Translations under genes and position numbers: made by a program
The notes under the pieces: generated by a model
The model's input: only the letters and a program-made list of their open reading frames with translations
Database searches by the model: none
What the model was told of the DNA's origin: nothing
DNA from: an uncultured Chloroflexia bacterium
GTDB taxonomy: Bacteria; Chloroflexota; Anaerolineae; Anaerolineales; RBG-16-64-43
Reading direction: 5' to 3'
NCBI GenBank assembly: GCA_963780865.1
Contig: CAWADT010000022.1
Span: 79,499 to 143,498 of the forward strand
Length of the DNA: 64,000 bases
Shown: piece after piece, positions 1 through 64,000 of the stretch
Position numbering within the stretch: the stretch's first letter is position 1
Layout of the letters: every line of letters begins with the position of its first letter

Positions 1-695
1 ATGGTGTTCCATTCCGGGAGTGATTTTTGGCAGTAGGCGAAGATGTCCGTCACCAGCCGCATCGACGGCTGGGGCGGGAAGATGTAGGTTCCGCGGGCGA
101 TGTATTCCTTAAGGATGTCGTTCTGGATCGTGCCCCGCAAGCGGGTCGGCTCCGCTCCCTGGCGCTTGGCCGCCGCGATATACATCGCCAGCAGCACCGC
201 CGCCGGGGCGTTGATGGTCATGCTTGTGCTCACTTTATCCAGGGGGATCCCGGTAAACAGCCGCTGCATCTCCTCCAGACTGAAGATCGACACGCCCACC
301 CGCCCCACTTCCCCCGCCGCCAGCGCGTGATCCGGATCGTAGCCGATCTGGGTGGGAAGGTCGAACGCCACGGACAGGCCGGTTTGCCCCTGCCCGAGCA
401 GGAAGCGGTAGCGCGCGTTGGATTCTTCGGCGGTGGCGTATCCGGCGTACTGTCGCATCGTCCACAACCGGCCGCGGTACATCGTGGGCTGCACGCCGCG
501 CGTGAACGGATATTGCCCCGGGAAGCCGATCCGCTCCGGCTCGTCCCGCTCCGGATCGGCCGGCAGGTACACGTCCTCGAGCGGAATTCCGGACGGAGTT
601 TGAAAGCGGGATTTGCGTTCCGGGAATTTCTTCAGGGCCGGCTGGAGCACTTCTTCCTTCCAGCGGCGCCGCGCTTCAGAGGTTTTGCCGGTCAT
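1..695 (-). CDS. Methylmalonyl-CoA mutase catalytic subunit, N-terminal ~231 codons (3' end lies beyond the window edge)
   Basis: Open to the window edge, so it is absent from the ORF track. Reverse translation from ATG 695-693 gives [28 protein letters not shown]...[60 protein letters not shown]...[22 protein letters not shown], classic MCM motifs. Track ORF 27..1058(+) is its antisense shadow. Confidence 0.9.
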
Positions 696-1344
696 ACAAT
701 CCTTCGTGGGGGAGAGCGGCGAGGATCTCTTTGGTCTGCCGGAAATCCCAGCCGGAAAAATTGTCGAACGTCACTTCGAGGAACGCCAAATGGTTTGATT
801 TTTTCAGCGCCAGAAAGATGCCCATATACGATGTCTGCAGCGCATTGCCCCAGTCCAGCTCGAGCGCTCCGGCCGTCTGGCGCAAATCCCCCAGGTCCGG
901 GCCTTCCAGTTCGAGAAAGTTGCCGAACGGCAGCTGGTCGAACATCACCAGGACGGATTTCCAGCGGAAGACCTCGCGGTATTTTTCATAGCGGACGATC
1001 GGGCGAAACCCCAGCGATTGCAGAAGGTGCGAGGTTTTCTCGAGGTTGTCGACGATGATCTCGGTTTCCAGGCTGCGGCGGGCCGGGGCGGGGGCTGCGG
1101 CCTCGGTTGGGGCTTCGGGCTGCTTGTACGTCAGGATCACCTGACCGGCTTTCCGCAGCCTCAGCACCTTTCCCGCGCGCGTCAGCGCGCCGTCGGCGGT
1201 GTCGAAGCGGATGTTGGCTTCGTGACCCCGCGGCTGGTACGGCCGCGCGCCGACCGTGGAAAGCCGCTTGCGCATCCGGGCCGGGTCTTCGAGGAAAAAT
1301 TTTACTTCCTGCTCCAGCGCGGCGGCTTTTTCCGATGCATTCAT
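676..1344 (-). CDS. CYTH-domain protein (triphosphate tunnel metalloenzyme / class IV adenylyl cyclase-like)
   Basis: 222-aa ORF with N-terminal EQEVKF (ExExK signature). It has the length and alternating-strand pattern of CYTH proteins. Its 3' end overlaps the MCM start by 20 nt. Confidence 0.7.
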
Positions 1345-1384
1345 GGCTCACCTTCCCGCGGGCGGGGGATGGAAACGGCCGGAG

Positions 1385-1882
1385 TTATCCGACGACGACC
1401 AGCACCTGGTTCTGTTCCACCGCCTGGCCCGGTTGGATTCGAATTTCCTTCACCGTTCCGTCTTTTTGGGAACGGAGTTCATTCTGCATTTTCATGGATT
1501 CCAGAATGACCAGCGGCGCGCCTTTCTTCACCTCCGCTCCGAGGGTGGCGGCGAGGCTCACCACCAGCCCGGGCATCGGGGCGCGCAACAGCCATTCGTT
1601 GGGAGCATCGGGAACGGCGTGCGCGACAGCCCGGGCGCGGACGGCCTGTTCATCCTCGGCGCGGGCTTCGAACATCCTTCCGTGGAGCAGCACCTGCCAG
1701 CCGTCGCCGGTCGGAACGGCGTTGGCTTCCAAGGAACGGCCGTTGATGAGCAGCGAATACACAGGCTGGTTGGCAATCGCGGTGAAATCCACTTCGTACG
1801 GTTTCCCGTCGAGCATGATATGGTGCTCGTCGATCACTTCGACGAGATACGTCTGGTCGCCGATGGTCGTGACGTATTTCAT
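1385..1882 (-). CDS. Biotin carboxyl carrier protein (biotinyl domain subunit of acyl-CoA carboxylase)
   Basis: The real gene is the last 165 codons of track ORF 1385..2707: MKYVTTIGDQ...GAPLVILESMKMQNELRSQKDGTVKEIRIQPGQAV, carrying the E-x-MKM biotinylation motif. There is a GGAGGGAG RBS upstream and an ATGA overlap with the upstream gene stop. The rest of the 440-aa ORF is Arg-rich out-of-frame noise over accC. Confidence 0.85.
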   Translation of the reverse strand: MKYVTTIGDQTYLVEVIDEHHIMLDGKPYEVDFTAIANQPVYSLLINGRSLEANAVPTGDGWQVLLHGRMFEARAEDEQAVRARAVAHAVPDAPNEWLLRAPMPGLVVSLAATLGAEVKKGAPLVILESMKMQNELRSQKDGTVKEIRIQPGQAVEQNQVLVVVG

Positions 1883-3396
1883 CGACCTCTCCCTCCGCCG
1901 CGGCCGGACCACTTCCAGCGCGAAGCGGCGTGCTGGGCGGGTTGCATAATTTGCGCCGCGCGCTGCGACGACTGGTGTTCCATGAGCGTGGCGAAGATGG
2001 CCGCCATCTCGGGGTAATGATCCTCCCCGTTGGTGCTGCCGTTGAGCGCGAAGCGTTCCTCGACGAACCGGGTGTCGAACAGCCCGGCCATGAACCGCGG
2101 CGAATCCAGCAGCGCCTGGTGGAAGGGAATGTTGGTCTTCACTCCGATGATGCGGTATTCCTCCAGCGCCCTGCGCATGCGCAGGATGGCCTCCGCGCGC
2201 GTTTCGCCCCACACGATCAGCTTGGAGATGAGCGAATCGTAATACGGCGTGACCTCGAACCCGGAATACACGCCCGAATCCACGCGCACGCCGGGGCCGG
2301 TAGGCAGGAACATCAGCTGGATTCTTCCGGTGGAAGGGGCGAACTGGTTGTTCGGGTCTTCCGCATTGATCCGGCATTCCAGGGACCAGCCGGAGAGCTT
2401 GACGTCTTCCTGGCGGTAGCGCAGCGGCCGGCCGCGGGCGATCCGGATCTGCTCTTTGACGATGTCGATCCCGGTGATCATCTCGGTGGCCGGATGCTCC
2501 ACTTGCAGGCGGGTGTTCATCTCCAGAAAATAAAAATTGCGGTCCTTGTCGACCAGGAATTCGATCGTCCCGGCGTTGTGATAGCCCACGCTCGCGGCTG
2601 TGCGGCAGGCCACCGCGCCCATCGTCCGGCGCAGGGTTTCGTCGTTGCCAATGAAGGGCGAGGGCGCCTCCTCGAAGAGCTTCTGGTGCCGGCGTTGCAG
2701 CGAGCACTCCCGTTCGCCGAGGTAGATGACGCTGCCTTCTTTGTCGGCCAGAATTTGGAACTCCACGTGGCGCGCGGTGAGGATGAGCTTCTCGAGGTAC
2801 ACGTTCCCGTCGCCGAAGGCGGCCTCGGCCTCGCGCCGCGCGGCCGAAAGCAAATGCGGAAGTTCCTCGGCCGTTTTCACCTCGCGCATGCCTTTGCCCC
2901 CGCCGCCCGCGGTCGCCTTTACCAGCAGCGGAAAGCCCACTTCGGGCGCGATGCGGACGAGCTCCTCGTCGGTGAGGTTTCCTTCGCCCTCGGTCCCGGG
3001 GACCACAGGAATTCCGGCTTTGGCGACCGTGGCCCGCGCGGTGGTTTTATCGCCCATCGCGGCGATCGACGAGGGGTTGGGACCGATGAAAATGATTCCG
3101 GCATCCTCGCATCCGCGGGCAAAATCCTCGCGCTCGGCCAGGAACCCGTAGCCGGGATGAATCGCGTCGGCGCCGCAGCGCTTCGCGATTTCCAGGATTT
3201 TATCGGCCCGCAGGTAGGAATCCCGCGCCGGAGAGGGGCCGAGGAAGTAGGCTTCGTCCGCGTAGCGCACGTGCAACGACTGCCGGTCGGCTTCGGAATA
3301 CACCGCCACGGTGGGAATCCCGAGCTCGCGGCAGGCGCGCAGCACGCGCACCGCGATCTCCCCCCGGTTGGCGATCAACACTTTATTGAACAGCAA
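1879..3396 (-). CDS. accC: Biotin carboxylase subunit of acetyl/propionyl-CoA carboxylase
   Basis: 505 aa starting MLFNKVLIANRGEIAVRVLRACRELGIPTVAVYSEADR, with an ATP-grasp core (GGGGKGMREV, EMNTRLQVEHPATE) and full-length similarity pattern to AccC/PccA BC domains. Confidence 0.92.
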   Translation of the reverse strand: MLFNKVLIANRGEIAVRVLRACRELGIPTVAVYSEADRQSLHVRYADEAYFLGPSPARDSYLRADKILEIAKRCGADAIHPGYGFLAEREDFARGCEDAGIIFIGPNPSSIAAMGDKTTARATVAKAGIPVVPGTEGEGNLTDEELVRIAPEVGFPLLVKATAGGGGKGMREVKTAEELPHLLSAARREAEAAFGDGNVYLEKLILTARHVEFQILADKEGSVIYLGERECSLQRRHQKLFEEAPSPFIGNDETLRRTMGAVACRTAASVGYHNAGTIEFLVDKDRNFYFLEMNTRLQVEHPATEMITGIDIVKEQIRIARGRPLRYRQEDVKLSGWSLECRINAEDPNNQFAPSTGRIQLMFLPTGPGVRVDSGVYSGFEVTPYYDSLISKLIVWGETRAEAILRMRRALEEYRIIGVKTNIPFHQALLDSPRFMAGLFDTRFVEERFALNGSTNGEDHYPEMAAIFATLMEHQSSQRAAQIMQPAQHAASRWKWSGRGGGRGR

Positions 3397-3421
3397 AGAG
3401 CGGCCTCTTTCGATGCTCGCG

Positions 3422-4972
3422 CTAAAGCGGGATGTTTCCGTGCTTCTTGGAAGGAAGGGTATCGCGTTTGTTCGCGAGCATCGCCAGGGCGTTGATCAGC
3501 CGCGGGCGGGTTTCATGCGGCTCGATCACGTCGTCGATGTATCCGCGCGAGGCGGCCACGTACGGATTGGAGAATTTCTCGCGGTACTCGTCGATCAGCT
3601 CCCCGCGCCGCGCGGCCGGATCCTTGGCCCCTTCCAACTCGCGGCGGAAGACGATGTTGATCGCCCCCTCCGGACCCATCACCGCAATCTCGGTGCTCGG
3701 CCAGGCGAAATTGACGTCGCCGCGCAGGTGCTTCGAGCTCATCACGATGTACGCCCCGCCGTATGCTTTGCGCGTGATCACGGTCACCTTAGGCACGGTC
3801 GCCTCGCAGTAGGCGTACAGCAGCTTGGCTCCCGAACGGATGATCCCGCCGTGCTCCTGGGCCGTGCCGGGGATGAACCCGGGCACGTCGACGAGGGTCA
3901 CCAGGGGGATGGAGAAGGCGTCGCAGAACCGGACGAACCGCGCGGCCTTGTCGGAGGCGGCGATATCGAGCGAACCCGCCATCACCGCCGGCTGATTGGC
4001 CACGATGCCCACCGACCGGCCGGCGAGGCGCGCGAATCCGACCACGATATTTGGCGCGTATTCCGCGTGGATTTCAAAGAAGTTCCCTTTGTCCACTACC
4101 AAGCGGATGACTTCGCGCATATCATACGGCTTGGATGGGTCGTCCGGGATGAGATGGTCGAGCGCTGCTTCGGTGCGCAGCGGATCGTCGCCGTCGGGCA
4201 GGGCGGGCGGATCCTCCAGATTATTTTGCGGGAGGAAGAGCAACAGGCTGCGGATCCGTTCCATGCATTCCGCGTCGTTGCCGACCGTTACGTGAGCCAC
4301 TCCCGAGATGGCGCCGTGCACGCCGGCTCCGCCCAGCTCCTCGGCGGTCACGTCCTCGTGGGTCACCGCGCGCACTACGTCCGGTCCGGTGAGATACATC
4401 TGCGAGGTATTTTGAACCATGAAAGTGAAATCCGTAAGGGCGGGGGAGTAAACCGCCGCGCCGGCGCACGGTCCGAGGATGGCGCTGATCTGCGGAATGA
4501 CGCCCGACGCCAGCGTGTTCCTCAGAAAAATTTCCGCGCAACCCGCCAGCGAGTTGACGCCTTCCTGGATCCGCGCCCCGCCGGAATTGTTGAGGCACAC
4601 CACCGGGGCGCCGTTCTTCAACGCCAGGTCGAAAATTTTGCAGATTTTGGCGGCGTGCGCTTCCCCGATGCTGCCGCCCATAACCGTGAAATCCTGGGAG
4701 GAGACGTAAATCAGCCGGCCTTCCACCGTTCCCCAGCCGCACACCACGCCGTCCCCTAAAAACCGGTGGCGGTCCAGTCCGAAATGGTCGGATCGGTGCT
4801 GGACGAACGCGTCGAGTTCCCGGAAGGATCCCTTGTCCACCAGGAGCTCAATCCGCTCGCGGGCCGATAGTTTTCCGCGCTGATGCTGCGCTTCAATCCG
4901 CTCCTGGCCGCCGCCCTGGAGGGTCTCTTCCCGCAGCCGGATTAATTTTTGGATTTGCTTGTCACTCGACAT
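3422..4972 (-). CDS. pccB: Acyl-CoA carboxyltransferase (propionyl-CoA carboxylase beta chain / methylmalonyl-CoA carboxyltransferase 12S type)
   Basis: 516 aa with [57 protein letters not shown] and [19 protein letters not shown], the typical PccB/MmdA signature blocks. Confidence 0.92.
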
Positions 4973-5432
4973 GGGTTGTCGTTTTCTCCATAGAGAGATC
5001 CCGCTCGCCGGCGGCCTTCTTCGGGCCGAAATTTTCCAGCCGGCCCGCCCTCATCAGAAACGCGAAGCCGACCGCCGTCAGGATCAACCTCAGGACGGCC
5101 TCGAACCAGAAGGATTGCAGCGCGATCGCCGACCGGCTCCATAGGCGTTCGTCCGCCACCCAGGTACAGAACTGGATCGGCAGGGCGACGAGCGCCGCCC
5201 GTCGGCTCCACTCTTTTCCAAACCACAGCCCGATGCCCAAGGCAAGCCATAGTCCCCCCCATACGGCCCCGCTGAGCGGAAAATACCACGCCGGAACCGA
5301 AAGGGGAAGGCTTTTGAGCGCGGAATAGGAGAAAACGGCGTGAAGGGCCGCCAGACAGTACCCCGCACCAAGAATCAACACGCCCCAGGCGGTCAGAGTT
5401 ACGGTGAAGGGCTGGCGATGCCGCTTTTCCAT
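4962..5432 (-). CDS. Small polytopic membrane protein, unknown function
   Basis: 156 aa with about four hydrophobic helices. It is co-directional with both neighbours and overlaps them by 11 nt and 34 nt. No recognisable family. Confidence 0.55.
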
Positions 5433-8284
5433 CCCACGCCTTCCATTTGAATTTCGTACACGTGCACATGGGTCGGCGGGCTCTCGCCGACCGTCTCAAT
5501 CTCGAGCAGGATGTGGCTGCTCGCAATCGGCGCGGGCAGCGTAATCACTAGATCGCGGTAATCCGACGCGCGCGGCACTTCGGTGGAGAACACCACCGGG
5601 TCGCTGCCGTCCGAAGGATAGACCGTTACGGTCAGCTTGGTCGGGGCGCCGCCGACGCGCACATGGAACACCGTGAACTCGTGGGCCGCGGGGAAAGAAA
5701 GATCCAAATGCATCGGATTGTCTTCCAAGGTGCGGATGACGGAATACGCGTCTCCGTCGAACCCATTCTTCAGGGTGCCCATATCCAGACGCGAGTGCAC
5801 GACGTGAATTATTTCTCCGCCCAGGTTAAGATCCTCTTCCACGGGTTTGGCCAGTTCGGCTTTCTCCGCCGCGATCACCTCCTGGATGTTGTCGATATAG
5901 ACCGGGTGCGTGAAGTAAAAGCCGGGCGTTCCATCGGGGTAGGGCAGCGTCTGCAGGACCTGAATGTCCGTAAACCTTCCACTGGCTAAACCGTTCTTGT
6001 ATTCCTCCGCGGTCATGACCATGACGTCCTGCGCCTGGATCGGGATGTAGTTCTGAATATAACTATCGATCGAATTTGTGCTGGAAATGATCCCATCCGG
6101 AAGGAAGAATTCGAAGATGTTATCGGTCCCGTTAGCCCAGGATGTGCTGACAATTAAGTTCGCGTCCGGATGGGCTTGCTTATAGGCCTTCAGCGCGCTG
6201 CTGAGTTGTTCTCCGCCGTATTGCAATCCGTAGAGCGAGTAATCGGTATACCAGGTGGGCCCGTTGGCGAGGCAGTCCCACAGCATGTATACGTTCACCG
6301 AACCCAGGACAATAAACAGGGAAAGGGCGATCGCCGCGAAGGGAACTCTCGCCAACCCGAGGGAGGAGGAAGCCGATTGCGCTGTGCGTTCCTTCCAGCG
6401 GTTGAGGAAAGCGCGCACCCCCGGGTAGTTGATTCGCTCCGCAGCCGTCTCCCGCAGTGCAGGCAGCGCCGTGACCAGTCCGGAGGCGCGGTCCCTCCAA
6501 ACAGAAAGGAAATCAGGCAGCTCCGGACCGTCGTAACGCTGGAATAATCCGAGCAGCCAGCTAATCCCCAAAGACGTCAGCAGGGCGGAGGGCACCACCA
6601 TATAGAGCACGCGGGTAATCGTGACCGCCGCGACGGCGCCACCGGCCGGGGCGGCCAGCAGGGTGATCAGCACCGTACGGAATTTCGAGGATCGGATGTT
6701 CCATAGGCAAAGGAAAATCCCCACCAGCGTGAATGGCAAGGTCCACAGGGCGAGGTGACCATAGCCCTTCATCAGGTGGCGGATGATGTCGTGGTAAACG
6801 CCTTGCGGCGGGTCGGCGAGATACCAGTAGCGCGGGTCAAATCCGCGCAGGTACGTCGCGAGGAATATCTTCACCTTCTCGACTGTCGGAATCTGATCAA
6901 CCAAGTAGGATCCGAGGATCACTAAATGGTCCTGATTGCCTGTGTGATGTAGGATCTGGAAGCGGATATAAGGAAGCGCCAGGACGACCAGAGTCCCGAG
7001 GCCCGCCAGGGCGACCCCTTTATGCCGCCAGTGGTAAGGCAGATCCGAAATCAACAGCAATATTCCAGTGACCGCCATGACCAGTTGTCCCCCGCTGTAG
7101 GTGTAGGCGGACAGCGCGCCGAAGAAAAGCGCCGGCAACAGCCACCAGGGTTTGTCGGTCCGATAGCGCATGTAGAAAAAGATAAAGGTAATATAAAAAG
7201 CGATCGATTCGCACATTTCGAACCCGGTGCGCGAATGCAGGAAAAAGGTCGGGATGATGGAAAGGATCAGCACGCCGCTCCACCAGAGCGGCAGGCGGAA
7301 CACGCGCCGCAGGAGGAGCCCCAGCATCCCGACTCCCAGCATCGTGATCAGCACCGCGACCGCCCGGCTGACGAACTCCGATTTGCCAAAGATCAGGTAG
7401 GGGATGACCTGCGCGTATACGCTGATGTTTTCCTCATACTGGCCGGCGTTATTAAAGAACGTGGGCAGAAATTCATTTTGCCAGACGAAATGCCCCTTCA
7501 CTAATTGGGCGGCAAAGTTCGTTTGAATGGCCTCGTCGGTGAAGAAGTAGATCGGCCACTGCGTCAGGCCGATCAGGCGCGTGAGCAGGTAAATTCCCAG
7601 TGCGAGGAAGAAGAGGGAGCGGCCCGCGGTTTGGACGTCGCTGAAAAAGGAAGCCAGAAGCGAGCGCCCGGAGGGTAGGAGGTTGCGGAAGAACGAAGCA
7701 ACACGCGACGGTCTGCGTTCCAGACGCGGACGCGCCGGGACCGCGGCGTAAGCGGCGCCCGCATCCATCCGTTGGGCGCGGATGCTTTCCGATCCGGGCT
7801 TGCCCGCGGCCGGGAAGGCCGTTCCCGGGCCGATCGATTCCAGCGTCAGGCGGATGCTATCCCCTTCCGGAATGTCCATGGATATTTCCACGTGCGCGCT
7901 GCGTCCGGAAGTTCCTTGGACGGAAAGGGACGTTTTTTGGGAAACGAGCTTCCCGGCGCGCCGGGGACGGGCTGCCGGCGGATCGGCGGCGCCGAATTCA
8001 ATGATGGCAGGGGAGGGGGTTGATTCCCGGGAAGGCACTTTCGCGCTTGGCGCGGGAGATGCGGCGCTTGGTCTGGGAGGAGCGCCGGACCCGGCAGGTT
8101 GGGATCGTGCCTTCCTGGCCGGCTCGGGGTTCAGGAGCGCCGGCGCGGGATCCTTCGTGACGGGATTAACCTTATGCAGACGGCGGGACCGATTCCAAGC
8201 GCGGACCACCCAAAAATCGAACGCCACGGCGATGACGAGGAGAACGATCAAGAAAGACACAAATTCCAAGCTGACTTTCGACAT
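5399..8284 (-). CDS. Large GT-C-like (ArnT/PMT-type) membrane glycosyltransferase with Pro-rich linker and C-terminal beta-rich (CBM/discoidin-like) domain
   Basis: 961 aa. It has an N-terminal TM helix and a ~200-aa P/A/S-rich low-complexity region. This is followed by 10 or more hydrophobic helices with an early-loop acidic motif (YFFTDEAIQ), and then a ~330-aa soluble C-terminus. Family assignment is by pattern only. Confidence 0.7.
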   Translation of the reverse strand: MSKVSLEFVSFLIVLLVIAVAFDFWVVRAWNRSRRLHKVNPVTKDPAPALLNPEPARKARSQPAGSGAPPRPSAASPAPSAKVPSRESTPSPAIIEFGAADPPAARPRRAGKLVSQKTSLSVQGTSGRSAHVEISMDIPEGDSIRLTLESIGPGTAFPAAGKPGSESIRAQRMDAGAAYAAVPARPRLERRPSRVASFFRNLLPSGRSLLASFFSDVQTAGRSLFFLALGIYLLTRLIGLTQWPIYFFTDEAIQTNFAAQLVKGHFVWQNEFLPTFFNNAGQYEENISVYAQVIPYLIFGKSEFVSRAVAVLITMLGVGMLGLLLRRVFRLPLWWSGVLILSIIPTFFLHSRTGFEMCESIAFYITFIFFYMRYRTDKPWWLLPALFFGALSAYTYSGGQLVMAVTGILLLISDLPYHWRHKGVALAGLGTLVVLALPYIRFQILHHTGNQDHLVILGSYLVDQIPTVEKVKIFLATYLRGFDPRYWYLADPPQGVYHDIIRHLMKGYGHLALWTLPFTLVGIFLCLWNIRSSKFRTVLITLLAAPAGGAVAAVTITRVLYMVVPSALLTSLGISWLLGLFQRYDGPELPDFLSVWRDRASGLVTALPALRETAAERINYPGVRAFLNRWKERTAQSASSSLGLARVPFAAIALSLFIVLGSVNVYMLWDCLANGPTWYTDYSLYGLQYGGEQLSSALKAYKQAHPDANLIVSTSWANGTDNIFEFFLPDGIISSTNSIDSYIQNYIPIQAQDVMVMTAEEYKNGLASGRFTDIQVLQTLPYPDGTPGFYFTHPVYIDNIQEVIAAEKAELAKPVEEDLNLGGEIIHVVHSRLDMGTLKNGFDGDAYSVIRTLEDNPMHLDLSFPAAHEFTVFHVRVGGAPTKLTVTVYPSDGSDPVVFSTEVPRASDYRDLVITLPAPIASSHILLEIETVGESPPTHVHVYEIQMEGVGWKSGIASPSP

Positions 8285-8560
8285 AATCCGGTGTCCTCAC
8301 GGGCTTTTGCGGGACGTTCTCCGCACCGATAGAAGGCGATTATAGCGCAGGCGACCGACATCCGCTTCCTAGAATGGATTGCTAAACCTTGCCTATATAA
8401 AAGGAAGGGGAATAGCCCGGCGTATCCCGGGGCCCGCCGTCGCGACGATAATGAAAGAATCTCCGGAACCAGCTTTTCGGACAATGGTTCCAGGGGAAAA
8501 CATGCACACGTAGAATTCCTATGGGCAGAGATATAATCCGGCTAGCAGGCGGTTCTTCTC

Positions 8561-9520
8561 ATGACAGATCATCATTTCCATATGGAGGAAAATGCACAGG
8601 GGGTTTCGCTCCGGCTGGCGCTTTCGGCCGGGCTGACCGTCTGTCTGGTCGCGGCCGAGATCACGGCGGGGCTGTTTGCCAACAGCCTGGCGCTGCTCAC
8701 CGATGCGGCCCACAACGCCACCGACGTGGTCGCCATGGTCTTGAGCTGGTACGCGGTGCGCCTGGCGTTGCGTCCGGCCCATTCGGGCAAAACTTATGGG
8801 TATCACCGGGCGGGCATTCTCGCGGCGCTGGTCAACTCCACCACGCTGGTGCTGGTCGCGCTGGGAGTTTTCTACGAAGCCTATCGCCGGATGGTCGCTC
8901 CGCCAGAGGTCCGAGCCGGGGTGCTGGTGGCCGTTGCGTCGGTTGCTTTCGGGATCAACCTCGTCACGGCGCTCCTGATCCGACGCGGGAGCGAACGCGA
9001 TCTGAACCTCCGCAGCGTTTTCGTCCACCTTATGGGCGATGTGTTTTCGACGCTGGGCGCCGCCGCGGCCGGCGTTGCGATCGCGCTCACCGGCTGGGGC
9101 GGGTGGGACGCGCTGGCCGGGGCGCTGATTGGCCTGCTCATCCTCTGGAACGCGTGGGGGATTATGCGCGCGACCATCCACATCCTGCTCGAAAGCACGC
9201 CTGAGGATCTCGACGTGGAGCGCATGGTGAAGGACGTCCTGCAGGTGGGGGAAGTCCGCGGCGTGCACGACCTTCACGTCTGGTCCATCACCCGGGAGAT
9301 GCGCACGCTCTCGGCGCACATTCTGGTGGGGGAGATGACCGTGCGGGAGAGCACCGCGGTGCAAATCGCCGTCGGCACGCTGCTGTGCGACAAATATGGA
9401 ATTCAGCACTCCACGCTGCAAATGGAATGCGAAAACTGTCTGCCGGATACTCTGTATTGCGACATGGCGCCGGGTGCCCACGGTTCGAACCAGCACGCGG
9501 AAAAACCTGACGAAGGGTAG
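8561..9520 (+). CDS. czcD: Cation diffusion facilitator family divalent-metal efflux transporter
   Basis: 319 aa with LLTDAAHNATDV (TM2 HxxxD-type site), FVHLMGDVFSTLG (TM5 HxxxD) and a C-terminal cytoplasmic domain with VHDLHVWSIT. Confidence 0.9.
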   Translation: MTDHHFHMEENAQGVSLRLALSAGLTVCLVAAEITAGLFANSLALLTDAAHNATDVVAMVLSWYAVRLALRPAHSGKTYGYHRAGILAALVNSTTLVLVALGVFYEAYRRMVAPPEVRAGVLVAVASVAFGINLVTALLIRRGSERDLNLRSVFVHLMGDVFSTLGAAAAGVAIALTGWGGWDALAGALIGLLILWNAWGIMRATIHILLESTPEDLDVERMVKDVLQVGEVRGVHDLHVWSITREMRTLSAHILVGEMTVRESTAVQIAVGTLLCDKYGIQHSTLQMECENCLPDTLYCDMAPGAHGSNQHAEKPDEG

Positions 9521-9655
9521 GTGGTCGAGCAGCGGCGAAGCCGCGTATCGAGGCCACTTGCCGTCTCCGTGAGACTGGTCTCGATACGGGCCTCGCTCTC
9601 CCGGCTTCTCGCTTCGTTCGAGGCCGGGACAGGTGCTCGGCCCTACTCGACCGCC
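9520..9655 (+). repeat. MITE-like element, family E copy 1 (imperfect terminal inverted repeats GGTGGTCGAGCAG / CTACTCGACCGCC)
   Basis: Starts at the czcD stop. It shares its termini and internal blocks (gtctcgatacg, cctcgctc) with an inverted copy at 37967-38113. Confidence 0.7.
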
Positions 9656-9681
9656 TTGGATAAAGGTTGGTCAAGCCCGCC

Positions 9682-9707
9682 CGCCGCGCCGCCATGAATG
9701 GCGGCGC
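9682..9707. repeat. 26-bp hairpin repeat cgccgcgccGCCGCCATgaATGGCGGCgc, copy 1
   Basis: Exact 26-nt duplicate of 9913-9938, containing the 8+8 palindrome GCCGCCAT/ATGGCGGC. Confidence 0.85.
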
Positions 9708-9912
9708 TCTTTTATTGGATCTACCCTCATCCACAGACCTCCTGTTGTTTCGCTCCGGGAGGTGGCCGGACCTGTCCCGGAGCGCTTATCGCGAGCGCTT
9801 GCCCTGAGCGCAGCGATGGGCGCGAGTGGATGCGACGGGAGGCCGGATGAGGGAATGTTATTGCCCCGAAGGGGCATCGCGTACTCCGTCCTGCGATCCG
9901 ACACGCTGGCAG

Positions 9913-9938
9913 CGCCGCGCCGCCATGAATGGCGGCGC
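9913..9938. repeat. 26-bp hairpin repeat, copy 2
   Basis: Identical to 9682-9707 and lies 231 bp downstream in direct orientation. Confidence 0.85.
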
Positions 9939-10101
9939 AGGGATACAAAGCCTCCTATTGGAGGCTGAGCATTGTAGTTGGTACCGCCCCGAAGAGGGCC
10001 TGCCCTCGAGTGTTCTTATCGGGGGGCGTCGTATCCTGGCGCGGTCATTCATGACCGCGCAGTCTGCCGGATTCATCCCCGCGCGTAATATAATCCGCCG
10101 C

Positions 10102-10563
10102 ATGCCCATTTTACCCGCTGGAATTTCCCTCCGCCCGGCATCCGCGGCGGACGAGCCAGCAATCCGCGCCATCGTCCGCAAAGAGGGGCTCAATCCTTTG
10201 AGTCTGCATTGGCGTAATTTTTTGTTGGCGATGAATGCGGAAGAGCGGATCGTCGGCATCGGCGCGGTGAAGCAGCACGGCGACGGATCGCGCGAATTGG
10301 CTTCGATCGCGGTTGTCCCGGAATGGCGCGGGCGTGGCGTGGCGGGCGTCGTGATCGACACTCTGCTGAGCCGCGAATCCGGTCCGCTGTATCTTACCTG
10401 CCGCGATAAAATGGCGCCTTTCTACGAACGCTTCGGCTTCCGTAGAATTGGAGAAGAAGAAATGACGCCCTACTTCCGCAGGTTGTCCCGGATCGTCGGC
10501 GTGGTCATCCATTTGGTCCGGGCCGGGAACGGGCCGGTGGTGATGAAAAAGGATAATCGGTAA
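10102..10563 (+). CDS. GNAT-family N-acetyltransferase
   Basis: The C-terminal 153 codons of track ORF 9826..10563, starting MPILPAGISLRPASAADEPAIRAIV. The acetyl-CoA motif is VVPEWRGRGVAGVVID, followed by FYERFGF. The upstream part of the ORF runs over repeat DNA. Confidence 0.8.
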   Translation: MPILPAGISLRPASAADEPAIRAIVRKEGLNPLSLHWRNFLLAMNAEERIVGIGAVKQHGDGSRELASIAVVPEWRGRGVAGVVIDTLLSRESGPLYLTCRDKMAPFYERFGFRRIGEEEMTPYFRRLSRIVGVVIHLVRAGNGPVVMKKDNR

Positions 10564-10630
10564 ATAGAATCCTCTGAAAAAGGTTCGCTCGTCGGATGAC
10601 CGGCCGCCGAATATTAGCAGCCCCCGCTTT

Positions 10631-10690
10631 CCTCGCTTCCCACGCTCCCCTCGCTACCCTCGCTACCCTCGCTGCCCTCGCGTAGCGAGG
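10631..10690. repeat. Short tandem 9-bp repeat (cctcgctac-like x6) closed by inverted gcgagg
   Basis: The sequence reads cctcgcttc ccacgctcc cctcgctac cctcgctac cctcgctgc cctcgcgta gcgagg, in the convergent intergenic region. Confidence 0.7.
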
Positions 10691-10923
10691 TCAGGCGCAA
10701 AGGCGGACGCCGGATAAATCCAACCTTCAGGCCCGGCTGTGGACCAGGCGACTCACCTCGCGTTTTTTACGGGGGCTGTTGCGGGTTCGGAGCTCTGTAT
10801 GAACAATGATTTATTGAGATTTCATATACTGATTCTTCGGATAATCTAGTAATAAAAGGTTGGCCGGCGAAGGCATTTACATCTTTATTAGTTTTTGCGG
10901 ATAAACCACTTCGATTCCTATTT

Positions 10924-11400
10924 TTATTTCCACGCTGCCCGGATCTTCTTCCACGTCTCTTCCAAACTCTCCGGCAGCACGCGCACCTCGCCCATCACGC
11001 TCATAAAGTTGGTGTCCCCCGACCAGCGCGGAACGATGTGCAGGTGGACGTGGTCGGCGATGCCGGCGCCGGCCGCCTCGCCGATGTTCGCGCCGAGGTT
11101 GAATGCCGGCGCGCGGTAGGCCGCCCGCAGCGCGGCCAGCGCCTGTTTGGCGAGTGCGAACATCTCCATCCAACTCTCCACCGGCACTTTTTCGATCGAG
11201 TCGACATGTTCGTGCGGGACGATCATCAAGTGACCGGCGGTGTACGGATAGCGATTGAGGATCGCGTACGCTCGTTTGCCGCAAGCCACGATCAGCGCCT
11301 GCTCGTCGCTCTGGTTGAGCGCTTGGCAGAAAATACAGCCTTTTTCCTTACCGTGCCCTTCGATATATTTCATCCGCCAGGGGGACCAGATGCGCTTCAT
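10924..11400 (-). CDS. HIT-family nucleotide hydrolase/transferase
   Basis: The last 158 codons of track ORF 10924..11712, starting MKRIWSPWRMKYIEG, with the histidine triad DHVHLHIVPRW. The N-terminal part of the track ORF is antisense translation of the tRNA-Thr gene. Confidence 0.85.
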   Translation of the reverse strand: MKRIWSPWRMKYIEGHGKEKGCIFCQALNQSDEQALIVACGKRAYAILNRYPYTAGHLMIVPHEHVDSIEKVPVESWMEMFALAKQALAALRAAYRAPAFNLGANIGEAAGAGIADHVHLHIVPRWSGDTNFMSVMGEVRVLPESLEETWKKIRAAWK

Positions 11401-11566
11401 AACAGGGATTTTATCAAGGAAAAGGAAAAATGGCTTATTGCGCCCGTTGCGGATAAACCGGTTTAATAGCGTTTTTTCGGCCGAGCGATCGACTTTCCAT
11501 CCAATTCGCCTGTCCGCTAATTGCTTCTTGTTCCGTCCATTTTTCGAGTAAAATTGCCGTCTTGCC

Positions 11567-11595
11567 TTGCGGTGGCCTAGCCCCTCTGGTATAAT
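11567..11595 (+). promoter_or_regulatory. Sigma70-type promoter of the tRNA-tuf operon (TTGCGG-17-TATAAT with TGG extended -10)
   Basis: ttgcgg at 11567-72, a 17-nt spacer ending tgg, and tataat at 11590-95, lying ~34 nt upstream of tRNA-Thr. Confidence 0.6.
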
Positions 11596-11628
11596 CGTGT
11601 GGCCCGGAATAGGGGCGTTTTTAACTAC

Positions 11629-11701
11629 GCCGACGTAGCTCAATCGGCAGAGCAACCGCCTTGTAAGTGGTAGGTTATGGGTTCGATTCCCATCGTCGGC
11701 T
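11629..11701 (+). tRNA. tRNA-Thr (anticodon UGU)
   Basis: GCCGACG acceptor pairing with CGTCGGC, D arm GCTC/GAGC, anticodon stem ACCGC/GTGGT with loop CTTGTAA, T arm ATGGG-TTCGATT-CCCAT. Confidence 0.9.
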
Positions 11702-11792
11702 TGGGCGAACATACCGGGTGACCGGTGTTAACAACATCCGATCCGCGCTGGAGGGCGGCGGGCGTGGCGGGCGGGCGACCGCACCGGTGTAG

Positions 11793-11810
11793 GGGCGATG
11801 CATGCATCGC
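11793..11810. repeat. Perfect 18-nt palindrome GGCGATGCATGCATCGCC in the tRNA spacer (gtaggggcg-type hairpin family)
   Basis: Preceded by gtagg. The same prefix occurs at the 13555-13579 hairpin. Confidence 0.6.
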
Positions 11811-11851
11811 CTCTTGTAGCGGATCGGTCTCCCGCCGGCGACGGCGAATAT

Positions 11852-11937
11852 GGGCGGTTACCCAAGTGGCCAAAGGGGACTGACTGTAAATCAGTTGGCA
11901 GCAGCCTTCGGAGGTTCAAATCCTTCACCGCCCACCA
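11852..11937 (+). tRNA. tRNA-Tyr (anticodon GUA), long variable arm, CCA encoded
   Basis: GGGCGGT acceptor pairing with ACCGCCC, followed by A-CCA. Anticodon stem ACTGA/TCAGT with loop CTGTAAA. T loop TTCAAAT. Confidence 0.9.
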
Positions 11938-12022
11938 TCGGGGTTAAGCCTGCCCCCTGAGCGAGTTGTACCGGTGATCTTCCGGTGCGGCGATTTCGCG
12001 AGGGGGGCTTGCCTGCCCTCCA

Positions 12023-12095
12023 GCCCGCGTAGCTCAGTCGGTAGAGCACACCCTTGGTAAGGGTGGGGTCATGGGTCCAATTCCCATCGCGGGCT
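12023..12095 (+). tRNA. tRNA-Thr (anticodon GGU)
   Basis: GCCCGCG acceptor pairing with CGCGGGC, anticodon stem CACCC/GGGTG with loop TTGGTAA, T arm ATGGG-TCCAATT-CCCAT. Confidence 0.9.
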
Positions 12096-12142
12096 CTCGT
12101 CGGCCGGAAGAAGACGCTCATCTTTTCTGAGGAGAAGCGACC

Positions 12143-13342
<1,200 letters not shown>

Positions 13343-13382
13343 AAGGAGCCGCGGAGCTTTCCTTCCGCGGAAGGAATAGAGG

Positions 13383-13550
13383 ATGCCAAAATCGAAAGAT
13401 GTCCGGCCGGTAATCACGCTGGCCTGCTCCGACTGCAAGGAGCGCAACTATACGACCCAGAAAAACCGGCGCAACGATCAGGCGCGGCTGGAACTCAAGA
13501 AATATTGCCCGCATTGCCGCAAGCATACGTTGCACAAGGAATCAAAATAA
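13383..13550 (+). CDS. rpmG: 50S ribosomal protein L33
   Basis: 55 aa, below the ORF-track cutoff: [55 protein letters not shown]. It has two CxxC pairs and an AGAGG RBS. Confidence 0.9.
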
Positions 13551-13558
13551 TCGCGTAG

Positions 13559-13579
13559 GGGCGGATCGCTGATCCGCCC
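13559..13579 (+). repeat. Perfect 9-bp-stem hairpin GGGCGGATC-gct-GATCCGCCC after rpmG (gtaggggcg-type family)
   Basis: Lies between the rpmG stop and tRNA-Trp. There is no U-tract, so it is more likely a repeat or processing element than a terminator. Confidence 0.55.
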
Positions 13580-13610
13580 GAATTGGGCGCACAACCGTGC
13601 GCACCAACCT

Positions 13611-13684
13611 AGGCCAGTAGCTCAATTTGGCAGAGCACCGCTCTCCAAAAGCGGGGGTTGTGGGTTCAATTCCTGCCTGGCCTG
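13611..13684 (+). tRNA. tRNA-Trp (anticodon CCA)
   Basis: AGGCCAG acceptor pairing with CTGGCCT, anticodon stem CCGCT/AGCGG with loop CTCCAAA, T arm GTGGG-TTCAATT-CCTGC. Confidence 0.9.
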
Positions 13685-13736
13685 CCTGATGGTGTCGACC
13701 GGATCGTCGATCCGGTCTACAACTACGAACGATGGA

Positions 13737-13958
13737 ATGAGGTGCACCGTGCCGAAAAGTCAATCGTCCCGCCAGCCGAATTTCCTCGTCCGTTTCATCA
13801 ACGAGACGATGGGAGAACTGCGCAAGGTCACCTGGCCGACGCGCGATGAAGCGCTGCGCCTGACGGCGATCGTGCTGGCGGTGATGGTCGCCACCAGCAT
13901 CTTCCTCGGCGCGATCGACGCTTTGCTCACCGAAGGTTTCCGCGCTTTGCTAGGGTAA
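13737..13958 (+). CDS. secE: Preprotein translocase subunit SecE
   Basis: The C-terminal part of track ORF 13689..13958: ...FLVRFINETMGELRKVTWPTRDEALRLTAIVLAVMVATSIFLGAIDALL. It sits in the canonical position before nusG. The start is uncertain: ATG 13737, or GTG 13749 preceded by GAGG. Confidence 0.8.
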   Translation: MRCTVPKSQSSRQPNFLVRFINETMGELRKVTWPTRDEALRLTAIVLAVMVATSIFLGAIDALLTEGFRALLG

Positions 13959-13978
13959 CCACTCCGAGGATTATCGCA

Positions 13979-14695
13979 ATGTGGGAAGACCCGGAACACG
14001 AGGAAATGGAATCCGAACCGGAGGAGGAAAAGAAGGAAGAATCCTCCGCGGAAACGCCCGCCTACGAACCCTCCGGCGCGGCGGCGGCCCCGTCCGGGGA
14101 GATTGTGATTCCCGCCTCCCTCGAAGCCCATGCGGCCGAATTGCTGGGCGGGGAACACGCCGAACCGGGGGACGGACGCGCCTGGTACGTCGTTCACTGC
14201 TATTCCGGGCAGGAAAACAAGGTGCGCCACAACCTCGAGCAGCGCATCGATACGATGGATATGAAGAATAAGATTTTCGACATCATTATTCCCACCATCG
14301 AGGAGATCGAGGTCAAGGAAGGAAAACGCCGCACCGTCGAAAAGCGGGTTTACCCGGGTTACCTTATGGTGCAGATGGTCTTGACGGAGGAATCCTGGTT
14401 CGTCGTGCGCAACACCCCGGGCGTGACCGGGTTCGTGGGCATGGGCAATACGCCCACCGCGCTGCGCACCGAGGAAGTGGCGCAGATACTGCACCGGATG
14501 GAGACCACCACTCCGACCGTCCGCCCGACCTACAAACCCCAGCAAAAAGTCCGCATCATCGACGGACCGTTCAACGAATTCGTCGGCACGGTCGAGAGCA
14601 TCGATATGGACCGCGGCAAAGTCCGCGTGCTCGTTTCCTTTTTCGGCCGCGAAACGCCCGTGGAGCTGGATTTTCTGCAGGTGGAAAAAACCTGA
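13979..14695 (+). CDS. nusG: Transcription termination/antitermination factor NusG with ~65-aa acidic N-terminal extension
   Basis: 238 aa. The NGN domain starts at WYVVHCYSGQENKV. The KOW region is KVRIIDGPFNEFVGTVESIDMDRGKVRVLVSFFGRETPVEL. The N-terminus is MWEDPEHEEMESEPEEEKKEESS. Confidence 0.93.
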   Translation: MWEDPEHEEMESEPEEEKKEESSAETPAYEPSGAAAAPSGEIVIPASLEAHAAELLGGEHAEPGDGRAWYVVHCYSGQENKVRHNLEQRIDTMDMKNKIFDIIIPTIEEIEVKEGKRRTVEKRVYPGYLMVQMVLTEESWFVVRNTPGVTGFVGMGNTPTALRTEEVAQILHRMETTTPTVRPTYKPQQKVRIIDGPFNEFVGTVESIDMDRGKVRVLVSFFGRETPVELDFLQVEKT

Positions 14696-14714
14696 CGCAG
14701 CTCCCTCTTAATCC

Positions 14715-14783
14715 GTGGGAGGGCCGCCCATCGGCCCGGCCACCCCGCGTTCGCTGTTTTCGGATTGGGAAGCGAATGCGGGG
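14715..14783 (+). promoter_or_regulatory. Structured leader upstream of rplK, candidate L1-binding autoregulatory element (copy 1)
   Basis: The sequence is gtGGGAGGGCCGcccatCGGCCCggccaCCCCGCGTTCGCtgttttcggattGGGAAGCGAATGCGGGG. It forms two stems (GGGCCG/CGGCCC and CCCCGCGTTCGC/GCGAATGCGGGG) and is ~80% identical to 15233-15301. Confidence 0.45.
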
Positions 14784-14806
14784 ATAACACCACAAGGAGA
14801 ATTCCA

Positions 14807-15232
14807 GTGGCAAAAAAATTGAAAGTCGTCGTTCGTCTGCAGATCGAGGCCGCCAAGGCCAACCCCGCGCCGCCCATCGGTCCGGCGCTGGCCGGCCATG
14901 GCATCAACCTGATGGCCTTCTGCAAGGAGTACAACGCGCGCACCGCCGGACGCGCCGGGGAGATCATCCCGGCCGAGATCAGCATCTTCACCGACGGGTC
15001 GTTCACGTTCATCCTGAAAACCCCGCCCACCCCGGTTCTGCTGCGCAAAGCGGCGGGGGTGGAGAAGGGTTCCGGCGAACCGAACCGGACCAAAGTGGGC
15101 AAGGTGACGCGCAAGCAGGTCCGCGAGATCGCCGAACTCAAACTCAAGGACATGAACGCGGTGGACCTGGAAGGCGCCATGCATATGGTGGAAGGCACCG
15201 CGCGCAATATGGGCATCACCATCGAGGAATAA
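14807..15232 (+). CDS. rplK: 50S ribosomal protein L11
   Basis: GTG start 7 nt after AAGGAGA. The protein reads [44 protein letters not shown]..., 141 aa. The track ORF begins 14 codons earlier at a TTG. Confidence 0.95.
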
Positions 15233-15301
15233 GTGGGAGGGCCGCAAAACGGCCCGGCTACCCCGCGTTCGCTGTTCTAGCAGTGGGAAGCGAAGGCGGG
15301 G
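15233..15301 (+). promoter_or_regulatory. Structured leader upstream of rplA, candidate L1-binding element (copy 2)
   Basis: Starts immediately after the rplK stop: gtGGGAGGGCCGcaaaaCGGCCCggctaCCCCGCGTTCGCtgttctagcagtGGGAAGCGAAGGCGGGG. It has the same two stems as copy 1, with loop-only differences in stem 1. Confidence 0.45.
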
Positions 15302-15323
15302 CCAAAACCACCAGGAGACAACA

Positions 15324-16037
15324 ATGGCCAATCGTGGAAAGAAATACCTGGCTGCCGCCAAGCTAGTCGATCCGGAAAAGTTGTATTCTCCCGCGGAAGC
15401 CGTGAAGCTGGTCCAGTCCACGTCGATCACCAAATTCGACGGCACCGTGGAGGTGCACATGCACCTCGGCGTGGACCCGAAGCAGGCGGAACAGCAGGTT
15501 CGCGACGTAGTCGTGCTGCCGCACGGTCTGGGCAAGACGATCCGGGTGCTGGTCTTCACGGCCGGCGAATCCGCCAAGCAGGCCCAGGCGGCCGGAGCGG
15601 AATTCATCGCCGACAGCGATGAGATGGTCAAGAAAATCCAGGACGGCTGGACCGACTTCGACGTGGCGATCGCCACGCCGGAAATGATGAGCAAGGTCGG
15701 AAAGCTCGGACGCGTGCTCGGCCCGCGGGGGCTCATGCCCAATCCCAAGGCCGGCACGGTGGTGCCCCCCGAAGACATCGCCAAGGCGGTGAAGGAAGCC
15801 AAGGCCGGGCGGGTGGAATTCCGGGTCGATAAAACAGGCAACCTGCACGTCATCATCGGGAAAGCCTCCTTCACGGAAAAAGCGCTCTACGAGAATTTCG
15901 CCACGCTGATGGAGGCCATCAAACGGGCCCGGCCGGCGTCGCTCAAGGGGGTGTTTATCCGCAAGATCGTGATGACCACCACCATGGGGCCCGGCGTGCA
16001 CGTGGACCCGGCCGGCGCGCAGGCGCTCGAGGCGTAA
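15324..16037 (+). CDS. rplA: 50S ribosomal protein L1
   Basis: 237 aa starting [30 protein letters not shown], with [40 protein letters not shown]. Confidence 0.96.
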
Positions 16038-16059
16038 ATCCGCCGCGCCTCCGCCGTGG

Positions 16060-16068
16060 TGTTATAAT
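16060..16068 (+). promoter_or_regulatory. Extended -10 promoter element (TGTTATAAT) for rplJL
   Basis: tgt followed by tataat at 16063-68, 23 nt after the rplA stop. There is no good -35, which is compatible with an extended -10 promoter. Confidence 0.4.
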
Positions 16069-16182
16069 CGGAACAGTTGAATAAACGCTTCGCCGTAGAC
16101 AGCAGGCGCCCCGCGGAAACGAGGGGCCGAAGCGCCCTGCCGAGGTGAAGATTTCCTTTCCGCCCCGGTGTGGGGCAAGCGG

Positions 16183-16224
16183 AAGTCTTTGCTGGGAACG
16201 CGCGAGGCAAAGACTTTTCGTTTT
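16183..16224 (+). terminator. Terminator-like attenuator hairpin inside the rplJ 5' leader (candidate L10 leader)
   Basis: AAGTCTTTGC-tgggaacgcgcgag-GCAAAGACTT followed by ttcgtttt, ending ~6 nt before the GGAGGTGA RBS. An upstream long-range stem CGCTTCG...CGAAGCG encloses CCCCG-cggaaa-CGaGGGG. Confidence 0.45.
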
Positions 16225-16242
16225 GGATGGGAGGTGAGAGAT

Positions 16243-16770
16243 TTGGCGCTGACTCCGGAACAAAAGAAAGAACGGGTAGCCGAATACGTGAAACTGCTCA
16301 AGAAGAGCCAGGGGATCATCCTGGCCGAATTCGGCGGGTTGGCCATGCCCGGAATGAATACGCTCCGCAACCGCGTGCGCGAGTCCCAGGGAGAAGTGCA
16401 TGTTGTGAAAAACTCCCTGGCGGCGATTGCCATGCGGGATGCCGGCCTGGCCGCCTCCGCGGAAAAGATCGCCGGCAGCACCCTGATGGCCTTCGGTCTC
16501 GTCGATGTCGTCGGCGTGGCCAAGGCGGTCGTGGATGGTGCCAGAGAATCCGAGTTCCTGAAAATCAAGGGCGGGCTCCTGAACGGCAAACTGCTGACGC
16601 CGGCCGAAGTGAAAGCGTTGGCCACACTGCCGCCGCTGCCCGTCATTCGCGCCCGGTTGGCGGGCGTGCTGAAAGCGCCGGCGGCCAAAGTGGCGGGTAC
16701 CATCGCCGCCCCGGCGCGCAACCTGGTGGGCGTGGTCAAAGCCTACTCGCAAAAATCGGCCGCGGCTTGA
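16243..16770 (+). CDS. rplJ: 50S ribosomal protein L10
   Basis: TTG start 6 nt after GGAGGTGA. The protein reads (M)ALTPEQKKERVAEYVKLLKKSQGIILAEFGGLAMPGMNTLRNRVRE, 175 aa. The track ORF starts 25 codons upstream inside the leader. Confidence 0.9.
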   Translation: MALTPEQKKERVAEYVKLLKKSQGIILAEFGGLAMPGMNTLRNRVRESQGEVHVVKNSLAAIAMRDAGLAASAEKIAGSTLMAFGLVDVVGVAKAVVDGARESEFLKIKGGLLNGKLLTPAEVKALATLPPLPVIRARLAGVLKAPAAKVAGTIAAPARNLVGVVKAYSQKSAAA

Positions 16771-16837
16771 AACGGCCGCACCCGACCCATCCATCCGCTT
16801 ACTCTGAAAGAAAATTTTTCCAAGGAGATTTTTCGCA

Positions 16838-17221
16838 ATGGCTGATTTACAGAAAATAGTGGACGAGCTGAGCACGCTCTCCGTGATCGAAGCGGCCGAA
16901 CTGGCCAAGTTGCTCGAGGAAAAATGGGGCGTGTCCGCGGCGGCGCCCGTCGCCATGGCCATGGCTCCCGGCGCGGCCGGCGCTGCCGCCGCCCCCGCGG
17001 AAGAAGAGAAGACCGAATTTACCGTCATCCTCAAGGATGCCGGCGCGAAGAAGATCGACGTCATCCGCGTCATCCGCCAGCTGACCAGCCTCGGACTCAA
17101 GGAAGCCAAGGACCTTTCCGAGACGGCGGGCGCCAAGGTGGTCGAAGCGGTCACCAAGGAAGTCGCCGCCGACGCCAAGGCCAAGCTCGAGGCCGCCGGC
17201 GCGAGCGTGGAAGTGAAGTAG
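16838..17221 (+). CDS. rplL: 50S ribosomal protein L7/L12
   Basis: 127 aa: [32 protein letters not shown], an Ala/Pro hinge, then [22 protein letters not shown]...[12 protein letters not shown]. Confidence 0.97.
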
Positions 17222-17240
17222 TTTTTCCTGCAAAGTTGAG

Positions 17241-17270
17241 AAAGCCCTCGAAAGAGGGCTTTTTCTTTTT
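17241..17270 (+). terminator. Rho-independent terminator after rplL
   Basis: aaAGCCCTC-gaaa-GAGGGCTttttcttttt. Confidence 0.85.
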
Positions 17271-17301
17271 AGCATAGAGATTTCTTTCGGCACGCGGATT
17301 A

Positions 17302-17328
17302 CCCTCGGAGCGCGAAGCGCTCCGAGGG
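17302..17328. repeat. Perfect 12-bp-stem hairpin CCCTCGGAGCGC-gaa-GCGCTCCGAGGG
   Basis: A degenerate half-copy (ccctcggagcgcgaatcg) occurs near 30265-30285. Confidence 0.7.
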
Positions 17329-17410
17329 CAGGCACGGAAAAACGGATTTCACTGAAGAACCAAATCGTGAAAACCTTTCGTTCTTTTTCTCCCTGGAGAT
17401 ACCGGGGATT

Positions 17411-18727
17411 TTGAAGATGGATTCACGCGGTCGATCATATAATGGGAGAATGCTTTCCTGGCGGAAACACCTTCCTTACGATCCCCTACCGTTGCTTCTT
17501 GAATCCGGATGCGCGCCGGTTGCCTATTTCGCGCGGTGCGACTTGCTGGGCGACAACCCCGGCCCGGTGGAACGGCTGTGGGATCTGCCCGACGCGCAAA
17601 AGATCCTGCGCCATCAGATGAAAAACGGCGGGTGGAGATATCCTTCGCCCGCAAACACGGCGCGCAGCGCGGAGGATTACGACCAGATCGAGACCTACCG
17701 CAATCTGGGTTTTCTCGTTGAAAAGTTTGGATTCACCCGCGCGCACCCCGCCGTTCAAAAAGCGGCCGAGTTCCTGTTCTCCTCGCAAACTTCTTCCGGC
17801 GATTTCCGCGGTATCTATGGCACCCAGTATTCGCCGAATTACTCGGCGGGAATCATGGAGCTGTTGATCAAGGCGGGGTTTGAACGCGACGCGCGATTAA
17901 CGCGCGGGTTGCGCTGGCTGCTTTCGATGCGGCAGGCCGACGGCGGCTGGGCCATCCCCCTCCGCACCCGCGCGACCAGCGGGAAATGGACCGACGTGAT
18001 GCGCGCAAAAACGATCGAGCCGGACCACGCCAAGCCCTTCTCCCATATGGTTACCGGTGTCGTCCTGCGGGCCTTCGCCGCGACGGATCATTATTCCGAC
18101 AACGAGGACGTTCGCAAAGCCGGCGAATTGCTGGCTTCGCGTTTGTTCAGATCGGACGCTTATATCGACCGCAAAGCGCCGAGTTTTTGGGTGGGTTTTT
18201 CCTTCCCGTTCTGGTTCACGGATTTGCTTTCGGCGCTTGATACCCTTTCACGGTTGGGCTTTCCGGCGGAGGATCCAAACATCCGCCGGGGATTGGATTG
18301 GATTGCTCAGCGGCAGCGCAAGGACGGCGGTTGGACCCTCAAGCTGCTCAAGGGCGCGGATAAAGCCTTGCCGTATTGGCTGGACCTGGCGGTCTGCAGG
18401 ATATTTAAACAATTCGCAACTACTCGGAGATATAAAAGGGGATTGAAAAAATGTACGCGGATTTCACGGAAAAGCGCGGATTGCACGGAGGGACCAAAAT
18501 ATCGAAGGATTTTTTCAAAGGATGTTCCGCGAAATCCGCAGAGTCCGCGTAATCCGCGTACTAGTTATTCCAAGCTGAGAACTTACAAGGATTCTATTTA
18601 TCCTAACCCCTCCTCCTCAAACCCCTCCTCCTTTCCTTTCGGAAAGGGAGGGAGGGGCAGGGGAGACGGGGTTAGGTCCCCATCCTCACGACTATTCGAT
18701 GCAACACCAGGTGGCGGTCCAGGATGA
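17411..18727 (+). CDS. Prenyltransferase/squalene-oxidase-repeat (terpenoid cyclase-like alpha/alpha toroid) protein; C-terminal ~100 codons read through repeat elements
   Basis: Three DGGW-type repeats are present: QMKNGGWRY, RQADGGWAI and RQRKDGGWTL. After ...YWLDLAVCRIFKQF the frame continues without a stop through repeats 18453-18561 and 18602-18676. Confidence 0.7.
   Translation: MKMDSRGRSYNGRMLSWRKHLPYDPLPLLLESGCAPVAYFARCDLLGDNPGPVERLWDLPDAQKILRHQMKNGGWRYPSPANTARSAEDYDQIETYRNLGFLVEKFGFTRAHPAVQKAAEFLFSSQTSSGDFRGIYGTQYSPNYSAGIMELLIKAGFERDARLTRGLRWLLSMRQADGGWAIPLRTRATSGKWTDVMRAKTIEPDHAKPFSHMVTGVVLRAFAATDHYSDNEDVRKAGELLASRLFRSDAYIDRKAPSFWVGFSFPFWFTDLLSALDTLSRLGFPAEDPNIRRGLDWIAQRQRKDGGWTLKLLKGADKALPYWLDLAVCRIFKQFATTRRYKRGLKKCTRISRKSADCTEGPKYRRIFSKDVPRNPQSPRNPRTSYSKLRTYKDSIYPNPSSSNPSSFPFGKGGRGRGDGVRSPSSRLFDATPGGGPG
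18453..18561. repeat. 109-bp palindromic element with perfect 11-bp termini GTACGCGGATT / AATCCGCGTAC
   Basis: Built from cacgga/ccgcg word repeats and related in style to 35165-35273. It lies inside the 3' tail of ORF 17411..18727. Confidence 0.7.
18602..18676. repeat. C/G-arm palindromic repeat (family C): cctaacccctcctcc...cccctcctcctttcc-tttc-ggaaagggagggagggg...ggggttagg
   Basis: An imperfect long hairpin of the same C-rich-arm / G-rich-arm style as 54928-54974 and the palindrome interrupted by the IS at 28091-28166 / 29781-29810. Confidence 0.65.
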
Positions 18728-21700
18728 TCTCGCCGCCCGATAACGGACGGCCATCCATTTCTATTTGCGCGACGCCGTGCTGGCAATGATCCGGATTCTC
18801 CACTCGGATTTCGTAGAACCCTCGCCGTACCGGTATCGGATTTGAAATCCATCCCACGCAGCCGGGATCGTCGGATCGATCCCCATCCGTCCGTTCCGGA
18901 TTCTCACGCCCAGGATTTCCTCGGTCCAGACGCGGTACATCCATCCGGCCGAACCGGTGTACCAGGACCAGCCGCCGCGTCCGGCGAGACCGCTCGTGGA
19001 ATAGACGTCCGCGGCGGTGACGTACGGTTCCAGCCCGTAGCGCCCCGCGGCCTCCGGATCGCGCGCGCGTTCCACCGGATTCAACAGGCGCAGGATTTTC
19101 TCCGCGCGGTCACCGTCTCCCTGCCGCGCCAGCGCCATCGCCAGCCACAAAGCGGCGTGCGTGTATTGGCCGCCGTTTTCCCGGACGCCGGGGGGATAGG
19201 CGCCGGTATATCCCGGGAACGGCCGGAAGGAATCGAACGGCGGATCGAAGATCAGCGCTAGTCCCGGGTCTTCTTGGACCAGGTGGGTCCACGCGGATTC
19301 GATTGCCTTCGCCGTACGTTCCGGGTCGGCGTCGCCGCTGAGCCTGGCCCACGACTGAGGCAGGGAGAATATTCTGGCCTCGGATTGAGCCGCCGTTCCC
19401 AGTTTGGTGCCGTCGTCAAAGTACGCCCGCAAATACCACTCCCCATCCCAGGCCGATTCTTCGATCTGCCGTAGAAGGGCGGTTCTTTTTTGACGATAGC
19501 CTTGGGCGAGCTCCGGTTGTGACATCGCGCCGCGAGAGTTCGGCCATTCCCCGCAGCACTTCGGCCAGGAACCAGCCCAACCAGACGCTTTCTCCCTTGC
19601 CGCCGGCGCCCACCAGGTTTAATCCATCATCCCAATCGCCCGTTCCCATGCTTGGAAGTCCGTGCGGTCCGGTCGTCATATGCCGTTCGACCGCCCGCCG
19701 GCAGTGTTCGAACAGGGTCGCATGGTCCAGGCTCGTCTCCGGTCGGCCGAAACTCTCGAGTTGATTATTTTCAAGCTGCGGCGCGGCGAGGAACGGGATC
19801 TCGGTGCGGAGGATGGCGGCGTCGCCCGTGACGCGGACATACTGCGCCGCGGCAAACGCCAGCCACAGCGAATCGTCGGAGATGCGCGTGCGCACGCCCG
19901 CGCCGCCGGGCGGCTGCCACCAATGCTGCACGTCCCCTTCCGCAAACTGCCGGCTTGCCGCGAGCAGGATGTGCTGGCGGGCCAGTTCGGGATGGGTATA
20001 CAGATGGGCCAGGCAATCCTGCAGTTGGTCGCGGAATCCGTAAGCGCCGCTGGATTGATAACTGGCGCAGCGCCCCCAGATTCGGCAACTCAAATTTTGG
20101 TACAACAGCCAGCGGTTAACGAGAAAATCCACCGAGAGCTCCGGTGTGTGAATTTCCATGGAGCCCAAGAGCTCATCCCATCGCGCCCGCGTTTCACCCA
20201 GCGCGGTCTCAAAAGCTGTTTCCCCGCGGTAACGCCCGATCAGCTCCCGGGCGGCTTCGACGGATGCGGCTTGCCCGAGCAGGCAGGTGATTTCCCGCGA
20301 TTCCCCCGGGTCCAGTTCCAGACTCAGTTGGAACGCCGCGCACGGATCCAGCCCCGCGCCCGTTCGCTGCGAGCGCCGGATTCGCTCCATCGCCGCCGGA
20401 TGGACCGGCGACCCGTTGCGTCCCAGAAAAGAGGAACGGTCGCCGCTGTAGGATTCCGGTTCCGGAGCGAGGGAGGCGAACGCCACCCGGTCCCCGAATT
20501 CCGGATCATATCGGTTTTGCGCGAGGATCGATCGGGAAAGGTCGTCCCAGCGGGTGACGACGTGCATTTGAGAATTTTCCCGATTCTCGCCCAGCGTCCA
20601 TTCCACATAATAGTTGGCCGTCAGCCGGCGGCGCCGGGTCGTGCCGTTCTTGAGCCGGAGCCTTTGCAGCTTGATCGGGTCTCCGCCGCCGGCATCGAGA
20701 GGCACCAGGATGGTGAGTTCCTGTTCTATCCCGTTGCTGTTGTGTTCGAAGATCGTGTACCCGGTTCCATGCCGGGCGCGATAGGCGGTTTCCTCGCGGA
20801 CCGGAGCGGCGGTGGGAGTCCAGAAGATTCCGGTTTCTTCATCCCGGATGTAAATCGCCTCCGACGGCGGATCCAAAACCGGATCGTTCGACCATCCCGT
20901 GAGCCGGTTGCGCTGGCTGTTCCCGGACCAGGTGCAACCGGCGCCGGTTTCGCTGACGATCGTTCCGAAATTCGGATTGGCGATCACGTTAACCCATGGT
21001 GCGGGAGTGTTGGCGTCCGGCCCAAGATAGATCGCGTATTCCCGGCCGTCGGGCGTAAAGCCGCCGAGACCGTTGAAGTAGGGAAGCTCCATGAACGGCA
21101 AAAGCGCCGAGGGTTCGCGCACCGGACGCTTTTTGACAATCGGGGACGGCAGCTCGGGAACTTCCAAATGCACTCCCAATTGCGCCGCCAGCGCGCCGCG
21201 CGCGGCCACCAGGACTACGCTCGAGGCCGCCTTGAGCAGACTTAGATCGTCCTTCGGGATCTGGTCGGCGTTGCGCAGGAAAATTCCCCCCGGTTGATCG
21301 ATCCCGGTGTACATCGCGTAGGCCCGGATGATTTGTTCGAGCTCCTCCTTGAGCGGCCGTTCGTACCCGCCCACTTCCTCATTGAGGATGACCAGATCCG
21401 CCCACAAACCGTGTTTTCGCCAGAAGCTGTGGGCCTGGAGCAATTGCCGGATCAACCCCAGATCGCGCGCGTCGCCGATGGTCGCGGTGGCGATCGGCAA
21501 ATCCCCAGAGATCCCATAGGGCCACAAGCCGGCTTGGCCCCTGCCGTTTTTTTCCAACTGGTCCGGCGAGGTCCGCAGAAGCGGGTTCACATACAACAGA
21601 TGGCTGGAGAGCATTTGAAATTGGCGGGCGTCGTCGGGCTGGATGCGCAGCGACCGCAATTCGAGTTGGGCCGACGCCCAGGCGAAATCCATCGCTCGAT

Positions 21701-24700
21701 CGATCGCATGCGGATCGCCGTATTTTCCCGCGAGGGAGAGGACTTTTTCGCGCGTGTCGCCGGCGGCGATCACCAGGGAAACTTGCACGCGCTGGCCGGG
21801 CTCGAGCGCAACGCTTTCGCGGATACTCAGGATCGGGTCCAGAATAAAACCCTGGCTGTTGCCGGGCGTCTGGGTGAGCCCCAGCGGCTGGGCCAGTGTT
21901 CTCCCGCGGCCGATAAATCGGCGGCGGTCGGTTTCGAATTGCATCTTCCCCTTCGGGCGGCTGGGGCAGGGTCCACCGGTGGGCGATATACACTGGGAGC
22001 TCGTCGGCGCTCCGTTTCCTCCGGTGGGCGATCAGCGTGCGGAGGGAAGGCACCACCTCGGTTTGGATGAACAATTTTTGAAAGGCCGGATGCTGCAGAT
22101 CGGCGTTGTGCGGCGCCATCGCCAACTCGATGTAGCTTGAGAGCTCCAGGCTCCGGGCGAACAACGAACGGTTGATCAGCGTTATCCTGCGGATCTCTAC
22201 GTCGTCCTCGGACGAGACGAATACCTCCGTGGCGGTGTCGATGCCGTTGTCTCTCCGCCGGAAAACTGCGCGGTCCAGGGCGAACAGGACGGAGAAATCC
22301 TCCGGAATCTCGCCGCCTACCGGTTGATACGTAGTAGACCAAATCTTCTCCGTGGCCGGGTCGCGCAGATAACAGAAGGTGCCCCAGTGATCGCGCGTGC
22401 GATCCGACCGCCAACGGGTGATATCGCACTGTCCCCAGCGGCTGTAGCCTCCGCCGGAGTTGGTGAGCATCACGCTGTAGCCTTCGTGGCCCAGGAGCAG
22501 CGTTCGGGGCCGCAGCGTATGCGGCGTGGTGAAGCGGGTCTCGGAGACGGCGGTTTCAGAGACGGGCGACGGAGCAGCCACGCGGTCCCGCGAGGGCGCG
22601 ATGTAGGCCGGGGGCTGCAGGGGAATCCGCTCATGCAGAAGCAGCTCCGACGCCTGAAGGAGCGGGGTGGAATGGAAATACCGCTGAATTGGATTTTCTA
22701 AAAGGAAATCCGCAAGCGCCAGGAAGCACATCCCCTGGTGGTGCGCCATGTACGTCCGGATGTCGATCCCCCGCCGGCCCCTGCGATTCGGGCGGCGGCT
22801 GAAATCAATCGCATCGAAGAATCCCATTTCGCCAAGCAGCCCGACGCTCGCCAGGCGGCGGAGATTCCGAACCGACTCCTTCGGGGCGATGTTTACCGCC
22901 AGCAGGGATGCGTAAGGCGCCACCACGGTTTCCAATTCCTGCGTGCGCTTCAACCCGAGCGCAGGCACGCCGAACGCCTTGTATTGATAGGTCTTATTGA
23001 TGTCCAAGTCCCCGAACGCAGATTCGGACATGCCCCAGGGAATTCCCAAGCTGCGGCCGTAGGCGATTTGGATTCCGACTGCGTCTTTCACCGCCCGGTC
23101 GAGCAGGGTGTTCTCAAAGGATCGTTGAAAGAGAAGCGGCATCAAATATTCGAACATGGTTCCGGTCCAGCTGACGAGCACGCGCCGCCGGCCGATGGTC
23201 CGGAATAACCGGCCAAGGGAAAACCAATGTTCGATCGGGACTTCGCCGCGGGCAATGGCGATAAAACTCCCCAGCCGGGATTCGCTCGCCAGAAGATCGT
23301 AGTACGAGGTGTCGAGCCGCCCTTCGGTTACGTTGTACCCGATGGAAAACAACCTTCGATCGCGGTCATACAGGAAGCGCATGTCGACCGCTTCATAGAC
23401 GCCGCGTACGTCCCGGGAAAGCTGGCGCTCCAGGCCCAGCATCTCGCCGGAGAGCCATTTCGAAACGGAAAAGGATTGCACCACCCGATCGATCCATTCC
23501 CGCAGGGACGGTTCCGGTTCGGGAGCGCCATCGCGCATGGAGGCGAGCGCGAGCATAGCGGGAACATTCCCGGCGGCCAGATCGGAAAGGCTGGGCGTCT
23601 GGCATAGCGCATCCTGCAAGATCGGAAACCCGGCTGCCGGTTGGGATCCTATATTCCTCGGCGAGAATTTCCATCCATTGAAAATACCGATCGGCGAGAA
23701 GGATCCAGGCCTTTACTTGGTCCACCAATTGATGAATCCAGGCGGCCGTTTCCGAGCTTGCGGCAGCCTCCTTGAGAATCCCATCCGCCAGGGAATCCGT
23801 ATCCCTCCCGATTTGGCGCAGCAGCCGCAGCGCGTCGATCGCCCGTTCCGGCGGTTGGTTCAGCGCTTGCGCCAATCGGCGCAAGTGGGCGGGTTTGTTT
23901 CCCCGCCCGAATTTCCTCCGCATACGTTTGCCGGAGGATGGTTACGGTGTCGGCCAGACCGTCGAAGACGCTGGCGTCCAGGATCGGCTTTTGCATCTGC
24001 TCGGAAAGACCCGTCTCCAGCGAGTACAAGGAGGCCAGCAGGTTCCCGCTGTCGACGGTGGATACATAGCGGGGTTCGAGCGGGCGCAGGGTTTGGAGAT
24101 CGTACCAATTGAGCAGGTGGCCGTTGAACCGTTCGAGCTTTTTAACGGTCTGAACCGAGCGGGAAAGGGTTTGAACCGCCTGATCAATCGTGAGGTATCC
24201 GAAGCTCCGGGCCGCGAGCGCGCTGATTAATCCCAGGCCGATATTGGTCGGGCTGGTGCGCATGGCCATCTGGTTCTGGAAGGAAATTTGATAGTTGTCC
24301 GGCGGCAGCCAGGAGGTGGGTTCGCCGAGGCATTCGGAAAAGAAGCGCCAGGTCCGCCGGGCGACGATCCGCAGGAATCCGCGGTCCCCCGCGGAAAGGG
24401 AAAGGCGTCTGGATTTTGGCCGGAAGCGTGTGTTCAGAATCCAAACGAGTAATGGGGAGACGAACCATAAAAGGAGCCAAGGGGCGGCGGACGCCGCGTC
24501 CGACAATCTCCACCGCACAATGGCCCCGAAGCCGATCGCGCTCAACGCGGCATACGGAGTCAGGGAAAGAATGAGCGATCCCGTCTGGCTCAGGGCCCGC
24601 CGTCGAATGACCTGGGCCGAAGTCCAGTGGAGCAGCTTGCGATGGGAAACAAATTGTCTATATAAAGCTTTGGCGATGGCGTCGGACGCGAGCCAGGCCT

Positions 24701-27700
24701 GGTGCGGAAGCAGCGCCGCGTCGGCCATCCCGCGGAGCAGATCGTGCGCCAGCATGGAGGGCGAGAGTTTCGCCGCTTCCTGCCGGCTGGTGATCGCGTT
24801 AAGCATCCGGCTCAGCGGATGAAAAAAAATCGCCGCGCCCATGACGAGCGTCGCCGCCCAGCCCGCCGCCGGCGACGCGGCCCAGGCGGCCGCCAGCAGA
24901 AGCACGCCCGTCATCGGCACCAGGCTCCGGCGCAAATTATCGAAAATCTTCCAGCGGCTTATCGCCGAGAGCGTGTTGGACCCCCGCCGCCCGCCCGCCA
25001 GGGGCACGCGGGGCAGCAGCCAGTCGATGATCTGCCAGTCGCCGCGAATCCAGCGGTGCTGCCGCCGGCTCGAATCAAAATAGGTCCGGGGGAATTCGTC
25101 GAATAACTCGATATCGCTGGCCAGGCCGGTGCGGACGTGCTCTCCCTCGATCAGGTCGTGGCTGAGCAGCCGTTCCTCCGGGAAGCGGCCGGAGAGGATC
25201 CGGCTGAAGGCGCGCAGGTCGTAAATCCCTTTGCCGTTATAAGAGCCTTGCCCGGTGAGATCCTGGTACACGTCGGAGACCGCTTTCGTGTATGGATCGA
25301 TCCCGATCGGGTCGGAGAACAGCCGGCTGAACGGCGATGCCAGCATGCTGGGCAGCGAAGGGCTGACGCGCGGTTGGAGGATAGTATAGGTGCCGGCCAG
25401 GATATGGCCTTGTTCATCAAACCGGGGACGGTTGAGCGGATGCGCGAGCGTCCCGATCATCCGCCGCGCGGTTCCAGGCGGAAGCTGGGTATCGCTGTCG
25501 AGCGTGATGATGAAGCGGATGCCCTCGAGCCGGTCCGCATTTCCCGCCCGCAGCAGTTGCGGGGCGTCTTTGGGCCGGGTATTTTCCAGGAATTGATGCA
25601 GCTCCTCGAGTTTTCCGCGCTTCCGTTCGCGCCCGATGTAGCATCCTTCGGACGGACTCCATTGCCGCTCGCGATGAAATAGGAAGAAACGATCTTCCTC
25701 GTAGCGGCGGTTCAAAGCTTGCAGCGCTGTCACCGCTTGCCCCAGGAGTGGCCCATCCGATTCCCGGTGCGGGGTATCCGAATCGTCGAAATCCGAAAAG
25801 AGCGAGAAGAAAATATTCGGATCCTTGTTTCCCAGGAAGCGGATTTCCAGTTTTTCCGCTTCGACGCGGATGGTCGCGGCATCCGTCAGAAGGATCGGCA
25901 CTACCACCAGCGTGCGGAATTCGGCGGGAACACCCGAGGGGTCAAAATCCATTTTCGGGAGCGCCCGGGGGGGAAGGAAGCGCGTGAAAAAATAATTCAG
26001 AACCTGAACGGCCACCTGGCTGGCAGGCACGACGAACAGCAGGGAGAGAATCACCCGCAGCGCGGGAGACGGTTGCCTCAGGCAGAGGAGGACGATCGGC
26101 GCATACACCAGCGTGAAGGCTACGCCAAGGCCCGCGAAGAAGATTGTGCTATGGCGCGACGCCACCCAGCGGCGGTAGAAACATCGGATCTTGCGGTGGC
26201 ATCCGAGCCGGCGCGAAAGGTTGGCCCGGCCGTCGCCCACCAGATAATATCCCACGTGGCAGAGCCGGTCGTCCGCGGGCGCGCCGGCTTCCGCGGCGGC
26301 GGCGCACAGCTCGAGCACCCGTTCCGCCACGGTCAGTTCCGGCAGCCGCGATTCCCGCGACGCCTCTTCGACGGCCCCGCGGTATTTATCGCGGGTGTCG
26401 AAATCCATTTGCGGGTAAATGTCCGCCGGATCGTTGCCCAAAAGGCGGTCGACGCTGCTGGCCTCCTCGAAGATCTTTCTCCAATCCATCAGGGCGAGCT
26501 GGCGGAGGCTTGTGAACGCGTTCCCGACGGAAATCTGATCCTGGGTTTGGCGGTTTTGTTCGCGGAGAGTCAGATTCGCTCAGCGGTTGCGGCAAAACGC
26601 GTTCGAGCCAGTTCTGGACCAGCGCCAGCGCGTTGGCTTCGTCGTATAGGTAGCTGATCAACTGGGAACAAAAATATTCGCTGGGGGCGGGAAGGTTCTC
26701 GGTCAGCTTCGCCAGGATCGAGAACAGCTGGCCGGGAGCCCGCCGGTCGGCCGAGATCAGCCGGTTGGCCCAGAAACCCGCCGTCTCCCGCTCCCGCAAT
26801 TCGTTCAGCGTTCTATCGGCCAGGTATTGGATGTGTTCGATCAAGGCGATGCGCAGCATCTGAGGCAGAGCCCATAACTCGCCGATGGCGAGCGGCTGGA
26901 CGGACTGATAGGCTTCGAGGAAGGAGTGCAGATTTTCCCGGTCGAGCCGCAAATCGACGTGGGCGACGAGCTCTTTGGCCAGCGCGTAGATGCGCGGCAG
27001 GTTCAGGTACGGATTACGATCCAGCAGCGGGAGTTGACGGAAATACCGCCGGGGAAGATTGGCCCGGATGTCACGGGCGTTGCTCTCGATGATGTATTCG
27101 TTGTCGAGGATCCATTCCGCCGAGGCGGTGGTCGGCTGTTCCAGGCGGCCGGCGTCCGCCAGATCGAGGCAAATTCGATGGAGGGAGTCCGCGGCCTTCT
27201 CGACCCGGCGCAGCAATTGTTCGCCGCGAGCCGGTTTTTCCAGCAGTCGATGCTCCTGGGCGAGCTTGCGGGCAAATTGCTGAAGCTGAGCTTGCGGCAG
27301 CAGCGCGGTGGCTCCCGGATCTTCAGCGAGCTCGGCTTTCCGGGGAGGGAAGAGCAGAAAGATCGTAGGCTGGGTTTCCCCGCTTTCCCGGATGATGATC
27401 TGCGGATTGCGGAAGGTATGCAGCGGCGCCTGGAGCAGCAGAACGCTCTCGCCGGCCAGCAGCCACTGAGCGTGCTCGGCCAATACCCGGCGGTCGATGC
27501 CGTATCGGGACCGCCGGAAACCTATCCCTCCGAAAACCGCTCCCAAACCGGCGCCCGCCAGAATGGGAATCCAGAGCGGGTAGGAGAGACCGGGATTCGC
27601 CGCCGATCGGGAGAGCAGCGAATAGAGCAGACCGGCCGCTGCGGAGAGGAGGCCGGCCAACAGGACGATCAGGAGCAGGCGCAGCCGGGCAAAAGTGTCC

Positions 27701-27918
27701 CTCACCCGCACGGATCCATCAGAGAGGCGGTGCAAGACGGCCGCGCGTGAAAGGCCATTCTTCTCCAATTCCCAAACGGCTTTCTCCGCATTTCGGTCGT
27801 TTAAAAAGTAAGCCGCCAGAAGGCTGAATCCGCCTTTTTGTTTTTCCGCGACGATGCGCGGCATGGTTTTCAATACCGACTCGGGTTTCATGGCGCTGCC
27901 CTTCACTGTCCGGTCCAC
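18672..27918 (-). pseudogene. Cyclic beta-1,2-glucan synthase-like giant gene (N-terminal membrane region + GT84-like + GH94-like), split into 7 ORFs by six 1-nt frame shifts
   Basis: The same-strand ORFs 26386..27918, 23649..26489, 23393..23923, 21379..23619, 19416..21944, 18761..19525 and 18672..18944 read as one ~3,050-codon protein. This requires single-nt corrections near 26575-26586, 23894-23904, 23640-23655, 21945-21955, 19526-19535 and 18820-18822. Motifs are AEWILDNEYII; SVGNAFTSLRQLALMDWRKIFEE, which is recovered across junction 1; TLDSDTQLP and RWIRGDWQ; and the GH94-like RENGGQYTHAALW and GRGGWSWYTGSAGWMY. Confidence 0.85.
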
Positions 27919-27992
27919 AGTATATCCTGCCGGATCAGGAGGTCAAAACCGCCGGAATGATTTATCCGGCATTCGCGAGATGAAGTGTTCCC

Positions 27993-28021
27993 GGCAGCTT
28001 GCCCCGCACTCCTCTTTATTA
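27993..28021. repeat. Left half of palindrome family A (ggcagcttgccccgcactc + loop ctctttatta), split by a 2,006-bp insertion
   Basis: Compare the intact copy at 43989-44043. The right half is at 30028-30053, and TTA is present at both junctions (28019-21 and 30028-30). Confidence 0.8.
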
Positions 28022-28166
28022 GGTTTCAAAACCACTGCCTCTGGCAGTGAGTGGAATGAAAAGGTTCTACCGATGGAGTAGGCATCATGACCCATCCCAT
28101 CTCTCCTCCCCCGGCCCGAGCACGGCTCGGGCCGTCCCCCTCCTCCCTTCCCGTATTACGGGAAGG
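28022..28166. repeat. Left part of a ~390-bp nested element: terminal hairpin B (28033-28049, CACTGCC-tct-GGCAGTG) and left arm plus apex of palindrome C (28091-28166)
   Basis: The left arm of palindrome C is cccatcccatctctcct...tccccctcctcccttcccgta. It carries an extra 23-nt hairpin, CGGCCCGAG-cacgg-CTCGGGCCG, at 28112-28134. The apex is t, followed by tacgggaaGG. Confidence 0.75.
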
Positions 28167-28174
28167 ACATACTC

Positions 28175-28180
28175 TGTCAA
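28175..28180 (-). promoter_or_regulatory. Outward-facing -35 hexamer TTGACA, 8 nt from the IS right end (transposase orientation)
   Basis: The minus strand reads ...catcTTGACAgagtatgt| and then the element ends. It pairs with TAGAAT at 29773-29768 only after circularisation. Confidence 0.6.
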
Positions 28181-28305
28181 GATGCAGAAATTGAAAAAGG
28201 AGCGATTCTCTCTCGGAAACAAAACTGGGATTTTGTCCGATGGGCCAGGAACACAACGGTGCTTGTCCAAAACGCCGCTCTCGTTCCGAAATGGGTTGGA
28301 AAGGA

Positions 28306-29523
28306 TCAGGATATCGGGATTTTATCCGCCCGGTCTTTCAAGTGCCGGTTTTCGTCATAAAGTGTTTGTGTTTGCCAAAGCCTCCAGAGGACTGACAACC
28401 AGCGGTTGGCTAGGCAACGGTAGGCCTGCGCATCGCTCGAACAGCGCAATCGCACCTGTTGGAAGTACATTTGCGCCCAAGGCGATTCCGGCAGGGAGGC
28501 ACGCGCCCATTGTTGCGCGATGGTGCGGAACTCATGATCGCAGGAACGGCGGAATTTGACGTACCTCCGTTTCCCGCTCGCATCGGTCACCGGACATGTT
28601 CCCGCCAGCATCTGCAGCGAAGAGGGAGAAGGAAACCGGGAAAGATCTTCCCCCACCTTCGCCAGAAGTGCCGGAGCCAGATAGGCACCGGCCCCCGGCA
28701 GACTGGAAAATACCGGCGCCAAGGAGTGCTGTTCGAACAAGGGCTTGAGATCTTTCAGCGCCTGATATTTAGCGCGGACCAAAGCCAAGGTTGTCTCGGA
28801 GGTATGGACAATGACATTCCGAAACGCCTCCGCCGTATCCGAATCAGCATGGATCGCATTTTCCTGCAATCGGGCGAAACGCGAAGCCAACTTCCGGGGA
28901 GCGGGATACCGGTGCTGGCGGGCGAATTGAAGAAAGGCTTCCCATGTCAGCTGGGAGGCTTCTTGCGGGGTGGGAAAAAGTCTCAGGAAATGCAGGGAAA
29001 TCTGGGCATCCAGGTTGCAAAACAGTGTGGCGGCAGACGGGAAACAACGCAAGAGCACATCCCGCAGGCGGTTGGTTTGCCGAACGATATCGCGGGTGAG
29101 ATTGCCGATATGCCTTACCTGGATCTGCACCCGGCGGAGGGTTGAGCTTCCCGGAGACCAGGGCTGCAGGCGTTGCCGTTTGGTGCGCACCAGATCGGCT
29201 ATGATTTCCGCATCCCCTGGATCGGACTTGGCCCCGCTGCTAGTGCGCGTCTTTCGTTCGGCTTTGACCCGGTTGGGTGGGGCCACCCAAATGTGGGTGA
29301 AACCATTCGCCCAAAGGAAATCAATCAGAAGGGTGTACGAGCACTCGATGGCAAGGAAACAATCCTCCGGATCGGCTCCCAATCCGCGGGTTCGTTCCAC
29401 CAGGAGAGCGAAACCCGCTGCGGAATGGGGGATTTGGAATTTTGCCAGCAGGCTTCCTTCCTGGTTCTGGAAGCAAATATCATGTTTGGATCGGCTCCAG
29501 TCGATTCCTATGTACAATTGCAT
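28306..29523 (-). CDS. IS110-family (DEDD / RuvC-like + Tnp_20-like) transposase/recombinase
   Basis: 405 aa from ATG 29523, which is preceded by AAGGAGG. The sequence starts MQLYIGIDWSRSKHDICF. It continues with ...GAKSDPGDAEIIADL... and ...FSSLPGAGAYLAPALLAKVGEDLSRFPSPSSLQMLAGTCPVTDASGKR. It then shows ...SCDHEFRTIAQQWA... and ...YRCLANRWLSVLW. Confidence 0.92.
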   Translation of the reverse strand: MQLYIGIDWSRSKHDICFQNQEGSLLAKFQIPHSAAGFALLVERTRGLGADPEDCFLAIECSYTLLIDFLWANGFTHIWVAPPNRVKAERKTRTSSGAKSDPGDAEIIADLVRTKRQRLQPWSPGSSTLRRVQIQVRHIGNLTRDIVRQTNRLRDVLLRCFPSAATLFCNLDAQISLHFLRLFPTPQEASQLTWEAFLQFARQHRYPAPRKLASRFARLQENAIHADSDTAEAFRNVIVHTSETTLALVRAKYQALKDLKPLFEQHSLAPVFSSLPGAGAYLAPALLAKVGEDLSRFPSPSSLQMLAGTCPVTDASGKRRYVKFRRSCDHEFRTIAQQWARASLPESPWAQMYFQQVRLRCSSDAQAYRCLANRWLSVLWRLWQTQTLYDENRHLKDRADKIPIS

Positions 29524-29569
29524 GAGGGCCTCCTTATGGCGGAACGAGAGGTCCACCAGCACGGCCGAT

Positions 29570-29761
29570 CGGCTGTATCCCTGTTATGGCGCTAGTCGCG
29601 CAACATACTGTCGTCAGTCCCAATTCGGCGAACTTGGGAGACGGTCCTTCCCGGGCGCTCAAAGCGCAGAGGGGGGGTGGTCTTTTTCCCCAAGTCTGTG
29701 ACCGGTGGGTATGGCTTGGCTACGGACAAGCACGCACGCAGCCATATACCACCGGTCGCCT
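29570..29761 (-). ncRNA. Candidate bridge (guide) RNA in the IS110 left end: 5' stem-loop, target-binding loop, donor-binding loop
   Basis: On the minus strand there is a 5' stem ACCGGTGGTATATGGC...GCCATACCCACCGGT. Two internal loops follow, each built around a GCGC-N5-GCGC hairpin. Loop 1 strands are CCCCCTC (29675-29669) and CGGGAAGG (29653-29646). Loop 2 strands are AGTATGT (29609-29603) and TAACAGG (29586-29580). See the findings for the matches to the ends and the target. The extent of the RNA is approximate. Confidence 0.6.
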
Positions 29762-29767
29762 TTTTTT

Positions 29768-29773
29768 ATTCTA
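29768..29773 (-). promoter_or_regulatory. -10 hexamer TAGAAT, 7 nt inside the IS left end
   Basis: The minus strand reads |tgttagtTAGAATaaaaaaaggcgacc. It would direct transcription into the structured left-end RNA and the transposase gene. Confidence 0.55.
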
Positions 29774-29780
29774 ACTAACA

Positions 29781-30027
29781 GGGAGGAGGGGATAGGAGAG
29801 GTGGGATGGGAATGGGAAGAAGTATAGATAACGGGAAGTTGAGAAGAAAAAGTTTGACCAGTATTGAAGGAGGATGGAGCGGAGCAAATGGCACCGAATC
29901 ACATATATAAAAAAAGAGGAAAAGGGGATCTTGCGGGCGCGTAATGCGGTTGTTCGAAAAGGATCGGCAGGAGCACACCTTCCAGGTGCAGCAATCCAAA
30001 GCCACCGTCTCTGGCAGTGGTTATTTA
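29781..30027. repeat. Right part of the ~390-bp nested element: right arm of palindrome C (29781-29810) and terminal hairpin B' (30002-30020)
   Basis: The right arm is GGgaggagggga t aggagaggtgggatggg. The element ends ...ccaccgtctctggcagtggttattta. Confidence 0.75.
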
Positions 30028-30053
30028 TTACTCGAAGAGTGCGGGGCTCGACG
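30028..30053. repeat. Right half of split palindrome A (ttactcgaa + gagtgcggggctcgacg)
   Basis: Pairs with 27993-28021. It is followed at ~30068-30105 by the ataccgcgcggtcattca motif, which also follows the intact A copy at 44068-44100. Confidence 0.8.
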
Positions 30054-30353
30054 TACCTGTTCAGGGGGGTGGCGCTCCGCGATACCGCGCGGTCATTCAG
30101 CGCGGTTCCATCTATAGAGAGGTGTCTATGGCCAATCGCTTTCGAAGTTCCGCCCCGGCATGATCCGCAGCATAAAAAAAATCGAGGTTTTCAGAATCTC
30201 GTTTTTTATTTAGAGGGACAATTCAAGGAGAACGCGGATTCGATGGTTGCGTAGAGAGGGCTTCCCCCCTCGGAGCGCGAATCGATCAAGGGTGGAAAGG
30301 AACGTATTTTTCGCGGTCCGGAAAATTACTCGCCGACGAAATATTTTGATATT

Positions 30354-31691
30354 TCAGGAATTGCTCAGCGGCATAGTCAGGATGAACCGCGCGCCGCCTT
30401 CAGTACGGTTTTCCGCCCGCAGCGTGCCGCCGTGCGCTTCGGCCAGTTTGCGCGCGATCGCCAGCCCCAAGCCGGTTCCGCCGTCGGAACGCGACCGTGC
30501 GGAATCCACCCGGTGGAAACGTTCGAAGATGAGATCCAACTGATCGTCTGGGATCCCCGGTCCGGAGTCTTCCACCGTCAGAAGGACGTCGTGGGCCTCG
30601 GGCTTCAGCCCAAGACGGATCGTTCCGCCGCCGGGAGTGTGGCGCAGGGCGTTGTCCAGCAGATTGCCGAGGATTTGTTCCAGGCGCTGCGGATCGGCCT
30701 GCACCGGGGAGGGAGCCGCAGAGGGCGCGAGCTCGATCCGCTGCGATTGGGATTCGGCGCGCGGCGCAAAGCGGGCGGCCACCCGGCTCAGAATCTTGGA
30801 AAGGTCGACCTCGGATTTCTCCAGGGTCAATTGGCCGGCGTCTGCGAGTTCCAGCGTGCGCAGATCCTCCACCAGCCGGTCCAGGAGTTCCGCGCTTTCG
30901 CGGATCGGCGCGAGATTTTCCCGCGTGAGCGGATACACCCCGTCGGCCAGCGCGTCGAGGTTGGCATGCACCACCGAAAGCGGTGTGCGCAATTCGTGCG
31001 CGATGTCGGCCGTCATTTCCTTGCGAAGTTTCTCCTGCCGCTCGATTTCCGTCATCATCCCGCGGAAGGATCGGGTCAGGTCGCCGACTTCGTCGCCGGA
31101 AGGGTGCGGGAGCTGCAGATTTCGTTCGCCGTGCGCAAATCGCTGCATCGCGCCGGTGAGTTGGCGCAGCGGGGAGGTGAGGCTCTGGCTCAGGAGGAGC
31201 GCAATGGCTAGGCCGACGGCCCCGGCCGTGATCGCCGCCAGCACCATCGCCCGGTTCACCGCCACCAGCAGGAGCTCTTCCGGGCCGGGCGGAGGCGCTT
31301 CGTGCGTGACCAACTGCCCGATCGTCTGATCCCCTTCCCGGATGGGGATGGCCACGTCCCCCGGAGAAGCCGCAAATGGTTTTCCGGTCATTCCGCCGGC
31401 GGTGTCGGCCACGATCATTCCCTTTTCATCCACGAGCAGCCAGTGGGTGTTGCGCATGGCCGCCATCGGCCCGGGAGAGGAGAGGACGCTGCCGACGCCG
31501 TCCCAGGAATGATGCCCGTTGTAATACGCGCCCAGTTCGCGGGCCAGCAAGGCGTTTGGCATCATGCCGATCTGAGAGAGCGTGCCGCGCATCTCACGCC
31601 CCGCCGTGCGGCCGGTGAAAAACACCACTGCCGCCAGGGTCGTGAGCAGCAGCACTCCGAAGGCGATCAGAACTTTCGTGGCGAGACGCAC
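30354..31691 (-). CDS. Sensor histidine kinase (two TM helices, extracytoplasmic domain, HAMP, HisKA, HATPase_c)
   Basis: 445 aa. The H-box is ADIAHELRTPLS, the N-box LLDNALRHT, the G1 VEDSGPGIP and the G2 GGTGLGLAIA. Confidence 0.92.
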   Translation of the reverse strand: MRLATKVLIAFGVLLLTTLAAVVFFTGRTAGREMRGTLSQIGMMPNALLARELGAYYNGHHSWDGVGSVLSSPGPMAAMRNTHWLLVDEKGMIVADTAGGMTGKPFAASPGDVAIPIREGDQTIGQLVTHEAPPPGPEELLLVAVNRAMVLAAITAGAVGLAIALLLSQSLTSPLRQLTGAMQRFAHGERNLQLPHPSGDEVGDLTRSFRGMMTEIERQEKLRKEMTADIAHELRTPLSVVHANLDALADGVYPLTRENLAPIRESAELLDRLVEDLRTLELADAGQLTLEKSEVDLSKILSRVAARFAPRAESQSQRIELAPSAAPSPVQADPQRLEQILGNLLDNALRHTPGGGTIRLGLKPEAHDVLLTVEDSGPGIPDDQLDLIFERFHRVDSARSRSDGGTGLGLAIARKLAEAHGGTLRAENRTEGGARFILTMPLSNS

Positions 31692-31693
31692 GG

Positions 31694-32386
31694 TTATTTA
31701 TCCTCGAAGCGGTAGCCGATCCCGAACACGGTGACGATAAAAGACGGATTCTTCGGATCCGGTTCAATCTTGGCGCGCAGGTTTTTGATATGCGCATCGA
31801 CGGTGCGTTCGTATCCTTCGAAGGAGCTTCCCTGCACGGCCTCGAGCAGCTGCATGCGTGTGAACGCCCGCCCCGGCTGGGAGGCCAGCGCCGAGAGCAG
31901 GGTAAACTCGGTCGGGGTCAGGTCGAGCGACCGGCCGTCTTGCACCGCGGTGTGGCGGACCAGATCGATTTCCATGGTCGCGGTGCGGATCACTTCGCGC
32001 GGGGTGGAAGCGGCCTGCGCCCGGCGCAGGATCGCCCGGACGCGCGCCACCACTTCGCGCGGGGAAAACGGTTTGGTCACGTAATCGTCCGCCCCCAGTT
32101 CCAGACCCACCAGCCGGTCGCTTTCCTCCACGCGCGCGGTGAGCATAAGGATCGGAGTCTGCCCCTGGCGCCGGATTTCACGCGCCACGTCCAACCCGTC
32201 CATTCCGGGCAGCCCGAGATCGAGCACGACCAGGTCCGGATGCTGGGCGTGAAATACCTGCAGGGCTTCGTCGCCCCGAAAGGCGGTCAGCACCCGGAAA
32301 CCGGATTGCTCGAAGTAGGAGGTCAGGACGCGGACCAGCTGCGGCTCGTCGTCCACGATCAGGATGCGCGCACTCATGCGCTTCAT
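31694..32386 (-). CDS. OmpR-family response regulator
   Basis: The last 230 codons of track ORF 31694..32692: MKRMSARILIVDDEPQLVRVLTSYF, DLVVLDLGLPGMDG, KPFSPREVVARV, and a winged-helix C-terminus LTPTEFTLLSALA...VFGIGYRFE. The upstream part of the track ORF overlaps another gene out of frame. Confidence 0.92.
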   Translation of the reverse strand: MKRMSARILIVDDEPQLVRVLTSYFEQSGFRVLTAFRGDEALQVFHAQHPDLVVLDLGLPGMDGLDVAREIRRQGQTPILMLTARVEESDRLVGLELGADDYVTKPFSPREVVARVRAILRRAQAASTPREVIRTATMEIDLVRHTAVQDGRSLDLTPTEFTLLSALASQPGRAFTRMQLLEAVQGSSFEGYERTVDAHIKNLRAKIEPDPKNPSFIVTVFGIGYRFEDK

Positions 32387-32454
32387 TATATTGGAATATG
32401 CCCCCGCGCGCGCCGCGGCCGGAGGTGGGTTCGGAAAGGAGAGCTCGGAATGGA

Positions 32455-32946
32455 TCATATCGCCAGCGCCCAATACACCCCGAAGAACGCCGCGATCGGG
32501 AGCGCCATGATGAGGAAACCGTACAGGGAGGAAAGGACGGCCGTTCGCGGCGTGCCCTTTCCTCCGCGGCGGAGCATTCGCGTCCCGAGCAGTACCAGGG
32601 GCAGGTAGAGCGCGCTGCTGAACAGACCGGGCACGTACTCGCCGGTGATCAGGGTCAGGCCGGCAAATCCCAGGAAATTCAGCAATCCCCAAACCAGCAC
32701 GCCCAATCCGATCGGGAGGAATTTTTCCGGTTCGATCCGATAGATGAAATACGCGAGCGAGAGGGCCAGGATGAAATACGGTTGTTGCAACAGCCAGGTG
32801 GTCACGGTGAAGTTTGGGATTATTCCGCGCCGGTCGATCCAGGCGGCAAAATTAAACAGTCCTTCCTCAGGAATTTGCAGCGCGAGAAAGACTATTCCCG
32901 CAGCGAGGATCAGGCGATCCAGCGTCAGCTTCATTTTTCCCGGCAT
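32455..32946 (-). CDS. Polytopic membrane protein, unknown function
   Basis: ~163 aa from MPGKMKLTLDRLILAAGIVFLAL, with four to five hydrophobic helices, lying between the zinc-ribbon gene and the response regulator. Confidence 0.6.
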   Translation of the reverse strand: MPGKMKLTLDRLILAAGIVFLALQIPEEGLFNFAAWIDRRGIIPNFTVTTWLLQQPYFILALSLAYFIYRIEPEKFLPIGLGVLVWGLLNFLGFAGLTLITGEYVPGLFSSALYLPLVLLGTRMLRRGGKGTPRTAVLSSLYGFLIMALPIAAFFGVYWALAI

Positions 32947-33030
32947 GCTACGCCTTTGAAATAGAAAGGAAATCCCGCCCCAATGCAAAACGCGCAGGAG
33001 CGGGATATCCCATCGGGAATTGGACCGTTG

Positions 33031-33378
33031 TTACAGCTTTTCCCCGCAATGCGGGCAGGCCACCCAACCCTGCTCGACCGGCTGTCCGCATTTTGGGCAG
33101 GGTTTGGTCAAGGCTGCTGGAGGGGTGGAGGGCCTACGGGTTAACATCACCACCAGCGCCACAACGAACACCACGAACAGGACCGGAATGGCCAGCCGCG
33201 CCAGAACTCCCAGCCATCCAACCGCGCCCACGCCCATCATTCCATAGGGCATCATCCCGCGGGAGTAGGCCATCCGTCCGGGCAGCAGGAAGCCTCTCCC
33301 GAAGATCGGCAGGGCGATGCAGAAGGCCAGCACGAAAACCACCAGCCCGAAGAGAATCCATTTCCAAACGCTTTTCAT
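33031..33378 (-). CDS. Small membrane protein with Met-rich loop and C-terminal zinc ribbon
   Basis: 115 aa from MKSVWKWILFGLVVFVLAF. It has a Met-rich stretch (RMAYSRGMMPYGMMGVG), a second TM helix, and then CPKCGQPVEQGWVACPHCG. An ATGA overlap links it to the upstream gene. Confidence 0.7.
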   Translation of the reverse strand: MKSVWKWILFGLVVFVLAFCIALPIFGRGFLLPGRMAYSRGMMPYGMMGVGAVGWLGVLARLAIPVLFVVFVVALVVMLTRRPSTPPAALTKPCPKCGQPVEQGWVACPHCGEKL

Positions 33379-34128
33379 TGCGTCATCTCCTTTTCCGCGA
33401 CCAGCGCTCCCAGCCCGGCGGGTTCCCAAACCTGTTGGGTCGTCCCGTTGACGCTGAGCACTCCGGCCGTCTTTCCGCCGATGGAGTAGTCGAAGGTGTA
33501 GTAGCCATAAAATGCATACCCGCCTTCATTCAGGGTTGCCCCGGCATGCGCCGTACCCAGGTAGGCTTGGGCGGCCTGCCGGGCCTGATCGATGGTCACG
33601 GTATTGTCACGGATCGGAGCGGAAGAATTTTTCTCTCGTCCGTATTTCAGATTCCATTGCAGTGAAGGCCCCGCCTCCGGGAGCACCATGCCGCGGAACG
33701 GATCGATCAGCACTTCCATGGCTCCGCGACCGGTAGTCCTTCTCGGTGATCACCGCATAGAACCCGTTTTGAAATTCCAGAACCTGCGCCACCTGGAAAT
33801 TGGAGCCCAAATCCGCCGCATAGGTCTGAACGGATTGGACGGCCTGGTCCAAGGTGATCTGCGTTGCCGCTTGCCGTTCGCTTTGTTGCTGCATGCGGTT
33901 CCGCATTCCTTGCAACGGACCGATCGCGCCGCCGTTTCTCAAACCCGGCATCATTCCCATCCTTGGGAGCACTTCATTACGAATCGGCGCATTGCCGCGA
34001 ACGGATTGAACCGCCTGTTGAATTTGGGGCCGGTACGCCTTGATCAGCCGGCTGGCGCCGTACGCCGCCCCAACCCCCAAGGCCAGCGCGACGATCGTCA
34101 CTCCGGCACCGATGATCCATTTACGCAT
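33375..34128 (-). CDS. Membrane-anchored PepSY-like two-domain protein, apparent +1 frameshift near 33733-33737
   Basis: Track ORFs 33607..34128 and 33375..33719 join as ...FYAVITEKD-TGRGAMEVLIDPFRGMVLPEAGPSLQWNLKYG... if one nt is removed from gactaccggt. The protein has an N-terminal TM anchor, a Met-rich linker (PRMGMMPGLRNGG..GMRNRMQQQ) and two ITLDQA/VTIDQA-type PepSY-like modules. Confidence 0.7.
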
Positions 34129-34271
34129 AGTTGCCTCCCGGAAATCCGGCGGTCTTTTGCGCCGCTTTCCACGGTTTAATGTAGCGCGGGAATATGAAGA
34201 TTTGATGAAAACGCGATGGAATTATTTTAAACGAGGATGAATAATCGGAGGAATTTGCCAGTCGGCGGGCA

Positions 34272-34985
34272 TCACGCCGATTTCGAACAGGAATACACCA
34301 GGGCGACCGGAACCTTCCAGGCGTTTTGTAAGCCGGCCTTAAGGTTGATCACTTCGGGCGTCGGGAGGCCTTCTTCCTCCGAGTACTGGAACCCCGCTTC
34401 CTGCAAAGCCTTACGGTAACTCCTCAAGGACCGAATGACCACGGGCAACCGCAGACTGCCCGTACCTGGCATTGTGAGCAGTCCCTCCCGCGAAGTTTTC
34501 AACAATCCTTTCCGTTGAAGTCCGGAAATAAAATCCGGATGGGTAACGGCGATAAGCAACAGGCCGTTGCGCGATAACAACCGGTGACATTCCGCCAGCG
34601 CCCGTTTGAAGCCGCGCGCAGGCACTTCATTGAAAAGCATCGAAGCCAGGATGAGGTCGAATTGCCCGTCCGCAAAGGGAAAGGGTTTGGTCACATCCAG
34701 GGTTTGATAAACCGCGTCTTGAATCCTGAAATGGCGCCGGGCAATCTCGAGCAACTGCCTGGATTGATCCGTTACGACGATGGCGGAAGGTGCCTGGCCC
34801 GAGAAATGACGGAGCGCTAAAGGCAGGAAATATCCGTTGCCGGCGCCCAATTCCAAGATCGAGCGGTTCCCAATTCCTGGAAGCCTCTCCAAGAGGATAT
34901 TATTGAGCACGAGTTCCTTGAACGGGCCGCCCTTGTAACCGGTGGTTTCGTGCCAGCAATTCGCGATTGTATCGTAGTATGGCAT
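34272..34985 (-). CDS. Class I SAM-dependent methyltransferase
   Basis: 237 aa with motif I SILELGAGNGYF, a post-I acidic residue (VVTDQS) and motif II/III DLILASMLFNEV. Confidence 0.85.
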   Translation of the reverse strand: MPYYDTIANCWHETTGYKGGPFKELVLNNILLERLPGIGNRSILELGAGNGYFLPLALRHFSGQAPSAIVVTDQSRQLLEIARRHFRIQDAVYQTLDVTKPFPFADGQFDLILASMLFNEVPARGFKRALAECHRLLSRNGLLLIAVTHPDFISGLQRKGLLKTSREGLLTMPGTGSLRLPVVIRSLRSYRKALQEAGFQYSEEEGLPTPEVINLKAGLQNAWKVPVALVYSCSKSA

Positions 34986-35164
34986 AACGGCGTTTGTCCA
35001 TCCGCCGAGCGACGAAGAGACGGCAAACCGGCGGCGGGGAACCGAGATGACTGCGATTATATCTGCCCTCAGGTATATTAATAAACATCCCGAGACAAGT
35101 TTCCGCCTGGGATAATCAGGGTGAGAGCTGGATAAATTTAATTACTCAGCAGGTCTTCCGCCTT

Positions 35165-35273
35165 CGTACACGGATTTCACCGAAAAGAGCCGAAAGCGCT
35201 GAAAAAATAGTTGTGCTTTTCACCCAGGAAAATTTTTCGGTGGCCTCGGATTTTTTCCGTGTTTCGGTGTACG
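35165..35273. repeat. 109-bp imperfect palindromic element (cgtacacggatttcaccgaaaa ... ttttccgtgtttcggtgtacg)
   Basis: Its termini are reverse-complementary with shuffled cacgga/caccgaaa words. It has the same style as 18453-18561. Confidence 0.6.
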
Positions 35274-35415
35274 TTTTCCCCGACCTGGGTAGTTTCGCAT
35301 AATTCAAATGGGGCAGTTGACCCCTTGCCCCGAATATGGAGGATGGTGAGCGACCAAGAAAATATATTGGGTTTTGGCTGGGTGAAAACCCATCCCATCG
35401 AAAATCAGGGATTCC

Positions 35416-36576
35416 TCAGCGGCAGGCCGAGCAATCGAAGATTATGGTAGTGCTATGGCCATCGGAAATAATCGTCAACCCAACCTTTTGATCGGCCTTC
35501 ATCCAATTCTGCATGTACGAACCGGGGTTCTCGAAGGCATTCCCATCCGGGCTCCAACCAGCCGCTCTCATTTCTTTTTCATAGAACTGTTTGACCGCCT
35601 CGAGGCTGGCTTCGACCTGATATTCCACGGTGCCAGGCGCAACGATTAGCACGACCGCGCCCGGATAGACCGGCAGATCTTTGGGCAGCCCGGACGATTC
35701 GATCCCTTTTAGAGTGACATCCACGAAAAGGATCGTCGCGCTGCCGTGCGGGACGATCTCCAGCTGCACTTCGTTTTTATCCGGCAGGGTATACAGAAGG
35801 GTTATGGCTTGTCTGGAATCCAGCGTGGGGGATGGCATCGGGTTCACGCCTGCCGGACAGCCCGAGCCTCCGCCCTCGCAGCCTTCCGGATCCACTTCCC
35901 CGCAACTTGCCTGCACCGGTTCCGGGATTCCATTGAGCGTCCATTCCGGGGAACTCAGTTGTTGTTGGTAGAAAGCCTCCACGGCTTGGGAAGATTGCAA
36001 AATGTAGTATTCCCAGGAAGTGGCGGAACTGTCCACGAGTTCAGTGGTTTCGGGCAAGGGAAAATCGGGTAAATATTTCTTGATGGACTGCGCATCCACG
36101 CGCCGATACTGGCCGTTAATGGTGAGGGCGGGTGTCTCGTACCGGAAAGCCAACGTCAGGTAGACGGCATCGTTCTTCCAATATTGGGTGACTCCGCACG
36201 ACGTATTGGGGTCGGTATACCGCAGGGTCCAACCCTGTTTGGGAAGTTCCGTCGCGTAAAAACTCTCGACCGCCGGGATATCGGCCGCGGAACTGATGAC
36301 GAACGAACCGGTGGCGGCGCCCGGTTCGCCGGAGTCCGCGCTGCTCGAAACCATCTTCGAATTGGGCGGGATTGGAAAGGATTTCATCAGACCGGCTACG
36401 GAGGTATCCCGCGGTCCGGACGGTGGATTCGCGGAAGTCGCCGCCGGAGCGACGCTTTCCACGCCACGCGAGGCGGTATTTTGCACGGCGGTTTGGGCGG
36501 CGCCAAACGGGAGACTGCAAGCAAAGGCGAGGATACCGGCGCCCAGGAAGAGCGGGAGCTTGTGTTGGCAATTCAT
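35416..36576 (-). CDS. Secreted lipoprotein with three repeated alpha/beta modules, unknown function
   Basis: 386 aa. The signal peptide has a lipobox (GILAFAC). There are three modules, each containing (V/A)E(S/A)FY...GW(T/S): VESFYATELPKQGWTL, VEAFYQQQLSSPEWTL and VKQFYEKEMRAAGWSP. Confidence 0.75.
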   Translation of the reverse strand: MNCQHKLPLFLGAGILAFACSLPFGAAQTAVQNTASRGVESVAPAATSANPPSGPRDTSVAGLMKSFPIPPNSKMVSSSADSGEPGAATGSFVISSAADIPAVESFYATELPKQGWTLRYTDPNTSCGVTQYWKNDAVYLTLAFRYETPALTINGQYRRVDAQSIKKYLPDFPLPETTELVDSSATSWEYYILQSSQAVEAFYQQQLSSPEWTLNGIPEPVQASCGEVDPEGCEGGGSGCPAGVNPMPSPTLDSRQAITLLYTLPDKNEVQLEIVPHGSATILFVDVTLKGIESSGLPKDLPVYPGAVVLIVAPGTVEYQVEASLEAVKQFYEKEMRAAGWSPDGNAFENPGSYMQNWMKADQKVGLTIISDGHSTTIIFDCSACR

Positions 36577-37137
36577 GGTCGGTCTCCCAACGAGGAAAAC
36601 GGTTGACTTCGCTTGAAAAGCTCCTGATGGTTAACTCAGTTTATATGATTGGTGTGATCGATGCAACCGGCGGATTTTTTTTACGCCACAATCGATCCGG
36701 AGCGGGCCGTTCAGGCAGCGCTGGGAAAGAGCGCTCGCCCACCGCAGAGCGAAGCGTTCCGCTGCCTCGCATGCCTGCTCCCGCGGCGAGTTCGGGCCGC
36801 GCGCCGCAACCGCACGTCACCGCAGAGCGCTTGAATCGACCGCGGTTGCAGGAGAGCAGGATCCGACGGATGTACGGGTTTGAGTCTATAGCTGCATCCG
36901 CTTTTCGAGAGGGGATAGGATGTCGATGGCTTGGTCTATACGGCAAGCTTCACCGTTTTTCCTTTTCCATATCCATGGCGATCGTCCTAATTAATCCCAA
37001 ACAATTAAAATGTTTACGATTGGTTTTTTCCCTACACTAAGGTTCACTTGGCATGATAAAAGCCCGCGGCGGCGGAAAATTTTCTCGCCAAGGACTATTC
37101 GGAATTCGTGCCTTGAATACTCCGCCAAGGAGGAAAA

Positions 37138-37782
37138 ATGGCCATGAAACTTTTGCCCTCTTCGGGTATCCGCTTTCGACCCCTTCGGCTGATGGGATTG
37201 GTGTGCCTGCTGGGCGTGTTGGCCGTCGCGTGCCTGGGTGGAACCCCCGGCTCGACGGTGACCGCGCCCACTGCCACGACGGCCGCGGGAGGCGGCACGC
37301 CCGCGGCGCCAACGTCAACGTCACCCGCCCCGGTAACCACGAGCGCCGTGAACGCAACCAATGTCTGCGCGCTGGCCACCCAGTCCGAAGTACAAACGGT
37401 TCTCGGTGGTGCAATTATCGCGACAAAACCCAGCACCGACGCCACTAGCATCCCCGGAGCAACCAGTTACTTTTGCACTTACTTGGGGACCGGCGTGGCG
37501 CTCATCACATCCGTCGCGGATATGGGTTCTCCCGCGGCGGCTTTGCAGGAGATGACTAGGCTGGTTGGCAACATGCGAACGAGCAACCCAAGCGCCACTG
37601 TCGTCCAGGAAAGCGGTCTGGGAGATCGGGTTTTTTGGACCGCGACGGCGAATGGTTGCGGCTATAACGTAGTGAAAGGCTCAATCGTCTTTAGCGTATC
37701 TTTGGGAGGAAGCATTGGCGACCCGTCCGCGCACAAGGCCGCCCTGAAGACCCTGGCGCAGTCCGTCGCCGCCAGGCTATAA
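37138..37782 (+). CDS. Lipoprotein, Thr/Ala/Pro-rich linker plus ~130-aa globular domain (DUF3558-like by pattern)
   Basis: 214 aa with signal and lipobox LGVLAVAC. AAGGAGGAAAA RBS upstream. Confidence 0.75.
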   Translation: MAMKLLPSSGIRFRPLRLMGLVCLLGVLAVACLGGTPGSTVTAPTATTAAGGGTPAAPTSTSPAPVTTSAVNATNVCALATQSEVQTVLGGAIIATKPSTDATSIPGATSYFCTYLGTGVALITSVADMGSPAAALQEMTRLVGNMRTSNPSATVVQESGLGDRVFWTATANGCGYNVVKGSIVFSVSLGGSIGDPSAHKAALKTLAQSVAARL

Positions 37783-37966
37783 GTATCCATCGATCGATTG
37801 GTCCGGGATAAGCACCGCCATTCCGCCAATTCCCGGCAAGAATACGAAGACTGATGCTGCAGGAAAGAACGCCTCCAGGAAGGCGTTCTTTTTCTTTACC
37901 GGGCGTCCGGAGAATTTCTCGGAAGGTGATGGAAACAAATTGTTGCACTATCAGAGTGTTGAAAAA

Positions 37967-38113
37967 GCCGGTCGAGCCCCGCCCCGCTTCGCGGAGCGAG
38001 GCCGGGGCAGCCCGCGTTCTATGCGGGCGTATCGAGACCCCACTGAAATCCGGTGGTCTCGCCCGCCCCGGCGGGTCGGGCCGGGGATACGTAAAAACCG
38101 CTACTCGACCACC
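37967..38113 (-). repeat. MITE-like element, family E copy 2 (inverted relative to 9520-9655)
   Basis: The right end ccgctactcgaccacc is the reverse complement of ggtggtcgagtagcgg. Shared internal blocks are cgtatcgagac and gagcgagg. Confidence 0.65.
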
Positions 38114-38308
38114 TACGGTGTTTTTTTCAATAACCTGTTATCAGGTTAATTTGTCCGCGGGCGCTGGTGTGGCCAGTGGGCTTGGCGATGGGTTGTGGAT
38201 TGCCCGGCGGAACATTAAGCTCGTCGAGCGGTACCGATCCGCCAGAATGCGGCTTGCCGCCTTGTGTGAAGAAATGCTTTCCCTGCGATTGACCTATTTG
38301 ATCTTCCT

Positions 38309-39058
38309 TCATTCATGCGCAGGCGAGAGGAATTCCGCCACCAGCGCCTGCAGGCGCGCGTAATGGGACCCCGGCCAGAAAATTTTTCCGCAACCTGGGC
38401 AGCGGTAGAACTCGTCGAATCGTTCCCGCGTCCCGGGCGGCAGCCGGTCCCAAACCTCATTCTTCCCGACCGGTTGAAGCAGGCCGTTGCAGCTCAGGCA
38501 GCGTCGGAAAGGAGCGATCGCCCTCCGTAGGTCGAAGCGTTCCACCACTTCGCGCGCCTGTTCTCTCGGAGAGTCCGACCGCACGCAATAGCCCCGGGTG
38601 ACCTCGGAGCGTTTCAACAGGCCGCGGTCGCGGGTGAGCAGAATCCGCTGCTCGGCCGCGGATCGGCGGGCCAGTTCCTCATCCGTAAAATCGTTTCGGT
38701 AGGCGGAGTCCAAACCCAGCAAACGCAGGTAGGCGGCCAGCCGCCCGAGGTGTGCATCGAGAAGAAAACGGGGTTCGCGCAGCGGTTCGGGGCGCAGCCG
38801 CAGGAGGGGATGGATATCCAGCGCCTCGAAGGCGGGATAGACGCTGATCGAATCGCCGTTCCGCACGATGTATTGAAAATCCACCGACAGGCCGCCCGCC
38901 AGGATTAATTCCACTTCCGTGTGCGGTACGCCGAGGGATTCGATCATGTCCTTGATCGAGACTCTTCCGGAAAATTCGTGATCGAACCCGCGTTGCCGGC
39001 ACGCGGGCGCCAGGAAATCGTTGAGTTCGGAGTAGAAACGGAAAGTTGCGCGGGACAT
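38309..39058 (-). CDS. Mut7-C RNase domain protein (ubiquitin-like N-domain + PIN-like nuclease + C-terminal zinc ribbon)
   Basis: The last 249 codons of track ORF 38309..39514: MSRATFRFYSELNDFLAP..., FLLDAHLGRLAAYLRLLGLD, ILLTRDRGLLKR, CLSCNG...CPGCGKIFWPGSHY. Confidence 0.8.
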   Translation of the reverse strand: MSRATFRFYSELNDFLAPACRQRGFDHEFSGRVSIKDMIESLGVPHTEVELILAGGLSVDFQYIVRNGDSISVYPAFEALDIHPLLRLRPEPLREPRFLLDAHLGRLAAYLRLLGLDSAYRNDFTDEELARRSAAEQRILLTRDRGLLKRSEVTRGYCVRSDSPREQAREVVERFDLRRAIAPFRRCLSCNGLLQPVGKNEVWDRLPPGTRERFDEFYRCPGCGKIFWPGSHYARLQALVAEFLSPAHE

Positions 39059-39084
39059 AGGAGGGTAGGCCGCGTCGGTCGCTT

Positions 39085-40224
39085 TTATCCTCGGAAAGAA
39101 TCCCAAACCGCCAACGCCGGTTTCGGCGTCCCGTTGCGTTCCCGCAAACCCAAGGTCGAGAAGAAACGAAGCGTGTCCACCTTGTCTCCCTGCCCCTGAC
39201 TTTGCAGGGCTTGTTGGTAGGAATCCATATTGAAGTCGTCGAGCACCAGGTAGATCCAGAAGGCCAGCCGCTTTCCTATCTGGCTGTGGATCGCGCTCAG
39301 GTAGAGAACCTGGTCTTGCGGAGTCCCGTGGGCGGGAGGAACATCCACCGAACCGAATCCCCCCTCGGCCACGGCCAGCGGTTTCGTCGTGCGTTCCAAC
39401 AGCGGAGAATAGTAATTTTTGGGGATATCCGCGGCGGAGGGAAAGGCTACGAACGGGTAGGAGGAAATCGCCCACACGTCCAGATCCGGTTCGAAGGCTT
39501 CGATCTCTTCCCATTTTATGGATGCGCCGCGGCCGGGTCCGGGAAGATCATAATTGTTCAAATCCTCCCATTGAAAGGTGACAAACACTTTTGTGCCGGG
39601 GGATTCCGCTTTTATTTTTGCATAGGTATCGTGGTACAGGCTCAGAAAATTCGGAAAGTCGTTCGGGAACGCGTCGGCATAAGTGTTGATCTCCGAGGCT
39701 AAGCCCAGAAACCTTGGGTGAAAATCCTTTGCGATTCGAAGCGCAAAATTTTGAAAGGCCGCCCGGACGACCGGATTGCTGAAATCGGCGCCCGACAAAT
39801 CGGGCGGGAGGCCCGCAAACTGGCGTCGATCCAACCCTTTCAAGGGATCCACAATAAAGAGGGCATCCAACCCGTTCTGCCAGGCTAGGTTTACTTGATT
39901 ATGGAGATCGTTCAAGGCTTTTGATTTCCCGTCTATCCCGCCGCGAAAATCATCCCACGGCACCGGCTGCTGGAGAAGCGCCACATCCCCGTGCTGGGCG
40001 ATCGCATGAAAGGTGCTCAAGACGCTCAATAGATTTACATCGGGCGGGGTGGGGAAAAAGCCGTAAACCGTCCGTCCGGAATCAAAAACCGATGGGGAAG
40101 GGGGAGAAGGCTGCGCGAATTTGCACCCGAGGGCCGCCAGAAGCATCCCCGCGGCGCAACGCGCGAGTCGCAAAGGGAAATGCTTTTTTTGAAACACCGG
40201 GCATGCAGCGGAGGGCGGCATCAT
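39085..40224 (-). CDS. Lipoprotein, probable clan GH-A (TIM-barrel) glycoside hydrolase-like
   Basis: 379 aa from MMPPSAACPVFQKKHFPLRLARCAAGMLLAALGC (lipobox). Candidate acid/base and nucleophile Glu residues are in LGLASEINTY and PLAVAEGGFGS. The assignment is by pattern only. The upstream 115 codons of the track ORF are Arg-rich noise. Confidence 0.6.
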   Translation of the reverse strand: MMPPSAACPVFQKKHFPLRLARCAAGMLLAALGCKFAQPSPPSPSVFDSGRTVYGFFPTPPDVNLLSVLSTFHAIAQHGDVALLQQPVPWDDFRGGIDGKSKALNDLHNQVNLAWQNGLDALFIVDPLKGLDRRQFAGLPPDLSGADFSNPVVRAAFQNFALRIAKDFHPRFLGLASEINTYADAFPNDFPNFLSLYHDTYAKIKAESPGTKVFVTFQWEDLNNYDLPGPGRGASIKWEEIEAFEPDLDVWAISSYPFVAFPSAADIPKNYYSPLLERTTKPLAVAEGGFGSVDVPPAHGTPQDQVLYLSAIHSQIGKRLAFWIYLVLDDFNMDSYQQALQSQGQGDKVDTLRFFSTLGLRERNGTPKPALAVWDSFRG

Positions 40225-40295
40225 AGGTTTGTTGAAAATTTTATTGCCATTCGCCGGATGGCCTCGCGGGAATTTTCCCGCGGATGGCGCGGATC

Positions 40296-41972
40296 TTATT
40301 TCCAAACGACGGGCTGAAGCGTCACGCCGTCGGCCAGAAGGCGAAAGTCGGTTCCGTCGGGTCGGACGATGGAAAGCACCCCGCCGGTATCTTCGGCCGT
40401 CTCCGCTTGCACGATCGATATCCATCGCCCGTCCGGAGACCATTGCACGATGGGCGGGGTGTCCCGGAGCGTGGTCAAGCGGTGTTGTATCTGACCATCG
40501 CTGCCGATCAGCACGAGTTGCCGGGTGCGGCTGGTGAGCAGCAGAAAGGAAGACGCGTCGGGCGACCAAAGCGCTCCGAAGAGCGGGTCGAAACCGCCTT
40601 CCCCCATAGGGAGCGGGATGTACCGGAGGGTTTTATCCAATCCGGCTTGAATGATATAGGCTTGATCCGCCGGAGCTTCCGTTGCCAGGGCGTCGGTGAC
40701 AGGTTTTTGCGGGGTGAGGAATGACAGGAATTTGCTGTCGGGCGACCAGTCGAAATGGTCACCCGCCGCAAGGCCGGGGACGTCTTGCAAATACGAGAGG
40801 ATGACAGAACGGGAATCGCTTATCCGGAACGCGGACGGGTACGGGACAAGATCCGGCAGACCCATATCCCAGGCGAAGATCCACTGGCTGTCCGGAGACC
40901 AAAGGATATCTCCGGCGAGAGGCTTCGGAATTCCGCCGTTTTTAATTCCGTTCAGCATTCCCGAACTGTCGGTGGGCACGGTGAAGAGGAAGCCGAGATT
41001 ATCCTTCACTCCACCCAGCGTCACCATCGCGATGTTTTTTCCATCCGGCGACCATTGCCAGGCCCAAACCGAAAGACTGAAACTGGATCCTTGGGGAAGT
41101 TTTTCGATCGGTTCCGCGTTGGTTCCATCAATATTTTCCGCTTGAAGATTAGCCAGATTCTGTCCGCCTACGAAGGCAATCCGCGCGCCGTCGGGAGAAA
41201 TTTTGGCTGCGAGGCACGGGTCCGGCGATTGGGAGGTCAGGGAATGCGGTCCGCCGGAAACGGGAACGGAATCGGCAAGGCACGTTCCAGCTTCCAGATA
41301 GAGGAGTGAGAGCTCACCGGGGGTGGGAGTCCCGAGGAACAGAGTGGGCGTCGGAGAAATGGTGGGCGTCCGGGTGAGGGAGGGCGTAAAGGTGATCGTG
41401 GGCGTGCGTGTGACGGTGGGCGTCGCGCTTGGCGTAATGGCGGCCGTCAGGCTTGGGGTGAACGGTGTTAAGGTTCGTGTAACCCTTGGTGTGTTCGTGC
41501 TGTGCGGGAAGACCGGCAGATGAATGGCCGGTAGCTTGTTCTTCACCAGCGGAAAAAATAAAACACCTCCCGCGGCTAGCGTCGCTAGGAGTGCCAAAGC
41601 CATCACCACGAAAATGATCTTCCATATTCCCGAGACGCCTCGCGCCGGCCGCTTCGGTTTTCGGGGTGCGGAATCCTTCGCCGCCGGAGGTTTACGGGGA
41701 GGGGGCGCCCGCCGGGCCTTCCTTTGGGCGCGCAAGGTGGCCAGACCTTCTTTTGCATATTCGCTTTTTGGAATGTTCCGCAGGCATTCTTCCAGGATGA
41801 GGATTTGTTGTTCGGGGTCGGGTTCGGTCTGAACCAGCCAGAGCCAGGCCATTTCCAGATGTGGATTTTCCCCGACGAGTTTATGGAGCAACGCGTGCGC
41901 GTCTTCTATCCGTCCGGCGCGCGCGAGCGAAATGGCTTGCAGGAGCAAAGCATTTTCATCGGGTGGATTCAT
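40296..41972 (-). CDS. TPR - TM - Pro/Thr linker - TolB-like beta-propeller protein
   Basis: 558 aa. It has N-terminal TPR-like helices, a basic stretch, a TM helix (IIFVVMALALLATLAAGGVLFF) and a T/P-rich linker. Repeated WSPDG/WSPDS blades follow: WSPDGKNIAM, WSPDSQWIF, WSPDSKFLSF, WSPDASSFLL and WSPDGRWISI. Confidence 0.85.
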   Translation of the reverse strand: MNPPDENALLLQAISLARAGRIEDAHALLHKLVGENPHLEMAWLWLVQTEPDPEQQILILEECLRNIPKSEYAKEGLATLRAQRKARRAPPPRKPPAAKDSAPRKPKRPARGVSGIWKIIFVVMALALLATLAAGGVLFFPLVKNKLPAIHLPVFPHSTNTPRVTRTLTPFTPSLTAAITPSATPTVTRTPTITFTPSLTRTPTISPTPTLFLGTPTPGELSLLYLEAGTCLADSVPVSGGPHSLTSQSPDPCLAAKISPDGARIAFVGGQNLANLQAENIDGTNAEPIEKLPQGSSFSLSVWAWQWSPDGKNIAMVTLGGVKDNLGFLFTVPTDSSGMLNGIKNGGIPKPLAGDILWSPDSQWIFAWDMGLPDLVPYPSAFRISDSRSVILSYLQDVPGLAAGDHFDWSPDSKFLSFLTPQKPVTDALATEAPADQAYIIQAGLDKTLRYIPLPMGEGGFDPLFGALWSPDASSFLLLTSRTRQLVLIGSDGQIQHRLTTLRDTPPIVQWSPDGRWISIVQAETAEDTGGVLSIVRPDGTDFRLLADGVTLQPVVWK

Positions 41973-42332
41973 GTGGAATCCGCAGTGCGGGATTCCTTCC
42001 GATTATACAATATTGGGCGGACCGGGTCGGGGAATCCCGGACGAAAAAACGGGTGAGCTTTCCGCTGGACGAGTTTCCGCGGCCTGAAGGCAGAGCAAGA
42101 TACACACGGGTGCTGGCACCTGGCGGCGGTCTTTGCTATAGTGGGTTTGATTGCCAGCATGGAAGCAAGATGGGGGAGCGGATACTTAAAAGGCTTTCTT
42201 TTTCTTGAAAAGAAGACCTATAGGTTTTTTACGACCCTACGGGCACCCGATCGCTGGATATCGAGTGAGAAGGTCCTCGTAAAGATCATGGAGGACCATT
42301 GAGAGGTTCGAATATTTTTCAAGGAGGATTTC

Positions 42333-43850
42333 ATGGTCCGACGGAATCTCATTTGGGGAATTGCCCTGGCGACCGCTCTGGCTTTTGATTATTTGTTTTG
42401 GAAACACGGACCGGGCATTTCCTTCTTCGTGTTTGTGGCGTTGTGCCTTACGGCGGGTGTCGTTTCAGCCGCGCTCTCGGGCGCGCGGCCCAATATCCGC
42501 AGCGCCGCGCTCATCCCATGCATCCTGATCGCCGCGGCGATCACGTTTCTGCGTTCCGAGCCCTTCACCGTTGTTTGCGGAGCGGCGCTTACGCTGGTTC
42601 TGATGATCATCCTGGTTTATTCCTACCGCGGCGGCAAGTGGCCCTTCTACGGCCTCGTCGATCACATCCTGGCCGTGTTCCGATTGGGCGCCTCGGCCGT
42701 CCTGCATCCCGCGCTGCTCCCGGCCGCAAAGCCCGCTCCAGGGACGGCCGCTCCCGGAGCCGCATGGCGCCGCTGGCTGCCGCCCGTGCTGCGCGGCCTG
42801 GTGCTCGCCCTTCCGGTGATCCTACTGCTGACGGCGCTGCTGGCTTCGGCCGATCCGGTGTTTGGAAGGATGGTGAATAACCTTCTCAATATCAACCAAT
42901 TGCCGGAATATATCTTCCGACTCACCTACATCCTGGTCGGGACGTATCTGCTGGTCGGAGTGTTCCTCTTCGCGATTCTCTCCAGCGGGGAGGAGGGAAT
43001 CCCCAGTCCGGAACATTCACGGCTCAGCCCGTTCATCGGGTTTATCGAGGCCGTGGTGGTTTTGGGTTGTGTGAGCCTGCTCTTCGCGGTGTTTGTCATC
43101 GTCCAATTCCGTTACTTCTTCGGCGGGGTTGAAAACATCACGGCGGAAGGCTTTACCTACGCCGAGTACGCGCGGCGGGGCTTCGGCGAGCTCCTCGCGG
43201 TGGCGCTGATCAGCCTGCTGCTGTTCCTGGGCTTGGGTTCGCTCACCCGGAAGGAAGATCCGCTCCGGCGCAAGGTATTCTCCGCGCTGGGAGCGATCCT
43301 CGTGGCGATGGTCTCGATCATCCTGGTCTCGGCCTACCGGCGGCTGTTGCTGTATGAAAGCGCATACGGGTTCACCGGACTGCGCCTCTACACCCAGGTG
43401 TTCATGATCTGGCTGGGAATTCTCCTGATCGGCGTGGCGGGGCTGGAAATCGCCGGGCGTATCCGCTGGTTCAGCCTGGCAATGCTTGTCGCCGCGTTCG
43501 GATTCGCGCTTTCGCTGGCGGGTCTTAATGTGGATGGCTCCATCGTCCGATGGAACGGAGCGCGAGCTCTGGAAGGCGGCCGCCTGGACGCGGACTATCT
43601 GGATTCGCTTTCCGCCGATGCGGTGCCGGCGCTGTTGGATCTCTATGCGGCCAGCACCGGCTCGGAAAAGGATACGCTTGGATCGGGACTCGCCTGCCGA
43701 TTGCTGAATCTGGAAACTCGCCGGCAGACCGCCTGGCAGGAATATACCGTCCCACGGGCGCAAGCGCTAAACCTATTGAGAGCCAGCTCGATCCTCAAGG
43801 ACTATCCGGTTTTGGAATTCAACGGGAATTGCGTTAGCGGTCGGCAGTGA
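42333..43850 (+). CDS. Polytopic membrane protein (DUF4153/DUF4173-like by pattern)
   Basis: 505 aa with ~12 hydrophobic helices, an N-terminal FDYLFWKHGPGISFF motif and a soluble C-terminal ~100 aa. Confidence 0.7.
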   Translation: MVRRNLIWGIALATALAFDYLFWKHGPGISFFVFVALCLTAGVVSAALSGARPNIRSAALIPCILIAAAITFLRSEPFTVVCGAALTLVLMIILVYSYRGGKWPFYGLVDHILAVFRLGASAVLHPALLPAAKPAPGTAAPGAAWRRWLPPVLRGLVLALPVILLLTALLASADPVFGRMVNNLLNINQLPEYIFRLTYILVGTYLLVGVFLFAILSSGEEGIPSPEHSRLSPFIGFIEAVVVLGCVSLLFAVFVIVQFRYFFGGVENITAEGFTYAEYARRGFGELLAVALISLLLFLGLGSLTRKEDPLRRKVFSALGAILVAMVSIILVSAYRRLLLYESAYGFTGLRLYTQVFMIWLGILLIGVAGLEIAGRIRWFSLAMLVAAFGFALSLAGLNVDGSIVRWNGARALEGGRLDADYLDSLSADAVPALLDLYAASTGSEKDTLGSGLACRLLNLETRRQTAWQEYTVPRAQALNLLRASSILKDYPVLEFNGNCVSGRQ

Positions 43851-43901
43851 GCACGCGCGATGTCCGGGGCAAGCCGTCATAGATTTAATATTAAATAGAA
43901 G

Positions 43902-43960
43902 AGACCGCGTCGAAGTTTGTTTGGACCGTGTCGGGCTTTCAGACCGACGCGGTCTTTTTA
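43902..43960 (+). terminator. Long-loop hairpin with U-tract after 42333..43850
   Basis: AGACCGCGTCG-(32 nt)-CGACGCGGTCT followed by tttta. Confidence 0.4.
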
Positions 43961-43988
43961 TCCCGCTCTCGCGGGATGATGAATACCC

Positions 43989-44043
43989 CGCAGCTTGCCC
44001 CGCACTCCTCTATATTAATCGAAGAGTGCGGGGCAAGCTGCGC
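43989..44043. repeat. Intact palindrome family A (19-bp arms CGCAGCTTGCCCCGCACTC / GAGTGCGGGGCAAGCTGCG, 16-nt AT-rich loop)
   Basis: A perfect inverted repeat, used as the reference for the split copy at 27993-28021 / 30028-30053. Confidence 0.9.
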
Positions 44044-44097
44044 AGTTCTTGTGGGTTGTGCCCTTTGATACCGCGCGGCTTGCTGCGCGGTCATTCA

Positions 44098-44994
44098 TCA
44101 GATCACGGCCGCGAGGGGCGCGGGGGCTGCGATACTACTCGCGGCGGCGCCGCGTGCGCGGGCATCCTCAACCTGGCGCGCCCAGAGGAACAGGCAGGTA
44201 TGATAAGCCGTCTTGGCGTAGGAGGCGAGCACGGTGGCCACGGCGATGACGATACCGGCGATCAGAACCGCCGCTCCGAGACCCGCGACGACGCCCGCGG
44301 CCGACCAGGAAGAGAATCTTCCGGCGAGGTAGAAAATCCCTCCGCCCACGGCAAACGCCAGCACGATGACGACCGCGGCGAGGATATCCACCACCCCGGT
44401 CACCCCGATTTCAGTGACCGCCACGAGCAAAAGATTGTCCTTGATAATCTGAGTGGCGCGTTTGAGCGATTGGCCGAGGTTTAGGTCTTCGAGAATCATA
44501 GCGGGAAGCACAAAGTAGGTGGCGGTGGTCCAGACTGCCGCGAGGATTCCCGCCAGCATCCCGCCCAGCAGATTTTGGCGCCCGCGCCGCCCGCTGCCAA
44601 ATAGATTTTCCAGCAGTTTTACCAGCGTCGATGCGGCCGCGAGGGAAAGGATGTTGAACAGCTCCCGGCGGACGGCGGCCCAGGCCTGGTCCATCCGGCC
44701 GTCGCCTTCGGTCAGATAATCGTAGACCAGGCGGACGGTCATTCCGGAAAAGACGTAGGCGACGGCGTATTCCAGGAAGAAAACCACAGGACTGAGGATC
44801 AGGAAGATCCACGGCAGATAAGCGCGAATTCCCGGCAGGAAGGCCAGGCCGATGCCGGCCACGGCGCCGAACAGCGACACGACCGCTCCGAGAATCAGGG
44901 CGTAGATGGACGGTTTTACCAGGTCGGGGTCCTTCACGGCCATCTGGTAGGCCTGGCCCAAAAACCCGAACCCGCGCCGGAAGGAATTCATCAT
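44098..44994 (-). CDS. Polytopic membrane protein, unknown function
   Basis: 298 aa starting MMNSFRRGFGFLGQAYQMAVKDPDLVKPSIYALILGAVV, with about six hydrophobic helices. Confidence 0.7.
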   Translation of the reverse strand: MMNSFRRGFGFLGQAYQMAVKDPDLVKPSIYALILGAVVSLFGAVAGIGLAFLPGIRAYLPWIFLILSPVVFFLEYAVAYVFSGMTVRLVYDYLTEGDGRMDQAWAAVRRELFNILSLAAASTLVKLLENLFGSGRRGRQNLLGGMLAGILAAVWTTATYFVLPAMILEDLNLGQSLKRATQIIKDNLLLVAVTEIGVTGVVDILAAVVIVLAFAVGGGIFYLAGRFSSWSAAGVVAGLGAAVLIAGIVIAVATVLASYAKTAYHTCLFLWARQVEDARARGAAASSIAAPAPLAAVI

Positions 44995-45345
44995 GGGAAA
45001 ACCTCCATGGGGAGTTGAGCGGTATCGTCAACCGTTTTCCGACGAAGCTTCAGATCTTTAATCGTATCACGAAAGCATGCAAGGGATTTGGCGTGGGTTG
45101 AAGAATTCAAGCGTATCTCTGCCGCCATATCCGCTGGCTTTCCCGCGAGACCTGTCTCGCAGCGGCGCCGGGTGGGAATCCCGTCCAGGGTTCATCACCA
45201 TCATTCGTTTTCTTATTCCTCCCCGCCGAAAGTTTTCCCATCGAGGCCAACGGACGAGGGCGCTGTGGACGCTTTACAATTGTTTTGACAGCCGGCATCC
45301 CCGCCTCTATAATCATCGGGAGCCGGCTTCCGCCGGCATGGCAGA

Positions 45346-47382
45346 TTGAGAGCAGGCGCAAGCTTGAAATCCGTTTCCTCCGCAGCGTCCCCTGACCGGG
45401 GATTCCCTCCGACTCTTCGGCAAGGCCTGATCTTCGCGATCGCGCTGATCTGGCTGATGGCCCTCCCTTTGGTTTTTTATGTCTTCCATAAACCGCTTCC
45501 CACTCTGGCGTTCGAACGCGCCCGAAATATCTTGATCGATCTGCTCGGAGCGGGAGGGATTCTCTGGATTGGGGCCGGGATCGGTTGGCGGTTTGTGCGA
45601 AACGGCGGCGTTTCCACTTTGGAACAAATCGCTTTATCGGAGGCCGTCGGCCTCGGTGCCCTGGGCATGTTGTTTTTAGCGGCTGCCTGGGCGGGACTTT
45701 TCTATCGATCCGTTGTAATTGCAATCCTGATCGTTTTATTCCTCACGGCCACCGCGATCCTGTTGCCGGCGATCGTTCGCGCCGTGAAAACCCGCCCCGA
45801 AGGCCGGCAGATCGCGCGCGGCTTTTCCCTCTGCCTGGGATTGTTCATCGTCCTATCCCTGATGCTCTCCTTGGGGATCGCGCTTTGCCCGCCCGTGGCT
45901 TGGGACGCGCTGGTCTACCACTTGCAAATCCCCCGGCAGATCCTTACGGCGCACTCACTTGCGCTGCCGGGGGATTCCTTGTTCCGGGAAATGCCGGAGC
46001 TTGTGGAAATGCTTTTCGCCGGGGCGATCGCGCTGACGGGAAGGGCCGAGACGGCGGCGGTCGTGGGCTGGGGAATCGGATTGCTGGCGCTGGGGGGAAT
46101 CACGGGGCTCGCCCGGCGCTGGGGCCTGCGGTACCCGCTCCTGCCAGCCGCGCTCCTTCTGGCGGGGGATACGCTCGCCCGATCGATGGGATGGGGTTAC
46201 GCGGATTGGGCGGCGGCCCTGTTCGGAGTCGCCGCCTTGAGCGCCGTCTCGCGGAAAGAAGAGGGCGCGCGCTGGCTTTTTCTGGCGGGGATATTTGCCG
46301 GCTTTGCGATGGGGACGAAATATACGGCCGGCGCGTTGTTGATCGTCCTGTGCCTGGCGCTCGCGTCGCTACGGCAATGGAGGAAGTCATTAAAGGAAGC
46401 GGCGTTCGTGCTTGCCGGATGTGTGCTGGCGTTTTCTCCATGGGCGTTGCGCGGATTGGCTTTTTTTGGGAATCCTCTTCCGCCAATCCTTGACGCCGGC
46501 GCGGCGAGCGCGCAGCAAATGCGCTTCTTCGCCGGCTCGCCTCCGGCCTACGGATGGTTCGTCATGGCGTTTGTCCCGCTTCTGCAATCGACCATCGGCA
46601 CTTACGGCGCGGCTCCCTTCGCCGCTACGATCGGCCCGCTGCTGTTTGCGTTTCTGCCCGGAGCGCTCGTCCCCCGCAAAGAAGGGATCTCCGCGGACGG
46701 TTTCCTCACCACACTCTTCTGGCTTTGCATAATCATCTACTGGTTGGCAGTCGGAGCGGGGAGCCTGTTCTCCGGCGCGCTGACCCAACCCAGAGTTTAC
46801 TTATCGCTGTTTCCGGGGATCGCCCTGCTGGCCGCCCGCGGATTCGACGGACTATGGGAAATCCGGCTGGCGAAAGTCCGGCTGGGGGCGCTGGCGGCCG
46901 TGTTGACGATTCTGGTTCTAGCGCTGCAGGCGATCAGCTTCGGGAATTCTTGGGTGGCTTCGGGCGTCCCCAATTATCTCGCCGGCGCGCAATCGGAACA
47001 GACATTCCTGGAGAACAATCTGGGATGGTACGCGAAAGCAATGGAAACCGTGCGCTCTCTCCCGGACGGATCGCGCGTGCTGATGCTCTGGGAGCCGCGC
47101 GGTTTGTATTGCGGGGGAAAATGCCAGGCCGACGCAACCATCGACCGATGGTACCTTGCCATGCGGTTGGGCGGGTCGGCGGAAGCGGCGCTGGCGGATT
47201 GGCGCCGCGAGGGATGGACCTACCTTCTGATTTTTGATGAAGGCGCGAATTTTGAACGGACGGGCCGGACGGAATATTTCCTTTCCGACTGGACGGAGTT
47301 GGACCGATTGCGCAGCCTGCTGACGCCCGTTCCCGGCTTCGCAAACGGGTATTCCCTCTACATTCTGTCTACCGGGTATTAG
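45346..47382 (+). CDS. GT-C-like (PMT_2/ArnT-like) polytopic membrane protein with C-terminal soluble domain
   Basis: 678 aa with 12 or more hydrophobic helices. A first-loop motif reads PPVAWDALVYHLQIPRQ. The start codon is uncertain; alternative Met codons lie within the first 40 codons. Confidence 0.7.
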   Translation: MRAGASLKSVSSAASPDRGFPPTLRQGLIFAIALIWLMALPLVFYVFHKPLPTLAFERARNILIDLLGAGGILWIGAGIGWRFVRNGGVSTLEQIALSEAVGLGALGMLFLAAAWAGLFYRSVVIAILIVLFLTATAILLPAIVRAVKTRPEGRQIARGFSLCLGLFIVLSLMLSLGIALCPPVAWDALVYHLQIPRQILTAHSLALPGDSLFREMPELVEMLFAGAIALTGRAETAAVVGWGIGLLALGGITGLARRWGLRYPLLPAALLLAGDTLARSMGWGYADWAAALFGVAALSAVSRKEEGARWLFLAGIFAGFAMGTKYTAGALLIVLCLALASLRQWRKSLKEAAFVLAGCVLAFSPWALRGLAFFGNPLPPILDAGAASAQQMRFFAGSPPAYGWFVMAFVPLLQSTIGTYGAAPFAATIGPLLFAFLPGALVPRKEGISADGFLTTLFWLCIIIYWLAVGAGSLFSGALTQPRVYLSLFPGIALLAARGFDGLWEIRLAKVRLGALAAVLTILVLALQAISFGNSWVASGVPNYLAGAQSEQTFLENNLGWYAKAMETVRSLPDGSRVLMLWEPRGLYCGGKCQADATIDRWYLAMRLGGSAEAALADWRREGWTYLLIFDEGANFERTGRTEYFLSDWTELDRLRSLLTPVPGFANGYSLYILSTGY

Positions 47383-47535
47383 ATGGCCGGATTGGTTCCA
47401 AAAGGTCTATCGACGAATTCCCGGAAAAATCGAACCAGGAAGATTTTCCAGCACCAAATAGGATCACTTTAGCCACGAAGATCGAAGACCCTTAGGGTTT
47501 GAAAAACCCTAACAGGGTGCTGAAAAAGTCTGTAA

Positions 47536-47608
47536 TTGTCGTTACGAGGAGCGAAGCGACGAAGCAACCTGGTTTTTTCTGCCGCGAAAACCAGATTGCT
47601 TCGCTCTC
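47536..47608. repeat. Short palindromic element (gaggagcgaagcgacgaagcaacctgg ... ccagattgcttcgctctc)
   Basis: Shares its arm sequence with 47721-47860. Confidence 0.7.
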
Positions 47609-47720
47609 TAAAGTCACTGGCACGTACAAATTGTGCTGATACCTTCTTTAAGGATTTTTTACCTTTCTTCCGATTAATAATAATTGACGCAGTTACAAGT
47701 GGGAATGGGATATTCTATCG

Positions 47721-47860
47721 ATGTCATTGCGAGGAGCGAAGCGACGAAGCAATCTGGTTTTACCATCCGCGCATCAGTCCCCCTTTCCATTGGCTGATGG
47801 CACTCATTCGGTCATTATTGGGAGATTGCTTCGCTCCCTTTGGTCGCTCGCAATGACATC
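47721..47860. repeat. 140-bp MITE-like element with ~34-bp terminal inverted repeats (atgtcattgcgaggagcgaagcgacgaagcaatc / gattgcttcgctccctttggtcgctcgcaatgacat)
   Basis: The terminal inverted repeats are read directly from the sequence. Track ORFs 47536..47856 and 47721..47936 are translations of this repeat DNA. Confidence 0.8.
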
Positions 47861-48115
47861 TTTCCTATTTTCACACTGCCTGCTGGACCGTGAGCTTGAA
47901 GCCCTTAGGCTTTCAATGACCCATTGGGTCTCTTGATTCCTACGCTTTTGGAGCTTCGCCGCGAATTCACTAAAACCCGCCCGGCTTTGACAAGCCCCGG
48001 TCACTCATTTACAATAGCACCCACCGTAGAAACGCGGTATTTTCCACCCGTATCATCTCCAATCGAAAACTGCGGGGAGCTTCCCTTCCCTGCCTCCGGA
48101 GGTCTGCCAAATAGC

Positions 48116-50194
48116 ATGAAGGAATATGCGACCGATGCCATCCGCAACATCGCACTGATCGGACACGGCAGCGCGGGCAAGACCACCCTGGTCGAGGCCT
48201 TCCTGCATTTTACCGGCGCCTCCACTAGGCTTGGCAAAATCGAAGACGGCACGACGGTTTCCGACTACGAAGAAGAAGAAGTCCGGCGCAGAATTTCCCT
48301 CTCCACTTCGGTCATCCCGATCGAATTCCAGGATTGCAAAATCAACTTATTGGACACCCCCGGTTTTCCGGATTTCATCGGCGAGGTGATCTCCGCGCTG
48401 CGCGTGGCCAGCGGCGCGATGGTTCTGCTGGACGCGGTGGCCGGCGTGGAAGTGGGCACCGAAATCACCTGGCAGCATTGCGAGGATTTTCACCTCCCGC
48501 GCTTTGTGGTGATCGCCAAGATGGATCGCGAGAACGCCGACTACGAACGGGTGCTGGAGAGCGCGAAAAACCTCCCGGGCGCCAAACTCGTTCCGGTTCA
48601 GCTTCCCATCGGTCAAGGCCAGCATTTCAAGGGCGTCATCGACCTGATGGCGATGAAGGCCCGCCTGGGAAACGGCAAGGAAGCGACGGATATCCCGGCC
48701 GACATGAAAGCGGCGGCCGAGGAAGCCCGCGTGGCGCTGATGGAAGCGGCGGCGGAGGGCGAAGACGAACTCCTTGAAAAATATCTGGGCGGTACCGAGC
48801 TGACCCAGGAGGAAATGATCCGCGGGTTGCGCCAGGCGGTGTGGAACAGCGTCTGCATGCCGGTCTTCGCCTGCGCCGGATCGACCGAGGTGGGGATCGA
48901 GCCGCTGTTGTATGGGGCAACCAAACTGATCCCCTCGCCCTCCGAGTCGCCCAAGACGGAAGCGGAAGGGAAAGGCGGCAAGGAGGAACTGGCCTGCTCC
49001 GACGCCGGTCCGCTCGCCGTGTACATCTGGAAAACCACCGCCGATCCGTTTGTGGGCAAGCAGACCTACTTCCGCGTATATTCCGGCACGCTCAGCTCGG
49101 ATACGCGCGTGTGGAATTCCAAGAAGTCGGCGGAAGAGCGCCTGGGAACGCTGTCCGTCCCGCGCGGGAAGGAAACGCTGCCGATCAAGGCCGCGCACGC
49201 CGGAGACATCGGCATCGTCCCCAAACTTTCCGTCACCGTCACCGGCGATACGCTGTGCGATAAGGGACATCCCCTAACCCTGCCGGCTCCGATATTTCCG
49301 ACGGCTCTGTATGCGGTGGCCGTAACCCCCAAGACCCAGGCCGACGCGGCCAAGATTTCGCCCACCCTCACCCGGTTGTGCGAGGAAGACATGACGCTTT
49401 CCTGGCACAACGACCCCAACACGCTGCAGACAATCCTGCAGGGAATGGGCGATCAGCATATCGACGTGGCCATCCGGCGCGCGGAATCCAAATTCCAGGT
49501 GGGGCTGCACATCGAGCTGCCGCGCGTACCCTATCGCGAGTCGATCACCAAACCCAACAGCGCCATGTACCGTCACAAGAAGCAGACCGGCGGATCCGGG
49601 CAATTCGGCGAAGTGCACCTGCGGGTGGAACCGCTGGGGACAGCCGATTTCGAATTCGAGAACGAGGTGGTTGGGGGAGCTATCTCCGGCTCCTACATGT
49701 CGGCCATCGAAAAGGGGGTGCGTTCGGTGATGCAGCACGGTGCGGTGGCCGGCTACCCGATGGAAAAAATCAGGGTCGCGGTTTTCGACGGCAAGGAACA
49801 TCCGGTGGATTCCAAACCGGTGGCGTTTGAGATCGCCGGGCGCGAGGCTTTCAAACTTGCGGTGCATGGCGCCAGCCCGGTGCTGCTCGAGCCGATCATG
49901 AACATCCATGTCGTCGTCCCTGAAGACCATATGGGCGATGTCCTGGGGGATCTCAATACCCGCCGCGCGCGCGTTCAGGGGATGGACAACGAAAACGGCA
50001 AGAGCATCGTCAACGCCACCATTCCGCTGGCGGAAATTCAGCGCTATACAACCGACCTGCGTTCCATTACCGGCGGACGCGGTTATTTCACCATGACCCT
50101 GGACCATTACGAAGTGATGCCGAGAGCCGTGGCCGATCAGGTCATCGCCGCCCACCAGAAAGACCTCGCCGGCAAGACCGAGGAAGAAGAATAA
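48116..50194 (+). CDS. Elongation factor G paralog (EF-G2-like translational GTPase)
   Basis: 692 aa from MKEYATDAIRNIALIGHGSAGKTTLVEAFL. G3 is DTPGFPDF and G4 is AKMD instead of NKxD. Domains II-V are recognisable (e.g. GDTL, HPVDS, RRARVQGM). The 64 upstream codons of the track ORF cover repeat DNA. Confidence 0.88.
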   Translation: MKEYATDAIRNIALIGHGSAGKTTLVEAFLHFTGASTRLGKIEDGTTVSDYEEEEVRRRISLSTSVIPIEFQDCKINLLDTPGFPDFIGEVISALRVASGAMVLLDAVAGVEVGTEITWQHCEDFHLPRFVVIAKMDRENADYERVLESAKNLPGAKLVPVQLPIGQGQHFKGVIDLMAMKARLGNGKEATDIPADMKAAAEEARVALMEAAAEGEDELLEKYLGGTELTQEEMIRGLRQAVWNSVCMPVFACAGSTEVGIEPLLYGATKLIPSPSESPKTEAEGKGGKEELACSDAGPLAVYIWKTTADPFVGKQTYFRVYSGTLSSDTRVWNSKKSAEERLGTLSVPRGKETLPIKAAHAGDIGIVPKLSVTVTGDTLCDKGHPLTLPAPIFPTALYAVAVTPKTQADAAKISPTLTRLCEEDMTLSWHNDPNTLQTILQGMGDQHIDVAIRRAESKFQVGLHIELPRVPYRESITKPNSAMYRHKKQTGGSGQFGEVHLRVEPLGTADFEFENEVVGGAISGSYMSAIEKGVRSVMQHGAVAGYPMEKIRVAVFDGKEHPVDSKPVAFEIAGREAFKLAVHGASPVLLEPIMNIHVVVPEDHMGDVLGDLNTRRARVQGMDNENGKSIVNATIPLAEIQRYTTDLRSITGGRGYFTMTLDHYEVMPRAVADQVIAAHQKDLAGKTEEEE

Positions 50195-50213
50195 ATCACC
50201 CATCCTTTTAAAC

Positions 50214-50240
50214 AAGCCGCCGCAAGGCGGCTTTTTTGTT
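50214..50240 (+). terminator. Rho-independent terminator after the EF-G paralog
   Basis: cAAGCCGCC-gcaa-GGCGGCTTttttgtt. Confidence 0.85.
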
Positions 50241-50306
50241 CGCCCCGCAAACATGAAGCCACTATTGCTTCCGCAGGAAGGAAAATGGCTTTAGCAAAAA
50301 TTTTTC

Positions 50307-50461
50307 GTCATGCCCGAGCCTGCCCTCGCGCCGGCCCCCCGAGCGATGAGCATCGGTGACCCTTCGATGCGAAGAATTCGTGAGTGGGGGGAGCATTCCC
50401 ACTCGAATCTGGTTGTTGAGTGGGAATGAATGCGAAGCGAGGGTGATTATATCGGGCATCC
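50307..50461. repeat. 155-bp expanded member of hairpin family F (gtcatgcccgag ... atcgggcatcc) carrying an internal inverted copy of the 95-bp element
   Basis: The outer arms are identical to the 40-bp tandem units. The inner sequence ...gggaatgaatgcgaagcgagggtg is the reverse complement of the caccctcgct(t/a)cgcattcat block at 50897 and 54722. Confidence 0.65.
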
Positions 50462-50706
50462 ATGAAAGCTTGTCATGCCCGAGTGGTCGTATCGGGCATC
50501 CATGAAAGCTTGTCATGCCCGAGTGGTCGTATCGGGCATCCACGGGAGCCTGTCATGCCCGAGTAGTCTTATCGGGCATCCACGGGAGCCTATCATGACC
50601 GAGAAGGCGTATCAGGCAGCCATGAGAGCCTGTCATGCCCGAGAAGGCGTATCAGGCAGCCATGAGAGCCTGTCATGCCCGAGTGATTCTATCGGGCATC
50701 CACGCG
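50431..50706 (+). repeat. Tandem array of ~7 units of a 40-bp repeat, each containing the hairpin ATGCCCGA-N9-TCGGGCAT (family F minimal unit)
   Basis: tgtcatgccc recurs at 50471, 50511, 50551, 50631 and 50671, with a degenerate copy at 50591 (tatcatgacc), giving an exact 40-bp period. Units differ in the 7-8-nt loop and the 9-nt linker. Confidence 0.9.
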
Positions 50707-50878
50707 TTTTATTTTCTTGACAAAATGTTGATTTTGGATTCCCGCCCCCCGAGAAACCCACTCGAGGGCAGGCTAATCCACGCGGGAATGACGAACACCC
50801 TTCAGATAAGTTCGTCCCGGATGAATGATCGAATTGGGCATCCATGGGGAAGAAATATCTTCCATTATTGCTGGTGTT

Positions 50879-50973
50879 GGATTCCCGCCAAGGACACCCT
50901 CGCTACGCATTCATCCCGGCTCATGAACCAGACGCGAGTCGGGATGCTTTGCGAGGGCTGGCGCAGGAATGAC
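50879..50973 (+). repeat. 95-bp palindromic element (ggattcccgcc...caccctcgctacgcattcatcccggctcatgaacca...gcgagggctggcgcaggaatgac)
   Basis: ~85% identical to 54706-54800. Confidence 0.8.
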
Positions 50974-51054
50974 GATCTCCAGGATAAGGTTGTTCGTTAC
51001 GATCATAAAAAAGCCGCGTTTACCCGATTCGGAACCCCGCATATAATCTGTGGC

Positions 51055-52230
51055 ATGGCAAACCGCGTAAGAGAGTTCGCCCTGCTCGGATTGTCACTCC
51101 TGCTTGGCATTGTCCTTGGCGTCCTGCTGTTGGAATTGGTTTTCCGTTCCAACACTACACTTCTACCGCGCGGCATGGCCGCGCCGCTGCCGGTGGACGC
51201 GCCCCTGGCCGACCGCGAGTACGAGATCCACTCTTCGGACGCGGACATCTTTTATTGGGAAGCCTCGCTCGTCCGGCCGCCCGCGGAAAACCAACTGGAA
51301 GCCAGGGTAAGGTGGCGCACCGACGAGTTCGGGTTCCCCAATCCGGCTCCCGTCCCCCCCATGGTGGATCTGGTTATCCTTGGACGGTCCTACGCGATGG
51401 GGGCCCAGGCGCAAAATCCCTGGCCGGATATTCTTCGCACCGAAGCGGGATTGCGCGTGCTCAATCTCTCCCAGACCGGCGCCGGTCTGGGGCAGAAATG
51501 GGATTTTTTCCGGCGCTTCGGACTCCCCCGCCAACCCCGATTCGTCGTCATTGAAATCCTGCCGCCGATGGATATCCTCCAGTACGGCGGTGCCGAACCC
51601 ATGGTGGTCGAGCGGGTGGCATTTCCACTCGCCCAAAGCGTCCTGCGCAAGCTATTCCCGCCAGAGGCAACGCAGGATGCGGGCGGATATATCTACCCGC
51701 TTCCATTGGAGTTCGACGGCGGCGGCACGCAGGCCGTTTTTTACTCCCGCTATCTCTCGGCCTTGACGCTTTCGGCGGAGGATTGGGCCGGCAGCGAGGA
51801 TTGGAAAAATTTTAGCGCCGATTTGACCAGCATGATTTCAACGATCCGGCGGGATGGGATCGTGCCGATCCTCCTTTTCGTTCCAACCAAAGAGACCGTC
51901 TACGTTCCCCGGTTGAGATCCGCCTCGATCCTGGAACCCGCGCTGGCCAGCGCCGGTTCCTGGAAACGGACGGGCGGGAAATTGCAGTGGAGCGCGCAAG
52001 AAACGGACGCCGGAGTAGTTCAGGCCGACGCGCCTTCCGCGGAAGGCCTGATCAAGGAATTGGCTCTCGGCCAATCCCTTTGCCTGGTGGATCCGACGGA
52101 CGCGTTCTGGCAATCGATTCAGAACGGCGCCGATCCGTTTATGCGCTACGACACGCATTGGAGCGCAGTCGGGCACGAACTGGTGGCGGACGGGATCCTG
52201 GCCGTTCTCCATTCGGGGATGTGCACTTAA
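51055..52230 (+). CDS. AlgJ/AlgX-like (DHHW-type SGNH) polysaccharide O-acetyltransferase, N-terminal membrane anchor
   Basis: 391 aa from MANRVREFALLGLSLLLGIVLGVLLLELVF, with the C-terminal motif FMRYDTHWS. It is the partner of the adjacent MBOAT. The 140 upstream codons of the track ORF are repeat DNA. A TATAAT at 51042-47 lies only 7 nt upstream of the ATG. Confidence 0.75.
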   Translation: MANRVREFALLGLSLLLGIVLGVLLLELVFRSNTTLLPRGMAAPLPVDAPLADREYEIHSSDADIFYWEASLVRPPAENQLEARVRWRTDEFGFPNPAPVPPMVDLVILGRSYAMGAQAQNPWPDILRTEAGLRVLNLSQTGAGLGQKWDFFRRFGLPRQPRFVVIEILPPMDILQYGGAEPMVVERVAFPLAQSVLRKLFPPEATQDAGGYIYPLPLEFDGGGTQAVFYSRYLSALTLSAEDWAGSEDWKNFSADLTSMISTIRRDGIVPILLFVPTKETVYVPRLRSASILEPALASAGSWKRTGGKLQWSAQETDAGVVQADAPSAEGLIKELALGQSLCLVDPTDAFWQSIQNGADPFMRYDTHWSAVGHELVADGILAVLHSGMCT

Positions 52231-53665
52231 TGACCCTCTCTTCGCCGATATATCTTTTATTCCTCGGAATCGTCTGGCTGGCCGTGCGTTTCCTTCCCGG
52301 CGCCCGGGCGAAAAAATATTCCTTGCTGGCGGCGAGCCTTGTTTTCTACGCGCTGCTCGACCTGCGGTATTTGGCGCTGCTGCTCTTAGTGGCCATCGTC
52401 GCCTACGGATTGGGATTGGGCATCGGGCGCGGATGGAAGGCGGGAGTGTGCGCGGGGATCGGCATTGCATTCGCTCTCTTCGTCCTCGCAGCGTATAAAT
52501 ATTCCGCCCTATGGCTGCCGGTCGTTACTCGAATTCCGCTGCCCGGGTTCAGCCGGGATCGGTTCGATCCCATGGGATGGCTTCTCCCGGTGGGAATTTC
52601 GTTTTATACCTTCCAGGCGATTTCTTATCTCATCGATATATCCCGCGGCCGGGTAAAACCTGTCCGGGAGATCGCGGATTTCGGTTTGTATTTGATCTTT
52701 TTCCCGAAGATCATCGCCGGCCCGATCGTGCGGCCCACTGACTTCTTCCGGGATATCGCGCCGGGCCCGCAGCCGGCCGGGCGCAAAGACCTCGCGGGGA
52801 TTTTCTCCCTGTTCCTCCGCGGCCTGTTCAAAAAAGTGGTCATTGCGGATTCACTGGCCGGCCTGGCCGGGATCGGATTTCAGGCGGCGGCGATGCCGTC
52901 GGCCTCGGTTTTCGCGGCACCGATCTATTGGCGGAGTTTCTACCTGTTCGCCATTCAGATTTACGCCGATTTTTCCGGATACACCGACATCGCCCGCGCC
53001 TCCGCCAGGCTCCTGGGGATCCGGCTACCGGAAAATTTCAGCTACCCGTACTTCGCCACGTCGATCACGGAGTTCTGGAATCGCTGGCACATGAGCCTGA
53101 CCCAATGGTTCCGGGAGTACGTTTTCTTCCCGTTGAACCGGACGCTGCAGAGGTCTTTTCGCAAAGTCGGTTCGGCAATTCTTCAGGCCGCGACGAATGT
53201 TTTCACCATGCTGCTGATCGGGCTTTGGCACGGCGCGGGCCTCACCTTTCTGGCCTGGGGGTTGTGGCACGGCGTTCTCCTCAGCGCCGAGAAATTCTGG
53301 AATCGAAAACCGGGTTCGGCGGGATGGAAGATTTTTCGGGGCTGATCGCATTCCATTTGGTCGCCGTGGGTTGGGTTCTCTTTCGATCCGATTCCCTTCC
53401 GGCCGCGATGCGATTTTTTGCGGGAATGGCGGCGGGCGGACAATGGTTCCTGCTGGGGGAGTGTGTCCTGTCCGTTGCGGCCGCGGGGATGGCCCTCGCC
53501 CTGACCGACGCGCCCGGGTTTGGTTTTCTTCCGCCTGCTTTGCTTTCCTCAAGGATCGTCCGGGTACTCGTTTCCACGGCCGCTGTGCTCTCCATCGGCG
53601 TCATTTGGATTTTGGGATGGGCAACTGGCGGAGCCAGCCTGCCGTTCATCTACGGAAGCTTCTGA
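52230..53665 (+). CDS. MBOAT-family (AlgI/DltB-like) membrane O-acyltransferase, apparent -1 frameshift near 53306-53310
   Basis: The start overlaps the upstream stop (TAATG). It has FYTFQAISYLIDI, EFWNRWHMSLTQWFREYVFFP and the catalytic-His region LIGLWHGAG. The reading frame continues in track ORF 52928..53665 (...GLIAFHLVAVGWVLFRSDSL...) if one A is added to the A4 run cgaaaacc. Confidence 0.8.
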
Positions 53666-53795
53666 ACGGCAGCTTGGACTGAGCGGCCGTTTTCCACATC
53701 ACAAAAAACGGGCAAGGGGAAACACCATTCCCCTCCGCCCTTCCTTATAAAATGGTCGACGCAATTTATAATGGGCTGAAAACCAAGGAGCGTTT

Positions 53796-54584
53796 ATGCC
53801 CGAAAATCCGTCTTCCCTTTCCGATGCGTCCATCCCCGAACGCGCTGTGGCCAAAGTCGACCCGCACGCCGAACCGCCCGCGCCAAAAAGCGTGATGACG
53901 ATCAACGCGCACCCCGACGACCAGGAATTCACGGTCGCCGGGACGCTCGCCAAATGGGCCCGCGCCGGGTGCGCCGTCATCGCGGTGTGCGTCACCGACG
54001 GCAACTCGGGCAGCAACGATCCGGCCAAAGGAATCGGCTACAAGCCCGAGCTGGCCCGCCTGCGCCAGGGTGAGCAGCGCGAGGCGGGGGCGGTGATCGG
54101 CGTGAAGGAGACAGTCTTCCTGCATCAGCCGGACGGGGAGCTGCAGCCCACGCTTGCGCTGCGCCGTGACCTGACCCGACTGATACGGAAATACAAACCC
54201 GAGGCGGTGATCTGCGGCGATCCGACGGCGCGGTTCTATGGAAATTCCTATATGAACCATCCCGATCACCGCGCCGCCGCCGACGCCGCCTGCGACGCGG
54301 TGTTTCCTTCGGCCGGAACGCGCCTGATCTTTCCGGAGCTGCTCGCCGAAGGCTTTCCGCCGCACAACGTGAAACGCCTATACCTTCATGGGTCCGAAAA
54401 ACCGGACGCCTGGATCGACATCACCGCGACCATCGACGTGAAAATCCGCGCGCTGCGCTGCCACCGCTCGCAAGTGGGCGAGGGAGAAGATCTTGACCGA
54501 AGGATGCGCGAGTGGGCGGAAGAGGACGGATCGCCGCGCGGGATGAAATACGCCGAGGCGTTCCGCGTGATGGTGTTGGAGTGA
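53796..54584 (+). CDS. PIG-L/LmbE-family N-acetylglucosaminyl deacetylase
   Basis: 262 aa with MTINAHPDDQEF, VTDGNSGS and NHPDHRAAADA zinc-site motifs. AAGGAG RBS. Confidence 0.88.
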   Translation: MPENPSSLSDASIPERAVAKVDPHAEPPAPKSVMTINAHPDDQEFTVAGTLAKWARAGCAVIAVCVTDGNSGSNDPAKGIGYKPELARLRQGEQREAGAVIGVKETVFLHQPDGELQPTLALRRDLTRLIRKYKPEAVICGDPTARFYGNSYMNHPDHRAAADAACDAVFPSAGTRLIFPELLAEGFPPHNVKRLYLHGSEKPDAWIDITATIDVKIRALRCHRSQVGEGEDLDRRMREWAEEDGSPRGMKYAEAFRVMVLE

Positions 54585-54593
54585 AAAAGAGTG

Positions 54594-54669
54594 GTCATCA
54601 AGCCCGCGTGCATTAAGCGGGCATCCAGGAATTGTGTTCGTCATGCCCGCGTGTACCTAGCGGGCATCC
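54594..54669 (+). repeat. Two more minimal family-F hairpins (gtcatcaagcccgcg...gcgggcatcc and gtcatgcccgcgtgtacctagcgggcatcc)
   Basis: They have the same gtcatgcc / ggcatcc arms as the 50431-50706 array, with a G/C-swapped stem (CCCGC/GCGGG instead of CCCGA/TCGGG). Confidence 0.7.
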
Positions 54670-54705
54670 AGAAGAAGAGTGATTGATGCTTGCAAAGCAT
54701 GGACT

Positions 54706-54800
54706 GGATCCCCGCTTAGAACACCCTCGCTTCGCATTCATCCCGGCTCATGAACCAAACTCGAGCCGAGATGCTGCGCGAGGGCAGGCGCGGGGATGAC
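54706..54800 (+). repeat. 95-bp palindromic element, second copy
   Basis: ggatccccgcttagaacaccctcgcttcgcattcatcccggctcatgaaccaaactcgagccgagatgctgcgcgagggcaggcgcggggatgac. Confidence 0.8.
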
Positions 54801-54927
54801 ATCGGTCTATCCGATGATCGATACCATCATGGGACCGAGTCGGCCTCGCATAGAGTTCGACGCGGCTTGCTCTGGGAAATAAACGCTTTTATGATATTCC
54901 GAATGTATCGTTGAACCCGTGGGTTAA

Positions 54928-54974
54928 CCCCTCCCCTATCCCCTCCCGAAATTGGGGAGGGGATAGGGGAGGGG
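54928..54974. repeat. Perfect 20-bp-stem palindrome, family C (CCCCTCCCCTATCCCCTCCC-gaaatt-GGGGAGGGGATAGGGGAGGG)
   Basis: Ends 13 nt upstream of the clpB ATG. Confidence 0.85.
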
Positions 54975-54987
54975 TAATGAGGCCAAT

Positions 54988-57577
54988 ATGAACCTCGACC
55001 GATTTACCGAACGGGCACAGGAAGCGGTTTCCGACGCGCAACAAACCGCGCTGGAATTCCACCATGCCTACATCGAGCCGGCCCACATTCTTCGGGCGCT
55101 CCTGCATCAGGAGCAGGGCGTAGCCTCGCAAGTGATCTCCGGCGCAGGCGGAAACCCGCAGGCGCTGGAATCCGAGCTGGACAGCGAGCTGAGCGCCATG
55201 CCGAAAGTCGGCGGGGATTCCTCGCAGATCAGCCTATCACGCCAGGGGTCCGAAGCGCTCTCGGCGGCCGAGCGCGAAGCCGCGGCGATGAAGGACGAAT
55301 ACGTCTCCACCGAACACATCCTGCTGGCGCTGGCCGAGACGATGCCGATCCTGCGCAGGCACAACCTCGGGAAGGATCCGTTGCTCAAGGCGCTCGCCGC
55401 CATCCGCGGCAGCCAGCGCGTCACTTCCCAAAATCCGGAAGCCACCTATAACGCGCTCGAAAAATACGGGCGCGATCTCACCGCCATGGCAACGCTGGGC
55501 AAACTCGATCCGGTGATCGGCCGCGACGAAGAGATCCGGCGCGTGATCCAGATTCTTTCGCGGCGGACCAAAAACAACCCGGCGCTGGTGGGTGACCCCG
55601 GTGTGGGCAAGACCGCTATCGCCGAGGGGTTGGCGCAGCGCATCGTGCGCGGCGACGTGCCCGAAGGATTGAAGAACAAACGCCTGATCCAGCTGGACAT
55701 GGGCGCGTTGGTGGCGGGGGCCAAGTTCCGCGGCGAATTCGAGGAGCGGTTGAAGGCGGTATTAAAGGAAGTGACCGAATCCGACGGGCGGGTGATTCTG
55801 TTCGTCGACGAGCTGCACACGGTGGTGGGGGCCGGAGCGGCCGAGGGCGCGATGGACGCGGGCAACATGCTTAAGCCGATGCTGGCCCGCGGCGAACTGC
55901 ATCTGATCGGCGCAACCACCCTTGACGAATATCGCAAATACGTGGAAAAGGACGCCGCCCTCGAGCGCCGCTTCCAGCCGGTGCCGGTGGAGGAGCCGTC
56001 GGTCGAGGATACGGTCTCCATCCTGCGCGGCTTGAAGGAGAAGTACGAACTCCATCATGGAGTGCGCATCACCGACCCGGCCGTGATCGCCGCCGCCACG
56101 CTTTCGCAGCGCTACATCACTGACCGCAGGCTGCCCGATAAGGCCATCGACCTGATCGACGAAGCGGCCGCGCGGATGCGGACCGAGATCGAACTCCAAG
56201 CCCCAGGCGCTGGATACGGTGGACCGGCAGATCATGCAGCTCGAGATCGAGCGCGAGGCGCTGCGAAAAGAGAGCGATAAAGCCAGCCGCGAACGGCTGA
56301 AGGGAATCGAAAAACAGCTCGCCGACCTGGGCGAGGAATCCCACCGCCTGAATGGCCAGTGGCAGAAGGAAAAGCAGGCGATCCTCGCGATGCGCTCGGT
56401 GAAGGAGCAGATCGAACGGGTGAAACTGGAGATCGAGCAGGCCGAGCGGCGCGCCGATCTGGAGGCGGCCGCGCGGCTGCGCTATGGAACGCTGCGCGAT
56501 CTGGAAGCCAAACGCGCCGAGGCCGAAAAGCGGCTGGGCGAAATGAATTCGGGCGGCCCGCGCATGCTCAAGGAAGAAGTGGACGCCGAGGACATTGCCG
56601 CCGTGGTGGCCAAGTGGACCGGCGTGCCGGTGGCGAGGCTGCTGGAGGGGGAGATGGAAAAAATGGTGCACATGGAAGACCGGCTGCACCTGCGCGTGGT
56701 GGGGCAGGACGAGGCGGTGCGGGCGGTTTCCAACGCCGTGCGCCGCGCGCGCGCCGGATTGCAGGATCCCAATCGGCCGCTGGGTTCGTTCATCTTCCTT
56801 GGTCCGACCGGCGTGGGTAAAACGGAACTCGCCCGTACCCTGGCGGAGTTCCTCTTCGACGACGAGCAGGCAATGGTGCGGATCGACATGGGCGAGTATC
56901 AGGAAAAGCACACCGTCTCGCGCCTGATCGGCGCCCCGCCCGGATACCTCGGGTACGAGGAAGGCGGCCAGCTCACCGAAGCCGTGCGCCGGCGCCCGTA
57001 CGCCGTGGTGCTACTGGACGAGATCGAAAAGGCCCACCCGGAAGTGTTCAACGTGCTGCTGCAGCTCCTGGATGACGGGCGGCTGACCGACGGCCAGGGC
57101 CGGACGGTTTCCTTCCGCAACGTGGTCGTGATCATGACCAGCAACCTTGGCGGCGAGTTGTGGCTTGGTGGCGAGACCGTCACCCGCGAAGCGGCGCTGG
57201 AAGTGTTGCAGCGCGCGTTCCGGCCCGAATTCCTCAATCGGGTGGACGAGATCGTGATTTTCCGCCCGCTGGCGAAGGAGCAAATCACGCGCATCGTCGA
57301 TATCCAGCTTAAGCGCGTGGAGAAACTCCTGGCGGACCGCGACATTAGGCTTGAGGTCAAACCGGGCGCGCGCGAATATCTGGCCGAGGCTGGATGGGAT
57401 CCGGCTTACGGCGCGCGTCCCCTGAAACGCGCTATCCAGCGCGAATTGCAGGATCCGCTCGCCATGGAAATATTGCAGGGCGAATTATTACCCGGCATGA
57501 CAGTCCGCGTCGACCGCGGGAAGGAAGGGCTGGCATTCGCCCCCGCGGCCAAAGGCAAAGCGGCAACCGGATCGTAA
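54988..57577 (+). CDS. clpB: ClpB disaggregase (Hsp104/ClpB AAA+ chaperone), apparent +1 frameshift near 56191-56194
   Basis: Track ORFs 54988..56280 and 56219..57577 are the two pieces. It has an N-domain, NBD1 ([10 protein letters not shown]), a coiled-coil M-domain, NBD2 ([10 protein letters not shown]) and [10 protein letters not shown]. Removing one A from gagatcgaactcc gives ...[28 protein letters not shown], the expected ClpB sequence. Confidence 0.92.
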
Positions 57578-57898
57578 CCGGGTTGGGGAATAGATTCGAG
57601 GCCTAAGCCGTTCCTGGTCATGTTAATCTCCATCCCCGGAGATCCGGTTTTGTTCAGCACAAAAATTTTGGAGACAGGCTGACGTTAAAAGATAAAGAAT
57701 ATCCGAAATAAAACTCGCAGGAGAGCATTTATCCCAACCAAAAACACGCTAAAATCCTCTGGCTGCCACGCGCGGCAAGGGGATGGCCAATTAATTAATT
57801 TCCAATTTACGGCCCCTTTACCCGGATCATGGGATGATACCCTCAAGGTTGAGTCCGTCGACCGCATTAGTAACCCCATAAGAAAGGAGGAAAATCCC

Positions 57899-58042
57899 AT
57901 GTTCAAGCAGCAAAGGAAAGGCCAAGGTCTTGTAGAGTACGCATTGATTCTGGTTCTGGTCGCCATCGTTATCATCGTTATTTTGTCGGTCCTTGGTCCT
58001 GCAATCGGCAATGTTTTCAGCATGATTATCAATGGCATTTAA
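57899..58042 (+). CDS. flp: Flp/Fap-type pilin precursor, copy 1 (47 aa)
   Basis: MFKQQRKGQGLVEYALILVLVAIVIIVILSVLGPAIGNVFSMIINGI, with the G-x4-EY prepilin motif followed by a hydrophobic helix. AAAGGAGG RBS. It is below the ORF-track size cutoff. The antisense track ORF 57685..58038 is spurious. Confidence 0.85.
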   Translation: MFKQQRKGQGLVEYALILVLVAIVIIVILSVLGPAIGNVFSMIINGI

Positions 58043-58068
58043 GTGACTCGTTGGATTAAATGGGTTTC

Positions 58069-58107
58069 ACCGACGGCCAAATGGACCTTTGGCCGTCGGT
58101 TCTTTTT
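58069..58107 (+). terminator. Rho-independent terminator after flp copy 1
   Basis: ACCGACGGCCAAA-tggacc-TTTGGCCGTCGGT followed by tcttttt. Confidence 0.85.
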
Positions 58108-58365
58108 CGCTATTAGCCGGATTTCCATCTTCCGGGCAGTTCCCAAATGGAGAAAGCGACCTGATTTGTGCCGACAATTATTTTTAATGATTGAATATAT
58201 GACTATAAGCATCCAATAAGGTTAATTATTTTGTGCAAAAAAACCATAAAAGAACGACCAAGTTTTTATTTCATTTTTACAGTATCGATTCCCAATAAAT
58301 GAGATGATGTCAACAGGAATAAATCATTCGCCGAAGCCATCATTGATTGGAAAGGAGAAAACAAC

Positions 58366-58509
58366 ATGTTCAAGCAGCAGAGGAAAGGTCAAGGTCTTGT
58401 AGAGTACGCGTTGATTCTGGTTCTGGTTGCCATCGTCATCATCGTCATTCTGTCGGTCCTCGGACCCGCCATCGGCAACGTTTTCAGCCAGATCGTCAAC
58501 ACCATCTAG
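58366..58509 (+). CDS. flp: Flp/Fap-type pilin precursor, copy 2 (47 aa)
   Basis: MFKQQRKGQGLVEYALILVLVAIVIIVILSVLGPAIGNVFSQIVNTI, differing from copy 1 only in 4 of the last 6 residues. AAAGGAG RBS. Confidence 0.85.
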   Translation: MFKQQRKGQGLVEYALILVLVAIVIIVILSVLGPAIGNVFSQIVNTI

Positions 58510-58537
58510 GCGTTTCGAGTCCTTTCTACGAACGCGG

Positions 58538-58574
58538 ACGACGGCCAAGCCGCAAGGGCTTGGCCGTCGTTTTT
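58538..58574 (+). terminator. Rho-independent terminator after flp copy 2
   Basis: ACGACGGCCAAGC-cgcaagg-GCTTGGCCGTCGT followed by tttt. The stem core is shared with the first flp terminator. Confidence 0.85.
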
Positions 58575-58816
58575 AATTGTCATTTCTCCTCCGGTCCGCA
58601 TGGCGTTCTTTACGCTCTTATGAGGGAGCGACCGTTTTTTCCTGCCCCTCGTCCGGTTCCATCCCCCCGAGAATTGATTTCCGCAGCGCTTTCTTTTGAA
58701 TCAGGCCGGCTGAGAATTTCGTGAGAATTCCCGGCAAACCATGATTTCCCGCATTATTGTGGATAAAATATTAGCCATACTTGGAAGGATAGCTCGAAAA
58801 AAGTAGGTCCTCGATC

Positions 58817-59236
58817 ATGAACTCCATGCGAAGAAATACATCGATAACATGTTGGGCGCTGCGGGGAGCGGCGATCGTCACGCTGATGCTCTCGCTTTCG
58901 GCGTGCAACGGTTTCATCTTCCCGTGGGCGTCCCACCCGACCGCGGAAGCCAGCCCGCAGGTGGTATCCGGCAAAACCGACATCATGATGGAGATGAACG
59001 GCTTCCATCCGGGTAAACTGACCGTGAAGGTCGGGACGACGGTTACCTGGATTAACAAGGATCCTTCCTATCATTCCGTCATCGCGGACGGGGGAGAATT
59101 CAAAAGCGGACTGCTGGCCATCGGGCAACCGTTTTCCTATACCTTCGCTGCCGCGGGGACCTATCCTTATCATTGCGGAGTCGACGGCGGACCGGGCGGG
59201 CAGGGCATGTCCGGCGAGATCACCGTGGTTCCCTGA
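58817..59236 (+). CDS. Cupredoxin-fold lipoprotein (plastocyanin/amicyanin-like) with atypical copper-site loop
   Basis: 139 aa with lipobox LSLSAC. It has GKLTVKVGTTVTWINKDPSYHSV (first His ligand context) and GTYPYHCGVDGGPGGQGMSG (Cys ... Met, but no His between them). Confidence 0.8.
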   Translation: MNSMRRNTSITCWALRGAAIVTLMLSLSACNGFIFPWASHPTAEASPQVVSGKTDIMMEMNGFHPGKLTVKVGTTVTWINKDPSYHSVIADGGEFKSGLLAIGQPFSYTFAAAGTYPYHCGVDGGPGGQGMSGEITVVP

Positions 59237-59336
59237 AGTTCCGTTTCTCCTGGTTGTCAACTCCCGCGTCCTCGGCAGACAATCCGCCGAGGATGTGGTT
59301 TAATCCCACCATCCTCAATTTTCTCCGGCTTCTCGG

Positions 59337-61175
59337 ATGATCGATTTCCCTCTGGCAACTGCATCAGCCTGTCTGCCGGCATTTCTGGCTCTGGTGCTTC
59401 CGGGAGCGGCAATCCTCGCACTCCTCCCGGATCGACGCCGCGGGGCGGTGGAGCTGCTCTCCATCGCCTTTGGATTGGGATTATCGGTCGTCGCGCTGGG
59501 CGCGCTGATCGGACGGGTCGCGGGTTTCCGCTACGGACCGGCGCTGCTGATCGGCCTTGGAGCGGGTTGGACGATCCTCGCGGCGGCGGGCCTCGCGCGA
59601 AAGAAATTCTCCCTCCGCTGGTCCGCATTCGCGGGTTTGGAATTTCTTGCCCTCGCCGGACTGCTCGCGCTTCGGTTGTATCAGGCGCGCGATTTGGCGC
59701 TGCCGGCCTGGGTGGATTCGGTTCACCACGTTTTCCTTGTGCGGTTGTTCCTCGAGGGCGGGGGGCTTCCCGCCGCGCTTGCGCCGTGGATCCCCGGGCC
59801 TTTCTATTATCACTTCGGGTTCCACGCCGCGGCCGCTTTGTTCGCCGCGGTTTCCGGGCTCGCCCCCGACCGGGCGGTGCTCCTCTTCGGGCAGATTCTC
59901 AACGCAGCCGCGGCGCTCTCCGCCTACCGGCTGTCGATGGCGCTGCGCCGGGACCGCCGCCAGGCGCTGCTCGTCCTCGCGCTGGTCGGTTTCATCTCGG
60001 AGATGCCGGCGTATTATCTGACCTGGGGGCGTTATACGCTGCTGGCCGGAATGGTTCTGCTGCCGCTGGCCATGGCCGAAGCGATCGAGTACGCACTCCG
60101 TTCGCCGCGGCCGGCCTCGGCCGTGCGGCTGGCCATCCTCACCGCCGGCACGCTGCTGACCCACTACCTTACCGGAATCCTCCTGGCGGTTTTCCTTCTG
60201 CTCATCGGCGGGTGCGTTCTCTTGCGCCGGAAATACCGGAGGCAACTCTCGGGATTGGCCGTGGCGGTGGCGGCCGGAACGGCGGCGGCGCTGCCCTGGC
60301 TGATCCCGATGCTGCGCTATAGCGCCGGCAGCGTCGGACTGGACGTCGTCGCGCCCGGCGGGGCGGTGGATGCGATGTATTTCGCCAACTACGGCCAGTA
60401 TCTGTGGAACCTGCTTGGTCCGCTGCGGAACTATCTGCTGCTCGGATTCGGCCTGCTCGGCGCCGTAGCCGCGCTTTTCCGGCGCGGACCGCTGCGGCTC
60501 TTCGCGGCGTGGGGGCTGGTGGTGGGAATGGAGACGCTGCCTTGGGGAGTGCGCCTCGCCCCGTTCCGGCCGGACCATCTGGCCATCATCGTTTTTCTGC
60601 CCGCGACCATCCTGGCGGCCAGAGGGTTAATCGCCCTGGCGGATTATCTGAACCGCCGCGTGCCGGCGATGCGCGCGGGATTCTTTTTCGGGGGACTCGC
60701 GCTTGGGTGCTGCGTCCTCGGCATTTGGCAGACGCGCACGATCGTCAATCCGGCCGCCGTGTTCGCCGCCTCCGACGACCGGCAGGCGGCCGTCTGGGTG
60801 GAGCAAAACACGCCCGCGGATTCAGTCTTCCTGATCAACGTCGTCCCATGGCAAAGCGGTTTGTACCGCGGGGTGGACGGTGGTTGGTGGCTGGAAGCGC
60901 TGGCGGGGAGGCGCACGCTGCTGCCGCCGATGCTATATAGTTTCGGCCCGCGGGAGTACATCGATCAGGTCGATGGGCTGGCCGCAACCGTCAGCACCCT
61001 CACGGGTTGCACCGGGGAGTTTTGGTCCGTGGTGCGAGCCCAGGGCGTCACCTACATTTACATTAAAGAAGGAACCGGATCACTCCAGCCGGACGGACTG
61101 GAAGAATGCCCTGGAATAGAGGAGGTTTTTCGCGCCGGGAAAGTGAGAATATACCGGATTGTGCCGGGGGAATGA
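59337..61175 (+). CDS. Polytopic membrane protein with C-terminal extracytoplasmic domain (possible GT-C-like)
   Basis: 612 aa with ~13 hydrophobic helices and a loop motif LPAWVDSVHHVFLVRLF. No confident family. Confidence 0.7.
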   Translation: MIDFPLATASACLPAFLALVLPGAAILALLPDRRRGAVELLSIAFGLGLSVVALGALIGRVAGFRYGPALLIGLGAGWTILAAAGLARKKFSLRWSAFAGLEFLALAGLLALRLYQARDLALPAWVDSVHHVFLVRLFLEGGGLPAALAPWIPGPFYYHFGFHAAAALFAAVSGLAPDRAVLLFGQILNAAAALSAYRLSMALRRDRRQALLVLALVGFISEMPAYYLTWGRYTLLAGMVLLPLAMAEAIEYALRSPRPASAVRLAILTAGTLLTHYLTGILLAVFLLLIGGCVLLRRKYRRQLSGLAVAVAAGTAAALPWLIPMLRYSAGSVGLDVVAPGGAVDAMYFANYGQYLWNLLGPLRNYLLLGFGLLGAVAALFRRGPLRLFAAWGLVVGMETLPWGVRLAPFRPDHLAIIVFLPATILAARGLIALADYLNRRVPAMRAGFFFGGLALGCCVLGIWQTRTIVNPAAVFAASDDRQAAVWVEQNTPADSVFLINVVPWQSGLYRGVDGGWWLEALAGRRTLLPPMLYSFGPREYIDQVDGLAATVSTLTGCTGEFWSVVRAQGVTYIYIKEGTGSLQPDGLEECPGIEEVFRAGKVRIYRIVPGE

Positions 61176-61239
61176 TCGGATATACTTCCGGAAATTCATC
61201 CCTGGGATATATAAGTCGGAAGGGAGACGGAGAGGGTTT

Positions 61240-62112
61240 ATGCCACGGGACATTCGAAAGGATTTTTTCTACGGCAAGAAAGTGCTGATCACGGGCGGGT
61301 CCAGCGGGATCGGATTGGCGCTCGCCCGTCAACTCGCGGCGCGAGGCGCAAACCTATGGCTAGTGGCGCGGAATGAAGCCAAGCTCGAGAACGCCCGCCG
61401 GGAGCTGCAAGCCGCGGCGGTCGATCCCTCGCAAAAGGTGGGCTTCACTTCGGCCGATGTGGCGGTGGAAAGCCAAGCCCGGGCTGCGGCGGAGCAGGCC
61501 GCGAAGGCGCTTGGTGGGTTGGACATCCTGATCAACAATGCCGGCACGTCGCATCCCGGCTACTTTCTGGAGATGGACTCGAAAATCTTCCGGGAAACGA
61601 TGGAGACGAATTATTTCGGCACACTCAACCTGACCCGCGCCGTCGTGCCAGCGATGATCCAGCGCGGAAAGGGACATATCGTCAACGTTTCCTCCGCGGC
61701 GGCTTACCTGGCGGTGTTTGGGTATGCATCCTACGCGCCCACCAAATGGGCGGTACGCGGCCTGAGCGACGTGCTGCGCTACGAACTGAAACCGCGCGGT
61801 ATCCGGGTGACACTCGCCATGCCGCCCGACACCGACACGCCGTCGCTGGCCAAGGAAAAAAAGATCCGCCCCAAAGAGACGGAGATCATCTCCTCCTCCG
61901 GCACGGTCTATAAGCCTGAGCAGGTGGCGCGCGACATCCTTTGGGGAGTGGAACACAATCGCTACATCGTCATCACTGGAATGGACGCCGTGCTCTTCTA
62001 CTGGCTGACCAACCTTCTCGGACCGCTGCAATACCCGGTGATGGACCTGTTTGTGTCGGACGCCATCGCCAAAAAGAAAAAAGCCGAAGGCCGAAAAGAC
62101 ACTCGCGTATAA
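61240..62112 (+). CDS. Short-chain dehydrogenase closely resembling 3-ketodihydrosphingosine reductase (KDSR/Tsc10-type)
   Basis: 290 aa from MPRDIRKDFFYGKKVLITGGSSGIGLALA (TGxxxGIG). It has NNAG, the catalytic YAPTKWAVRG (YxxxK), then AMPPDTDTPSLAKEKKIRPKETEIISSSGTVYKPEQVARDI, and a hydrophobic C-terminal tail. GGAGACGGAGAGGG lies upstream. Confidence 0.75.
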   Translation: MPRDIRKDFFYGKKVLITGGSSGIGLALARQLAARGANLWLVARNEAKLENARRELQAAAVDPSQKVGFTSADVAVESQARAAAEQAAKALGGLDILINNAGTSHPGYFLEMDSKIFRETMETNYFGTLNLTRAVVPAMIQRGKGHIVNVSSAAAYLAVFGYASYAPTKWAVRGLSDVLRYELKPRGIRVTLAMPPDTDTPSLAKEKKIRPKETEIISSSGTVYKPEQVARDILWGVEHNRYIVITGMDAVLFYWLTNLLGPLQYPVMDLFVSDAIAKKKKAEGRKDTRV

Positions 62113-62148
62113 TAGGCTTGGACCAATTCCCACGCTTGGAGGAGCAGG

Positions 62149-63327
62149 ATGGATATCTTCGCAAAATGCCCCGTGTTCACCGATGCCAAAGAAGCCATGG
62201 CGGCCGGGTTTTATCCCTACTTCATTCCAATGGAAGGCAACGAGGGGACGGAGGCGATTTTCCAGGGACGCCGCCTGATCATGTGCGGCTCGAACAACTA
62301 TCTTGGCCTGACGATTGACCCGCGCGTGCGGGAAGCGGCCGTGGAAGCGATCCGCAAATACGGGACCTCGTGCACGGGTTCGCGTTTTCTCAACGGGACG
62401 CTGGAGATGCACGAGCAGCTTGAGCGGGAACTCGCGAAGTTCGTCGGCAAGGAAGCCGCGCTGGTATTTTCCACCGGGATGCAGACCAACTTGGGAACGA
62501 TCTCGGCCATCGTCGGGCGCGGGGATTACGTGGTTTTGGACAAGGAAGACCACGCGAGCATCGTGGACGGGGCGCGGCTCTGTTGGGGCGAGACGCGGCG
62601 CTTCAAGCACAACGATATGCAGGATTTCGAACGGGTGCTGGCCGCCTTGCCGGAAGACAAAGGCAAACTGGTGGTGGTCGACGGTCTGTACAGCATGGAA
62701 GGCGACCTCGCCCCGCTGCCGGAAATCGTTCCCCTCTGTAAAAAGTACGGCGCCCGGTTGATGGTGGACGACGCCCATGGCATCGGCGTGCTGGGCAAGG
62801 GGCGCGGGACCGCAGCGCACTTCGGCATCACCCAGGACGTGGACCTGATCATGTCCACCTTCAGCAAATCCTTCGCCTCCCTCGGCGGATTCATCGCCGG
62901 GGACGAGCCGGTGATCCACTACATCAAGCATCACGCCCGGGCGCTGATGTTCTCCGCCAGCATCCCGCCCGCCAACGCCGCCGCGGCGCTCGCAGCGCTG
63001 CACATCATGCGTGACGAACCCGAGCACAGCGCGCGGCTCAACGCCATCGCCGACAAGATGCGCGCCGGCTACCGGAGCCTGGGGTTCGACATCGGCAACT
63101 CCACCACGCCGATCATCCCGATCCTCATCGGCGACGACCTCAAAACCATCTTCACCTGGAAGGCGCTGTTCGAAGACGGAGTGTTCGTCAATCCGGTGCT
63201 TTCCCCCGGCGTCTCCCCGGGACGGCAAATGCTGCGCACTTCCTACATGGCCACCCACACCGACGCGCAGATGGACAAGGTGCTGGAAGTGTTCGGCAAA
63301 GTGGGAAAGAACATGGGATTGATATAA
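62149..63327 (+). CDS. Alpha-oxoamine synthase, serine palmitoyltransferase-like
   Basis: 392 aa with [47 protein letters not shown] and the PLP-lysine context [13 protein letters not shown]. It lies 36 nt after the KDSR-like gene. BioF or Kbl cannot be excluded from sequence alone. Confidence 0.7.
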
Positions 63328-63347
63328 AACGATCTTCGAGAAAATTT

Positions 63348-63416
63348 CTCACCGCAAAGACGCAAAGGGCGCAAAGATTTTATTATTTCTTGGCGACTTT
63401 GCGCCTTTGCGGTGAG
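63348..63416. repeat. Compound hairpin (ctcaccgcaaag-acgcaaag-ggcgcaaag ... ctttgcgcc-tttgcggtgag) between convergent genes
   Basis: The arms are reverse-complementary and built from gcaaag words. It may double as a bidirectional terminator, since T-rich tracts flank it. Confidence 0.7.
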
Positions 63417-63507
63417 ATTTTGATTTTTCAATCCATTCGAAATTATTCTACTTATTAATAAATTTCATCTGCTGATATCGAAAACCCCTTTCCGCGATAC
63501 ACAGGAT

Positions 63508-64000
63508 TCATATTATCCATCGCACGACGGCGCAACCATAGGCGGGCGTTTCAGCCGGATCGGGATTCCCGCCGGCGAGGAGCGCGCGCAATTCGTTTTC
63601 CAGATACGCCCGGGTGGGGGCGGGCTGGCGGAAAGTGGCATCGTCCAGCGCGCCGTGATAGCGGAGGACGCCCTCCCGGTCGAGGAGGAAAAATTCCGGC
63701 GTGAGCTGGGCGCCGTACTGGTCGGTCACTGTCCGGTCGGGATCGAGCAGGACAATCCCCCGGAACCGCTTGGCCGCTTCCAGGCGGATTGCGTCGACGC
63801 TCTCGTCGGCGTTCATCGCCAGGCGGAGAACGAGGGCGGAGGAGGCGAGCTCGGAAGGCCAGTTTCCCATCACCCGGTCGGCCCGCTGTGACCATGGGCA
63901 GGCGGCCGACCAAAAATAAAGCAGCACGGCCTGCCCGCGGTACTCGCCCAGAGTGTGGAGACGACCGGAAAGGTCGGGCAGGGAGAAAGCAGGCGCGGGC
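63508..64000 (-). CDS. Thioredoxin-fold (TlpA/redoxin-like) protein, 5' end beyond window
   Basis: The frame stays open to the window end: ...PAPAFSLPDLSGRLHTLGEYRGQAVLLYFWSAACPWSQRAD.... The active-site position reads CPWS (CxxS, single Cys). Confidence 0.75.
   Translation of the reverse strand, partial: PAPAFSLPDLSGRLHTLGEYRGQAVLLYFWSAACPWSQRADRVMGNWPSELASSALVLRLAMNADESVDAIRLEAAKRFRGIVLLDPDRTVTDQYGAQLTPEFFLLDREGVLRYHGALDDATFRQPAPTRAYLENELRALLAGGNPDPAETPAYGCAVVRWII

What the first reader, a model, noticed from the sequence alone, without database searches (positions are those of the whole stretch)
27993..30053. Four-level nested insertion: IS110 inside palindrome C, inside a ~390-bp hairpin-ended element, inside the loop of palindrome A
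Palindrome A is intact at 43989-44043, with 19-bp arms and the 16-nt loop ctctatattaatcgaa. At 27993-30053 the same palindrome is split in its loop by 2,006 bp.
- TTA is present at both junctions (28019-21 and 30028-30).
- Removing the insert plus one TTA gives the loop ctctttattactcgaa. This is again 16 nt, with 2 substitutions, consistent with a 3-bp target duplication.

The insert begins and ends with related hairpins (ccactgcctctggcagtg and ccaccgtctctggcagtgg). It contains the long C/G-arm palindrome C. Palindrome C in turn carries a 23-nt hairpin insertion in its left arm (28112-28134) and the IS110 element in its right arm.

The same nesting style recurs at 50307-50461, where a 95-bp element sits inside a family-F hairpin. 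This suggests that these palindromes are, or were, mobile and preferentially land in each other's loops or arms.
Basis: seen in the sequence. Interest (0 to 1): 0.6.

Follow-up and report, generated by a model that had tools for sequence, protein, structure and literature searches.

The report
Two insertion sequences nested in palindromes
A stack of insertions in an Anaerolineales genome is real, but its two large layers are ordinary mobile elements: a bridge-RNA-guided IS110 sitting in its programmed palindromic target, inside a transposase-less mini-IS200 that landed at its TTTATTA target in the loop of a REP-like hairpin.

Summary
A ~150-bp composite of REP-like hairpins, intact at 43957-44098, is interrupted at 28021/30031 by 2,009 bp.

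The interpretation needs revising in three places.
- **The "hairpin-ended ~390-bp element" is a non-autonomous IS200.** Its ends match ~650-bp metagenomic IS200 copies that carry a Y1 tnpA. Thirteen of 14 independent left flanks end in TTTATTA, so the "TTA duplication" is the family's target plus the element's own right end, not a target-site duplication.
- **The IS110 spans 28166-29779 (1,614 bp) with a CT core on both sides.** Removing it restores a perfect 39-bp palindrome. Its ends would form a TTGACA-17-TAGAAT promoter on a circle. Its 5' non-coding region folds as a bridge RNA whose target-loop guides match the palindrome C arm. In relatives inserted at other sites, those guides change to match the new targets.
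- **Palindrome C is a separate dispersed repeat.** IS-free copies exist, but how it got into the mini-IS200 is unresolved.

A further layer is possible: the 40-nt core of palindrome A is missing from the orthologous site and from three composite copies in related genomes.

Other IS200 insertion sites show no preference for hairpin loops. Both mechanisms are known, so this is a tidy new example rather than a new kind of element.

The parts
27961..28021 (+). Left part of the interrupted composite REP-like element. It holds a degenerate hairpin (27964-27981), the left arm of palindrome A (27994-28011), the loop bases CTC, and the TTTATTA target (28015-28021).
   Evidence: 84% identical to 43957-44017. 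The arm matches exactly.
28022..30030 (+). Mini-IS200, a non-autonomous IS200/IS605-family element that carries palindrome C and the IS110. It is 393 bp without the IS110. The left end is 28022-~28078 with its hairpin at 28032-28049. A 12-nt remnant of the tnpA start, CATCATGACCCA, lies at 28083-28094. The right end is ~29951-30030 with hairpins at 29973-29989 and 30002-30020, and it terminates in TTTATTA.
   Evidence: The left end is 95% identical over 58 nt to the tnpA-bearing IS200 copy in L058 (E 1e-20). The right end is 85% identical over 61 nt to L024. There is no tnpA anywhere in the window. Left flanks of family members end in TTTATTA.
28091..28165 (+). Palindrome C, left side. Outer arm 28091-28112, side hairpin 28113-28133, inner arm CCCCTCCTCCCTTCCCGTA 28137-28155, centre T at 28156, then the first 9 nt of the inner right arm, which include the AG (= CT) core at 28164-28165.
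   Evidence: Inverted repeats I1 and I3. The reconstructed 104-nt C folds as a Y-shaped structure at -53.9 kcal/mol, z -11.9.
28166..29779 (-). IS110-family insertion sequence, 1,614 bp. The left end begins GTTAGTTAGAAT and the right end finishes TTGACAGAGTATGTC, both in IS orientation.
   Evidence: Homology with L001 and L002 stops at these ends. The CT core is present on both sides. Removing the IS and one core copy restores a perfect 39-bp palindrome (direct reading).
28306..29523 (-). IS110 transposase gene, 405 aa.
   Evidence: Pfam DEDD_Tnp_IS110 (1.9e-30) and Transposase_20 (1e-12). NCBIfam NF033542, IS110 family RNA-guided transposase, 145.8 bits against a cut-off of 140. Identical to public protein P0121.
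29560..29765 (-). Candidate bridge RNA. 5' stem-loop 29700-29757. Target-binding loop with left guide ACCCCCCCTCT (29668-29678), apical hairpin (29655-29667) and right guide CCGGGAAGG (29646-29654). Donor-binding loop with ACAGTATGT (29603-29611), hairpin (29589-29601) and ATAACAGGG (29579-29587).
   Evidence: 87% column identity across six elements whose transposases are only 68-76% identical to the window's. The consensus fold has three stem-loops. The guides change with the target in L132 and L137.
28175..28180 (-). -35 hexamer TTGACA in the IS110 right end. With TAGAAT at 29768-29773 it would form a TTGACA-17-TAGAAT promoter across the CT core of a circular junction.
   Evidence: Direct reading. 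The same arrangement is present in L001 and L002. Junction promoters are described for IS110 elements in PMC11208160.
29780..29810 (+). Palindrome C, right side. Second copy of the core AG (29780-29781), the rest of the inner right arm GGAGGAGGGG (29782-29791), AT, then the outer right arm (29794-29810).
29811..29950 (+). Internal 140 bp of the mini-IS200. Origin unknown, 43% GC.
   Evidence: No match elsewhere in the window or in any fetched locus. No significant similarity to full-length IS200.
30031..30105 (+). Right part of the interrupted composite. Loop bases CTCGAA, the inner 11 nt of A's right arm (30037-30047), a diverged outer arm, and the downstream REP-type hairpin ACCGCGCGG...GCGCGGT.
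   Evidence: Alignment to 44018-44098.
43957..44098 (+). Uninterrupted copy of the composite element, with palindrome A intact at 43989-44043 (loop contains TATATTA).
   Evidence: fold -53.4 kcal/mol, z -9.8.
18607..18675 (+). IS-free compound palindrome of the C type, from a different subfamily with outer arms CTAACCCC/GGGGTTAG.

Best explanation
The locus records successive, mechanistically distinct insertions into an intergenic composite of REP-like hairpins in an Anaerolineales (Chloroflexota) genome.

1. **Mini-IS200 into palindrome A.** An IS200-type element that has lost its tnpA integrated immediately 3' of TTTATTA, which here lies in the 16-nt loop of palindrome A. IS200/IS605 elements move as single strands. 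Their Y1 transposase recognises the subterminal hairpins at the left and right ends, joins the left end 3' of a short target, and makes no duplication. The mini-element would depend on a TnpA supplied in trans. These mechanistic steps are inferred from the family.

2. **Palindrome C inside the mini-IS200.** The place of tnpA is taken by palindrome C, a member of a separate family of dispersed compound palindromes, plus 140 bp of unknown origin. How C got there is unresolved.

3. **IS110 into palindrome C.** A 1,614-bp IS110-family element then integrated into one arm of C at a CT core. Its upstream non-coding region encodes a bridge RNA. The target-loop guides of that RNA pair with CCCCTCCTC(C)-CT-TCCCG, and the donor-loop guides pair with the element's own joined ends. 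Palindrome C is therefore the element's programmed target, as REP sequences are for IS621.

A possible earlier layer is a 40-nt palindromic core that turned a short REP hairpin (CGCAGCTTGCTGCG in relatives) into palindrome A.
For: IS200 identity
- A metagenome scan with the shared hairpin motif returned 120 loci, whose matches are mostly IS200-type left or right ends.
- The ~650-bp copies in L023, L028, L058, L104, L113, L048 and L013 carry a 147-aa ORF. It scores 6.7e-40 against Pfam Y1_Tnp and 145 bits against NCBIfam transpos_IS200.
- The window's left end is 95% identical over 58 nt to L058. The right end is 85% identical over 61 nt to L024.
- tblastn finds no tnpA in the window.
- tnpA-less copies of ~230 bp of a sister subfamily exist in L024 and L059.
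- Thirteen of 14 independent left flanks end in TTTATTA.
- TTTATTA occurs only 5 other times on both strands of the 64-kb window.

IS110
- Domain matches.
- Boundaries set by homology with L001 and L002, with a CT core on both sides.
- Excision restores a 19+1+19 perfect palindrome.
- TTGACA-17-TAGAAT would form across the joined ends.
- The 5' non-coding region is more conserved than the gene and folds into a 5' stem-loop plus two internal-loop hairpins.
- Guide and target change together. Here rc means reverse complement and LT is the top-strand sequence left of the core.

| Element | Left guide vs LT | rc of right guide vs C + core + right target |
|---|---|---|
| window | 8 of 9 | CCTTCCCG, 8 of 8 |
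| L132 | TTTATCC, matches LT | CCGCTTT, matches |
| L137 | ATGACCTTTC, matches LT | CCCCAAAAA, matches |

- The sense of each pairing agrees with the published rule: the left guide pairs with the bottom strand and the right guide with the top strand (PMC11208160).

C is a target, not part of the IS
- IS-free C copies occur in L129 (3190-3320), in L003 and in the window at 18607-18675.
- Sister IS copies in L132 and L137 have no C around them.

Extra layer
- The orthologous intergenic region in L126 is collinear with the window but lacks both the A core and the insert.
- Composite copies in L129, L130 and L133 have the short hairpin instead of A.
Against: - No empty allele of this exact site (A intact, no mini-IS200) was found, and no IS-free copy of this mini-IS200.
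- The mini-element's internal 140 bp is unique in all data fetched. The only close second copy of its left end is a 31-nt stretch at a contig end in another MAG (L002). Its current mobility is therefore not shown.
- No tnpA-bearing partner was seen in the 64-kb window.
- The left target guides of L001, L002 and L138 match their own insertion sites poorly (3-6 of 11). The targets are low-complexity C-runs, so part of the window's left-guide match could be compositional.
- No flanking signature shows that C was inserted into the mini-IS200 rather than acquired by rearrangement.
- The A-core difference could be a deletion in the relatives rather than an insertion here.
Confidence: 0.85

Rival explanations
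1. The palindromes themselves (A, the hairpin-ended element, C and F) are small mobile elements, and they preferentially insert into the loops or arms of other palindromes because of structure rather than sequence.
For: - Nesting recurs. The inner element in the F-type hairpins is present at three places.
- The A core is absent from the L126 orthologous site and from composite copies in L129, L130 and L133.
- A sister IS110 sits in another hairpin of the same composite family.
- A 2026 preprint reports that ISPpu10 needs a hairpin in its target DNA (abstract only).
Against: - The two large layers are bona fide insertion sequences with sequence-defined targets.
- The four other reconstructable IS200 insertion sites do not put TTTATTA in a stable loop: -1.9 to -8.3 kcal/mol, against -14.8 for the window's site.
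- No solo copy of the A core was found anywhere.
- L137's IS110 target is not an obvious palindrome.
Confidence: 0.12
2. Same parts, different order. The IS110 was already inside palindrome C when the mini-IS200 transposed, so the whole 2,009-bp unit arrived in palindrome A in one step, as an IS110 carried by an IS200 shell.
For: - Both IS200 ends are intact and well conserved: the left end is 95% identical to a tnpA-bearing copy.
- IS200/IS605 transposition depends only on the end hairpins and cleavage sites (family knowledge).
- Nothing in the sequence orders the two events.
Against: - IS110 excision would restore a perfect 19-bp-arm palindrome. In contrast, A's outer right arm at this site has already decayed in 8 of 19 positions, which suggests the IS110 event is the younger one.
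- No second copy of the 2-kb unit was seen.
Confidence: 0.2
3. Palindrome C is not a target. Its arms are the long terminal inverted repeats of a larger IS110-containing transposon.
For: Three diverged IS copies (window, L001, L002) are all flanked by similar inner and outer C arms.
Against: - IS-free C palindromes exist in L129, L003 and the window at 18.6 kb.
- Sister IS copies with the same termini lack C arms (L132-L137).
- The IS lies asymmetrically inside one arm, and its removal leaves a perfect palindrome.
- The bridge-RNA right guide is complementary to the arm.
Confidence: 0.03
4. The nested arrangement is an assembly artefact caused by joining repeats in a metagenome-assembled contig.
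For: - The source is a metagenomic contig of 195,469 bp.
- Repeats break related assemblies here: L130 ends 91 bp after the kinase gene, and many IS contigs are only ~1.6 kb long.
Against: - Every junction is exact and biologically coherent: the two halves of A, TTTATTA at both ends, the CT core at both ends, and a perfect palindrome on excision.
- A Logan contig from run ERR10755942 matches 28137-29644 at 100%, across the junction between the IS110 right end and C. Whether that run is independent of the source assembly is unknown.
Confidence: 0.03

Closest known systems
IS621, ISPpu9 and ISPpu10 (IS110 family, IS110 group): bridge-RNA-guided recombinases that insert into REP sequences
   Same: - DEDD plus Transposase_20 recombinase.
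- No terminal inverted repeats, and a CT core on both sides.
- A sigma-70-type promoter would be rebuilt across the joined ends.
- An upstream non-coding RNA with a target-binding and a donor-binding loop.
- The natural target is an intergenic palindromic repeat (PMC11208160).
   Different: - A new element: the closest public transposase is 88% identical.
- A different host phylum (Chloroflexota).
- The target is a C-rich/G-rich compound palindrome rather than an enterobacterial or Pseudomonas REP.
- Activity and RNA expression are not shown.
IS200 (IS200/IS605 family) and its tnpA-less derivatives (palindrome-associated transposable elements, PATEs)
   Same: - Subterminal hairpins at both ends in direct orientation.
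- Both ends are homologous to tnpA-bearing copies.
- Insertion 3' of a fixed short target without duplication.
- No tnpA. PATEs are named in PMC3119063, PMC7290912 and PMC10055086 (titles and abstracts only).
   Different: - Only one copy of this particular mini-element was seen.
- Its interior is not a simple deletion. It carries a foreign compound palindrome and 140 bp of unknown origin.
- The apparent target is a 7-nt motif (TTTATTA), longer than the 4-5 nt usually quoted for the family (own knowledge).
REP and BIME elements, and IS insertion into REPs (Tobes and Pareja 2006, cited in PMC11208160)
   Same: - Short intergenic palindromes arranged in composites.
- Repeated at several loci and across related genomes.
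- Used as landing sites by IS110-family elements.
   Different: - Copy number in this genome is unknown: two composite copies in 64 kb.
- No RAYT transposase was seen.
- The palindromes here are themselves layered (an inner palindrome inside a short hairpin; C with outer arms, inner arms and a side hairpin).

Membership tests
IS110 family (IS110 group, bridge-RNA recombinases) | Recombinase with an N-terminal DEDD RuvC-like domain and a C-terminal Transposase_20 domain | tested here: met
   Pfam PF01548 at 1.9e-30 and PF02371 at 1e-12. NCBIfam NF033542 at 145.8 bits against a cut-off of 140.
IS110 family (IS110 group, bridge-RNA recombinases) | No terminal inverted repeats; a 2-bp core (CT) present at both junctions; scarless excision | tested here: met
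   CT flanks the element in the window, L001, L002 and L138. The ends GTTAGT... and ...AGTATGTC are not inverted repeats. Removing the IS and one CT leaves a perfect 39-bp palindrome.
IS110 family (IS110 group, bridge-RNA recombinases) | Promoter reconstituted across the joined right and left ends of the circular form | tested here: met
   TTGACA (right end), 17 nt, TAGAAT (left end) by direct reading. This is sequence only; the circle itself was not observed.
IS110 family (IS110 group, bridge-RNA recombinases) | Upstream non-coding RNA with two internal loops whose guides match the target and the donor | tested here: met
   The conserved fold has a 5' stem-loop and two loop-bearing hairpins. 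The donor guides AGTATGT and TAACAGG match the right end and the core-plus-left-end. The target guides change with the target in L132 and L137. The Rfam scan returned no bridge-RNA match, only chance-level hits.
IS110 family (IS110 group, bridge-RNA recombinases) | RNA-dependent recombination activity and a circular intermediate | not testable with these tools
   Needs an experiment or read-level data.
IS200/IS605 family, non-autonomous derivative (PATE-like mini-IS200) | Subterminal imperfect hairpins at the left and right ends, on the same strand | tested here: met
   Hairpins at 28032-28049 and 30002-20 are direct copies, 87% identical over 23 nt.
IS200/IS605 family, non-autonomous derivative (PATE-like mini-IS200) | Ends homologous to those of copies that encode a Y1 (HUH) TnpA | tested here: met
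   Left end 95% over 58 nt to L058. Right end 85% over 61 nt to L024. L058 and L023 carry a Y1_Tnp ORF.
IS200/IS605 family, non-autonomous derivative (PATE-like mini-IS200) | Insertion 3' of a conserved short target, without target duplication | tested here: met
   Thirteen of 14 independent left flanks end in TTTATTA. Right ends finish in TTTACTT or TTTATTA, followed by unrelated sequence.
IS200/IS605 family, non-autonomous derivative (PATE-like mini-IS200) | Lacks tnpA and tnpB | tested here: met
   No tblastn hit to TnpA in the window. The interior shows no significant similarity to the full-length element.
IS200/IS605 family, non-autonomous derivative (PATE-like mini-IS200) | Multiple copies of the same short element (evidence of mobilisation in trans) | tested here: inconclusive
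   One copy in the window. One near-identical left end at a contig end in L002. The interior was not found elsewhere.
REP/BIME-type repeats (composite A, palindrome C) | Short intergenic palindromes repeated at many loci of a genome | tested here: inconclusive
   The composite has 2 copies in the window and copies in L126, L129, L130 and L133. C-type palindromes occur in the window (2 copies), L001, L002, L003, L129 and L138. Genome-wide copy number is unknown.
REP/BIME-type repeats (composite A, palindrome C) | Association with a RAYT (REP-associated tyrosine transposase) | tested here: not met
   An IS200 TnpA query, which also weakly matches the RAYT model, finds nothing in the window. The rest of the genome was not examined.

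The most novel reading that the evidence does not exclude
In this Anaerolineales lineage, intergenic hairpins may grow by repeated loop- or arm-directed insertion. The layers would be: the A core inside a short REP hairpin, an inner element inside F hairpins, an IS200 derivative inside A's loop, and an IS110 inside C. The mini-IS200 carrying a C palindrome would then act as a portable landing pad. That would let a double-strand, RNA-guided IS110 be carried around by a single-strand IS200 transposase. This would be cooperation between two unrelated transposition systems, plus a structural (single-stranded loop) component to IS200 target choice.
Probability: 0.12. Interest if true: 0.55.

Novelty: new member of a known kind. 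Interest (0 to 1): 0.33.

Why it matters
- It gives a clean natural example, in an uncultured Chloroflexota lineage, of a bridge-RNA IS110 clade whose close relatives have retargeted between different host palindromes. The guide and target changes are visible directly in the sequence.
- It shows that what looks like a stack of "mobile palindromes" can resolve into two well-understood insertion sequences plus REP-like repeats. That is useful for annotating repeat-rich intergenic regions in metagenome-assembled genomes.
- The unexplained parts are modest leads rather than discoveries: how palindrome C entered the IS200 shell, how the A core arose, and what the compound palindromes do.

Tried and rejected
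- **Rfam scans.** Neither the gathering-threshold scan of the window nor the E<=10 scan of 27900-30200 returned a bridge-RNA or other relevant family.
- **Kinase look-up from the window reference.** It failed. A likely cause is that the GTG start was translated as V. The identical protein P0001 was found through the homology search instead.
- **Empty site for the mini-IS200.** The orthologous loci L126-L131 gave a collinear region only in L126, and that one lacks the A core as well as the insert. No allele with A intact and no insert was obtained.
- **Empty site for palindrome C.** The L129 intergenic region does not align with the others.
- **tnpA remnants inside the mini-element.** The local alignment score equals the shuffle mean. 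The only trace is a collinear 12-nt match to the tnpA start.
- **Left-guide matches for L001, L002 and L138.** They are poor (3-6 of 11) and are not counted as support.
- **Hairpin-loop preference of IS200 insertions.** Not seen in the four other complete sites.
- **C as long inverted repeats of the IS110.** Rejected because IS-free C copies exist.
- **Inference from where Logan contig L005 ends (28137 and 29644).** I considered using it to argue for additional IS copies, but dropped it as too indirect.


Full report
**1. Observation**

The region was read directly.
- The left arm of palindrome A, GCAGCTTGCCCCGCACTC, occurs exactly three times in the window: both arms at 43990-44041 and one at 27994-28011. 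Chance expectation is 0.13.
- The matching right half lies 2 kb away, at 30034-30047 (repeat I2).
- Homology with the intact copy is broader than palindrome A. Positions 27961-28021 are 84% identical to 43957-44017, and 30059-30092 are 74% identical to 44045-44078. The repeated unit is a ~150-bp composite of several hairpins. At 43.9 kb it lies between convergent genes, and it folds at -53.4 kcal/mol, z -9.8.
- At the filled site only the inner 11 nt of A's right arm are conserved.
- The two terminal hairpins of the insert are direct copies of each other.

**2. The hairpin-ended element is an IS200 derivative**

A metagenome scan with a degenerate motif covering both hairpins returned 120 loci. 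Sorted by flank, the matches are mostly of two kinds.
- Left ends read ...TTTATTA|G(G/A)GTACAAAACCACTGCCTCTGGCAGTGAGTGGAGTAAAAAGGTTATACCG..., and the sequences diverge just 5' of TTTATTA.
- Right ends read ...GCGCACCTTCCAGGTGCG..CAAAGCCACCGCCTCTGGCGGTGGTAATTTTACTT|, followed by unrelated sequence.

The evidence that these are IS200 ends:
- The window's left end (28015-28072) is 95% identical to L058. Its right end is up to 85% identical to these right ends.
- In L023, L028, L058, L104, L113, L048 and L013 the two ends lie ~650 bp apart and enclose a 147-aa ORF. That ORF scores 6.7e-40 against Pfam Y1_Tnp and 145 bits against NCBIfam IS200/IS605 transposase.
- The window has no tnpA.
- The mini-element keeps the left end, and a collinear 12-nt match to the tnpA start (CATCATGACCCA). 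It then runs into palindrome C, followed by 140 bp with no detectable relative and ~80 nt of right end.
- tnpA-less copies of ~230 bp of a sister subfamily exist in L024 and L059.

Target choice:
- Thirteen of 14 independent left flanks, including one in another Anaerolineales MAG (L002), end in TTTATTA.
- Full-length copies end in TTTACTT with no duplication after it.
- The "TSD" is therefore the family's target on the left plus the element's own terminus on the right. That is what is expected for IS200/IS605 elements, which insert 3' of a short target without duplication (family knowledge).
- TTTATTA is rare in this 60%-GC window: five other occurrences on both strands.
- The reconstructed empty sites of four other complete copies (L023, L058, L104, L048) do not place the target in a stable hairpin loop. 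Sequence explains the choice of A's loop without needing a structural preference. A contribution from the single-stranded loop cannot be excluded.

**3. The IS110 and its target**

- The ORF on the minus strand (28306-29523, 405 aa) has the DEDD_Tnp_IS110 and Transposase_20 domains. It passes the NCBIfam model for IS110 family RNA-guided transposases.
- Homology with two copies from an Anaerolineales MAG (L001 and L002, 69-70% amino-acid identity) delimits the element. In IS orientation it runs from GTTAGTTAGAAT... to ...TTGACAGAGTATGTC, which is window 29779 down to 28166 (1,614 bp). CT is present on both sides.
- Deleting the IS and one CT gives CCCCTCCTCCCTTCCCGTA-T-TACGGGAAGGGAGGAGGGG, a perfect 39-bp palindrome.
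- Joining the right end to the left end would create TTGACA-17 nt-TAGAAT across the core. This is the junction promoter described for IS110 elements (PMC11208160).
- The ~200 nt between the left end and the start codon are 87-88% identical among six elements whose transposases are only 68-76% identical to the window's. They fold into a 5' stem-loop and two hairpins, each with a large internal loop and a GCGC-N5-GCGC tip.
- In the second hairpin (the donor loop) the loop strands are nearly invariant. AGTATG(T) equals the right-end terminus. TAACAGG is the reverse complement of CCTGTTA, which is the core plus the left end.
- In the first hairpin (the target loop) the loop strands vary with the insertion site:

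| Element | Left guide | Right guide | Insertion site |
|---|---|---|---|
| window | ACCCCCCCTCT | CCGGGAAGG | ...CCCCTCCTCC-CT-TCCCG... |
| L132 | GTTTTTATCCC | CAAAAGCGG | ...TTTATCC-C(T/G)-CTTTCGCGG... |
| L137 | ATGACCTTTCT | TTTTTGGGG | ...ATGACCTTTCC-C(T/C)-CAAAAACTG... |

- The sense of each match agrees with the published rule: the left guide has the sense of the top strand, and the right guide is its reverse complement.
- The left guides of L001, L002 and L138 fit their sites less well. I do not count them.
- IS110 elements are known to target REP sequences.

**4. Palindrome C**

- Reconstructed without the IS, C is 104 nt long. It folds as a Y-shaped structure with an outer stem, a 21-nt side hairpin and the 39-bp inner palindrome, at -53.9 kcal/mol, z -11.9.
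- Copies with the same outer arms (CCATCCCATCC.../...GGATGGGATGG) surround the IS in L001 and L002. An IS-free copy occurs in L129, in the intergenic region downstream of the orthologous kinase gene.
- A second subfamily (CTAACCCC.../...GGGGTTAG) is IS-free in the window at 18607-18675 and in L003.
- The spacers between the outer and inner arms vary and often hold a small hairpin. The "23-nt hairpin insertion" may therefore be a variable spacer rather than a separate insertion.
- C is a dispersed repeat and the IS110's target, not part of the IS.
- I found no signature showing how C entered the mini-IS200 (and direct reading of the flanks).

**5. A further layer**

- The kinase next to the insert is identical to public protein P0001, on a 195,469-bp contig.
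- In the orthologous locus of a relative (L126, kinase 86% identical) the intergenic region is collinear with the window's. It includes the flanking hairpins but lacks both the insert and ~40 nt of palindrome A.
- Composite copies in L129, L130 and L133 carry the short hairpin CCGCAGCTTGCTGCGCAG at that place.
- A therefore equals that short hairpin plus a 40-nt palindromic core. No solo copy of the core was found. Insertion, palindrome extension, and deletion in the relatives all remain possible.
- A sister IS110 (P0126, 75% identical; L132-L136) is inserted in another hairpin of this same composite family.

**6.

- At 50307-50461 an F-type hairpin encloses an element that is homologous, in reverse orientation, to 50878-50973 and 54705-54800.
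- Those two copies are themselves F-like hairpins around a structured inner element of roughly 75 nt.
- The nesting style is a real feature of this genome. Its mechanism for these small repeats is unknown.

**7. Verdict**

However, its two major layers are a new member of the IS110 bridge-RNA family in its programmed palindromic target, and a tnpA-less IS200 at the family's sequence target. Both mechanisms are established. What remains unexplained is the origin of C inside the IS200 shell, the origin of the A core and of the F inner elements, and whether single-stranded loops favour IS200 insertion. Interest is moderate to low.

Noticed in passing
window 50410-50729: Tandem array of a 40-nt unit. 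The repeat finder reports six overlapping 120-nt windows at 40-nt spacing, about eight units by my reading. Each unit contains the F hairpin ATGCCCGA-N9-TCGGGCAT. No spacers, so it is not CRISPR-like.
   Followed up: partly
window 50878-50973, 54705-54800 and 50307-50461: Three copies of an F-like hairpin (ATCCCCGC...GCGGGGAT) enclosing a structured inner element of roughly 75 nt (CACCCTCGC...GCGAGGG). The third copy is inverted and carries roughly 45 extra nt.
   Followed up: partly
window 18607-18675: IS-free compound C/G-arm palindrome of a second subfamily (outer arms CTAACCCC/GGGGTTAG), also seen next to the IS110 fragment in L003. It is a potential unoccupied IS110 target.
   Followed up: partly
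L132-L136 (Logan runs ERR43347xx and ERR3804376); compare window 43957-43975: A sister IS110 (transposase 75% identical) is inserted in the first hairpin of the same composite REP family that contains palindrome A. Its bridge-RNA target guides are changed to match.
   Followed up: yes
L126 7339-7757; L129 4369-4469; L130 107-264; L133 1603-1657: Composite REP copies in related genomes carry a short hairpin CCGCAGCTTGCTGCGCAG where the window has the 55-nt palindrome A. L130 has a different ~75-nt insertion elsewhere in the composite.
   Followed up: partly
window 14710-14800 and 15228-15318: A 91-nt repeat (84% identical) ending in AAGGAGA, with an internal CCCCGCGTTCGC...GCGAATGCGGGG hairpin. 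It may be a conserved leader of two neighbouring genes. No Rfam family matched.
   Followed up: no
window 23649-27918 (minus strand): Two long ORFs (946 aa and 510 aa) overlap by ~100 bp. In L131, the gene after the one next to the kinase is a single 3,076-aa gene with GH94 and glycoamylase domains. If that is the ortholog, the window gene may be frameshifted or split; I did not check the correspondence.
   Followed up: no
window 47537-47586 and 47722-47771; 57890-58050 and 58357-58517: Further short dispersed repeats: a 50-nt unit TGTC(G/A)TT(A/G)CGAGGAGCGAAGCGACGAAGCAA at 86% identity, and a 161-nt unit at 83%. Their nature is unknown.
   Followed up: no
window 11629-13684: Cluster of four tRNA genes.
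   Followed up: no

What the first reader, a model, noticed from the sequence alone, without database searches (positions are those of the whole stretch)
28165..29782. IS110-family element whose left-end RNA carries two internal loops matching its own termini and its insertion site (bridge-RNA architecture)
The element ends were fixed independently of any RNA model. Deleting 28167-29782 restores a palindrome arm, leaving a GG dinucleotide on both sides.

In transposase orientation the junctions are:
- target: cctcctc-CC-ttcccg
- element: CC-tgttag ... agtatgt-CC

The 257-nt region upstream of the transposase folds (minus strand) into a 5' stem-loop followed by two internal loops. Each loop is organised around a GCGC-N5-GCGC hairpin.

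Loop 2 (donor side):
- The 5' strand AGTATGT (29609-29603) is identical to the last 7 nt of the element.
- The 3' strand TAACAGG (29586-29580) is the exact complement of the core CC plus the first 5 nt of the element.

Loop 1 (target side):
- The 3' strand CGGGAAGG (29653-29646) is the exact complement of CC plus the 6 nt of right-hand target flank.
- The 5' strand CCCCCTC (29675-29669) matches the 7 nt of left-hand target flank (cctcctc) at 6 of 7 positions.

The arrangement is: 5' strands identical to the top strand, 3' strands complementary to it and covering the core, target loop before donor loop. This is what has been reported for IS110/IS621 bridge RNAs. Finding all four guides at equivalent positions in twin loops is very unlikely by chance.
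Basis: partly seen in the sequence, partly recalled or inferred. Interest (0 to 1): 0.9.

Follow-up and report, generated by a model that had tools for sequence, protein, structure and literature searches.

The report
IS110 insertion sequence with bridge RNA
This is an intact IS110-type mobile element whose upstream non-coding RNA carries two loops that read its own joined ends and its insertion site, which is the already published "bridge RNA" mechanism, so it is a well-documented new example rather than a new kind of system.

Summary
A 1,616-bp element (28167-29782, minus strand) sits inside one arm of a perfect 17-bp-arm palindrome, with CC at both junctions. It encodes a 405-aa DEDD/Ser IS110 recombinase.

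Three are far beyond chance: RTG 8/8, RDG 7/8, and LDG 7 nt. The fourth, LTG, matches 6/7 in C/T-only sequence and is not significant alone.

Relatives settle the interpretation:
- Homologous elements in other contexts start and stop at the same bases.
- Across 17 elements the four loop strands track their own flanks and ends (permutation p<=5e-5 for three strands, 3.5e-4 for RDG).
- The consensus fold places all four strands in two internal loops. It is 94% paired, and 14 of 27 pairs show compensatory changes.
- Joining RE to LE creates TTGACA-17-TAGAAT. The integrated copy has no such promoter.

This is the IS621-type bridge-RNA system of Durrant et al. 2024, so it is a new member of a known kind.

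Details not described in the papers I read:
- Both loops are capped by GCGC-N5-GCGC hairpins.
- The LTG register shifts by +/-1 between relatives.
- A covarying 10-15-bp complementarity brackets the transposase ORF.

The parts
28167..29782 (-). Whole IS110-group element plus one copy of the CC core (1,616 bp). The second core copy is at 28165-28166.
   Evidence: Junctions were read. Similarity to relatives starts at CC|TGTTAG and stops at AGTATGT|CC.
28306..29523 (-). Recombinase gene, 405 aa, preceded by the SD AAGGAGG at 29535-29529.
   Evidence: Pfam DEDD_Tnp_IS110 at 1.7e-30 and Transposase_20 at 9.9e-13. D8, E60, D101, D104 and S316 are invariant in 20 homologues. A profile of these hits IS621 8wt6 at E=2.5e-15 and ISCro4 9t56.
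29565..29761 (-). Predicted bridge RNA of about 197 nt, from the inferred start after the -10 box to the 3' side of the donor-loop stem.
   Evidence: Consensus structure. Covariance model hit at 137.6 bits, E=1.4e-30, the only one in the window. The RNA ends are inferred, not measured.
29700..29757 (-). 5' stem-loop of the bridge RNA.
   Evidence: Folds.
29631..29696 (-). Target-binding loop. Outer stem GACTTGGG/CCCAAGTT, inner stem AGAC/GTCT, LTG strand 29679-29668, cap hairpin 29667-29655, RTG strand 29654-29643.
   Evidence: RTG CGGGAAGG is the reverse complement of CC+TTCCCG, 8/8. The LTG matches 6/7, or 6/9 in the commonest family register.
29565..29628 (-). Donor-binding loop. Stems CCGA/TCGG and CTG/CAG, LDG strand 29614-29602, cap hairpin 29601-29589, RDG strand 29588-29576.
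   Evidence: LDG AGTATGT equals the last 7 nt of the element. RDG TAACAGG is the reverse complement of CC+TGTTA.
29768..29773 (-). -10 box TAGAAT in the LE, one half of the circle-junction promoter.
   Evidence: TTGACA-17 nt-TAGAAT appears only when RE is joined to LE. No sigma-70-like site was found in the integrated copy.
28175..28180 (-). -35 box TTGACA in the RE, the other half of the circle-junction promoter.
   Evidence: TTGACA is present at this position in all 17 relatives, and a full promoter match forms in 16 of them.
28137..28166 (.). Target palindrome, promoter-distal part. On the + strand it reads CCCCTCCTCCCTTCCCG-TATTA-CGGGAAGG. The remaining 9 bases of the split arm are at 29783-29791.
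29783..29791 (.). Remainder of the palindrome arm split by the insertion (GAGGAGGGG on the + strand).
29540..29550 (-). LE arm CTCTCGTTCCG of an ORF-bracketing complementarity, 17-27 nt upstream of the ATG.
28278..28288 (-). RE arm CGGAACGAGAG of the same complementarity, 18-28 nt after the stop codon.

Best explanation
This is an intact IS110-group insertion sequence that works, or worked, by the bridge-RNA mechanism. The proposed cycle has three steps.

1. The element excises as a circle. Joining the right end to the left end across the CC core builds a sigma-70 promoter: TTGACA in the RE, a 17-nt spacer, and TAGAAT in the LE.
2. That promoter transcribes the left end into a bridge RNA of about 200 nt, and probably also drives the recombinase mRNA.
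3. The RNA binds the DEDD/Ser recombinase and presents two internal loops.

The donor loop reads the circle junction. Its LDG equals AGTATGT, the last bases of the element. Its RDG is complementary to CC+TGTTA.

The target loop reads a REP-like palindrome arm. Its RTG is complementary to CC+TTCCCG. Its LTG resembles the C/T-rich left flank.

Recombination across the 2-nt CC core inserts the element, leaving CC at both junctions.

Shown here: the anatomy, the boundaries, the structural covariation, the guide/flank covariation, and the junction promoter in silico. Inferred by homology with IS621: transcription, RNA-protein binding, and catalysis.
For: - **Protein.** Both IS110 domains are present. 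D8/E60/D101/D104 and S316 are invariant and align with IS621's catalytic D11 and S241. The profile E-value to 8wt6 is 2.5e-15.
- **Boundaries.** L002, L003, L006, L018, L020, L021 and L022-26 (68-88% aa identity, various contexts) share CC|TGTTAG...AGTATGT|CC. Multi-copy sets define the ends of three more distant relatives.
- **Guide covariation, cognate vs non-cognate.** LTG 7.53 vs 4.54 of 9; RTG 6.82 vs 3.62 of 8; LDG 7.76 vs 6.24 of 9; RDG 7.29 vs 6.40 of 8. Permutation p<=5e-5 for LTG, RTG and LDG, and 3.5e-4 for RDG.
- **Modularity.** L006 and L022 share RTG AAAAGCGG and right flank CC|GCTTTC. Their LTGs, GAGCTTACCCT and GTTTTTATCCC, follow their different left flanks, CAGCTTGCC and ATTTATC. 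L021 has LTG ATGACCTTTCT with flank ATGACCTTTC, and RTG TTTTTGGGG with flank CC|CCAAAAA.
- **Structure.** The 27-pair consensus is 94.3% paired and 14 pairs have changes on both sides. 0/500 shuffles reach the observed value on four of the five measures. Slid controls give 22-44% paired.
- **Promoter.** A junction promoter forms in 16/17 relatives only in the circular form.
- **Chance.** Three exact matches anywhere in the LE occur in about 5e-6 of shuffles.
- **Literature.** The published model has the same strand logic, core coverage, circle-reconstituted promoter, long LE and short RE (PMC11208160).
Against: - Durrant et al. report 0-2 mismatches in most natural cases.
- The LDG has U opposite the first core C. 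This is a possible rU-dG wobble with the bottom strand.
- Only one copy is present in the window, and one contig in the database carries this exact protein. Recent activity is therefore not shown.
- The single-sequence MFE does not give the open-loop fold.
- No Rfam family matches.
- There are no expression or biochemical data.
Confidence: 0.9

Rival explanations
1. The loop/end/flank matches are coincidence or low-complexity artefacts, and the leader is simply a structured 5' UTR of the transposase mRNA.
For: The LTG match alone is expected 0.43 times by chance. The target is C/T-only. The MFE fold pairs parts of the guides.
Against: Three exact 7-8-nt matches have a joint frequency of about 5e-6. 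The same four positions track different ends and flanks in 17 elements. The stems framing the loops covary while the loop strands vary freely.
Confidence: 0.02
2. The repeated segments act as DNA, not RNA. They would be sub-terminal direct and inverted repeats in the LE that serve as recombinase-binding or synapsis sites mimicking the ends.
For: AGTATGT in the LE is a direct repeat of the right terminus, and TAACAGG is an inverted repeat of the left terminus. The sequence alone cannot tell RNA from DNA. IS1111-group relatives do have sub-terminal inverted repeats (PMC11208160).
Against: DNA-level end mimicry does not explain why the first loop tracks the target flanks, which are host sequence. 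It also does not explain the compensatory base-pair changes in stems on one strand, or the promoter placed to transcribe exactly this region. In the related IS621 the RNA is necessary and sufficient in vitro (PMC11208160).
Confidence: 0.04
3. The architecture is a real bridge-RNA element, but this copy is an inactive or off-target relic. It would have inserted at a near-cognate palindrome, or its LTG drifted afterwards, and it no longer moves.
For: There are 2-3 LTG mismatches to its own left flank. It is a single copy in the window and database.
Against: The ORF is intact with all catalytic residues. The RNA stems are intact. The -35 and -10 halves are perfect or near-perfect. Multi-copy relatives tolerate 0-2 LT mismatches at natural sites, for example the P0118 copies.
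Confidence: 0.25

Closest known systems
IS621 (E. coli) bridge recombinase and bridge RNA (Durrant et al. 2024, PMC11208160; Hiraizumi et al. 2024, PDB 8wt6)
   Same: - DEDD RuvC-like domain plus Ser-containing Tnp domain.
- The LE-encoded RNA has a 5' stem-loop, then a target loop, then a donor loop.
- The 5' strands equal the top strand. The 3' strands are complementary and cover the 2-nt core.
- The promoter is rebuilt across the RE-LE circle junction.
- Insertion is into palindromic repeats.
- Long LE and short RE.
   Different: - The proteins are related only at profile level: E=2.5e-15, with no phmmer hit.
- The core is CC rather than CT.
- The RTG is 7-8 nt, against 4 nt in wild-type IS621.
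- Both loops are capped by a GCGC-N5-GCGC hairpin.
- The LTG register relative to the cap varies by +/-1 among relatives.
- The likely host is Anaerolineales (Chloroflexota), inferred from relatives.
ISPpu10 / ISPpu9 (Pseudomonas putida IS110-family elements)
   Same: They insert into REP-type hairpins. ISPpu10 is reported to need a target DNA stem-loop as well as RNA complementarity (bioRxiv 10.64898/2026.03.19.712850). ISPpu9 regulates tnp through the structure of its 5' UTR (PMC8450116).
   Different: ISPpu10 is reported to lack the 5' stem-loop, which this element has. In ISPpu9 the downstream RNA Ssr9 is complementary to an antisense RNA. Here the sequence after the stop codon is directly complementary to the leader.
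IS1111-group elements (for example IS4321/IS5075; seekRNA/bridge RNA in the RE)
   Same: Same recombinase family and same RNA-guided principle.
   Different: IS1111 elements carry the RNA in a long RE and have 7-17-bp sub-terminal inverted repeats. Here the RNA is in the long LE.

Membership tests
IS110 family, IS110 group (bridge-RNA recombinase elements) | Recombinase with an N-terminal DEDD RuvC-like domain and a C-terminal Tnp domain carrying a catalytic Ser. | tested here: met
   Pfam PF01548 at 1.7e-30 and PF02371 at 9.9e-13. D8/E60/D101/D104/S316 are invariant. They align with IS621 D11 and S241.
IS110 family, IS110 group (bridge-RNA recombinase elements) | No terminal inverted repeats, and a 2-nt core present at both junctions. 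| tested here: met
   CC is at 29781-82 and 28165-66. The ends TGTTAG... and ...AGTATGT are not inverted repeats. Relatives have the same ends.
IS110 family, IS110 group (bridge-RNA recombinase elements) | Long non-coding LE and shorter RE, with the RNA encoded in the LE. | tested here: met
   LE is 257 nt and RE is 139 nt. The RNA model hit lies in the LE.
IS110 family, IS110 group (bridge-RNA recombinase elements) | [quoted passage not shown] | tested here: met
   The consensus of 17 sequences is 94.3% paired and 14/27 pairs have compensatory changes. Shuffled and slid controls are far lower. The 5' stem-loop appears in single-sequence folds.
IS110 family, IS110 group (bridge-RNA recombinase elements) | The first loop matches the target (LTG equals the top strand, RTG is complementary) and the second loop matches the donor (LDG, RDG), each reaching the core. 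| tested here: met
   In the window: RTG 8/8, RDG 7/8, LDG 7 nt plus a wobble at the core, and a weak LTG at 6/7.
IS110 family, IS110 group (bridge-RNA recombinase elements) | Loop strands covary with target flanks and element ends across orthologues. | tested here: met
   Permutation test on 17 elements and on 12 distinct-target representatives gives p<=5e-5 for LTG and RTG.
IS110 family, IS110 group (bridge-RNA recombinase elements) | Sigma-70 promoter reconstituted across the RE-LE junction of the excised circle. | tested here: met
   TTGACA-17-TAGAAT forms only in the joined form. This holds in 16/17 relatives. No such site exists in the integrated copy. In silico only.
IS110 family, IS110 group (bridge-RNA recombinase elements) | Match to a curated or published covariance model of bridge RNA. 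| tested here: inconclusive
   Rfam 15 gives no hit in 27500-30500. I could not establish whether Rfam holds a bridge-RNA family, and the published model is not available here.
IS110 family, IS110 group (bridge-RNA recombinase elements) | The RNA is expressed, binds the recombinase, and is required for recombination. | not testable with these tools
   This needs RNA-seq, binding and recombination assays.
IS1111 group | Bridge/seek RNA in a long RE, short LE, and 7-17-bp sub-terminal inverted repeats. | tested here: not met
   LE is longer than RE and the RNA is in the LE. No sub-terminal inverted repeat was seen within a few bases of the ends.

The most novel reading that the evidence does not exclude
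In this clade of IS110 elements the recombinase ORF is bracketed by a 10-15-bp complementarity. One arm lies in the leader just upstream of the SD, and the other lies in the first about 30 nt after the stop codon. In the window the arms are 29550-29540 and 28288-28278. The sequence changes between relatives while complementarity is kept.

If it acts as RNA, the full-length mRNA would fold back on its own ribosome-binding region. That would limit recombinase translation to a short co-transcriptional window, or separate bridge-RNA output from recombinase output. I did not find this control layer described in the bridge-RNA papers I read.

The twin GCGC-N5-GCGC loop caps and the sliding LTG register may likewise mark a structurally distinct bridge-RNA subclass.
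Probability: 0.3. Interest if true: 0.45.

Novelty: new member of a known kind. Interest (0 to 1): 0.27.

Why it matters
- It independently recovers the bridge-RNA logic in an Anaerolineales-type (Chloroflexota) clade that is far from IS621. The evidence is natural "reprogramming" examples in which only one guide and one flank change.
- It adds a compact, apparently intact orthologue with a CC core and a long (7-8 nt) RTG to the pool of candidate programmable recombinases.
- It shows that the family's circle-junction promoter and palindrome targeting extend to this lineage.
- It does not change the understanding of the mechanism. The ORF-bracketing complementarity is the only item that might.

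Tried and rejected
- **Rfam.** The scan of 27500-30500 at E<=10 gave only noise.
- **PDB by single sequence.** phmmer of the protein against PDB found nothing. Only a 20-sequence profile reached IS621 and ISCro4.
- **Plasmid search.** A blastn search of the plasmid collection gave one 62-bp hit in a Mycobacterium IS110 gene, which is uninformative.
- **Other copies.** A search for a second copy, or another bridge RNA, in the window found none.
- **Other cognate targets.** A search for intact target palindromes in the window found none that matched. There is a related but non-matching nested palindrome at about 18607-18678.
- **Core assignment.** I considered that the core might be CT, because CC|T is ambiguous at palindrome targets and several LTGs fit best one base further 3'. 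I rejected this as a general rule. L006, L022, L021, L027, L037 and L047 have right junctions CC|G, CC|C or CC|A.
- **Strand test of the ORF-bracketing helix.** Comparing G-U with A-C extensions was inconclusive, with six elements favouring each.
- **Protein name.** The cluster look-up returned no accession or organism.
Full report
**1. What is in the sequence**

Read on the minus strand, the region contains a 405-aa ORF (28306-29523). It is preceded by AAGGAGG and a 257-nt non-coding left end, and followed by a 139-nt right end.

- Left: ...CCTCCTC-CC-TGTTAG.
- Right: AGTATGT-CC-TTCCCG...

Removing 28167-29782 rebuilds CCCCTCCTCCCTTCCCG-TAATA-CGGGAAGGGAGGAGGGG. This is a perfect hairpin with 17-bp arms, and it is itself nested in weaker outer inverted repeats.

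The protein has both IS110 Pfam domains. D8, E60, D101, D104 and S316 are invariant among 20 homologues. A profile of these homologues matches the solved IS621 and ISCro4 recombinases over both domains, at E=2.5e-15. In that alignment D8 falls on IS621 D11 and S316 on S241. The single sequence alone finds no PDB relative.

**2. The four segments**

Three are exact:
- LDG AGTATGT equals the last 7 nt of the element.
- RDG TAACAGG is the reverse complement of CC+TGTTA.
- RTG CGGGAAGG is the reverse complement of CC+TTCCCG.

Each is expected 0.007-0.014 times anywhere in the leader. All three together occurred in 1 of 200,000 shuffles, using the 7-nt GGGAAGG for the RTG.

The fourth is not significant on its own. 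CCCCCTC against CCTCCTC is a 6/7 match expected 0.43 times by chance in this C-rich leader.

**3. Boundaries tested in relatives**

The protein has 2,664 database homologues at E<1e-20. I fetched 51 loci. They include two copies in one Anaerolineales MAG (L002, L003).

In every close relative (68-88% identity), similarity to the window begins at CC|TGTTAG and ends at AGTATGT|CC, whatever the flanks. Ten, ten and six copies of three more distant elements fix their ends in the same way.

**4. Do the loops follow the ends and flanks?**

I tabulated junctions and loop strands for 17 elements and compared cognate with non-cognate pairings.

| Guide | Cognate | Non-cognate | Out of |
|---|---|---|---|
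| LTG | 7.53 | 4.54 | 9 |
| RTG | 6.82 | 3.62 | 8 |
| LDG | 7.76 | 6.24 | 9 |
| RDG | 7.29 | 6.40 | 8 |

Permutation p<=5e-5 for LTG, RTG and LDG, and 3.5e-4 for RDG. The LTG and RTG results also hold for 12 representatives with distinct targets.

The clearest cases are natural "reprogrammings" on a nearly constant RNA backbone:
- L006 and L022 keep RTG AAAAGCGG and right flank CC|GCTTTC. Their LTGs are GAGCTTACCCT and GTTTTTATCCC, and their left flanks are CAGCTTGCC and ATTTATC.
- L021 has LTG ATGACCTTTCT with flank ATGACCTTTC, and RTG TTTTTGGGG with flank CC|CCAAAAA.
- L007 against L008 changes the RE (GCGTGT to GCATGT) and the LE (TGTTAC to TATTAC). The LDG and RDG change with them.

The RTG register is fixed. 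The LTG register relative to the cap hairpin is -1, 0 or +1 in different elements. In the window, the register one base 3', the commonest among relatives, gives only 6/9. Natural copies of P0118 show 0-2 left-flank mismatches, so imperfect LT pairing is tolerated. The window copy is nevertheless at the poor end.

**5. Structure**

RNAalifold on 17 leaders gives two modules.

Target module:
- outer stem, 8 bp
- inner stem, 4 bp
- internal loop carrying the LTG and RTG strands on either side of a 4-bp cap hairpin

Donor module:
- two stems, 4 bp and 3 bp
- internal loop carrying the LDG and RDG strands on either side of a 4-bp cap hairpin

The controls support this fold:
- 94.3% of cells pair, against 84.4% in shuffles.
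- 14 of 27 pairs show changes on both sides, against 6.0 in shuffles.
- 0/500 shuffles reach the observed value on four of the five measures.
- Sliding the partners drops pairing to 22-44%.
- The first cap hairpin itself shows GCGC to GCAT/ATGC, GCGG/CCGC and GCAC/GTGC.

The single-sequence MFE differs from this fold. Its energy is -87.4 kcal/mol, against -62.7 for the consensus-derived fold. The large open loops are penalised, and the guides pair spuriously. This is expected for loops meant to pair with DNA. It does mean the architecture rests on comparative evidence.

A covariance model built from the two modules finds one hit in the window: 29563-29699, 137.6 bits. Rfam has no match.

**6. 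Expression logic**

The integrated copy has no sigma-70-like promoter in 28000-30000. Joining RE to LE across the core gives TTGACA (28180-28175), a 17-nt spacer, and TAGAAT (29773-29768). The same junction promoter forms in 16 of 17 relatives, while only one weak site appears in an integrated context. This is the circle-reconstituted promoter described for IS110 elements (PMC11208160).

**7. Comparison with the known system**

Durrant et al. describe the following:
- 5' loop strands pair with the bottom strand over 8-9 nt.
- 3' strands pair with the top strand over 4-7 nt.
- The core is included in all four pairings.
- The target loop comes before the donor loop.
- IS110-group elements have a long LE, a short RE and an RNA in the LE.
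- A bridge RNA is predicted in 85.7% of IS110-group elements.
- Targeting of REP palindromes is already known for the family.

Every feature that could be tested here is met (see the membership table). The IS1111 arrangement is not.

The differences are of degree:
- a CC core
- a 7-8-nt RTG
- twin GCGC-N5-GCGC caps
- a sliding LTG register
- only profile-level protein similarity to IS621

Hairpin targets are also reported to be a requirement for ISPpu10.

**8. Side observation followed part-way**

Eleven bases just upstream of the SD (CTCTCGTTCCG, 29550-29540) are the exact reverse complement of eleven bases 18-28 nt after the stop codon (28288-28278).

The same positions are complementary in relatives, but with different sequences:

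| Element | Leader arm | Post-stop arm |
|---|---|---|
| L007 | CTCCCGTCAG | CTGACGGGAG |
| L012 | CAGATCACTCCA | TGGAGTGATCTG |
| L015 | CCAGGGACAA | TTGTCCCTGG |
| L016 | 15 bp | 15 bp |
| L037 | CTCCGGTCAAGA | TCTTGACCGGAG |

Against shuffled partners, ten distinct elements give a combined p of about 2e-12. Cognate duplex energies beat non-cognate ones, -32.6 against -27.2 kcal/mol, with p<=5e-5.

A G-U against A-C test could not say whether it acts as sense RNA, antisense RNA or DNA. I found nothing equivalent in the papers read. ISPpu9 uses 5'-UTR structure and two sRNAs, which is a different arrangement.

**9. Verdict**

It is an additional, well-resolved member of a published class. Its interest is modest, apart from the ORF-bracketing complementarity and the sub-class details of the RNA.

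Noticed in passing
window 29550-29540 and 28288-28278 (minus strand); equivalent positions in L007, L008, L012, L014-L016, L027, L037, L047: A 10-15-bp complementarity brackets the recombinase ORF. One arm is the leader 17-27 nt before the ATG, and the other is 18-28 nt after the stop. The sequence differs between relatives but complementarity is kept (combined p about 2e-12). In the window clade the bases just after the stop (TCCTT) could also pair with the SD. The level of action (RNA or DNA) is unresolved.
   Followed up: partly
window about 28240-28205 (minus strand), in the RE: A conserved RE hairpin, TCGG-N-CAAAAC...GTTTTG-NN-CCGA. Its loop varies, and there is at least one compensatory change in L021 (CAGAAA/TTCCTG). 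Its function is unknown. It is not followed by a T-run.
   Followed up: no
window 28091-28166 + 29783-29810; also L002, L003, L004, L018, L020 flanks: The target is a nested palindromic repeat. The inner 15-17-bp arms are CCCTCYCCCTTCCCG, and the outer arms are of the type CCCATCCCATC.../...GATGGGATGG. The inner palindrome type is the insertion site of relatives in other Anaerolineales MAGs and metagenomes, and L002 and L003 also show the outer arms. L004 also holds an intact copy. It looks like a REP-like repeat family of this lineage.
   Followed up: partly
window 18607-18678: A second, uninterrupted nested palindrome of related composition (CCTAACCCC...CCCCTCCTCCTTTCC-TTTC-GGAAAGGGAGGGAGGGG...GGGGTTAGG). 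It does not match this element's RTG, so it is not a cognate empty site.
   Followed up: partly
L006:200-266 versus L022/L023 right flanks: The left flank of L006 contains an unoccupied copy of the site used by the L022-type element (…TTTTTCC-CGCTTTCGCGGGATGA…). Two sister elements with the same RTG but different LTGs therefore use positions about 35 bp apart in the same host repeat.
   Followed up: no
L008:330-363; L009, L010 and L017, 3' of the RTG: Some relatives carry extra small hairpins inserted into the target module. L008 has a 21-nt insert that splits the LTG strand. L009, L010 and L017 have an insert of about 30 nt between the RTG and the closing stem. It is unknown whether these RNAs still work.
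   Followed up: no
L021 junctions; L014 junctions: In L021 and L014 the LTG matches the left flank perfectly (10/10 and 9/9), but one base out of register with most relatives. For L021 the reconstructed target also has one more C than the two guides jointly predict. This could be slippage in a homopolymer, tolerance of a bulge, or an assembly error.
   Followed up: no

Follow-up and report, generated by a model that had tools for sequence, protein, structure and literature searches.

A promoter split between the ends of an IS110-group element and predicted to be assembled on circularisation in an Anaerolineales-type genome

One end of an insertion sequence found in a 64,000 nt stretch of DNA from an uncultured Chloroflexia bacterium, referred to here as the window, carries an outward-facing hexamer, TTGACA, while a hexamer resembling a -10 box, TAGAAT, is located near the opposite end. 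The question raised by this locus is whether the two motifs represent the halves of a single promoter, which would exist only when the ends of the element are joined in an excised circle, or whether they are better accounted for by a different function or by chance.

The element is a complete 1614 bp member of the IS110 family, situated on the minus strand at 28167..29780 and lacking terminal inverted repeats; no second copy was found within the 64 kb window. Its insertion has split a palindrome in the flanking DNA, and a sequence-only reading of the locus had used this interrupted palindrome to define the boundaries of the element. These proved exact, as similarity to relatives at other insertion sites stops at precisely the same points, between AGTATGT and CC on the right and between CC and TGTTAG on the left, giving sharp edges in comparison with 14 such relatives. 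The core dinucleotide CC is found at both the left (29781..29782, minus strand) and right (28165..28166, minus strand) junctions, as it is at both ends in every relative. Read along the minus strand, the left terminus is TGTTAGT-TAGAAT (29780..29768) and the right terminus TTGACA-GAGTATGT (28180..28167), such that the element starts with TGTTAGT and ends with GAGTATGT, two sequences that have no inverted-repeat relationship. The target site used here has the sequence CCCCTCCTC-CC-TTCCCG, and the empty site, if restored by excision, would read CCCCTCCTCCCTTCCCGTAATACGGG. The non-coding ends are 257 nt (left) and 139 nt (right) in length, with a structured RNA encoded in the former, upstream of the recombinase gene, and a conserved hairpin found in the latter upstream of TTGACA (28213..28240, minus strand), in which one pair is observed as GC, UA or AU in different relatives. 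The interval originally highlighted, 28175-29773, extends from hexamer to hexamer, the whole element being 28167-29780.

The single long ORF of the element (28306..29523, minus strand, read from 29523 to 28306) is preceded by the Shine-Dalgarno sequence AAGGAGG and encodes a 405 aa protein in which a DEDD RuvC-like domain is combined with a Tnp domain, matching the Pfam families PF01548 (DEDD_Tnp_IS110; E = 1.7e-30) and PF02371 (Transposase_20; E = 9.9e-13). It also scores 145.8 bits, relative to a cutoff of 140, against the NCBIfam model NF033542, 'IS110 family RNA-guided transposase'. When used as the query in a single-sequence search of solved structures, the recombinase retrieved no match; a profile constructed from 11 relatives identified the solved IS621 recombinase (8wt6) with E = 7.7e-8. 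The residues D8, E60, D101, D104 and S316-G317 are invariant in these 11 relatives, and align with D11, E60, D102, D105 and S241-G242 of the 8wt6 chain. As the domain matches and catalytic residues are all present, the recombinase gene looks intact. The closest genomic relatives of the element are in Anaerolineales metagenome-assembled genomes.

Upstream of this gene, the left non-coding end is more strongly conserved than the coding sequence itself and encodes a bridge RNA (29563..29761, minus strand), the consensus fold of which comprises a 5' stem-loop (29757-29700) followed by two modules of the same kind, each consisting of a stem, an internal loop and a hairpin. The first of these is a predicted target-binding stem-loop (29696-29631) and the second a predicted donor-binding stem-loop (29629-29563). 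A further conserved hairpin (29526..29554, minus strand), also part of the consensus fold, pairs the Shine-Dalgarno sequence of the recombinase gene. In an alignment of 12 sequences, 96.7% of pairing cells were consistent with the fold, as opposed to 28-43% when the partners were slid, and compensatory changes were evident at nine pairs; once three more distant sequences had been added, to give 15, covariation was observed at 17 of 50 pairs. The folding z-score of the single sequence was -2.8. Searching Rfam with the region returned no matching family at E values up to 1, which leaves the RNA outside any curated bridge RNA model, and on the minus strand no terminator-like site was found to separate the bridge RNA from the recombinase gene.

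The two internal loops behave differently when relatives are compared. The first differs between lineages in a manner that follows the flanking DNA, with at least seven target sites represented. Its 5' arm reads as the left flank: in relative L015, guide ATGACCTTTC corresponds to flank ATGACCTTTC, and in L005, TTTATCCCG corresponds to TTTATC-CC-G. The 3' arm corresponds, in reverse complement, to the core and right flank, as with TTTTTGGGG and CCCCAAAAA in L015 and AGTACGG and CCGTACT in L016. In the element studied here, the left target guide, ACCCCCCCTCTG (29667..29678, minus strand), has the same sense as the left flank, with which it covaries across the at least seven target sites, and the right target guide, CGGGAAGG (29646..29653, minus strand), is the reverse complement of the core plus right flank (CCTTCCCG), matching at eight of eight positions; across relatives it likewise covaries with the right flank. 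Lineages differ by 1 nt in the register that the left target guide has with respect to the core. The donor loop, by contrast, does not vary, and corresponds to the two ends of the element itself, AGTATGT-CC-TGTTA. Its left guide, AGTATGT (29603..29609, minus strand), corresponds to the right-end terminal 8 nt, GAGTATGT (28167..28174, minus strand), which provide the left half of the donor site; its right guide, TAACAGG (29580..29586, minus strand), is the reverse complement of CC plus TGTTA and so corresponds to the core and the left-end terminal 7 nt, TGTTAGT (29774..29780, minus strand), which provide the right half. This strand pattern of the four guides (LTG, RTG, LDG and RDG) is that defined for IS621, in which the 5' guides have top-strand sense and the 3' guides are reverse complements.

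The TTGACA motif is located in the right end at 28175..28180 and TAGAAT in the left end at 29768..29773, both on the minus strand. Joining the right end to the left through one copy of CC generates TTGACA-GAGTATGTCCTGTTAGT-TAGAAT, in which the spacer is exactly 17 nt, the terminal 8 nt of the right end forming its first part and the terminal 7 nt of the left end its last; the expected circle-junction sequence is GACAGAGTATGTCCTGTTAGTTAGAAT. This arrangement, proposed in the sequence-only reading, holds on the minus strand, as does the accompanying suggestion that the promoter would face a structured RNA and a transposase gene, which can now be recognised as the bridge RNA and the IS110 recombinase. 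Transcription would be predicted to start approximately 7 nt after the -10 box, near 29761-29760, just 2-3 nt before the bridge RNA 5' stem. The claim that the integrated copy has no promoter element in the corresponding position was also borne out: CCTATC occupies the place 17 nt upstream of TAGAAT, CTATCC and TCCTAT those at 16 nt and 18 nt, and the best match to TTGACA across these spacings is two of six bases. A promoter scan of the integrated region between 27900 and 30100 detected no promoter-like site directed into the left end, and the extended -10 motif (TGn) that might make the integrated left end self-sufficient is absent from both the 17 nt and 18 nt spacer variants.

Based on the base composition of the window (60% G+C), a perfect -35 box with a -10 box matching at five or more positions at a distance of 16-18 nt would arise with a probability of 6.6e-7 per position, corresponding to 0.08 expected occurrences across both strands (128 kb). 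Only two others were found, at 45285 and 47987, both just ahead of long ORFs, which also suggests that canonical sigma-70-type boxes are in use in the host.

The conservation of the two motifs was assessed using relatives from Logan, ENA, JGI and GTDB contigs, which have recombinases 51-100% identical to that in the window and occupy many different insertion sites; the scan of metagenome_contigs for relatives yielded one locus. In all 14 lineages for which both ends were recovered, the right end has an exact TTGACA at a distance of 7 or 8 nt to the core, the left end has a TAnnnT hexamer 7 or 8 nt past the core, and joining the two would give a spacer of 17 or 18 nt. The TTGACA is invariant in 15 lineages, despite the 12-30 nt directly upstream being poorly conserved, and the corresponding position in each of the 14 lineages with a left end is taken by TAGAAT, TAGTAT, TATAAT, TATGCT or TAAGCT, the match to the -10 consensus falling to three or four of six bases in some (TAAGCT, TATGCT and TAGTAT). 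In the integrated copies of these lineages, the sequence at the -35 position shares only one to four of six bases with TTGACA. The spacer is divided between right end, core and left end as 8+2+7 in the window, as 8+2+8 in relatives L010, L011, L016-L018 and L023, and as 7+2+8 in L019. The sum is maintained while the shares of the ends differ, a constraint that is understandable only if the ends function as a joined unit, and this compensated division argues, on comparative grounds alone, that selection acts on the assembled promoter. The whole donor site, AGTATGT-CC-TGTTA, falls inside the spacer and the donor guides leave both hexamers uncovered; given this, and the variability of the upstream sequence, the invariance of the hexamers requires a separate explanation.

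Promoters of this type have precedents. The IS621 element of Escherichia coli has a promoter across the junction of its right and left ends, with the -35 box in the right end, from which an RNA of approximately 177 nt starts; when the donor is shortened to 22 bp, the -35 box is lost and with it expression in cis. Integrated IS621 is subject to weak read-through transcription, sufficient for rare excision, after which the circle boosts expression. Similarly, ISPpu10 of Pseudomonas putida possesses a native promoter of low strength, and its minicircle generates a strong hybrid promoter, demonstrated using reporters, to which the right end contributes the -35 box and the left end the -10 box. ISPpu9, from the same species, also forms circles, yet these create no junction promoter, hence such promoters are common but not universal in the IS110 family. 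Outside these examples, ISEc11, for which a junction promoter is documented, and IS492 (both IS1111/IS110 family), together with the junction promoters of IS911, IS30 and IS21, follow a like principle, circularisation joining an outward-facing -35 box to an inward-facing -10 box at a working distance.

Of these systems, IS621 resembles the element here in having a recombinase with DEDD and serine residues, no inverted repeats, a 2 nt core and a long left end from which a bridge RNA is encoded, consisting of a 5' stem-loop, target loop and donor loop, as well as a promoter of sigma-70-like type that is re-formed over the core, its -35 box being in the right end, and in inserting into palindromic repeats. 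The relationship is nevertheless distant: the IS621 recombinase is 326 aa rather than 405 aa and its core is CT rather than CC, while the element described here differs in its 257 nt left end, with an additional hairpin pairing the Shine-Dalgarno sequence, and in its host, a member of the Anaerolineales (Chloroflexota). The likeness to ISPpu10 lies in the meeting of a right-end -35 box and a left-end -10 box on circle formation, an event that here is predicted from the sequence. ISPpu9 is also an IS110-family element, and inserts into REP palindromes, but is without the promoter hexamers present here. The IS1111-group elements encode their guide RNA in the right end, rather than the left, and IS3, IS30 and IS21 differ in having DDE transposases and inverted repeats.

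An alternative function for the right-end TTGACA would be as a subterminal donor element recognised by the recombinase or bridge RNA, with its likeness to a -35 box being coincidental. Such a role would be in keeping with the invariance of the motif at 7-8 nt from the crossover, and with the presence of other conserved motifs and a hairpin in the same end. However, TTGACA lies outside the donor stretch matched by the guides, is identical to the sigma-70 consensus, and is maintained at 17-18 nt from TAnnnT across the junction even as the shares of the ends change; furthermore, the 22 bp IS621 donor that lacks a -35 box still recombines when the bridge RNA is supplied in trans. A recognition motif consequently seems an improbable account of the conservation.

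Marginally less probable again is that the chief role of the outward-facing -35 box is in hybrid promoters completed by flanking DNA, which would drive the neighbouring minus-strand gene (27918..26386) rather than those of the element. TTGACA does point outward from the right end, and in relative L010 the flank provides TATAAC at 16 nt, but the best flanking hexamers in the window, TAATAC and AATACG, match the -10 consensus at three of six bases and lack the final T, and the flanks of most relatives match at no more than three of six. A strong palindrome is also located downstream in the flank, the neighbouring gene has a promoter-like site of its own at 27946-27919, and transcription of the flank would leave the conserved -10 box and spacing unexplained. 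A functionless chance juxtaposition of hexamers is effectively refuted by its low probability per position and by conservation in every one of the 14 lineages for which both ends are available, some with a protein identity as low as 51%.

The locus is therefore very probably an intact IS110-group element, encoding a bridge-RNA-guided recombinase and carrying the junction promoter of its family, in an Anaerolineales-type genome. The anatomy of the element, its conservation, the structure of the RNA and the matches between guides and DNA can all be seen in the sequence and its comparison with relatives; from the precedent of the family, we infer that circles form, that the joined promoter is active and that it is switched on and off accordingly. 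The split-promoter reading is supported by the invariance of TTGACA next to variable sequence, by the retention of a 17-18 nt assembled spacer with changing contributions from the ends, by the predicted start just ahead of the conserved bridge RNA 5' stem, and by the experimental demonstration of the same mechanism in IS621 and ISPpu10. In the integrated state, the promoter halves would be 1.6 kb apart and facing away from each other, with the left end retaining the -10 box alone, such that the bridge RNA and recombinase would be produced at a low level, either through read-through or from an internal start of little strength. When, on rare occasions, the element is excised at the CC core, the right end would be joined to the left, assembling the promoter, and transcription of the circle from downstream of the -10 box would run through the bridge RNA into the recombinase gene. 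The circle would thereby strongly express its own guide RNA and enzyme and reinsert wherever a site corresponds to the target-binding loop, with integration splitting the promoter once more.

Circles of this kind were sought as a degenerate 26 nt junction pattern, TTGACANAGTATGTCCTGTTAGNTAG, which had no matches in the assembled contigs of either genome_contigs or metagenome_contigs; nor was the junction present in any of the 27 sequences that were gathered. Since rare circles are unlikely to be captured in assembled contigs, this absence neither supports nor refutes excision. One Logan contig encoding an identical recombinase (L001, 1508 bp) was considered as a potential circle assembly, but was ruled out as it ends in the same chromosomal flank.

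As junction promoters have already been documented experimentally in the IS110 family, the phenomenon itself is not new, and the current view of these elements is unchanged by this case; it does confirm that the regulatory logic of the family, a promoter existing in the excised circle alone, was correctly derived in the sequence-only reading. The position of the donor site wholly inside the 17 nt between the -35 and -10 boxes also leads us to propose, tentatively, that binding of the recombinase and bridge RNA to this site on the circle would occlude RNA polymerase. The junction promoter might then act as a self-limiting pulse generator, being turned on by circle formation, shut off by its own product and destroyed on integration, and the hairpin at the ribosome-binding site could serve as a second, translational gate tied to the folding or processing of the bridge RNA. 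No published test of donor-site autorepression or of such a translational gate was found in the IS110-family literature consulted for comparison. What the locus adds is a well-delimited and apparently active bridge-recombinase lineage of the Anaerolineales, with a 405 aa recombinase and a CC core. Its relatives, with recombinase identities of 51-100%, have naturally retargeted guides directed to at least seven targets, most of which are palindromic or repeat-like, and could serve both the mining of bridge recombinases and the study of natural guide reprogramming.

The REP-like hairpin element occurs in the window both as an intact copy (43957-44050) and as a split copy, the two halves of which (27961-28023 and 30025-30065) are separated by an insert of approximately 2 kb. 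This insert is palindrome-rich DNA of approximately 385 bp (28024-28164 and 29783-30024; termini CCACTGCCTCTGGCAGTG and CCACCGTCTCTGGCAGTGG) that harbours the IS110 element. Both sides of the palindrome-rich part bear TTTATTA, possibly representing a 7-bp target duplication, and the arrangement of REP-like element, palindrome-rich DNA and IS110 element looks like a three-level nested insertion. The IS itself lies within an arm of the symmetric palindrome CCCCTCCTCCCTTCCCG-TAATA-CGGGAAGGGAGGAGGGG. Just a few bases from its right end, the mirror-image target, CCCCTCCTC-CC-TTCCCG (28137-28155, forward strand), is uninterrupted, and therefore a second IS insertion in the opposite orientation would be possible at this site.

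The related elements L005-L009 and L014, which exhibit 74-75% recombinase identity, have inserted into copies of the window's REP-like repeat family, the window copies used in this comparison being those at 27961-28021 and 43957-44017. The targets in this group are TTTATC-CC-GCTTTCGCGGGATGA and CAGCTTGCC-CC-GCTTTC, and the target loops of these relatives are altered to fit them; this IS lineage seems to be specialised on the palindromic repeats of its host. Other repeats in the window include a tandem array of a 40-bp unit at 50450-50702 (6.3 copies, 88% matches) and a pair of 96-nt repeats (50878-50973 and 54705-54800) of 85% identity, which are separated by 3.8 kb and have an inverted partner at 50392-50462.

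Lineages differ by 1 nt in how the left target guide of the bridge RNA (29667-29678, reverse strand) is registered against the core, with L005 and L014 in one group and the window's element, L015 and L016 in the other. At the positions facing the CC core, most 5' guides read C[U/C] instead of CC, with AU or GC found in a few lineages, which suggests wobble or discontinuous pairing.

Two hairpins of the IS, both on the reverse strand, are also conserved. The first, TCGGACAAAATCCCAGTTTTGTTTCCGA (28213-28240), belongs to the right end, where it precedes the -35 of the predicted junction promoter, and one of its pairs is GC, UA or AU among the relatives; it does not qualify as a canonical terminator. 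The same end also contains the conserved motifs CGGAACGAGAGCGGC and CTGGACAAGCACCG. The second, GGACCTC...AAGGAGGCCC (29526-29554), pairs with the Shine-Dalgarno sequence of the recombinase gene and may act as a translational gate downstream of the bridge RNA.

Besides the predicted junction promoter of the IS, only two consensus-grade promoters are present in the window, both on the forward strand: TTGACA-17-TATAAT (45285-45313), directly before the long ORF 45346-47382, and TTGACA-17-TACAAT (47987-48015), reported as just before the long ORF 47924-50194. Downstream of the IS right end is a 510-aa ORF (27918..26386), the 5' side of which is abutted by a promoter-like site, TTGACC-16-TATACT (27919-27946, reverse strand). 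A tRNA cluster, consisting of Thr(TGT), Tyr(GTA), Thr(GGT) and Trp(CCA), is located at 11629-13686 on the forward strand.

Follow-up and report, generated by a model that had tools for sequence, protein, structure and literature searches.

Ceramides have recently been recognised as a large, persistent component of the lipids in sediments, and the Chloroflexota are a suspected, unproven source of them (Ding, von Meijenfeldt et al., 2024, ISME J; PMC11334938). That study found Spt-like genes in 218 MAGs of Chloroflexota and drew a link between the Anaerolineae and ceramides; in the Black Sea, the abundance of Anaerolineae correlates with ceramides and glycosyl-ceramides (PMC11334938). The inference for the Chloroflexota was drawn from Spt homology, and the search for pathway partners covered CerR and bCerS only (PMC11334938); per-phylum CerR and bCerS data are absent from the supplement. 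A KDSR-type partner, or an operon of such a partner with Spt, is mentioned neither in that study nor in the other literature that we found.

Several bacterial systems have been described in more detail. In Caulobacter crescentus, the genes for Spt, bCerS and CerR are clustered, and CerR, an NDUFA9-like periplasmic protein, acts after N-acylation (PMC11087976). The sphingolipid genes of Bacteroidota have been reported as unclustered (PMC11334938, PMC9278070). In Bacteroides thetaiotaomicron, BT_0972 is a membrane-associated SDR of ~30 kDa, which uses NADPH to turn 3-KDS into sphinganine; it is ~16–30% identical to Tsc10/FVT1, and its gene is not clustered with that of SPT (PMC9278070). In Pseudomonas fluorescens MYb115, the sgaABC cluster encodes an iterative PKS, an alpha-oxoamine synthase (AOS) and a KDSR homologue, together proposed to give dihydrosphinganines (PMC12134224). 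KDSR-type reductases are thus already known from Bacteroides (PMC9278070) and from a Pseudomonas cluster (PMC12134224).

The locus described here lies in a 64,000-nucleotide stretch of DNA (the window) from an Anaerolineales-like member of the Chloroflexota, a placement taken from relatives named Anaerolineales or Anaerolineae. The locus consists of two open reading frames on the + strand, an SDR gene at 61240–62112 and an AOS gene at 62149–63327, separated by exactly 36 nt. Both frames, their strand and the gap between them are as given in the original prediction, and the peptide strings that it quoted (AMPPDTDTPSLAKEKKIRPKETEIISSSGTVYKPEQVARDI, FYPYF...GSNNYLGL and TFSKS) are all present. 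The features of the locus are as follows.

59337..61175, + strand: DUF6541 polytopic membrane protein with a GT-C glycosyltransferase fold (Pfam; AF2 model, pLDDT 90.7; Foldseek)
61229..61236, + strand: Shine-Dalgarno-like GGAGAGGG, 3 nt 5' of the SDR ATG, read off the sequence
61240..62112, + strand: KDSR-type (FVT1-like) classical SDR, 290 aa, ATG start; predicted NADPH-dependent 3-ketodihydrosphingosine reductase
62138..62144, + strand: Shine-Dalgarno-like GGAGGAG within the 36-nt spacer, 4 nt 5' of the SPT ATG, read off the sequence
62149..63327, + strand: SPT-type AOS, 392 aa; soluble bacterial type, closest to Bacteroidota SPT
63347..63429, + strand: intrinsic-terminator-like hairpin and U-tract 3' of the SPT gene, closing the transcription unit

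In RNA folding, the terminator-like hairpin reached -44 kcal/mol (z = -7.4; none of 200 shuffled sequences folded as well), and AUUUUGAUUUUU lies directly 3' of it. An alternative TTG start of the SDR gene at 61159 would give a protein of 317 aa; the ATG at 61240 is preferred because homologues are 290 aa long and because a Shine-Dalgarno sequence precedes it at 61229–61236. The genes around the pair encode a cupredoxin, the GT-C protein and an AhpC-like protein.

Judged by its sequence, the product of 62149–63327 is a serine palmitoyltransferase (SPT) of the soluble Bacteroidota type, with its catalysis predicted. It carries the Aminotran_1_2 domain of fold-type I PLP enzymes (Pfam, 191 bits), and among NCBIfam models it scored highest with SerpalmtaseCFB (533.6 bits), followed by SPT(beta) (406.6), bioF (369), Kbl (344) and ALAS (244), a lead of ~165 bits or more for the SPT model over the BioF and Kbl models. 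The two SPT scores lie below the equivalog cutoffs of 640 bits (CFB model) and 500 bits (beta model), as is expected for a Chloroflexota sequence since each of these models was built on a single phylum. In the PDB, the best match was the SPT of Sphingobacterium multivorum (3A2B/8GUH; 437 bits), with other SPTs (Sphingomonas) at 294–308 bits; outside the SPTs, the scores were 273 bits for a BioF/Kbl-type enzyme, 260 for cysteate acyltransferase, 231 for Kbl, 207 for BioF and 204 for ALAS. The SPT-type assignment made in the original prediction is therefore borne out by both model and PDB scores.

The S. multivorum enzyme, top match in both PDB and NCBIfam, resembles the window protein in its length (~395 aa) and in having no N-terminal hydrophobic anchor, and the two are 51.7% identical over 379 aa. 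Of the active-site residues described in the S. multivorum crystal study, 15 were compared, and all are the same in both proteins. The PLP-binding lysine K240, together with H135, D207 and H210, aligns with K244, H138, D210 and H213 of S. multivorum SPT. In a comparison with that enzyme alone, the residues contacting the carboxylate and hydroxyl of L-serine (N49, G77, S78, H135, S239 and M267) correspond to Asn52, Gly80, Ser81, His138, Ser243 and Met271, all identical. The two differ in phylum and in that the window SPT gene stands in an operon with a reductase. Relatives of the window SPT at 77% identity or higher make up more than 120 clusters, and conservation this strong fits a core membrane function. 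At JGI, the AOS homologues are labelled '8-amino-7-oxononanoate synthase' (BioF), and public pipelines name the AOS either BioF or a generic PLP aminotransferase.

The upstream product belongs to the classical SDRs (Pfam adh_short, 186 bits; Epimerase, 29 bits), and its nearest characterised relative appears to be KDSR, on comparison with human KDSR and with solved SDRs. It is 39% identical to human KDSR (KDSR_HUMAN/NP_002026.1) over 253 aa (BLASTP, E 1e-63). On the phmmer scale of the PDB search, human KDSR scored 179 bits (E 1e-51), against 118 and 111 bits for the top-scoring among over 500 SDR chains of known structure; the fungal TSC10 reached 94 bits, far less than human KDSR. With human KDSR/FVT1 and fungal Tsc10 (EC 1.1.1.102), the window SDR has in common the TGGSSGIG motif, an arginine after strand beta-2 and the N-S-Y-K tetrad. 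In an alignment of 26 sequences including human KDSR, TGGSSGIG (residues 18–25), N124, S152, Y165 and K169 are invariant; in the same alignment, six of the seven residues of PPDTDTP (195–201) are invariant, the seventh, D199, being kept in at least 90% of sequences with a single D-to-Q change, and in the extended block after beta-6 P211 is invariant and E213 is kept in at least 90%. The whole block, PPDTDTP...KP.ET..I......PE.VA, is common to the window SDR and human KDSR; as a family signature, PPDTDTP...KP.ET is the criterion of the original prediction and has no curated definition. The claim that the resemblance to KDSR exceeds that of a generic SDR thus stands, both on the score margin over any solved SDR and on the retention of the PPDTDTP block. 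Arg44, placed after beta-2 as in human KDSR, points to the use of NADPH. Homologues of the SDR bear the JGI label '3-dehydrosphinganine reductase'.

To our knowledge, BT_0972 is the only bacterial KDSR that has been tested biochemically. By its published description, it has the role proposed here for the window SDR, and differs from the window SDR in that the latter is 39% identical to FVT1 and encoded directly upstream of SPT. The KDSR homologue of the Pseudomonas AOS cluster has likewise been proposed to act in this role (PMC12134224).

The window SDR differs from human KDSR in its termini. The alignment gave neither the N-terminal membrane anchor nor the C-terminal insertion of the human protein; the Rossmann fold begins at residue 13, leaving no N-terminal anchor, and there is no N-terminal signal sequence. 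The window SDR instead has a single C-terminal helix and a basic tail. In the AF2 model (pLDDT 91.7), this is one long helix spanning residues 248–288, which bears out part of what had been described as a hydrophobic tail; its peak Kyte-Doolittle hydropathy (1.46, 19-residue window) is under the usual transmembrane threshold, and its end is Lys-rich. Peripheral membrane association through this helix is plausible from the model. A comparison of the modelled fold with the PDB was of no use for telling KDSR apart: the top matches were all generic SDRs (clavaldehyde dehydrogenase, 11beta-HSD1, HSD17B13 and actKR), and since their scores were nearly equal, the fold cannot separate KDSR from other SDRs. 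The C-terminal 104 residues, searched alone against the PDB, gave no match.

The adjacency of the two genes is conserved in the Chloroflexota, in agreement with the proposed pairing of an SPT-type synthase and a KDSR-type reductase. Among the matches listed, an SDR gene followed by an SPT gene was found at 12 of the 33 Chloroflexota species loci; at 11 of these the two genes share a strand and are 4–117 nt apart, and at one the gap is ~2.1 kb. The same order occurs in loci L001, L002 and L085. The SPTs at the SDR-SPT loci of Chloroflexota are 70–82% identical. The SPT-linked SDRs formed a coherent subclade in a rough neighbor-joining tree. This distance tree, built from tblastn segments, was used only to separate linked from unlinked genes; neither its root nor the ancestry of eukaryotic KDSR was read from it. 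An SPT gene is lacking within 8 kb of many KDSR-like genes of Anaerolineae, which leaves room for other substrates of the SDR family. The unlinked genes include those of a subclade of Anaerolineae (for example L008, L011, L013, L014 and L017). ABC ATPases, considered as further conserved partners across 14 SDR-SPT loci, proved to be paralogous and at varying positions and were rejected; nothing else was conserved.

The KDSR-like family extends well beyond this group: a collection of one genome per species gave at least 592 stretches that match it. Members from cyanobacteria, alphaproteobacteria and betaproteobacteria adjoin other AOS genes; there the gene order is reversed, and FAAL or PKS genes accompany the pair. 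PKS or FAAL genes stand beside the AOS at L075 (Pararhizobium), L039, L046 and L054, Acaryochloris and Limnothrix being among such taxa; the Pararhizobium locus, with PKS, AOS and KDSR-like genes, is analogous to sgaABC. From their sequences and arrangement, the cyanobacterial and proteobacterial pairs are read as an independent recurrence of the partnership between an AOS and a KDSR-like protein. No PKS, FAAL or ACP gene was found beside the pair in the window or at any Chloroflexota locus examined.

The polytopic membrane protein encoded at 59337–61175 had been suggested to belong to the same unit. It exists as described, and its model matched STT3/OST, AftA, PglB, ArnT and DPY19 most closely in Foldseek (E to 1e-10, TM ~0.54). 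It is possible that this gene is co-transcribed with the SDR and SPT genes. It adjoins them only in L001, L002, L005 and L085, that is, in close relatives, and its more distant homologues (43% identity) instead precede the nuo operon. The DUF6541 gene was accordingly rejected as a conserved part of the module, being absent at most SDR-SPT loci.

As had been noted before, no ceramide synthase candidate is visible in the window: a Pfam scan of its larger ORFs, several of which gave zero Pfam matches, detected no GNAT/bCerS-like or TLC domain. An MBOAT gene (51987–53345) and an AlgX-like gene (50635–52230) are present in the window. Genes of these types usually belong to polysaccharide O-acylation systems, and the two were set aside as ceramide synthase candidates for that reason. 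More broadly, no ACP, head-group enzyme or ceramide synthase was found in the scanned window ORFs or as a conserved neighbor of the pair.

Taken at the level of sequence, the pair is probably a bicistronic sphingoid-base module that would make sphinganine in two steps, as in eukaryotes; co-transcription of the upstream GT-C gene would make the module tricistronic. In the first step, the PLP-dependent SPT would join L-serine and a long-chain acyl thioester to give 3-ketodihydrosphingosine and CO2. The acyl donor is probably acyl-CoA, as a dedicated gene for ACP or an acyl-ACP synthetase does not lie nearby. In the second step, the KDSR-type SDR would reduce the 3-keto group with NADPH, yielding sphinganine. 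Without a signal peptide, the SDR should be cytoplasmic, and it probably sits on the membrane surface by way of its long C-terminal helix. The genes for conversion to dihydroceramide by N-acylation, and for any addition of a head group, would lie elsewhere in the genome. An operon of KDSR and SPT points to reduction before acylation, and the eventual products would be membrane lipids.

Other readings of the pair were considered, of which the least probable, and a very unlikely one, is that the two genes are unrelated neighbors, the AOS being BioF or Kbl and the SDR a generic oxidoreductase. The BioF name carried by the JGI homologues agrees with it, as do the 369 bits given by the TIGR00858 bioF model, but that score falls under the model's own cutoff of 426 and lies 165 bits behind the SPT model. 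Assignment to BioF or Kbl was the outcome that the original prediction had set against its own reading; model and PDB scores place the AOS with the SPTs, and bioA, bioB, bioD and tdh were not found near the pair in the Pfam scan of window ORFs. The adjacency of the genes at 12 Chloroflexota species loci, among the matches listed, and the recurrence of AOS and KDSR-like pairs in other phyla further argue against a chance association. A Caulobacter-type order of steps, in which 3-KDS is first N-acylated by an unlinked acyltransferase and the SDR then reduces the oxidised ceramide as a ceramide reductase, is also unlikely. Acylation does precede reduction in Caulobacter (PMC11087976), and the order is left free here to the extent that no ceramide synthase is linked to the pair. 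The Caulobacter pathway resembles the present one in that a soluble bacterial Spt acts first and in that the genes are clustered. However, the window reductase is a classical adh_short SDR (186 bits) nearest to eukaryotic KDSR, predicted to be cytoplasmic and without a signal peptide, unlike the NDUFA9-like periplasmic CerR as described; a bCerS-like gene is not linked to it, and the KDSR-type homologues of Bacteroides act on free 3-KDS (PMC9278070).

There is likewise only a small chance that the pair makes some other amino-alcohol lipid or specialised metabolite rather than canonical membrane sphingolipids. Candidate products would be alanine-derived bases of the 1-deoxy type, a base like that of sulfonolipids made from cysteate, or a sphingoid-like compound that is secreted, of the kind expected from clusters of PKS, AOS and KDSR. 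KDSR-like SDRs do occur with PKS- or FAAL-linked AOS genes in Pararhizobium, Acaryochloris, Limnothrix and others; the published case is the Pseudomonas sga cluster (PMC12134224), which likewise encodes an AOS and a KDSR homologue together, and SPTs are reported to take alanine and glycine as well, at low efficiency (PMC10196870). Against this, the sga system needs a PKS, whereas neither PKS, FAAL nor ACP genes stand beside the pair here or at the Chloroflexota loci, and the window AOS is a canonical SPT by sequence rather than a generic BioF-like enzyme. It shares 52% identity with a true SPT, and the residues in contact with the serine side chain are retained (among them Asn52, Ser81 and Ser243 in S. 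multivorum numbering); a cysteate product is opposed by the score of cysteate acyltransferase (260 bits) relative to SPT (437 bits). The very strong conservation of the SPT, noted above, also argues against a specialised product. A sphinganine-forming module remains the preferred reading.

How far this module may be called eukaryote-style, the term used in the original prediction, depends on the part considered. The implied order of reactions and the family of the reductase fit the term; the SPT is of the soluble bacterial type, and the reductase is without the eukaryotic N-terminal anchor. Even membership of the KDSR family is not peculiarly eukaryotic, as the family is large in bacteria, and cyanobacterial members are nearer to human KDSR than the window SDR is. 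The expectation that such a pair would extend the known distribution of bacterial sphingolipid synthesis has been overtaken by the report of Spt-like genes in 218 Chloroflexota MAGs (PMC11334938) and by the name 3-dehydrosphinganine reductase already in use at JGI. The genes of that report are from the same phylum and class (Anaerolineae) and rest on the same inference from Spt homology. What is new here is the tight, conserved KDSR-SPT operon in Anaerolineae, the pathway itself being known. It may tentatively be proposed, as something short of a favored view, that the FVT1-type KDSR family represents a second, eukaryote-like bacterial route to sphingoid bases (reduce, then acylate), repeatedly paired with an AOS in Chloroflexota, Cyanobacteria and Proteobacteria.

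The conserved operon of SPT and a KDSR-type reductase strengthens the case that the Spt homologue of these bacteria acts in sphingoid-base synthesis, and it offers the KDSR-type SDR as a named candidate for the missing Chloroflexota reductase. It also flags an annotation problem, the SPT being widely labelled BioF or a generic aminotransferase. The operon predicts an order of steps like that of eukaryotes and Bacteroides, at a time when the bacterial order is still debated (PMC11087976). As both genes are small and their products soluble or peripheral, the prediction is directly testable in E. coli.

Anaerolineae are generally regarded as lacking an outer membrane, and few bacteria are more abundant in anoxic sediments, digesters and activated sludge. 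If the proposed function is correct, Anaerolineae with this route hard-wired as a KDSR-SPT operon would be genuine producers of cytoplasmic-membrane sphingolipids, from which the ceramides of anoxic waters and sediments could plausibly come. The KDSR-like family could, in that case, also be relevant to the bacterial ancestry of the KDSR step in eukaryotes.

The original prediction had placed a KDSR-like reductase (SDR) 36 nt ahead of an SPT-like alpha-oxoamine synthase (AOS), with a polytopic membrane protein upstream, and all of these elements are present as described.

Features of the SDR-AOS locus
59337-61175, plus strand: polytopic membrane protein (DUF6541), 612 aa, upstream of the SDR
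61240-62112, plus strand: SDR
62149-63327, plus strand: AOS, 36 nt downstream of the SDR
63347-63417, after the AOS stop: terminator-like hairpin (-44 kcal/mol, z = -7.4), followed by AUUUUGAUUUUU
63508-63927, minus strand: thioredoxin-fold (AhpC/TSA-like) gene, converging on the SDR-AOS pair

The longest SDR ORF begins at a TTG at 61159; because SDR homologues are uniformly 290 aa and a GGAGAGGG site sits 5' of the ATG at 61240, that ATG is the start, as proposed. The AOS ATG is preceded by GGAGGAG. In a simple terminator scan the DUF6541-SDR and SDR-AOS spacers gave no terminator. The weak plus-strand matches of that scan fall within coding sequences (60656-60678 and 62363-62381), and its single plus-strand promoter-like site lies upstream of the membrane-protein gene (59254-59283). 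Together with the hairpin, this pattern is consistent with one transcription unit ending after the AOS.

Sequence comparison identifies the AOS as a serine palmitoyltransferase (SPT), nearest the Bacteroidota type. Its best NCBIfam model is the Bacteroidota-type SPT (533.6 bits), ahead of the beta-proteobacterial SPT (406.6), a BioF/Kbl-related subfamily (376), bioF (369), Kbl (344), and ALAS (244); the top score lies below that model's equivalog cutoff of 640, and so outside strict membership, as expected when the sequence comes from a different phylum. Among solved structures, the S. multivorum SPT scored highest (437 bits), followed by Sphingomonas SPTs (294–308), a BioF/Kbl-type enzyme (273), cysteate-C-fatty acyltransferase (260), Kbl (231), plant LCB2 (208), BioF (207), and ALAS (204). 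The AOS is 51.7% identical to the S. multivorum SPT over 379 residues, with one gap, one residue long. The crystal study of that enzyme (PMC10196870) lists residues that surround PLP and the carboxylate and hydroxyl of serine, or that lie at the hydrophobic core next to them, and all 15 active-site positions checked (Asn52, Gly80, Ser81, Phe83, Leu84, His138, Ser185, Asp210, Ala212, His213, Thr241, Ser243, Lys244, Met271, and Phe272 of S. multivorum SPT) are identical in the AOS. A grouping with BioF or Kbl, the alternative raised with the original prediction, is therefore not what the scores and active site indicate, and neither the neighbours nor the scanned ORFs of the window include bio or tdh genes. 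Database names point elsewhere: close AOS homologues are called 8-amino-7-oxononanoate synthase in JGI and generic PLP-dependent aminotransferase in NCBI. Anaerolineae annotation is thus inconsistent, with JGI giving this SPT family a BioF-type name and the adjoining SDR the name 3-dehydrosphinganine reductase, which most SDR homologues already carry there.

By sequence, the SDR belongs to the KDSR family, bearing out the suggestion that its likeness goes beyond generic motifs. Pfam and NCBIfam, both of which lack a KDSR model, return only a generic classical SDR. Compared with human KDSR (query identical to KDSR_HUMAN/NP_002026.1), the SDR shows 39% identity over 253 aa (BLASTP, E 1e-63), or 179 bits on the PDB-search scale, as against at most 118 bits among more than 500 solved SDR chains and 94 bits for fungal TSC10. 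In a 26-sequence alignment including human KDSR, the TGGSSGIG cofactor motif and the N124/S152/Y165/K169 tetrad are invariant, as are six of the seven residues of PPDTDTP, with D199 nearly so. Arg44, which follows strand beta-2 and is common to human KDSR, is nearly invariant; in classical SDRs this position is linked to a preference for NADP(H). Neither the N-terminal anchor nor the C-terminal insertion of the human enzyme is present in the bacterial KDSR-like proteins, and the closest to human KDSR among those compared are cyanobacterial (43–45% identity). The hydrophobic tail noted originally appears in the AlphaFold model (pLDDT 91.7) as a single long C-terminal helix (residues 248–288), but that helix has only moderate hydrophobicity (Kyte-Doolittle peak 1.46) and a Lys-rich tail at its end, which suggests that the protein binds the membrane peripherally and not integrally. 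A fold search with the model was uninformative.

The pairing recurs in other genomes. When one genome per bacterial species was scanned with the SDR family alignment, at least 592 stretches were confirmed, of which the best 80 were analysed. Among these, 12 of 33 Chloroflexota loci have an SPT downstream on the same strand, 70–82% identical to that of the window, at a gap of 4–117 nt in 11 and about 2.1 kb in one (L015); two further Chloroflexota loci were too short to judge. Two loci of close relatives (L001 and L002) and a relative's 2.8-Mb contig (L085) show the same order. Beyond the two genes themselves, the Chloroflexota SDR-SPT loci have no common neighbours. In a rough neighbour-joining tree, SPT-linked SDRs fall in one Chloroflexota subclade, and those of a second subclade, from Anaerolineaceae, lack an SPT within 8 kb. 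A KDSR-like SDR 57% identical to that of the window, and grouping with it, adjoins dnaE and ruvB on a 2.74-Mb contig (L003, ERZ25039512) with no SPT within 10 kb; this contig also carries flagellar flgI and a DUF1577 gene.

Outside Chloroflexota, again among the best 80, the SDR family lies directly downstream of other AOS genes, including at 5 cyanobacterial and 8 alpha- or beta-proteobacterial loci. These partners are generic and BioF-like by HMM, Limnothrix excepted. Fatty-acyl-AMP ligase or type I PKS modules either precede them or form a fusion with them, which is the published architecture of the Pseudomonas fluorescens sgaABC sphingolipid cluster (PMC12134224). For the substrate class of the SDR family, the strongest indirect evidence is this repeated, independently arranged pairing with enzymes whose products are 2-amino-3-keto compounds. 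Sga-like sphingoid-metabolite clusters, in which a KDSR-like SDR adjoins an AOS linked to a type I PKS (AT-DH-ER-KR-ACP) or to a fatty-acyl-AMP ligase, were seen in rhizobia and cyanobacteria.

Sga-like clusters
L075, 20-8816: Pararhizobium
L039, 3149-8837: Acaryochloris marina
L046 and L054: cyanobacteria

The membrane protein had been suggested as a possible member of the same unit. Its gene may be co-transcribed with the pair in this window, but the module does not include it as a conserved part: it sits beside SDR-SPT in the nearest relatives alone (L001, L002, L005, and L085), while homologues at 43% identity in more distant Anaerolineae (L086 and L087) are found immediately ahead of the nuo (complex I) operon. 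The high-confidence predicted structure of the protein (pLDDT 90.7) suggests a GT-C glycosyltransferase fold for the Pfam family of unknown function DUF6541, the top matches being STT3/OST, AftA, PglB, AftD, DPY19, and ArnT (E down to 1e-10). An invariant WVDS..H (residues 125–131) lies between the fourth and fifth predicted helices, just after the fourth.

Further upstream, a 161-nt direct repeat (83% identity) holds two tandem 47-aa Flp/Fap-type pilin genes (57899-58042 and 58366-58509, plus strand). A strong terminator-like hairpin comes after each gene (58069-58100 and 58536-58572), and relatives have up to five copies. The plus-strand clpB (54988-57577) is read as two overlapping ORFs of 430 and 452 aa (frame switch near 56192). 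Comparison with the intact 860-aa ClpB of L001 reveals one extra A (GATCGAACTCC against GATCGACTCC), a frameshift that marks either a pseudogene or a mistake in assembly or sequencing. The plus-strand block at 50635-54584 combines an AlgX-like SGNH protein with an MBOAT O-acyltransferase (51987-53345) and a PIG-L/LmbE-type deacetylase (53796-54584); it keeps its synteny in L001 and L085 and probably serves the O-acylation or modification of glycans. G+C is lower around an IS110-family transposase (28306-29562, minus strand) than in the window (0.557 vs about 0.61), and Rfam identifies four tRNA genes (11629-13684, plus strand).

It is quite probable, judging from family membership and gene linkage, that the pair makes sphinganine. 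A soluble cytoplasmic SPT would condense L-serine with a long-chain acyl thioester to 3-ketodihydrosphingosine, which the cytoplasmic, probably membrane-peripheral SDR would reduce with NADPH to sphinganine; an unlinked acyltransferase would then form dihydroceramide. The window ORFs scanned contain no GNAT/bCerS-like, TLC, or ACP gene, in agreement with the earlier remark that no ceramide synthase candidate is visible. Reduction before acylation would match the order in eukaryotes and the parallel route suggested in Bacteroides through BT_0972 (PMC9278070), but differ from Caulobacter, where the ceramide synthase bCerS acts before the periplasmic, NDUFA9-like reductase CerR (PMC11087976).

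The suggestion that the pair would extend the distribution of sphingolipid synthesis is outdated: Spt-like genes were reported in 218 Chloroflexota MAGs, with Anaerolineae correlated with ceramides, glycosyl-ceramides, and lysyl-ceramides (Ding et al. 2024, PMC11334938), and a 2025 follow-up proposes Chloroflexota as a sediment source. Both studies searched for CerR and bCerS only, and we found no paper in the searchable, non-subscription literature linking a KDSR-type reductase with Chloroflexota. Such reductases are known from Bacteroides (BT_0972, distant from FVT1 and unlinked to SPT; PMC9278070) and from the Pseudomonas PKS cluster (PMC12134224). Since Chloroflexota Spt genes and bacterial KDSRs were both known, the finding adds to a known kind of pathway and would not surprise a specialist. 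What is new is the tight coupling of a canonical SPT to a close homologue of FVT1, for a reductase step previously unassigned in the phylum; the finding is useful and directly testable, and it corrects a common mis-annotation.
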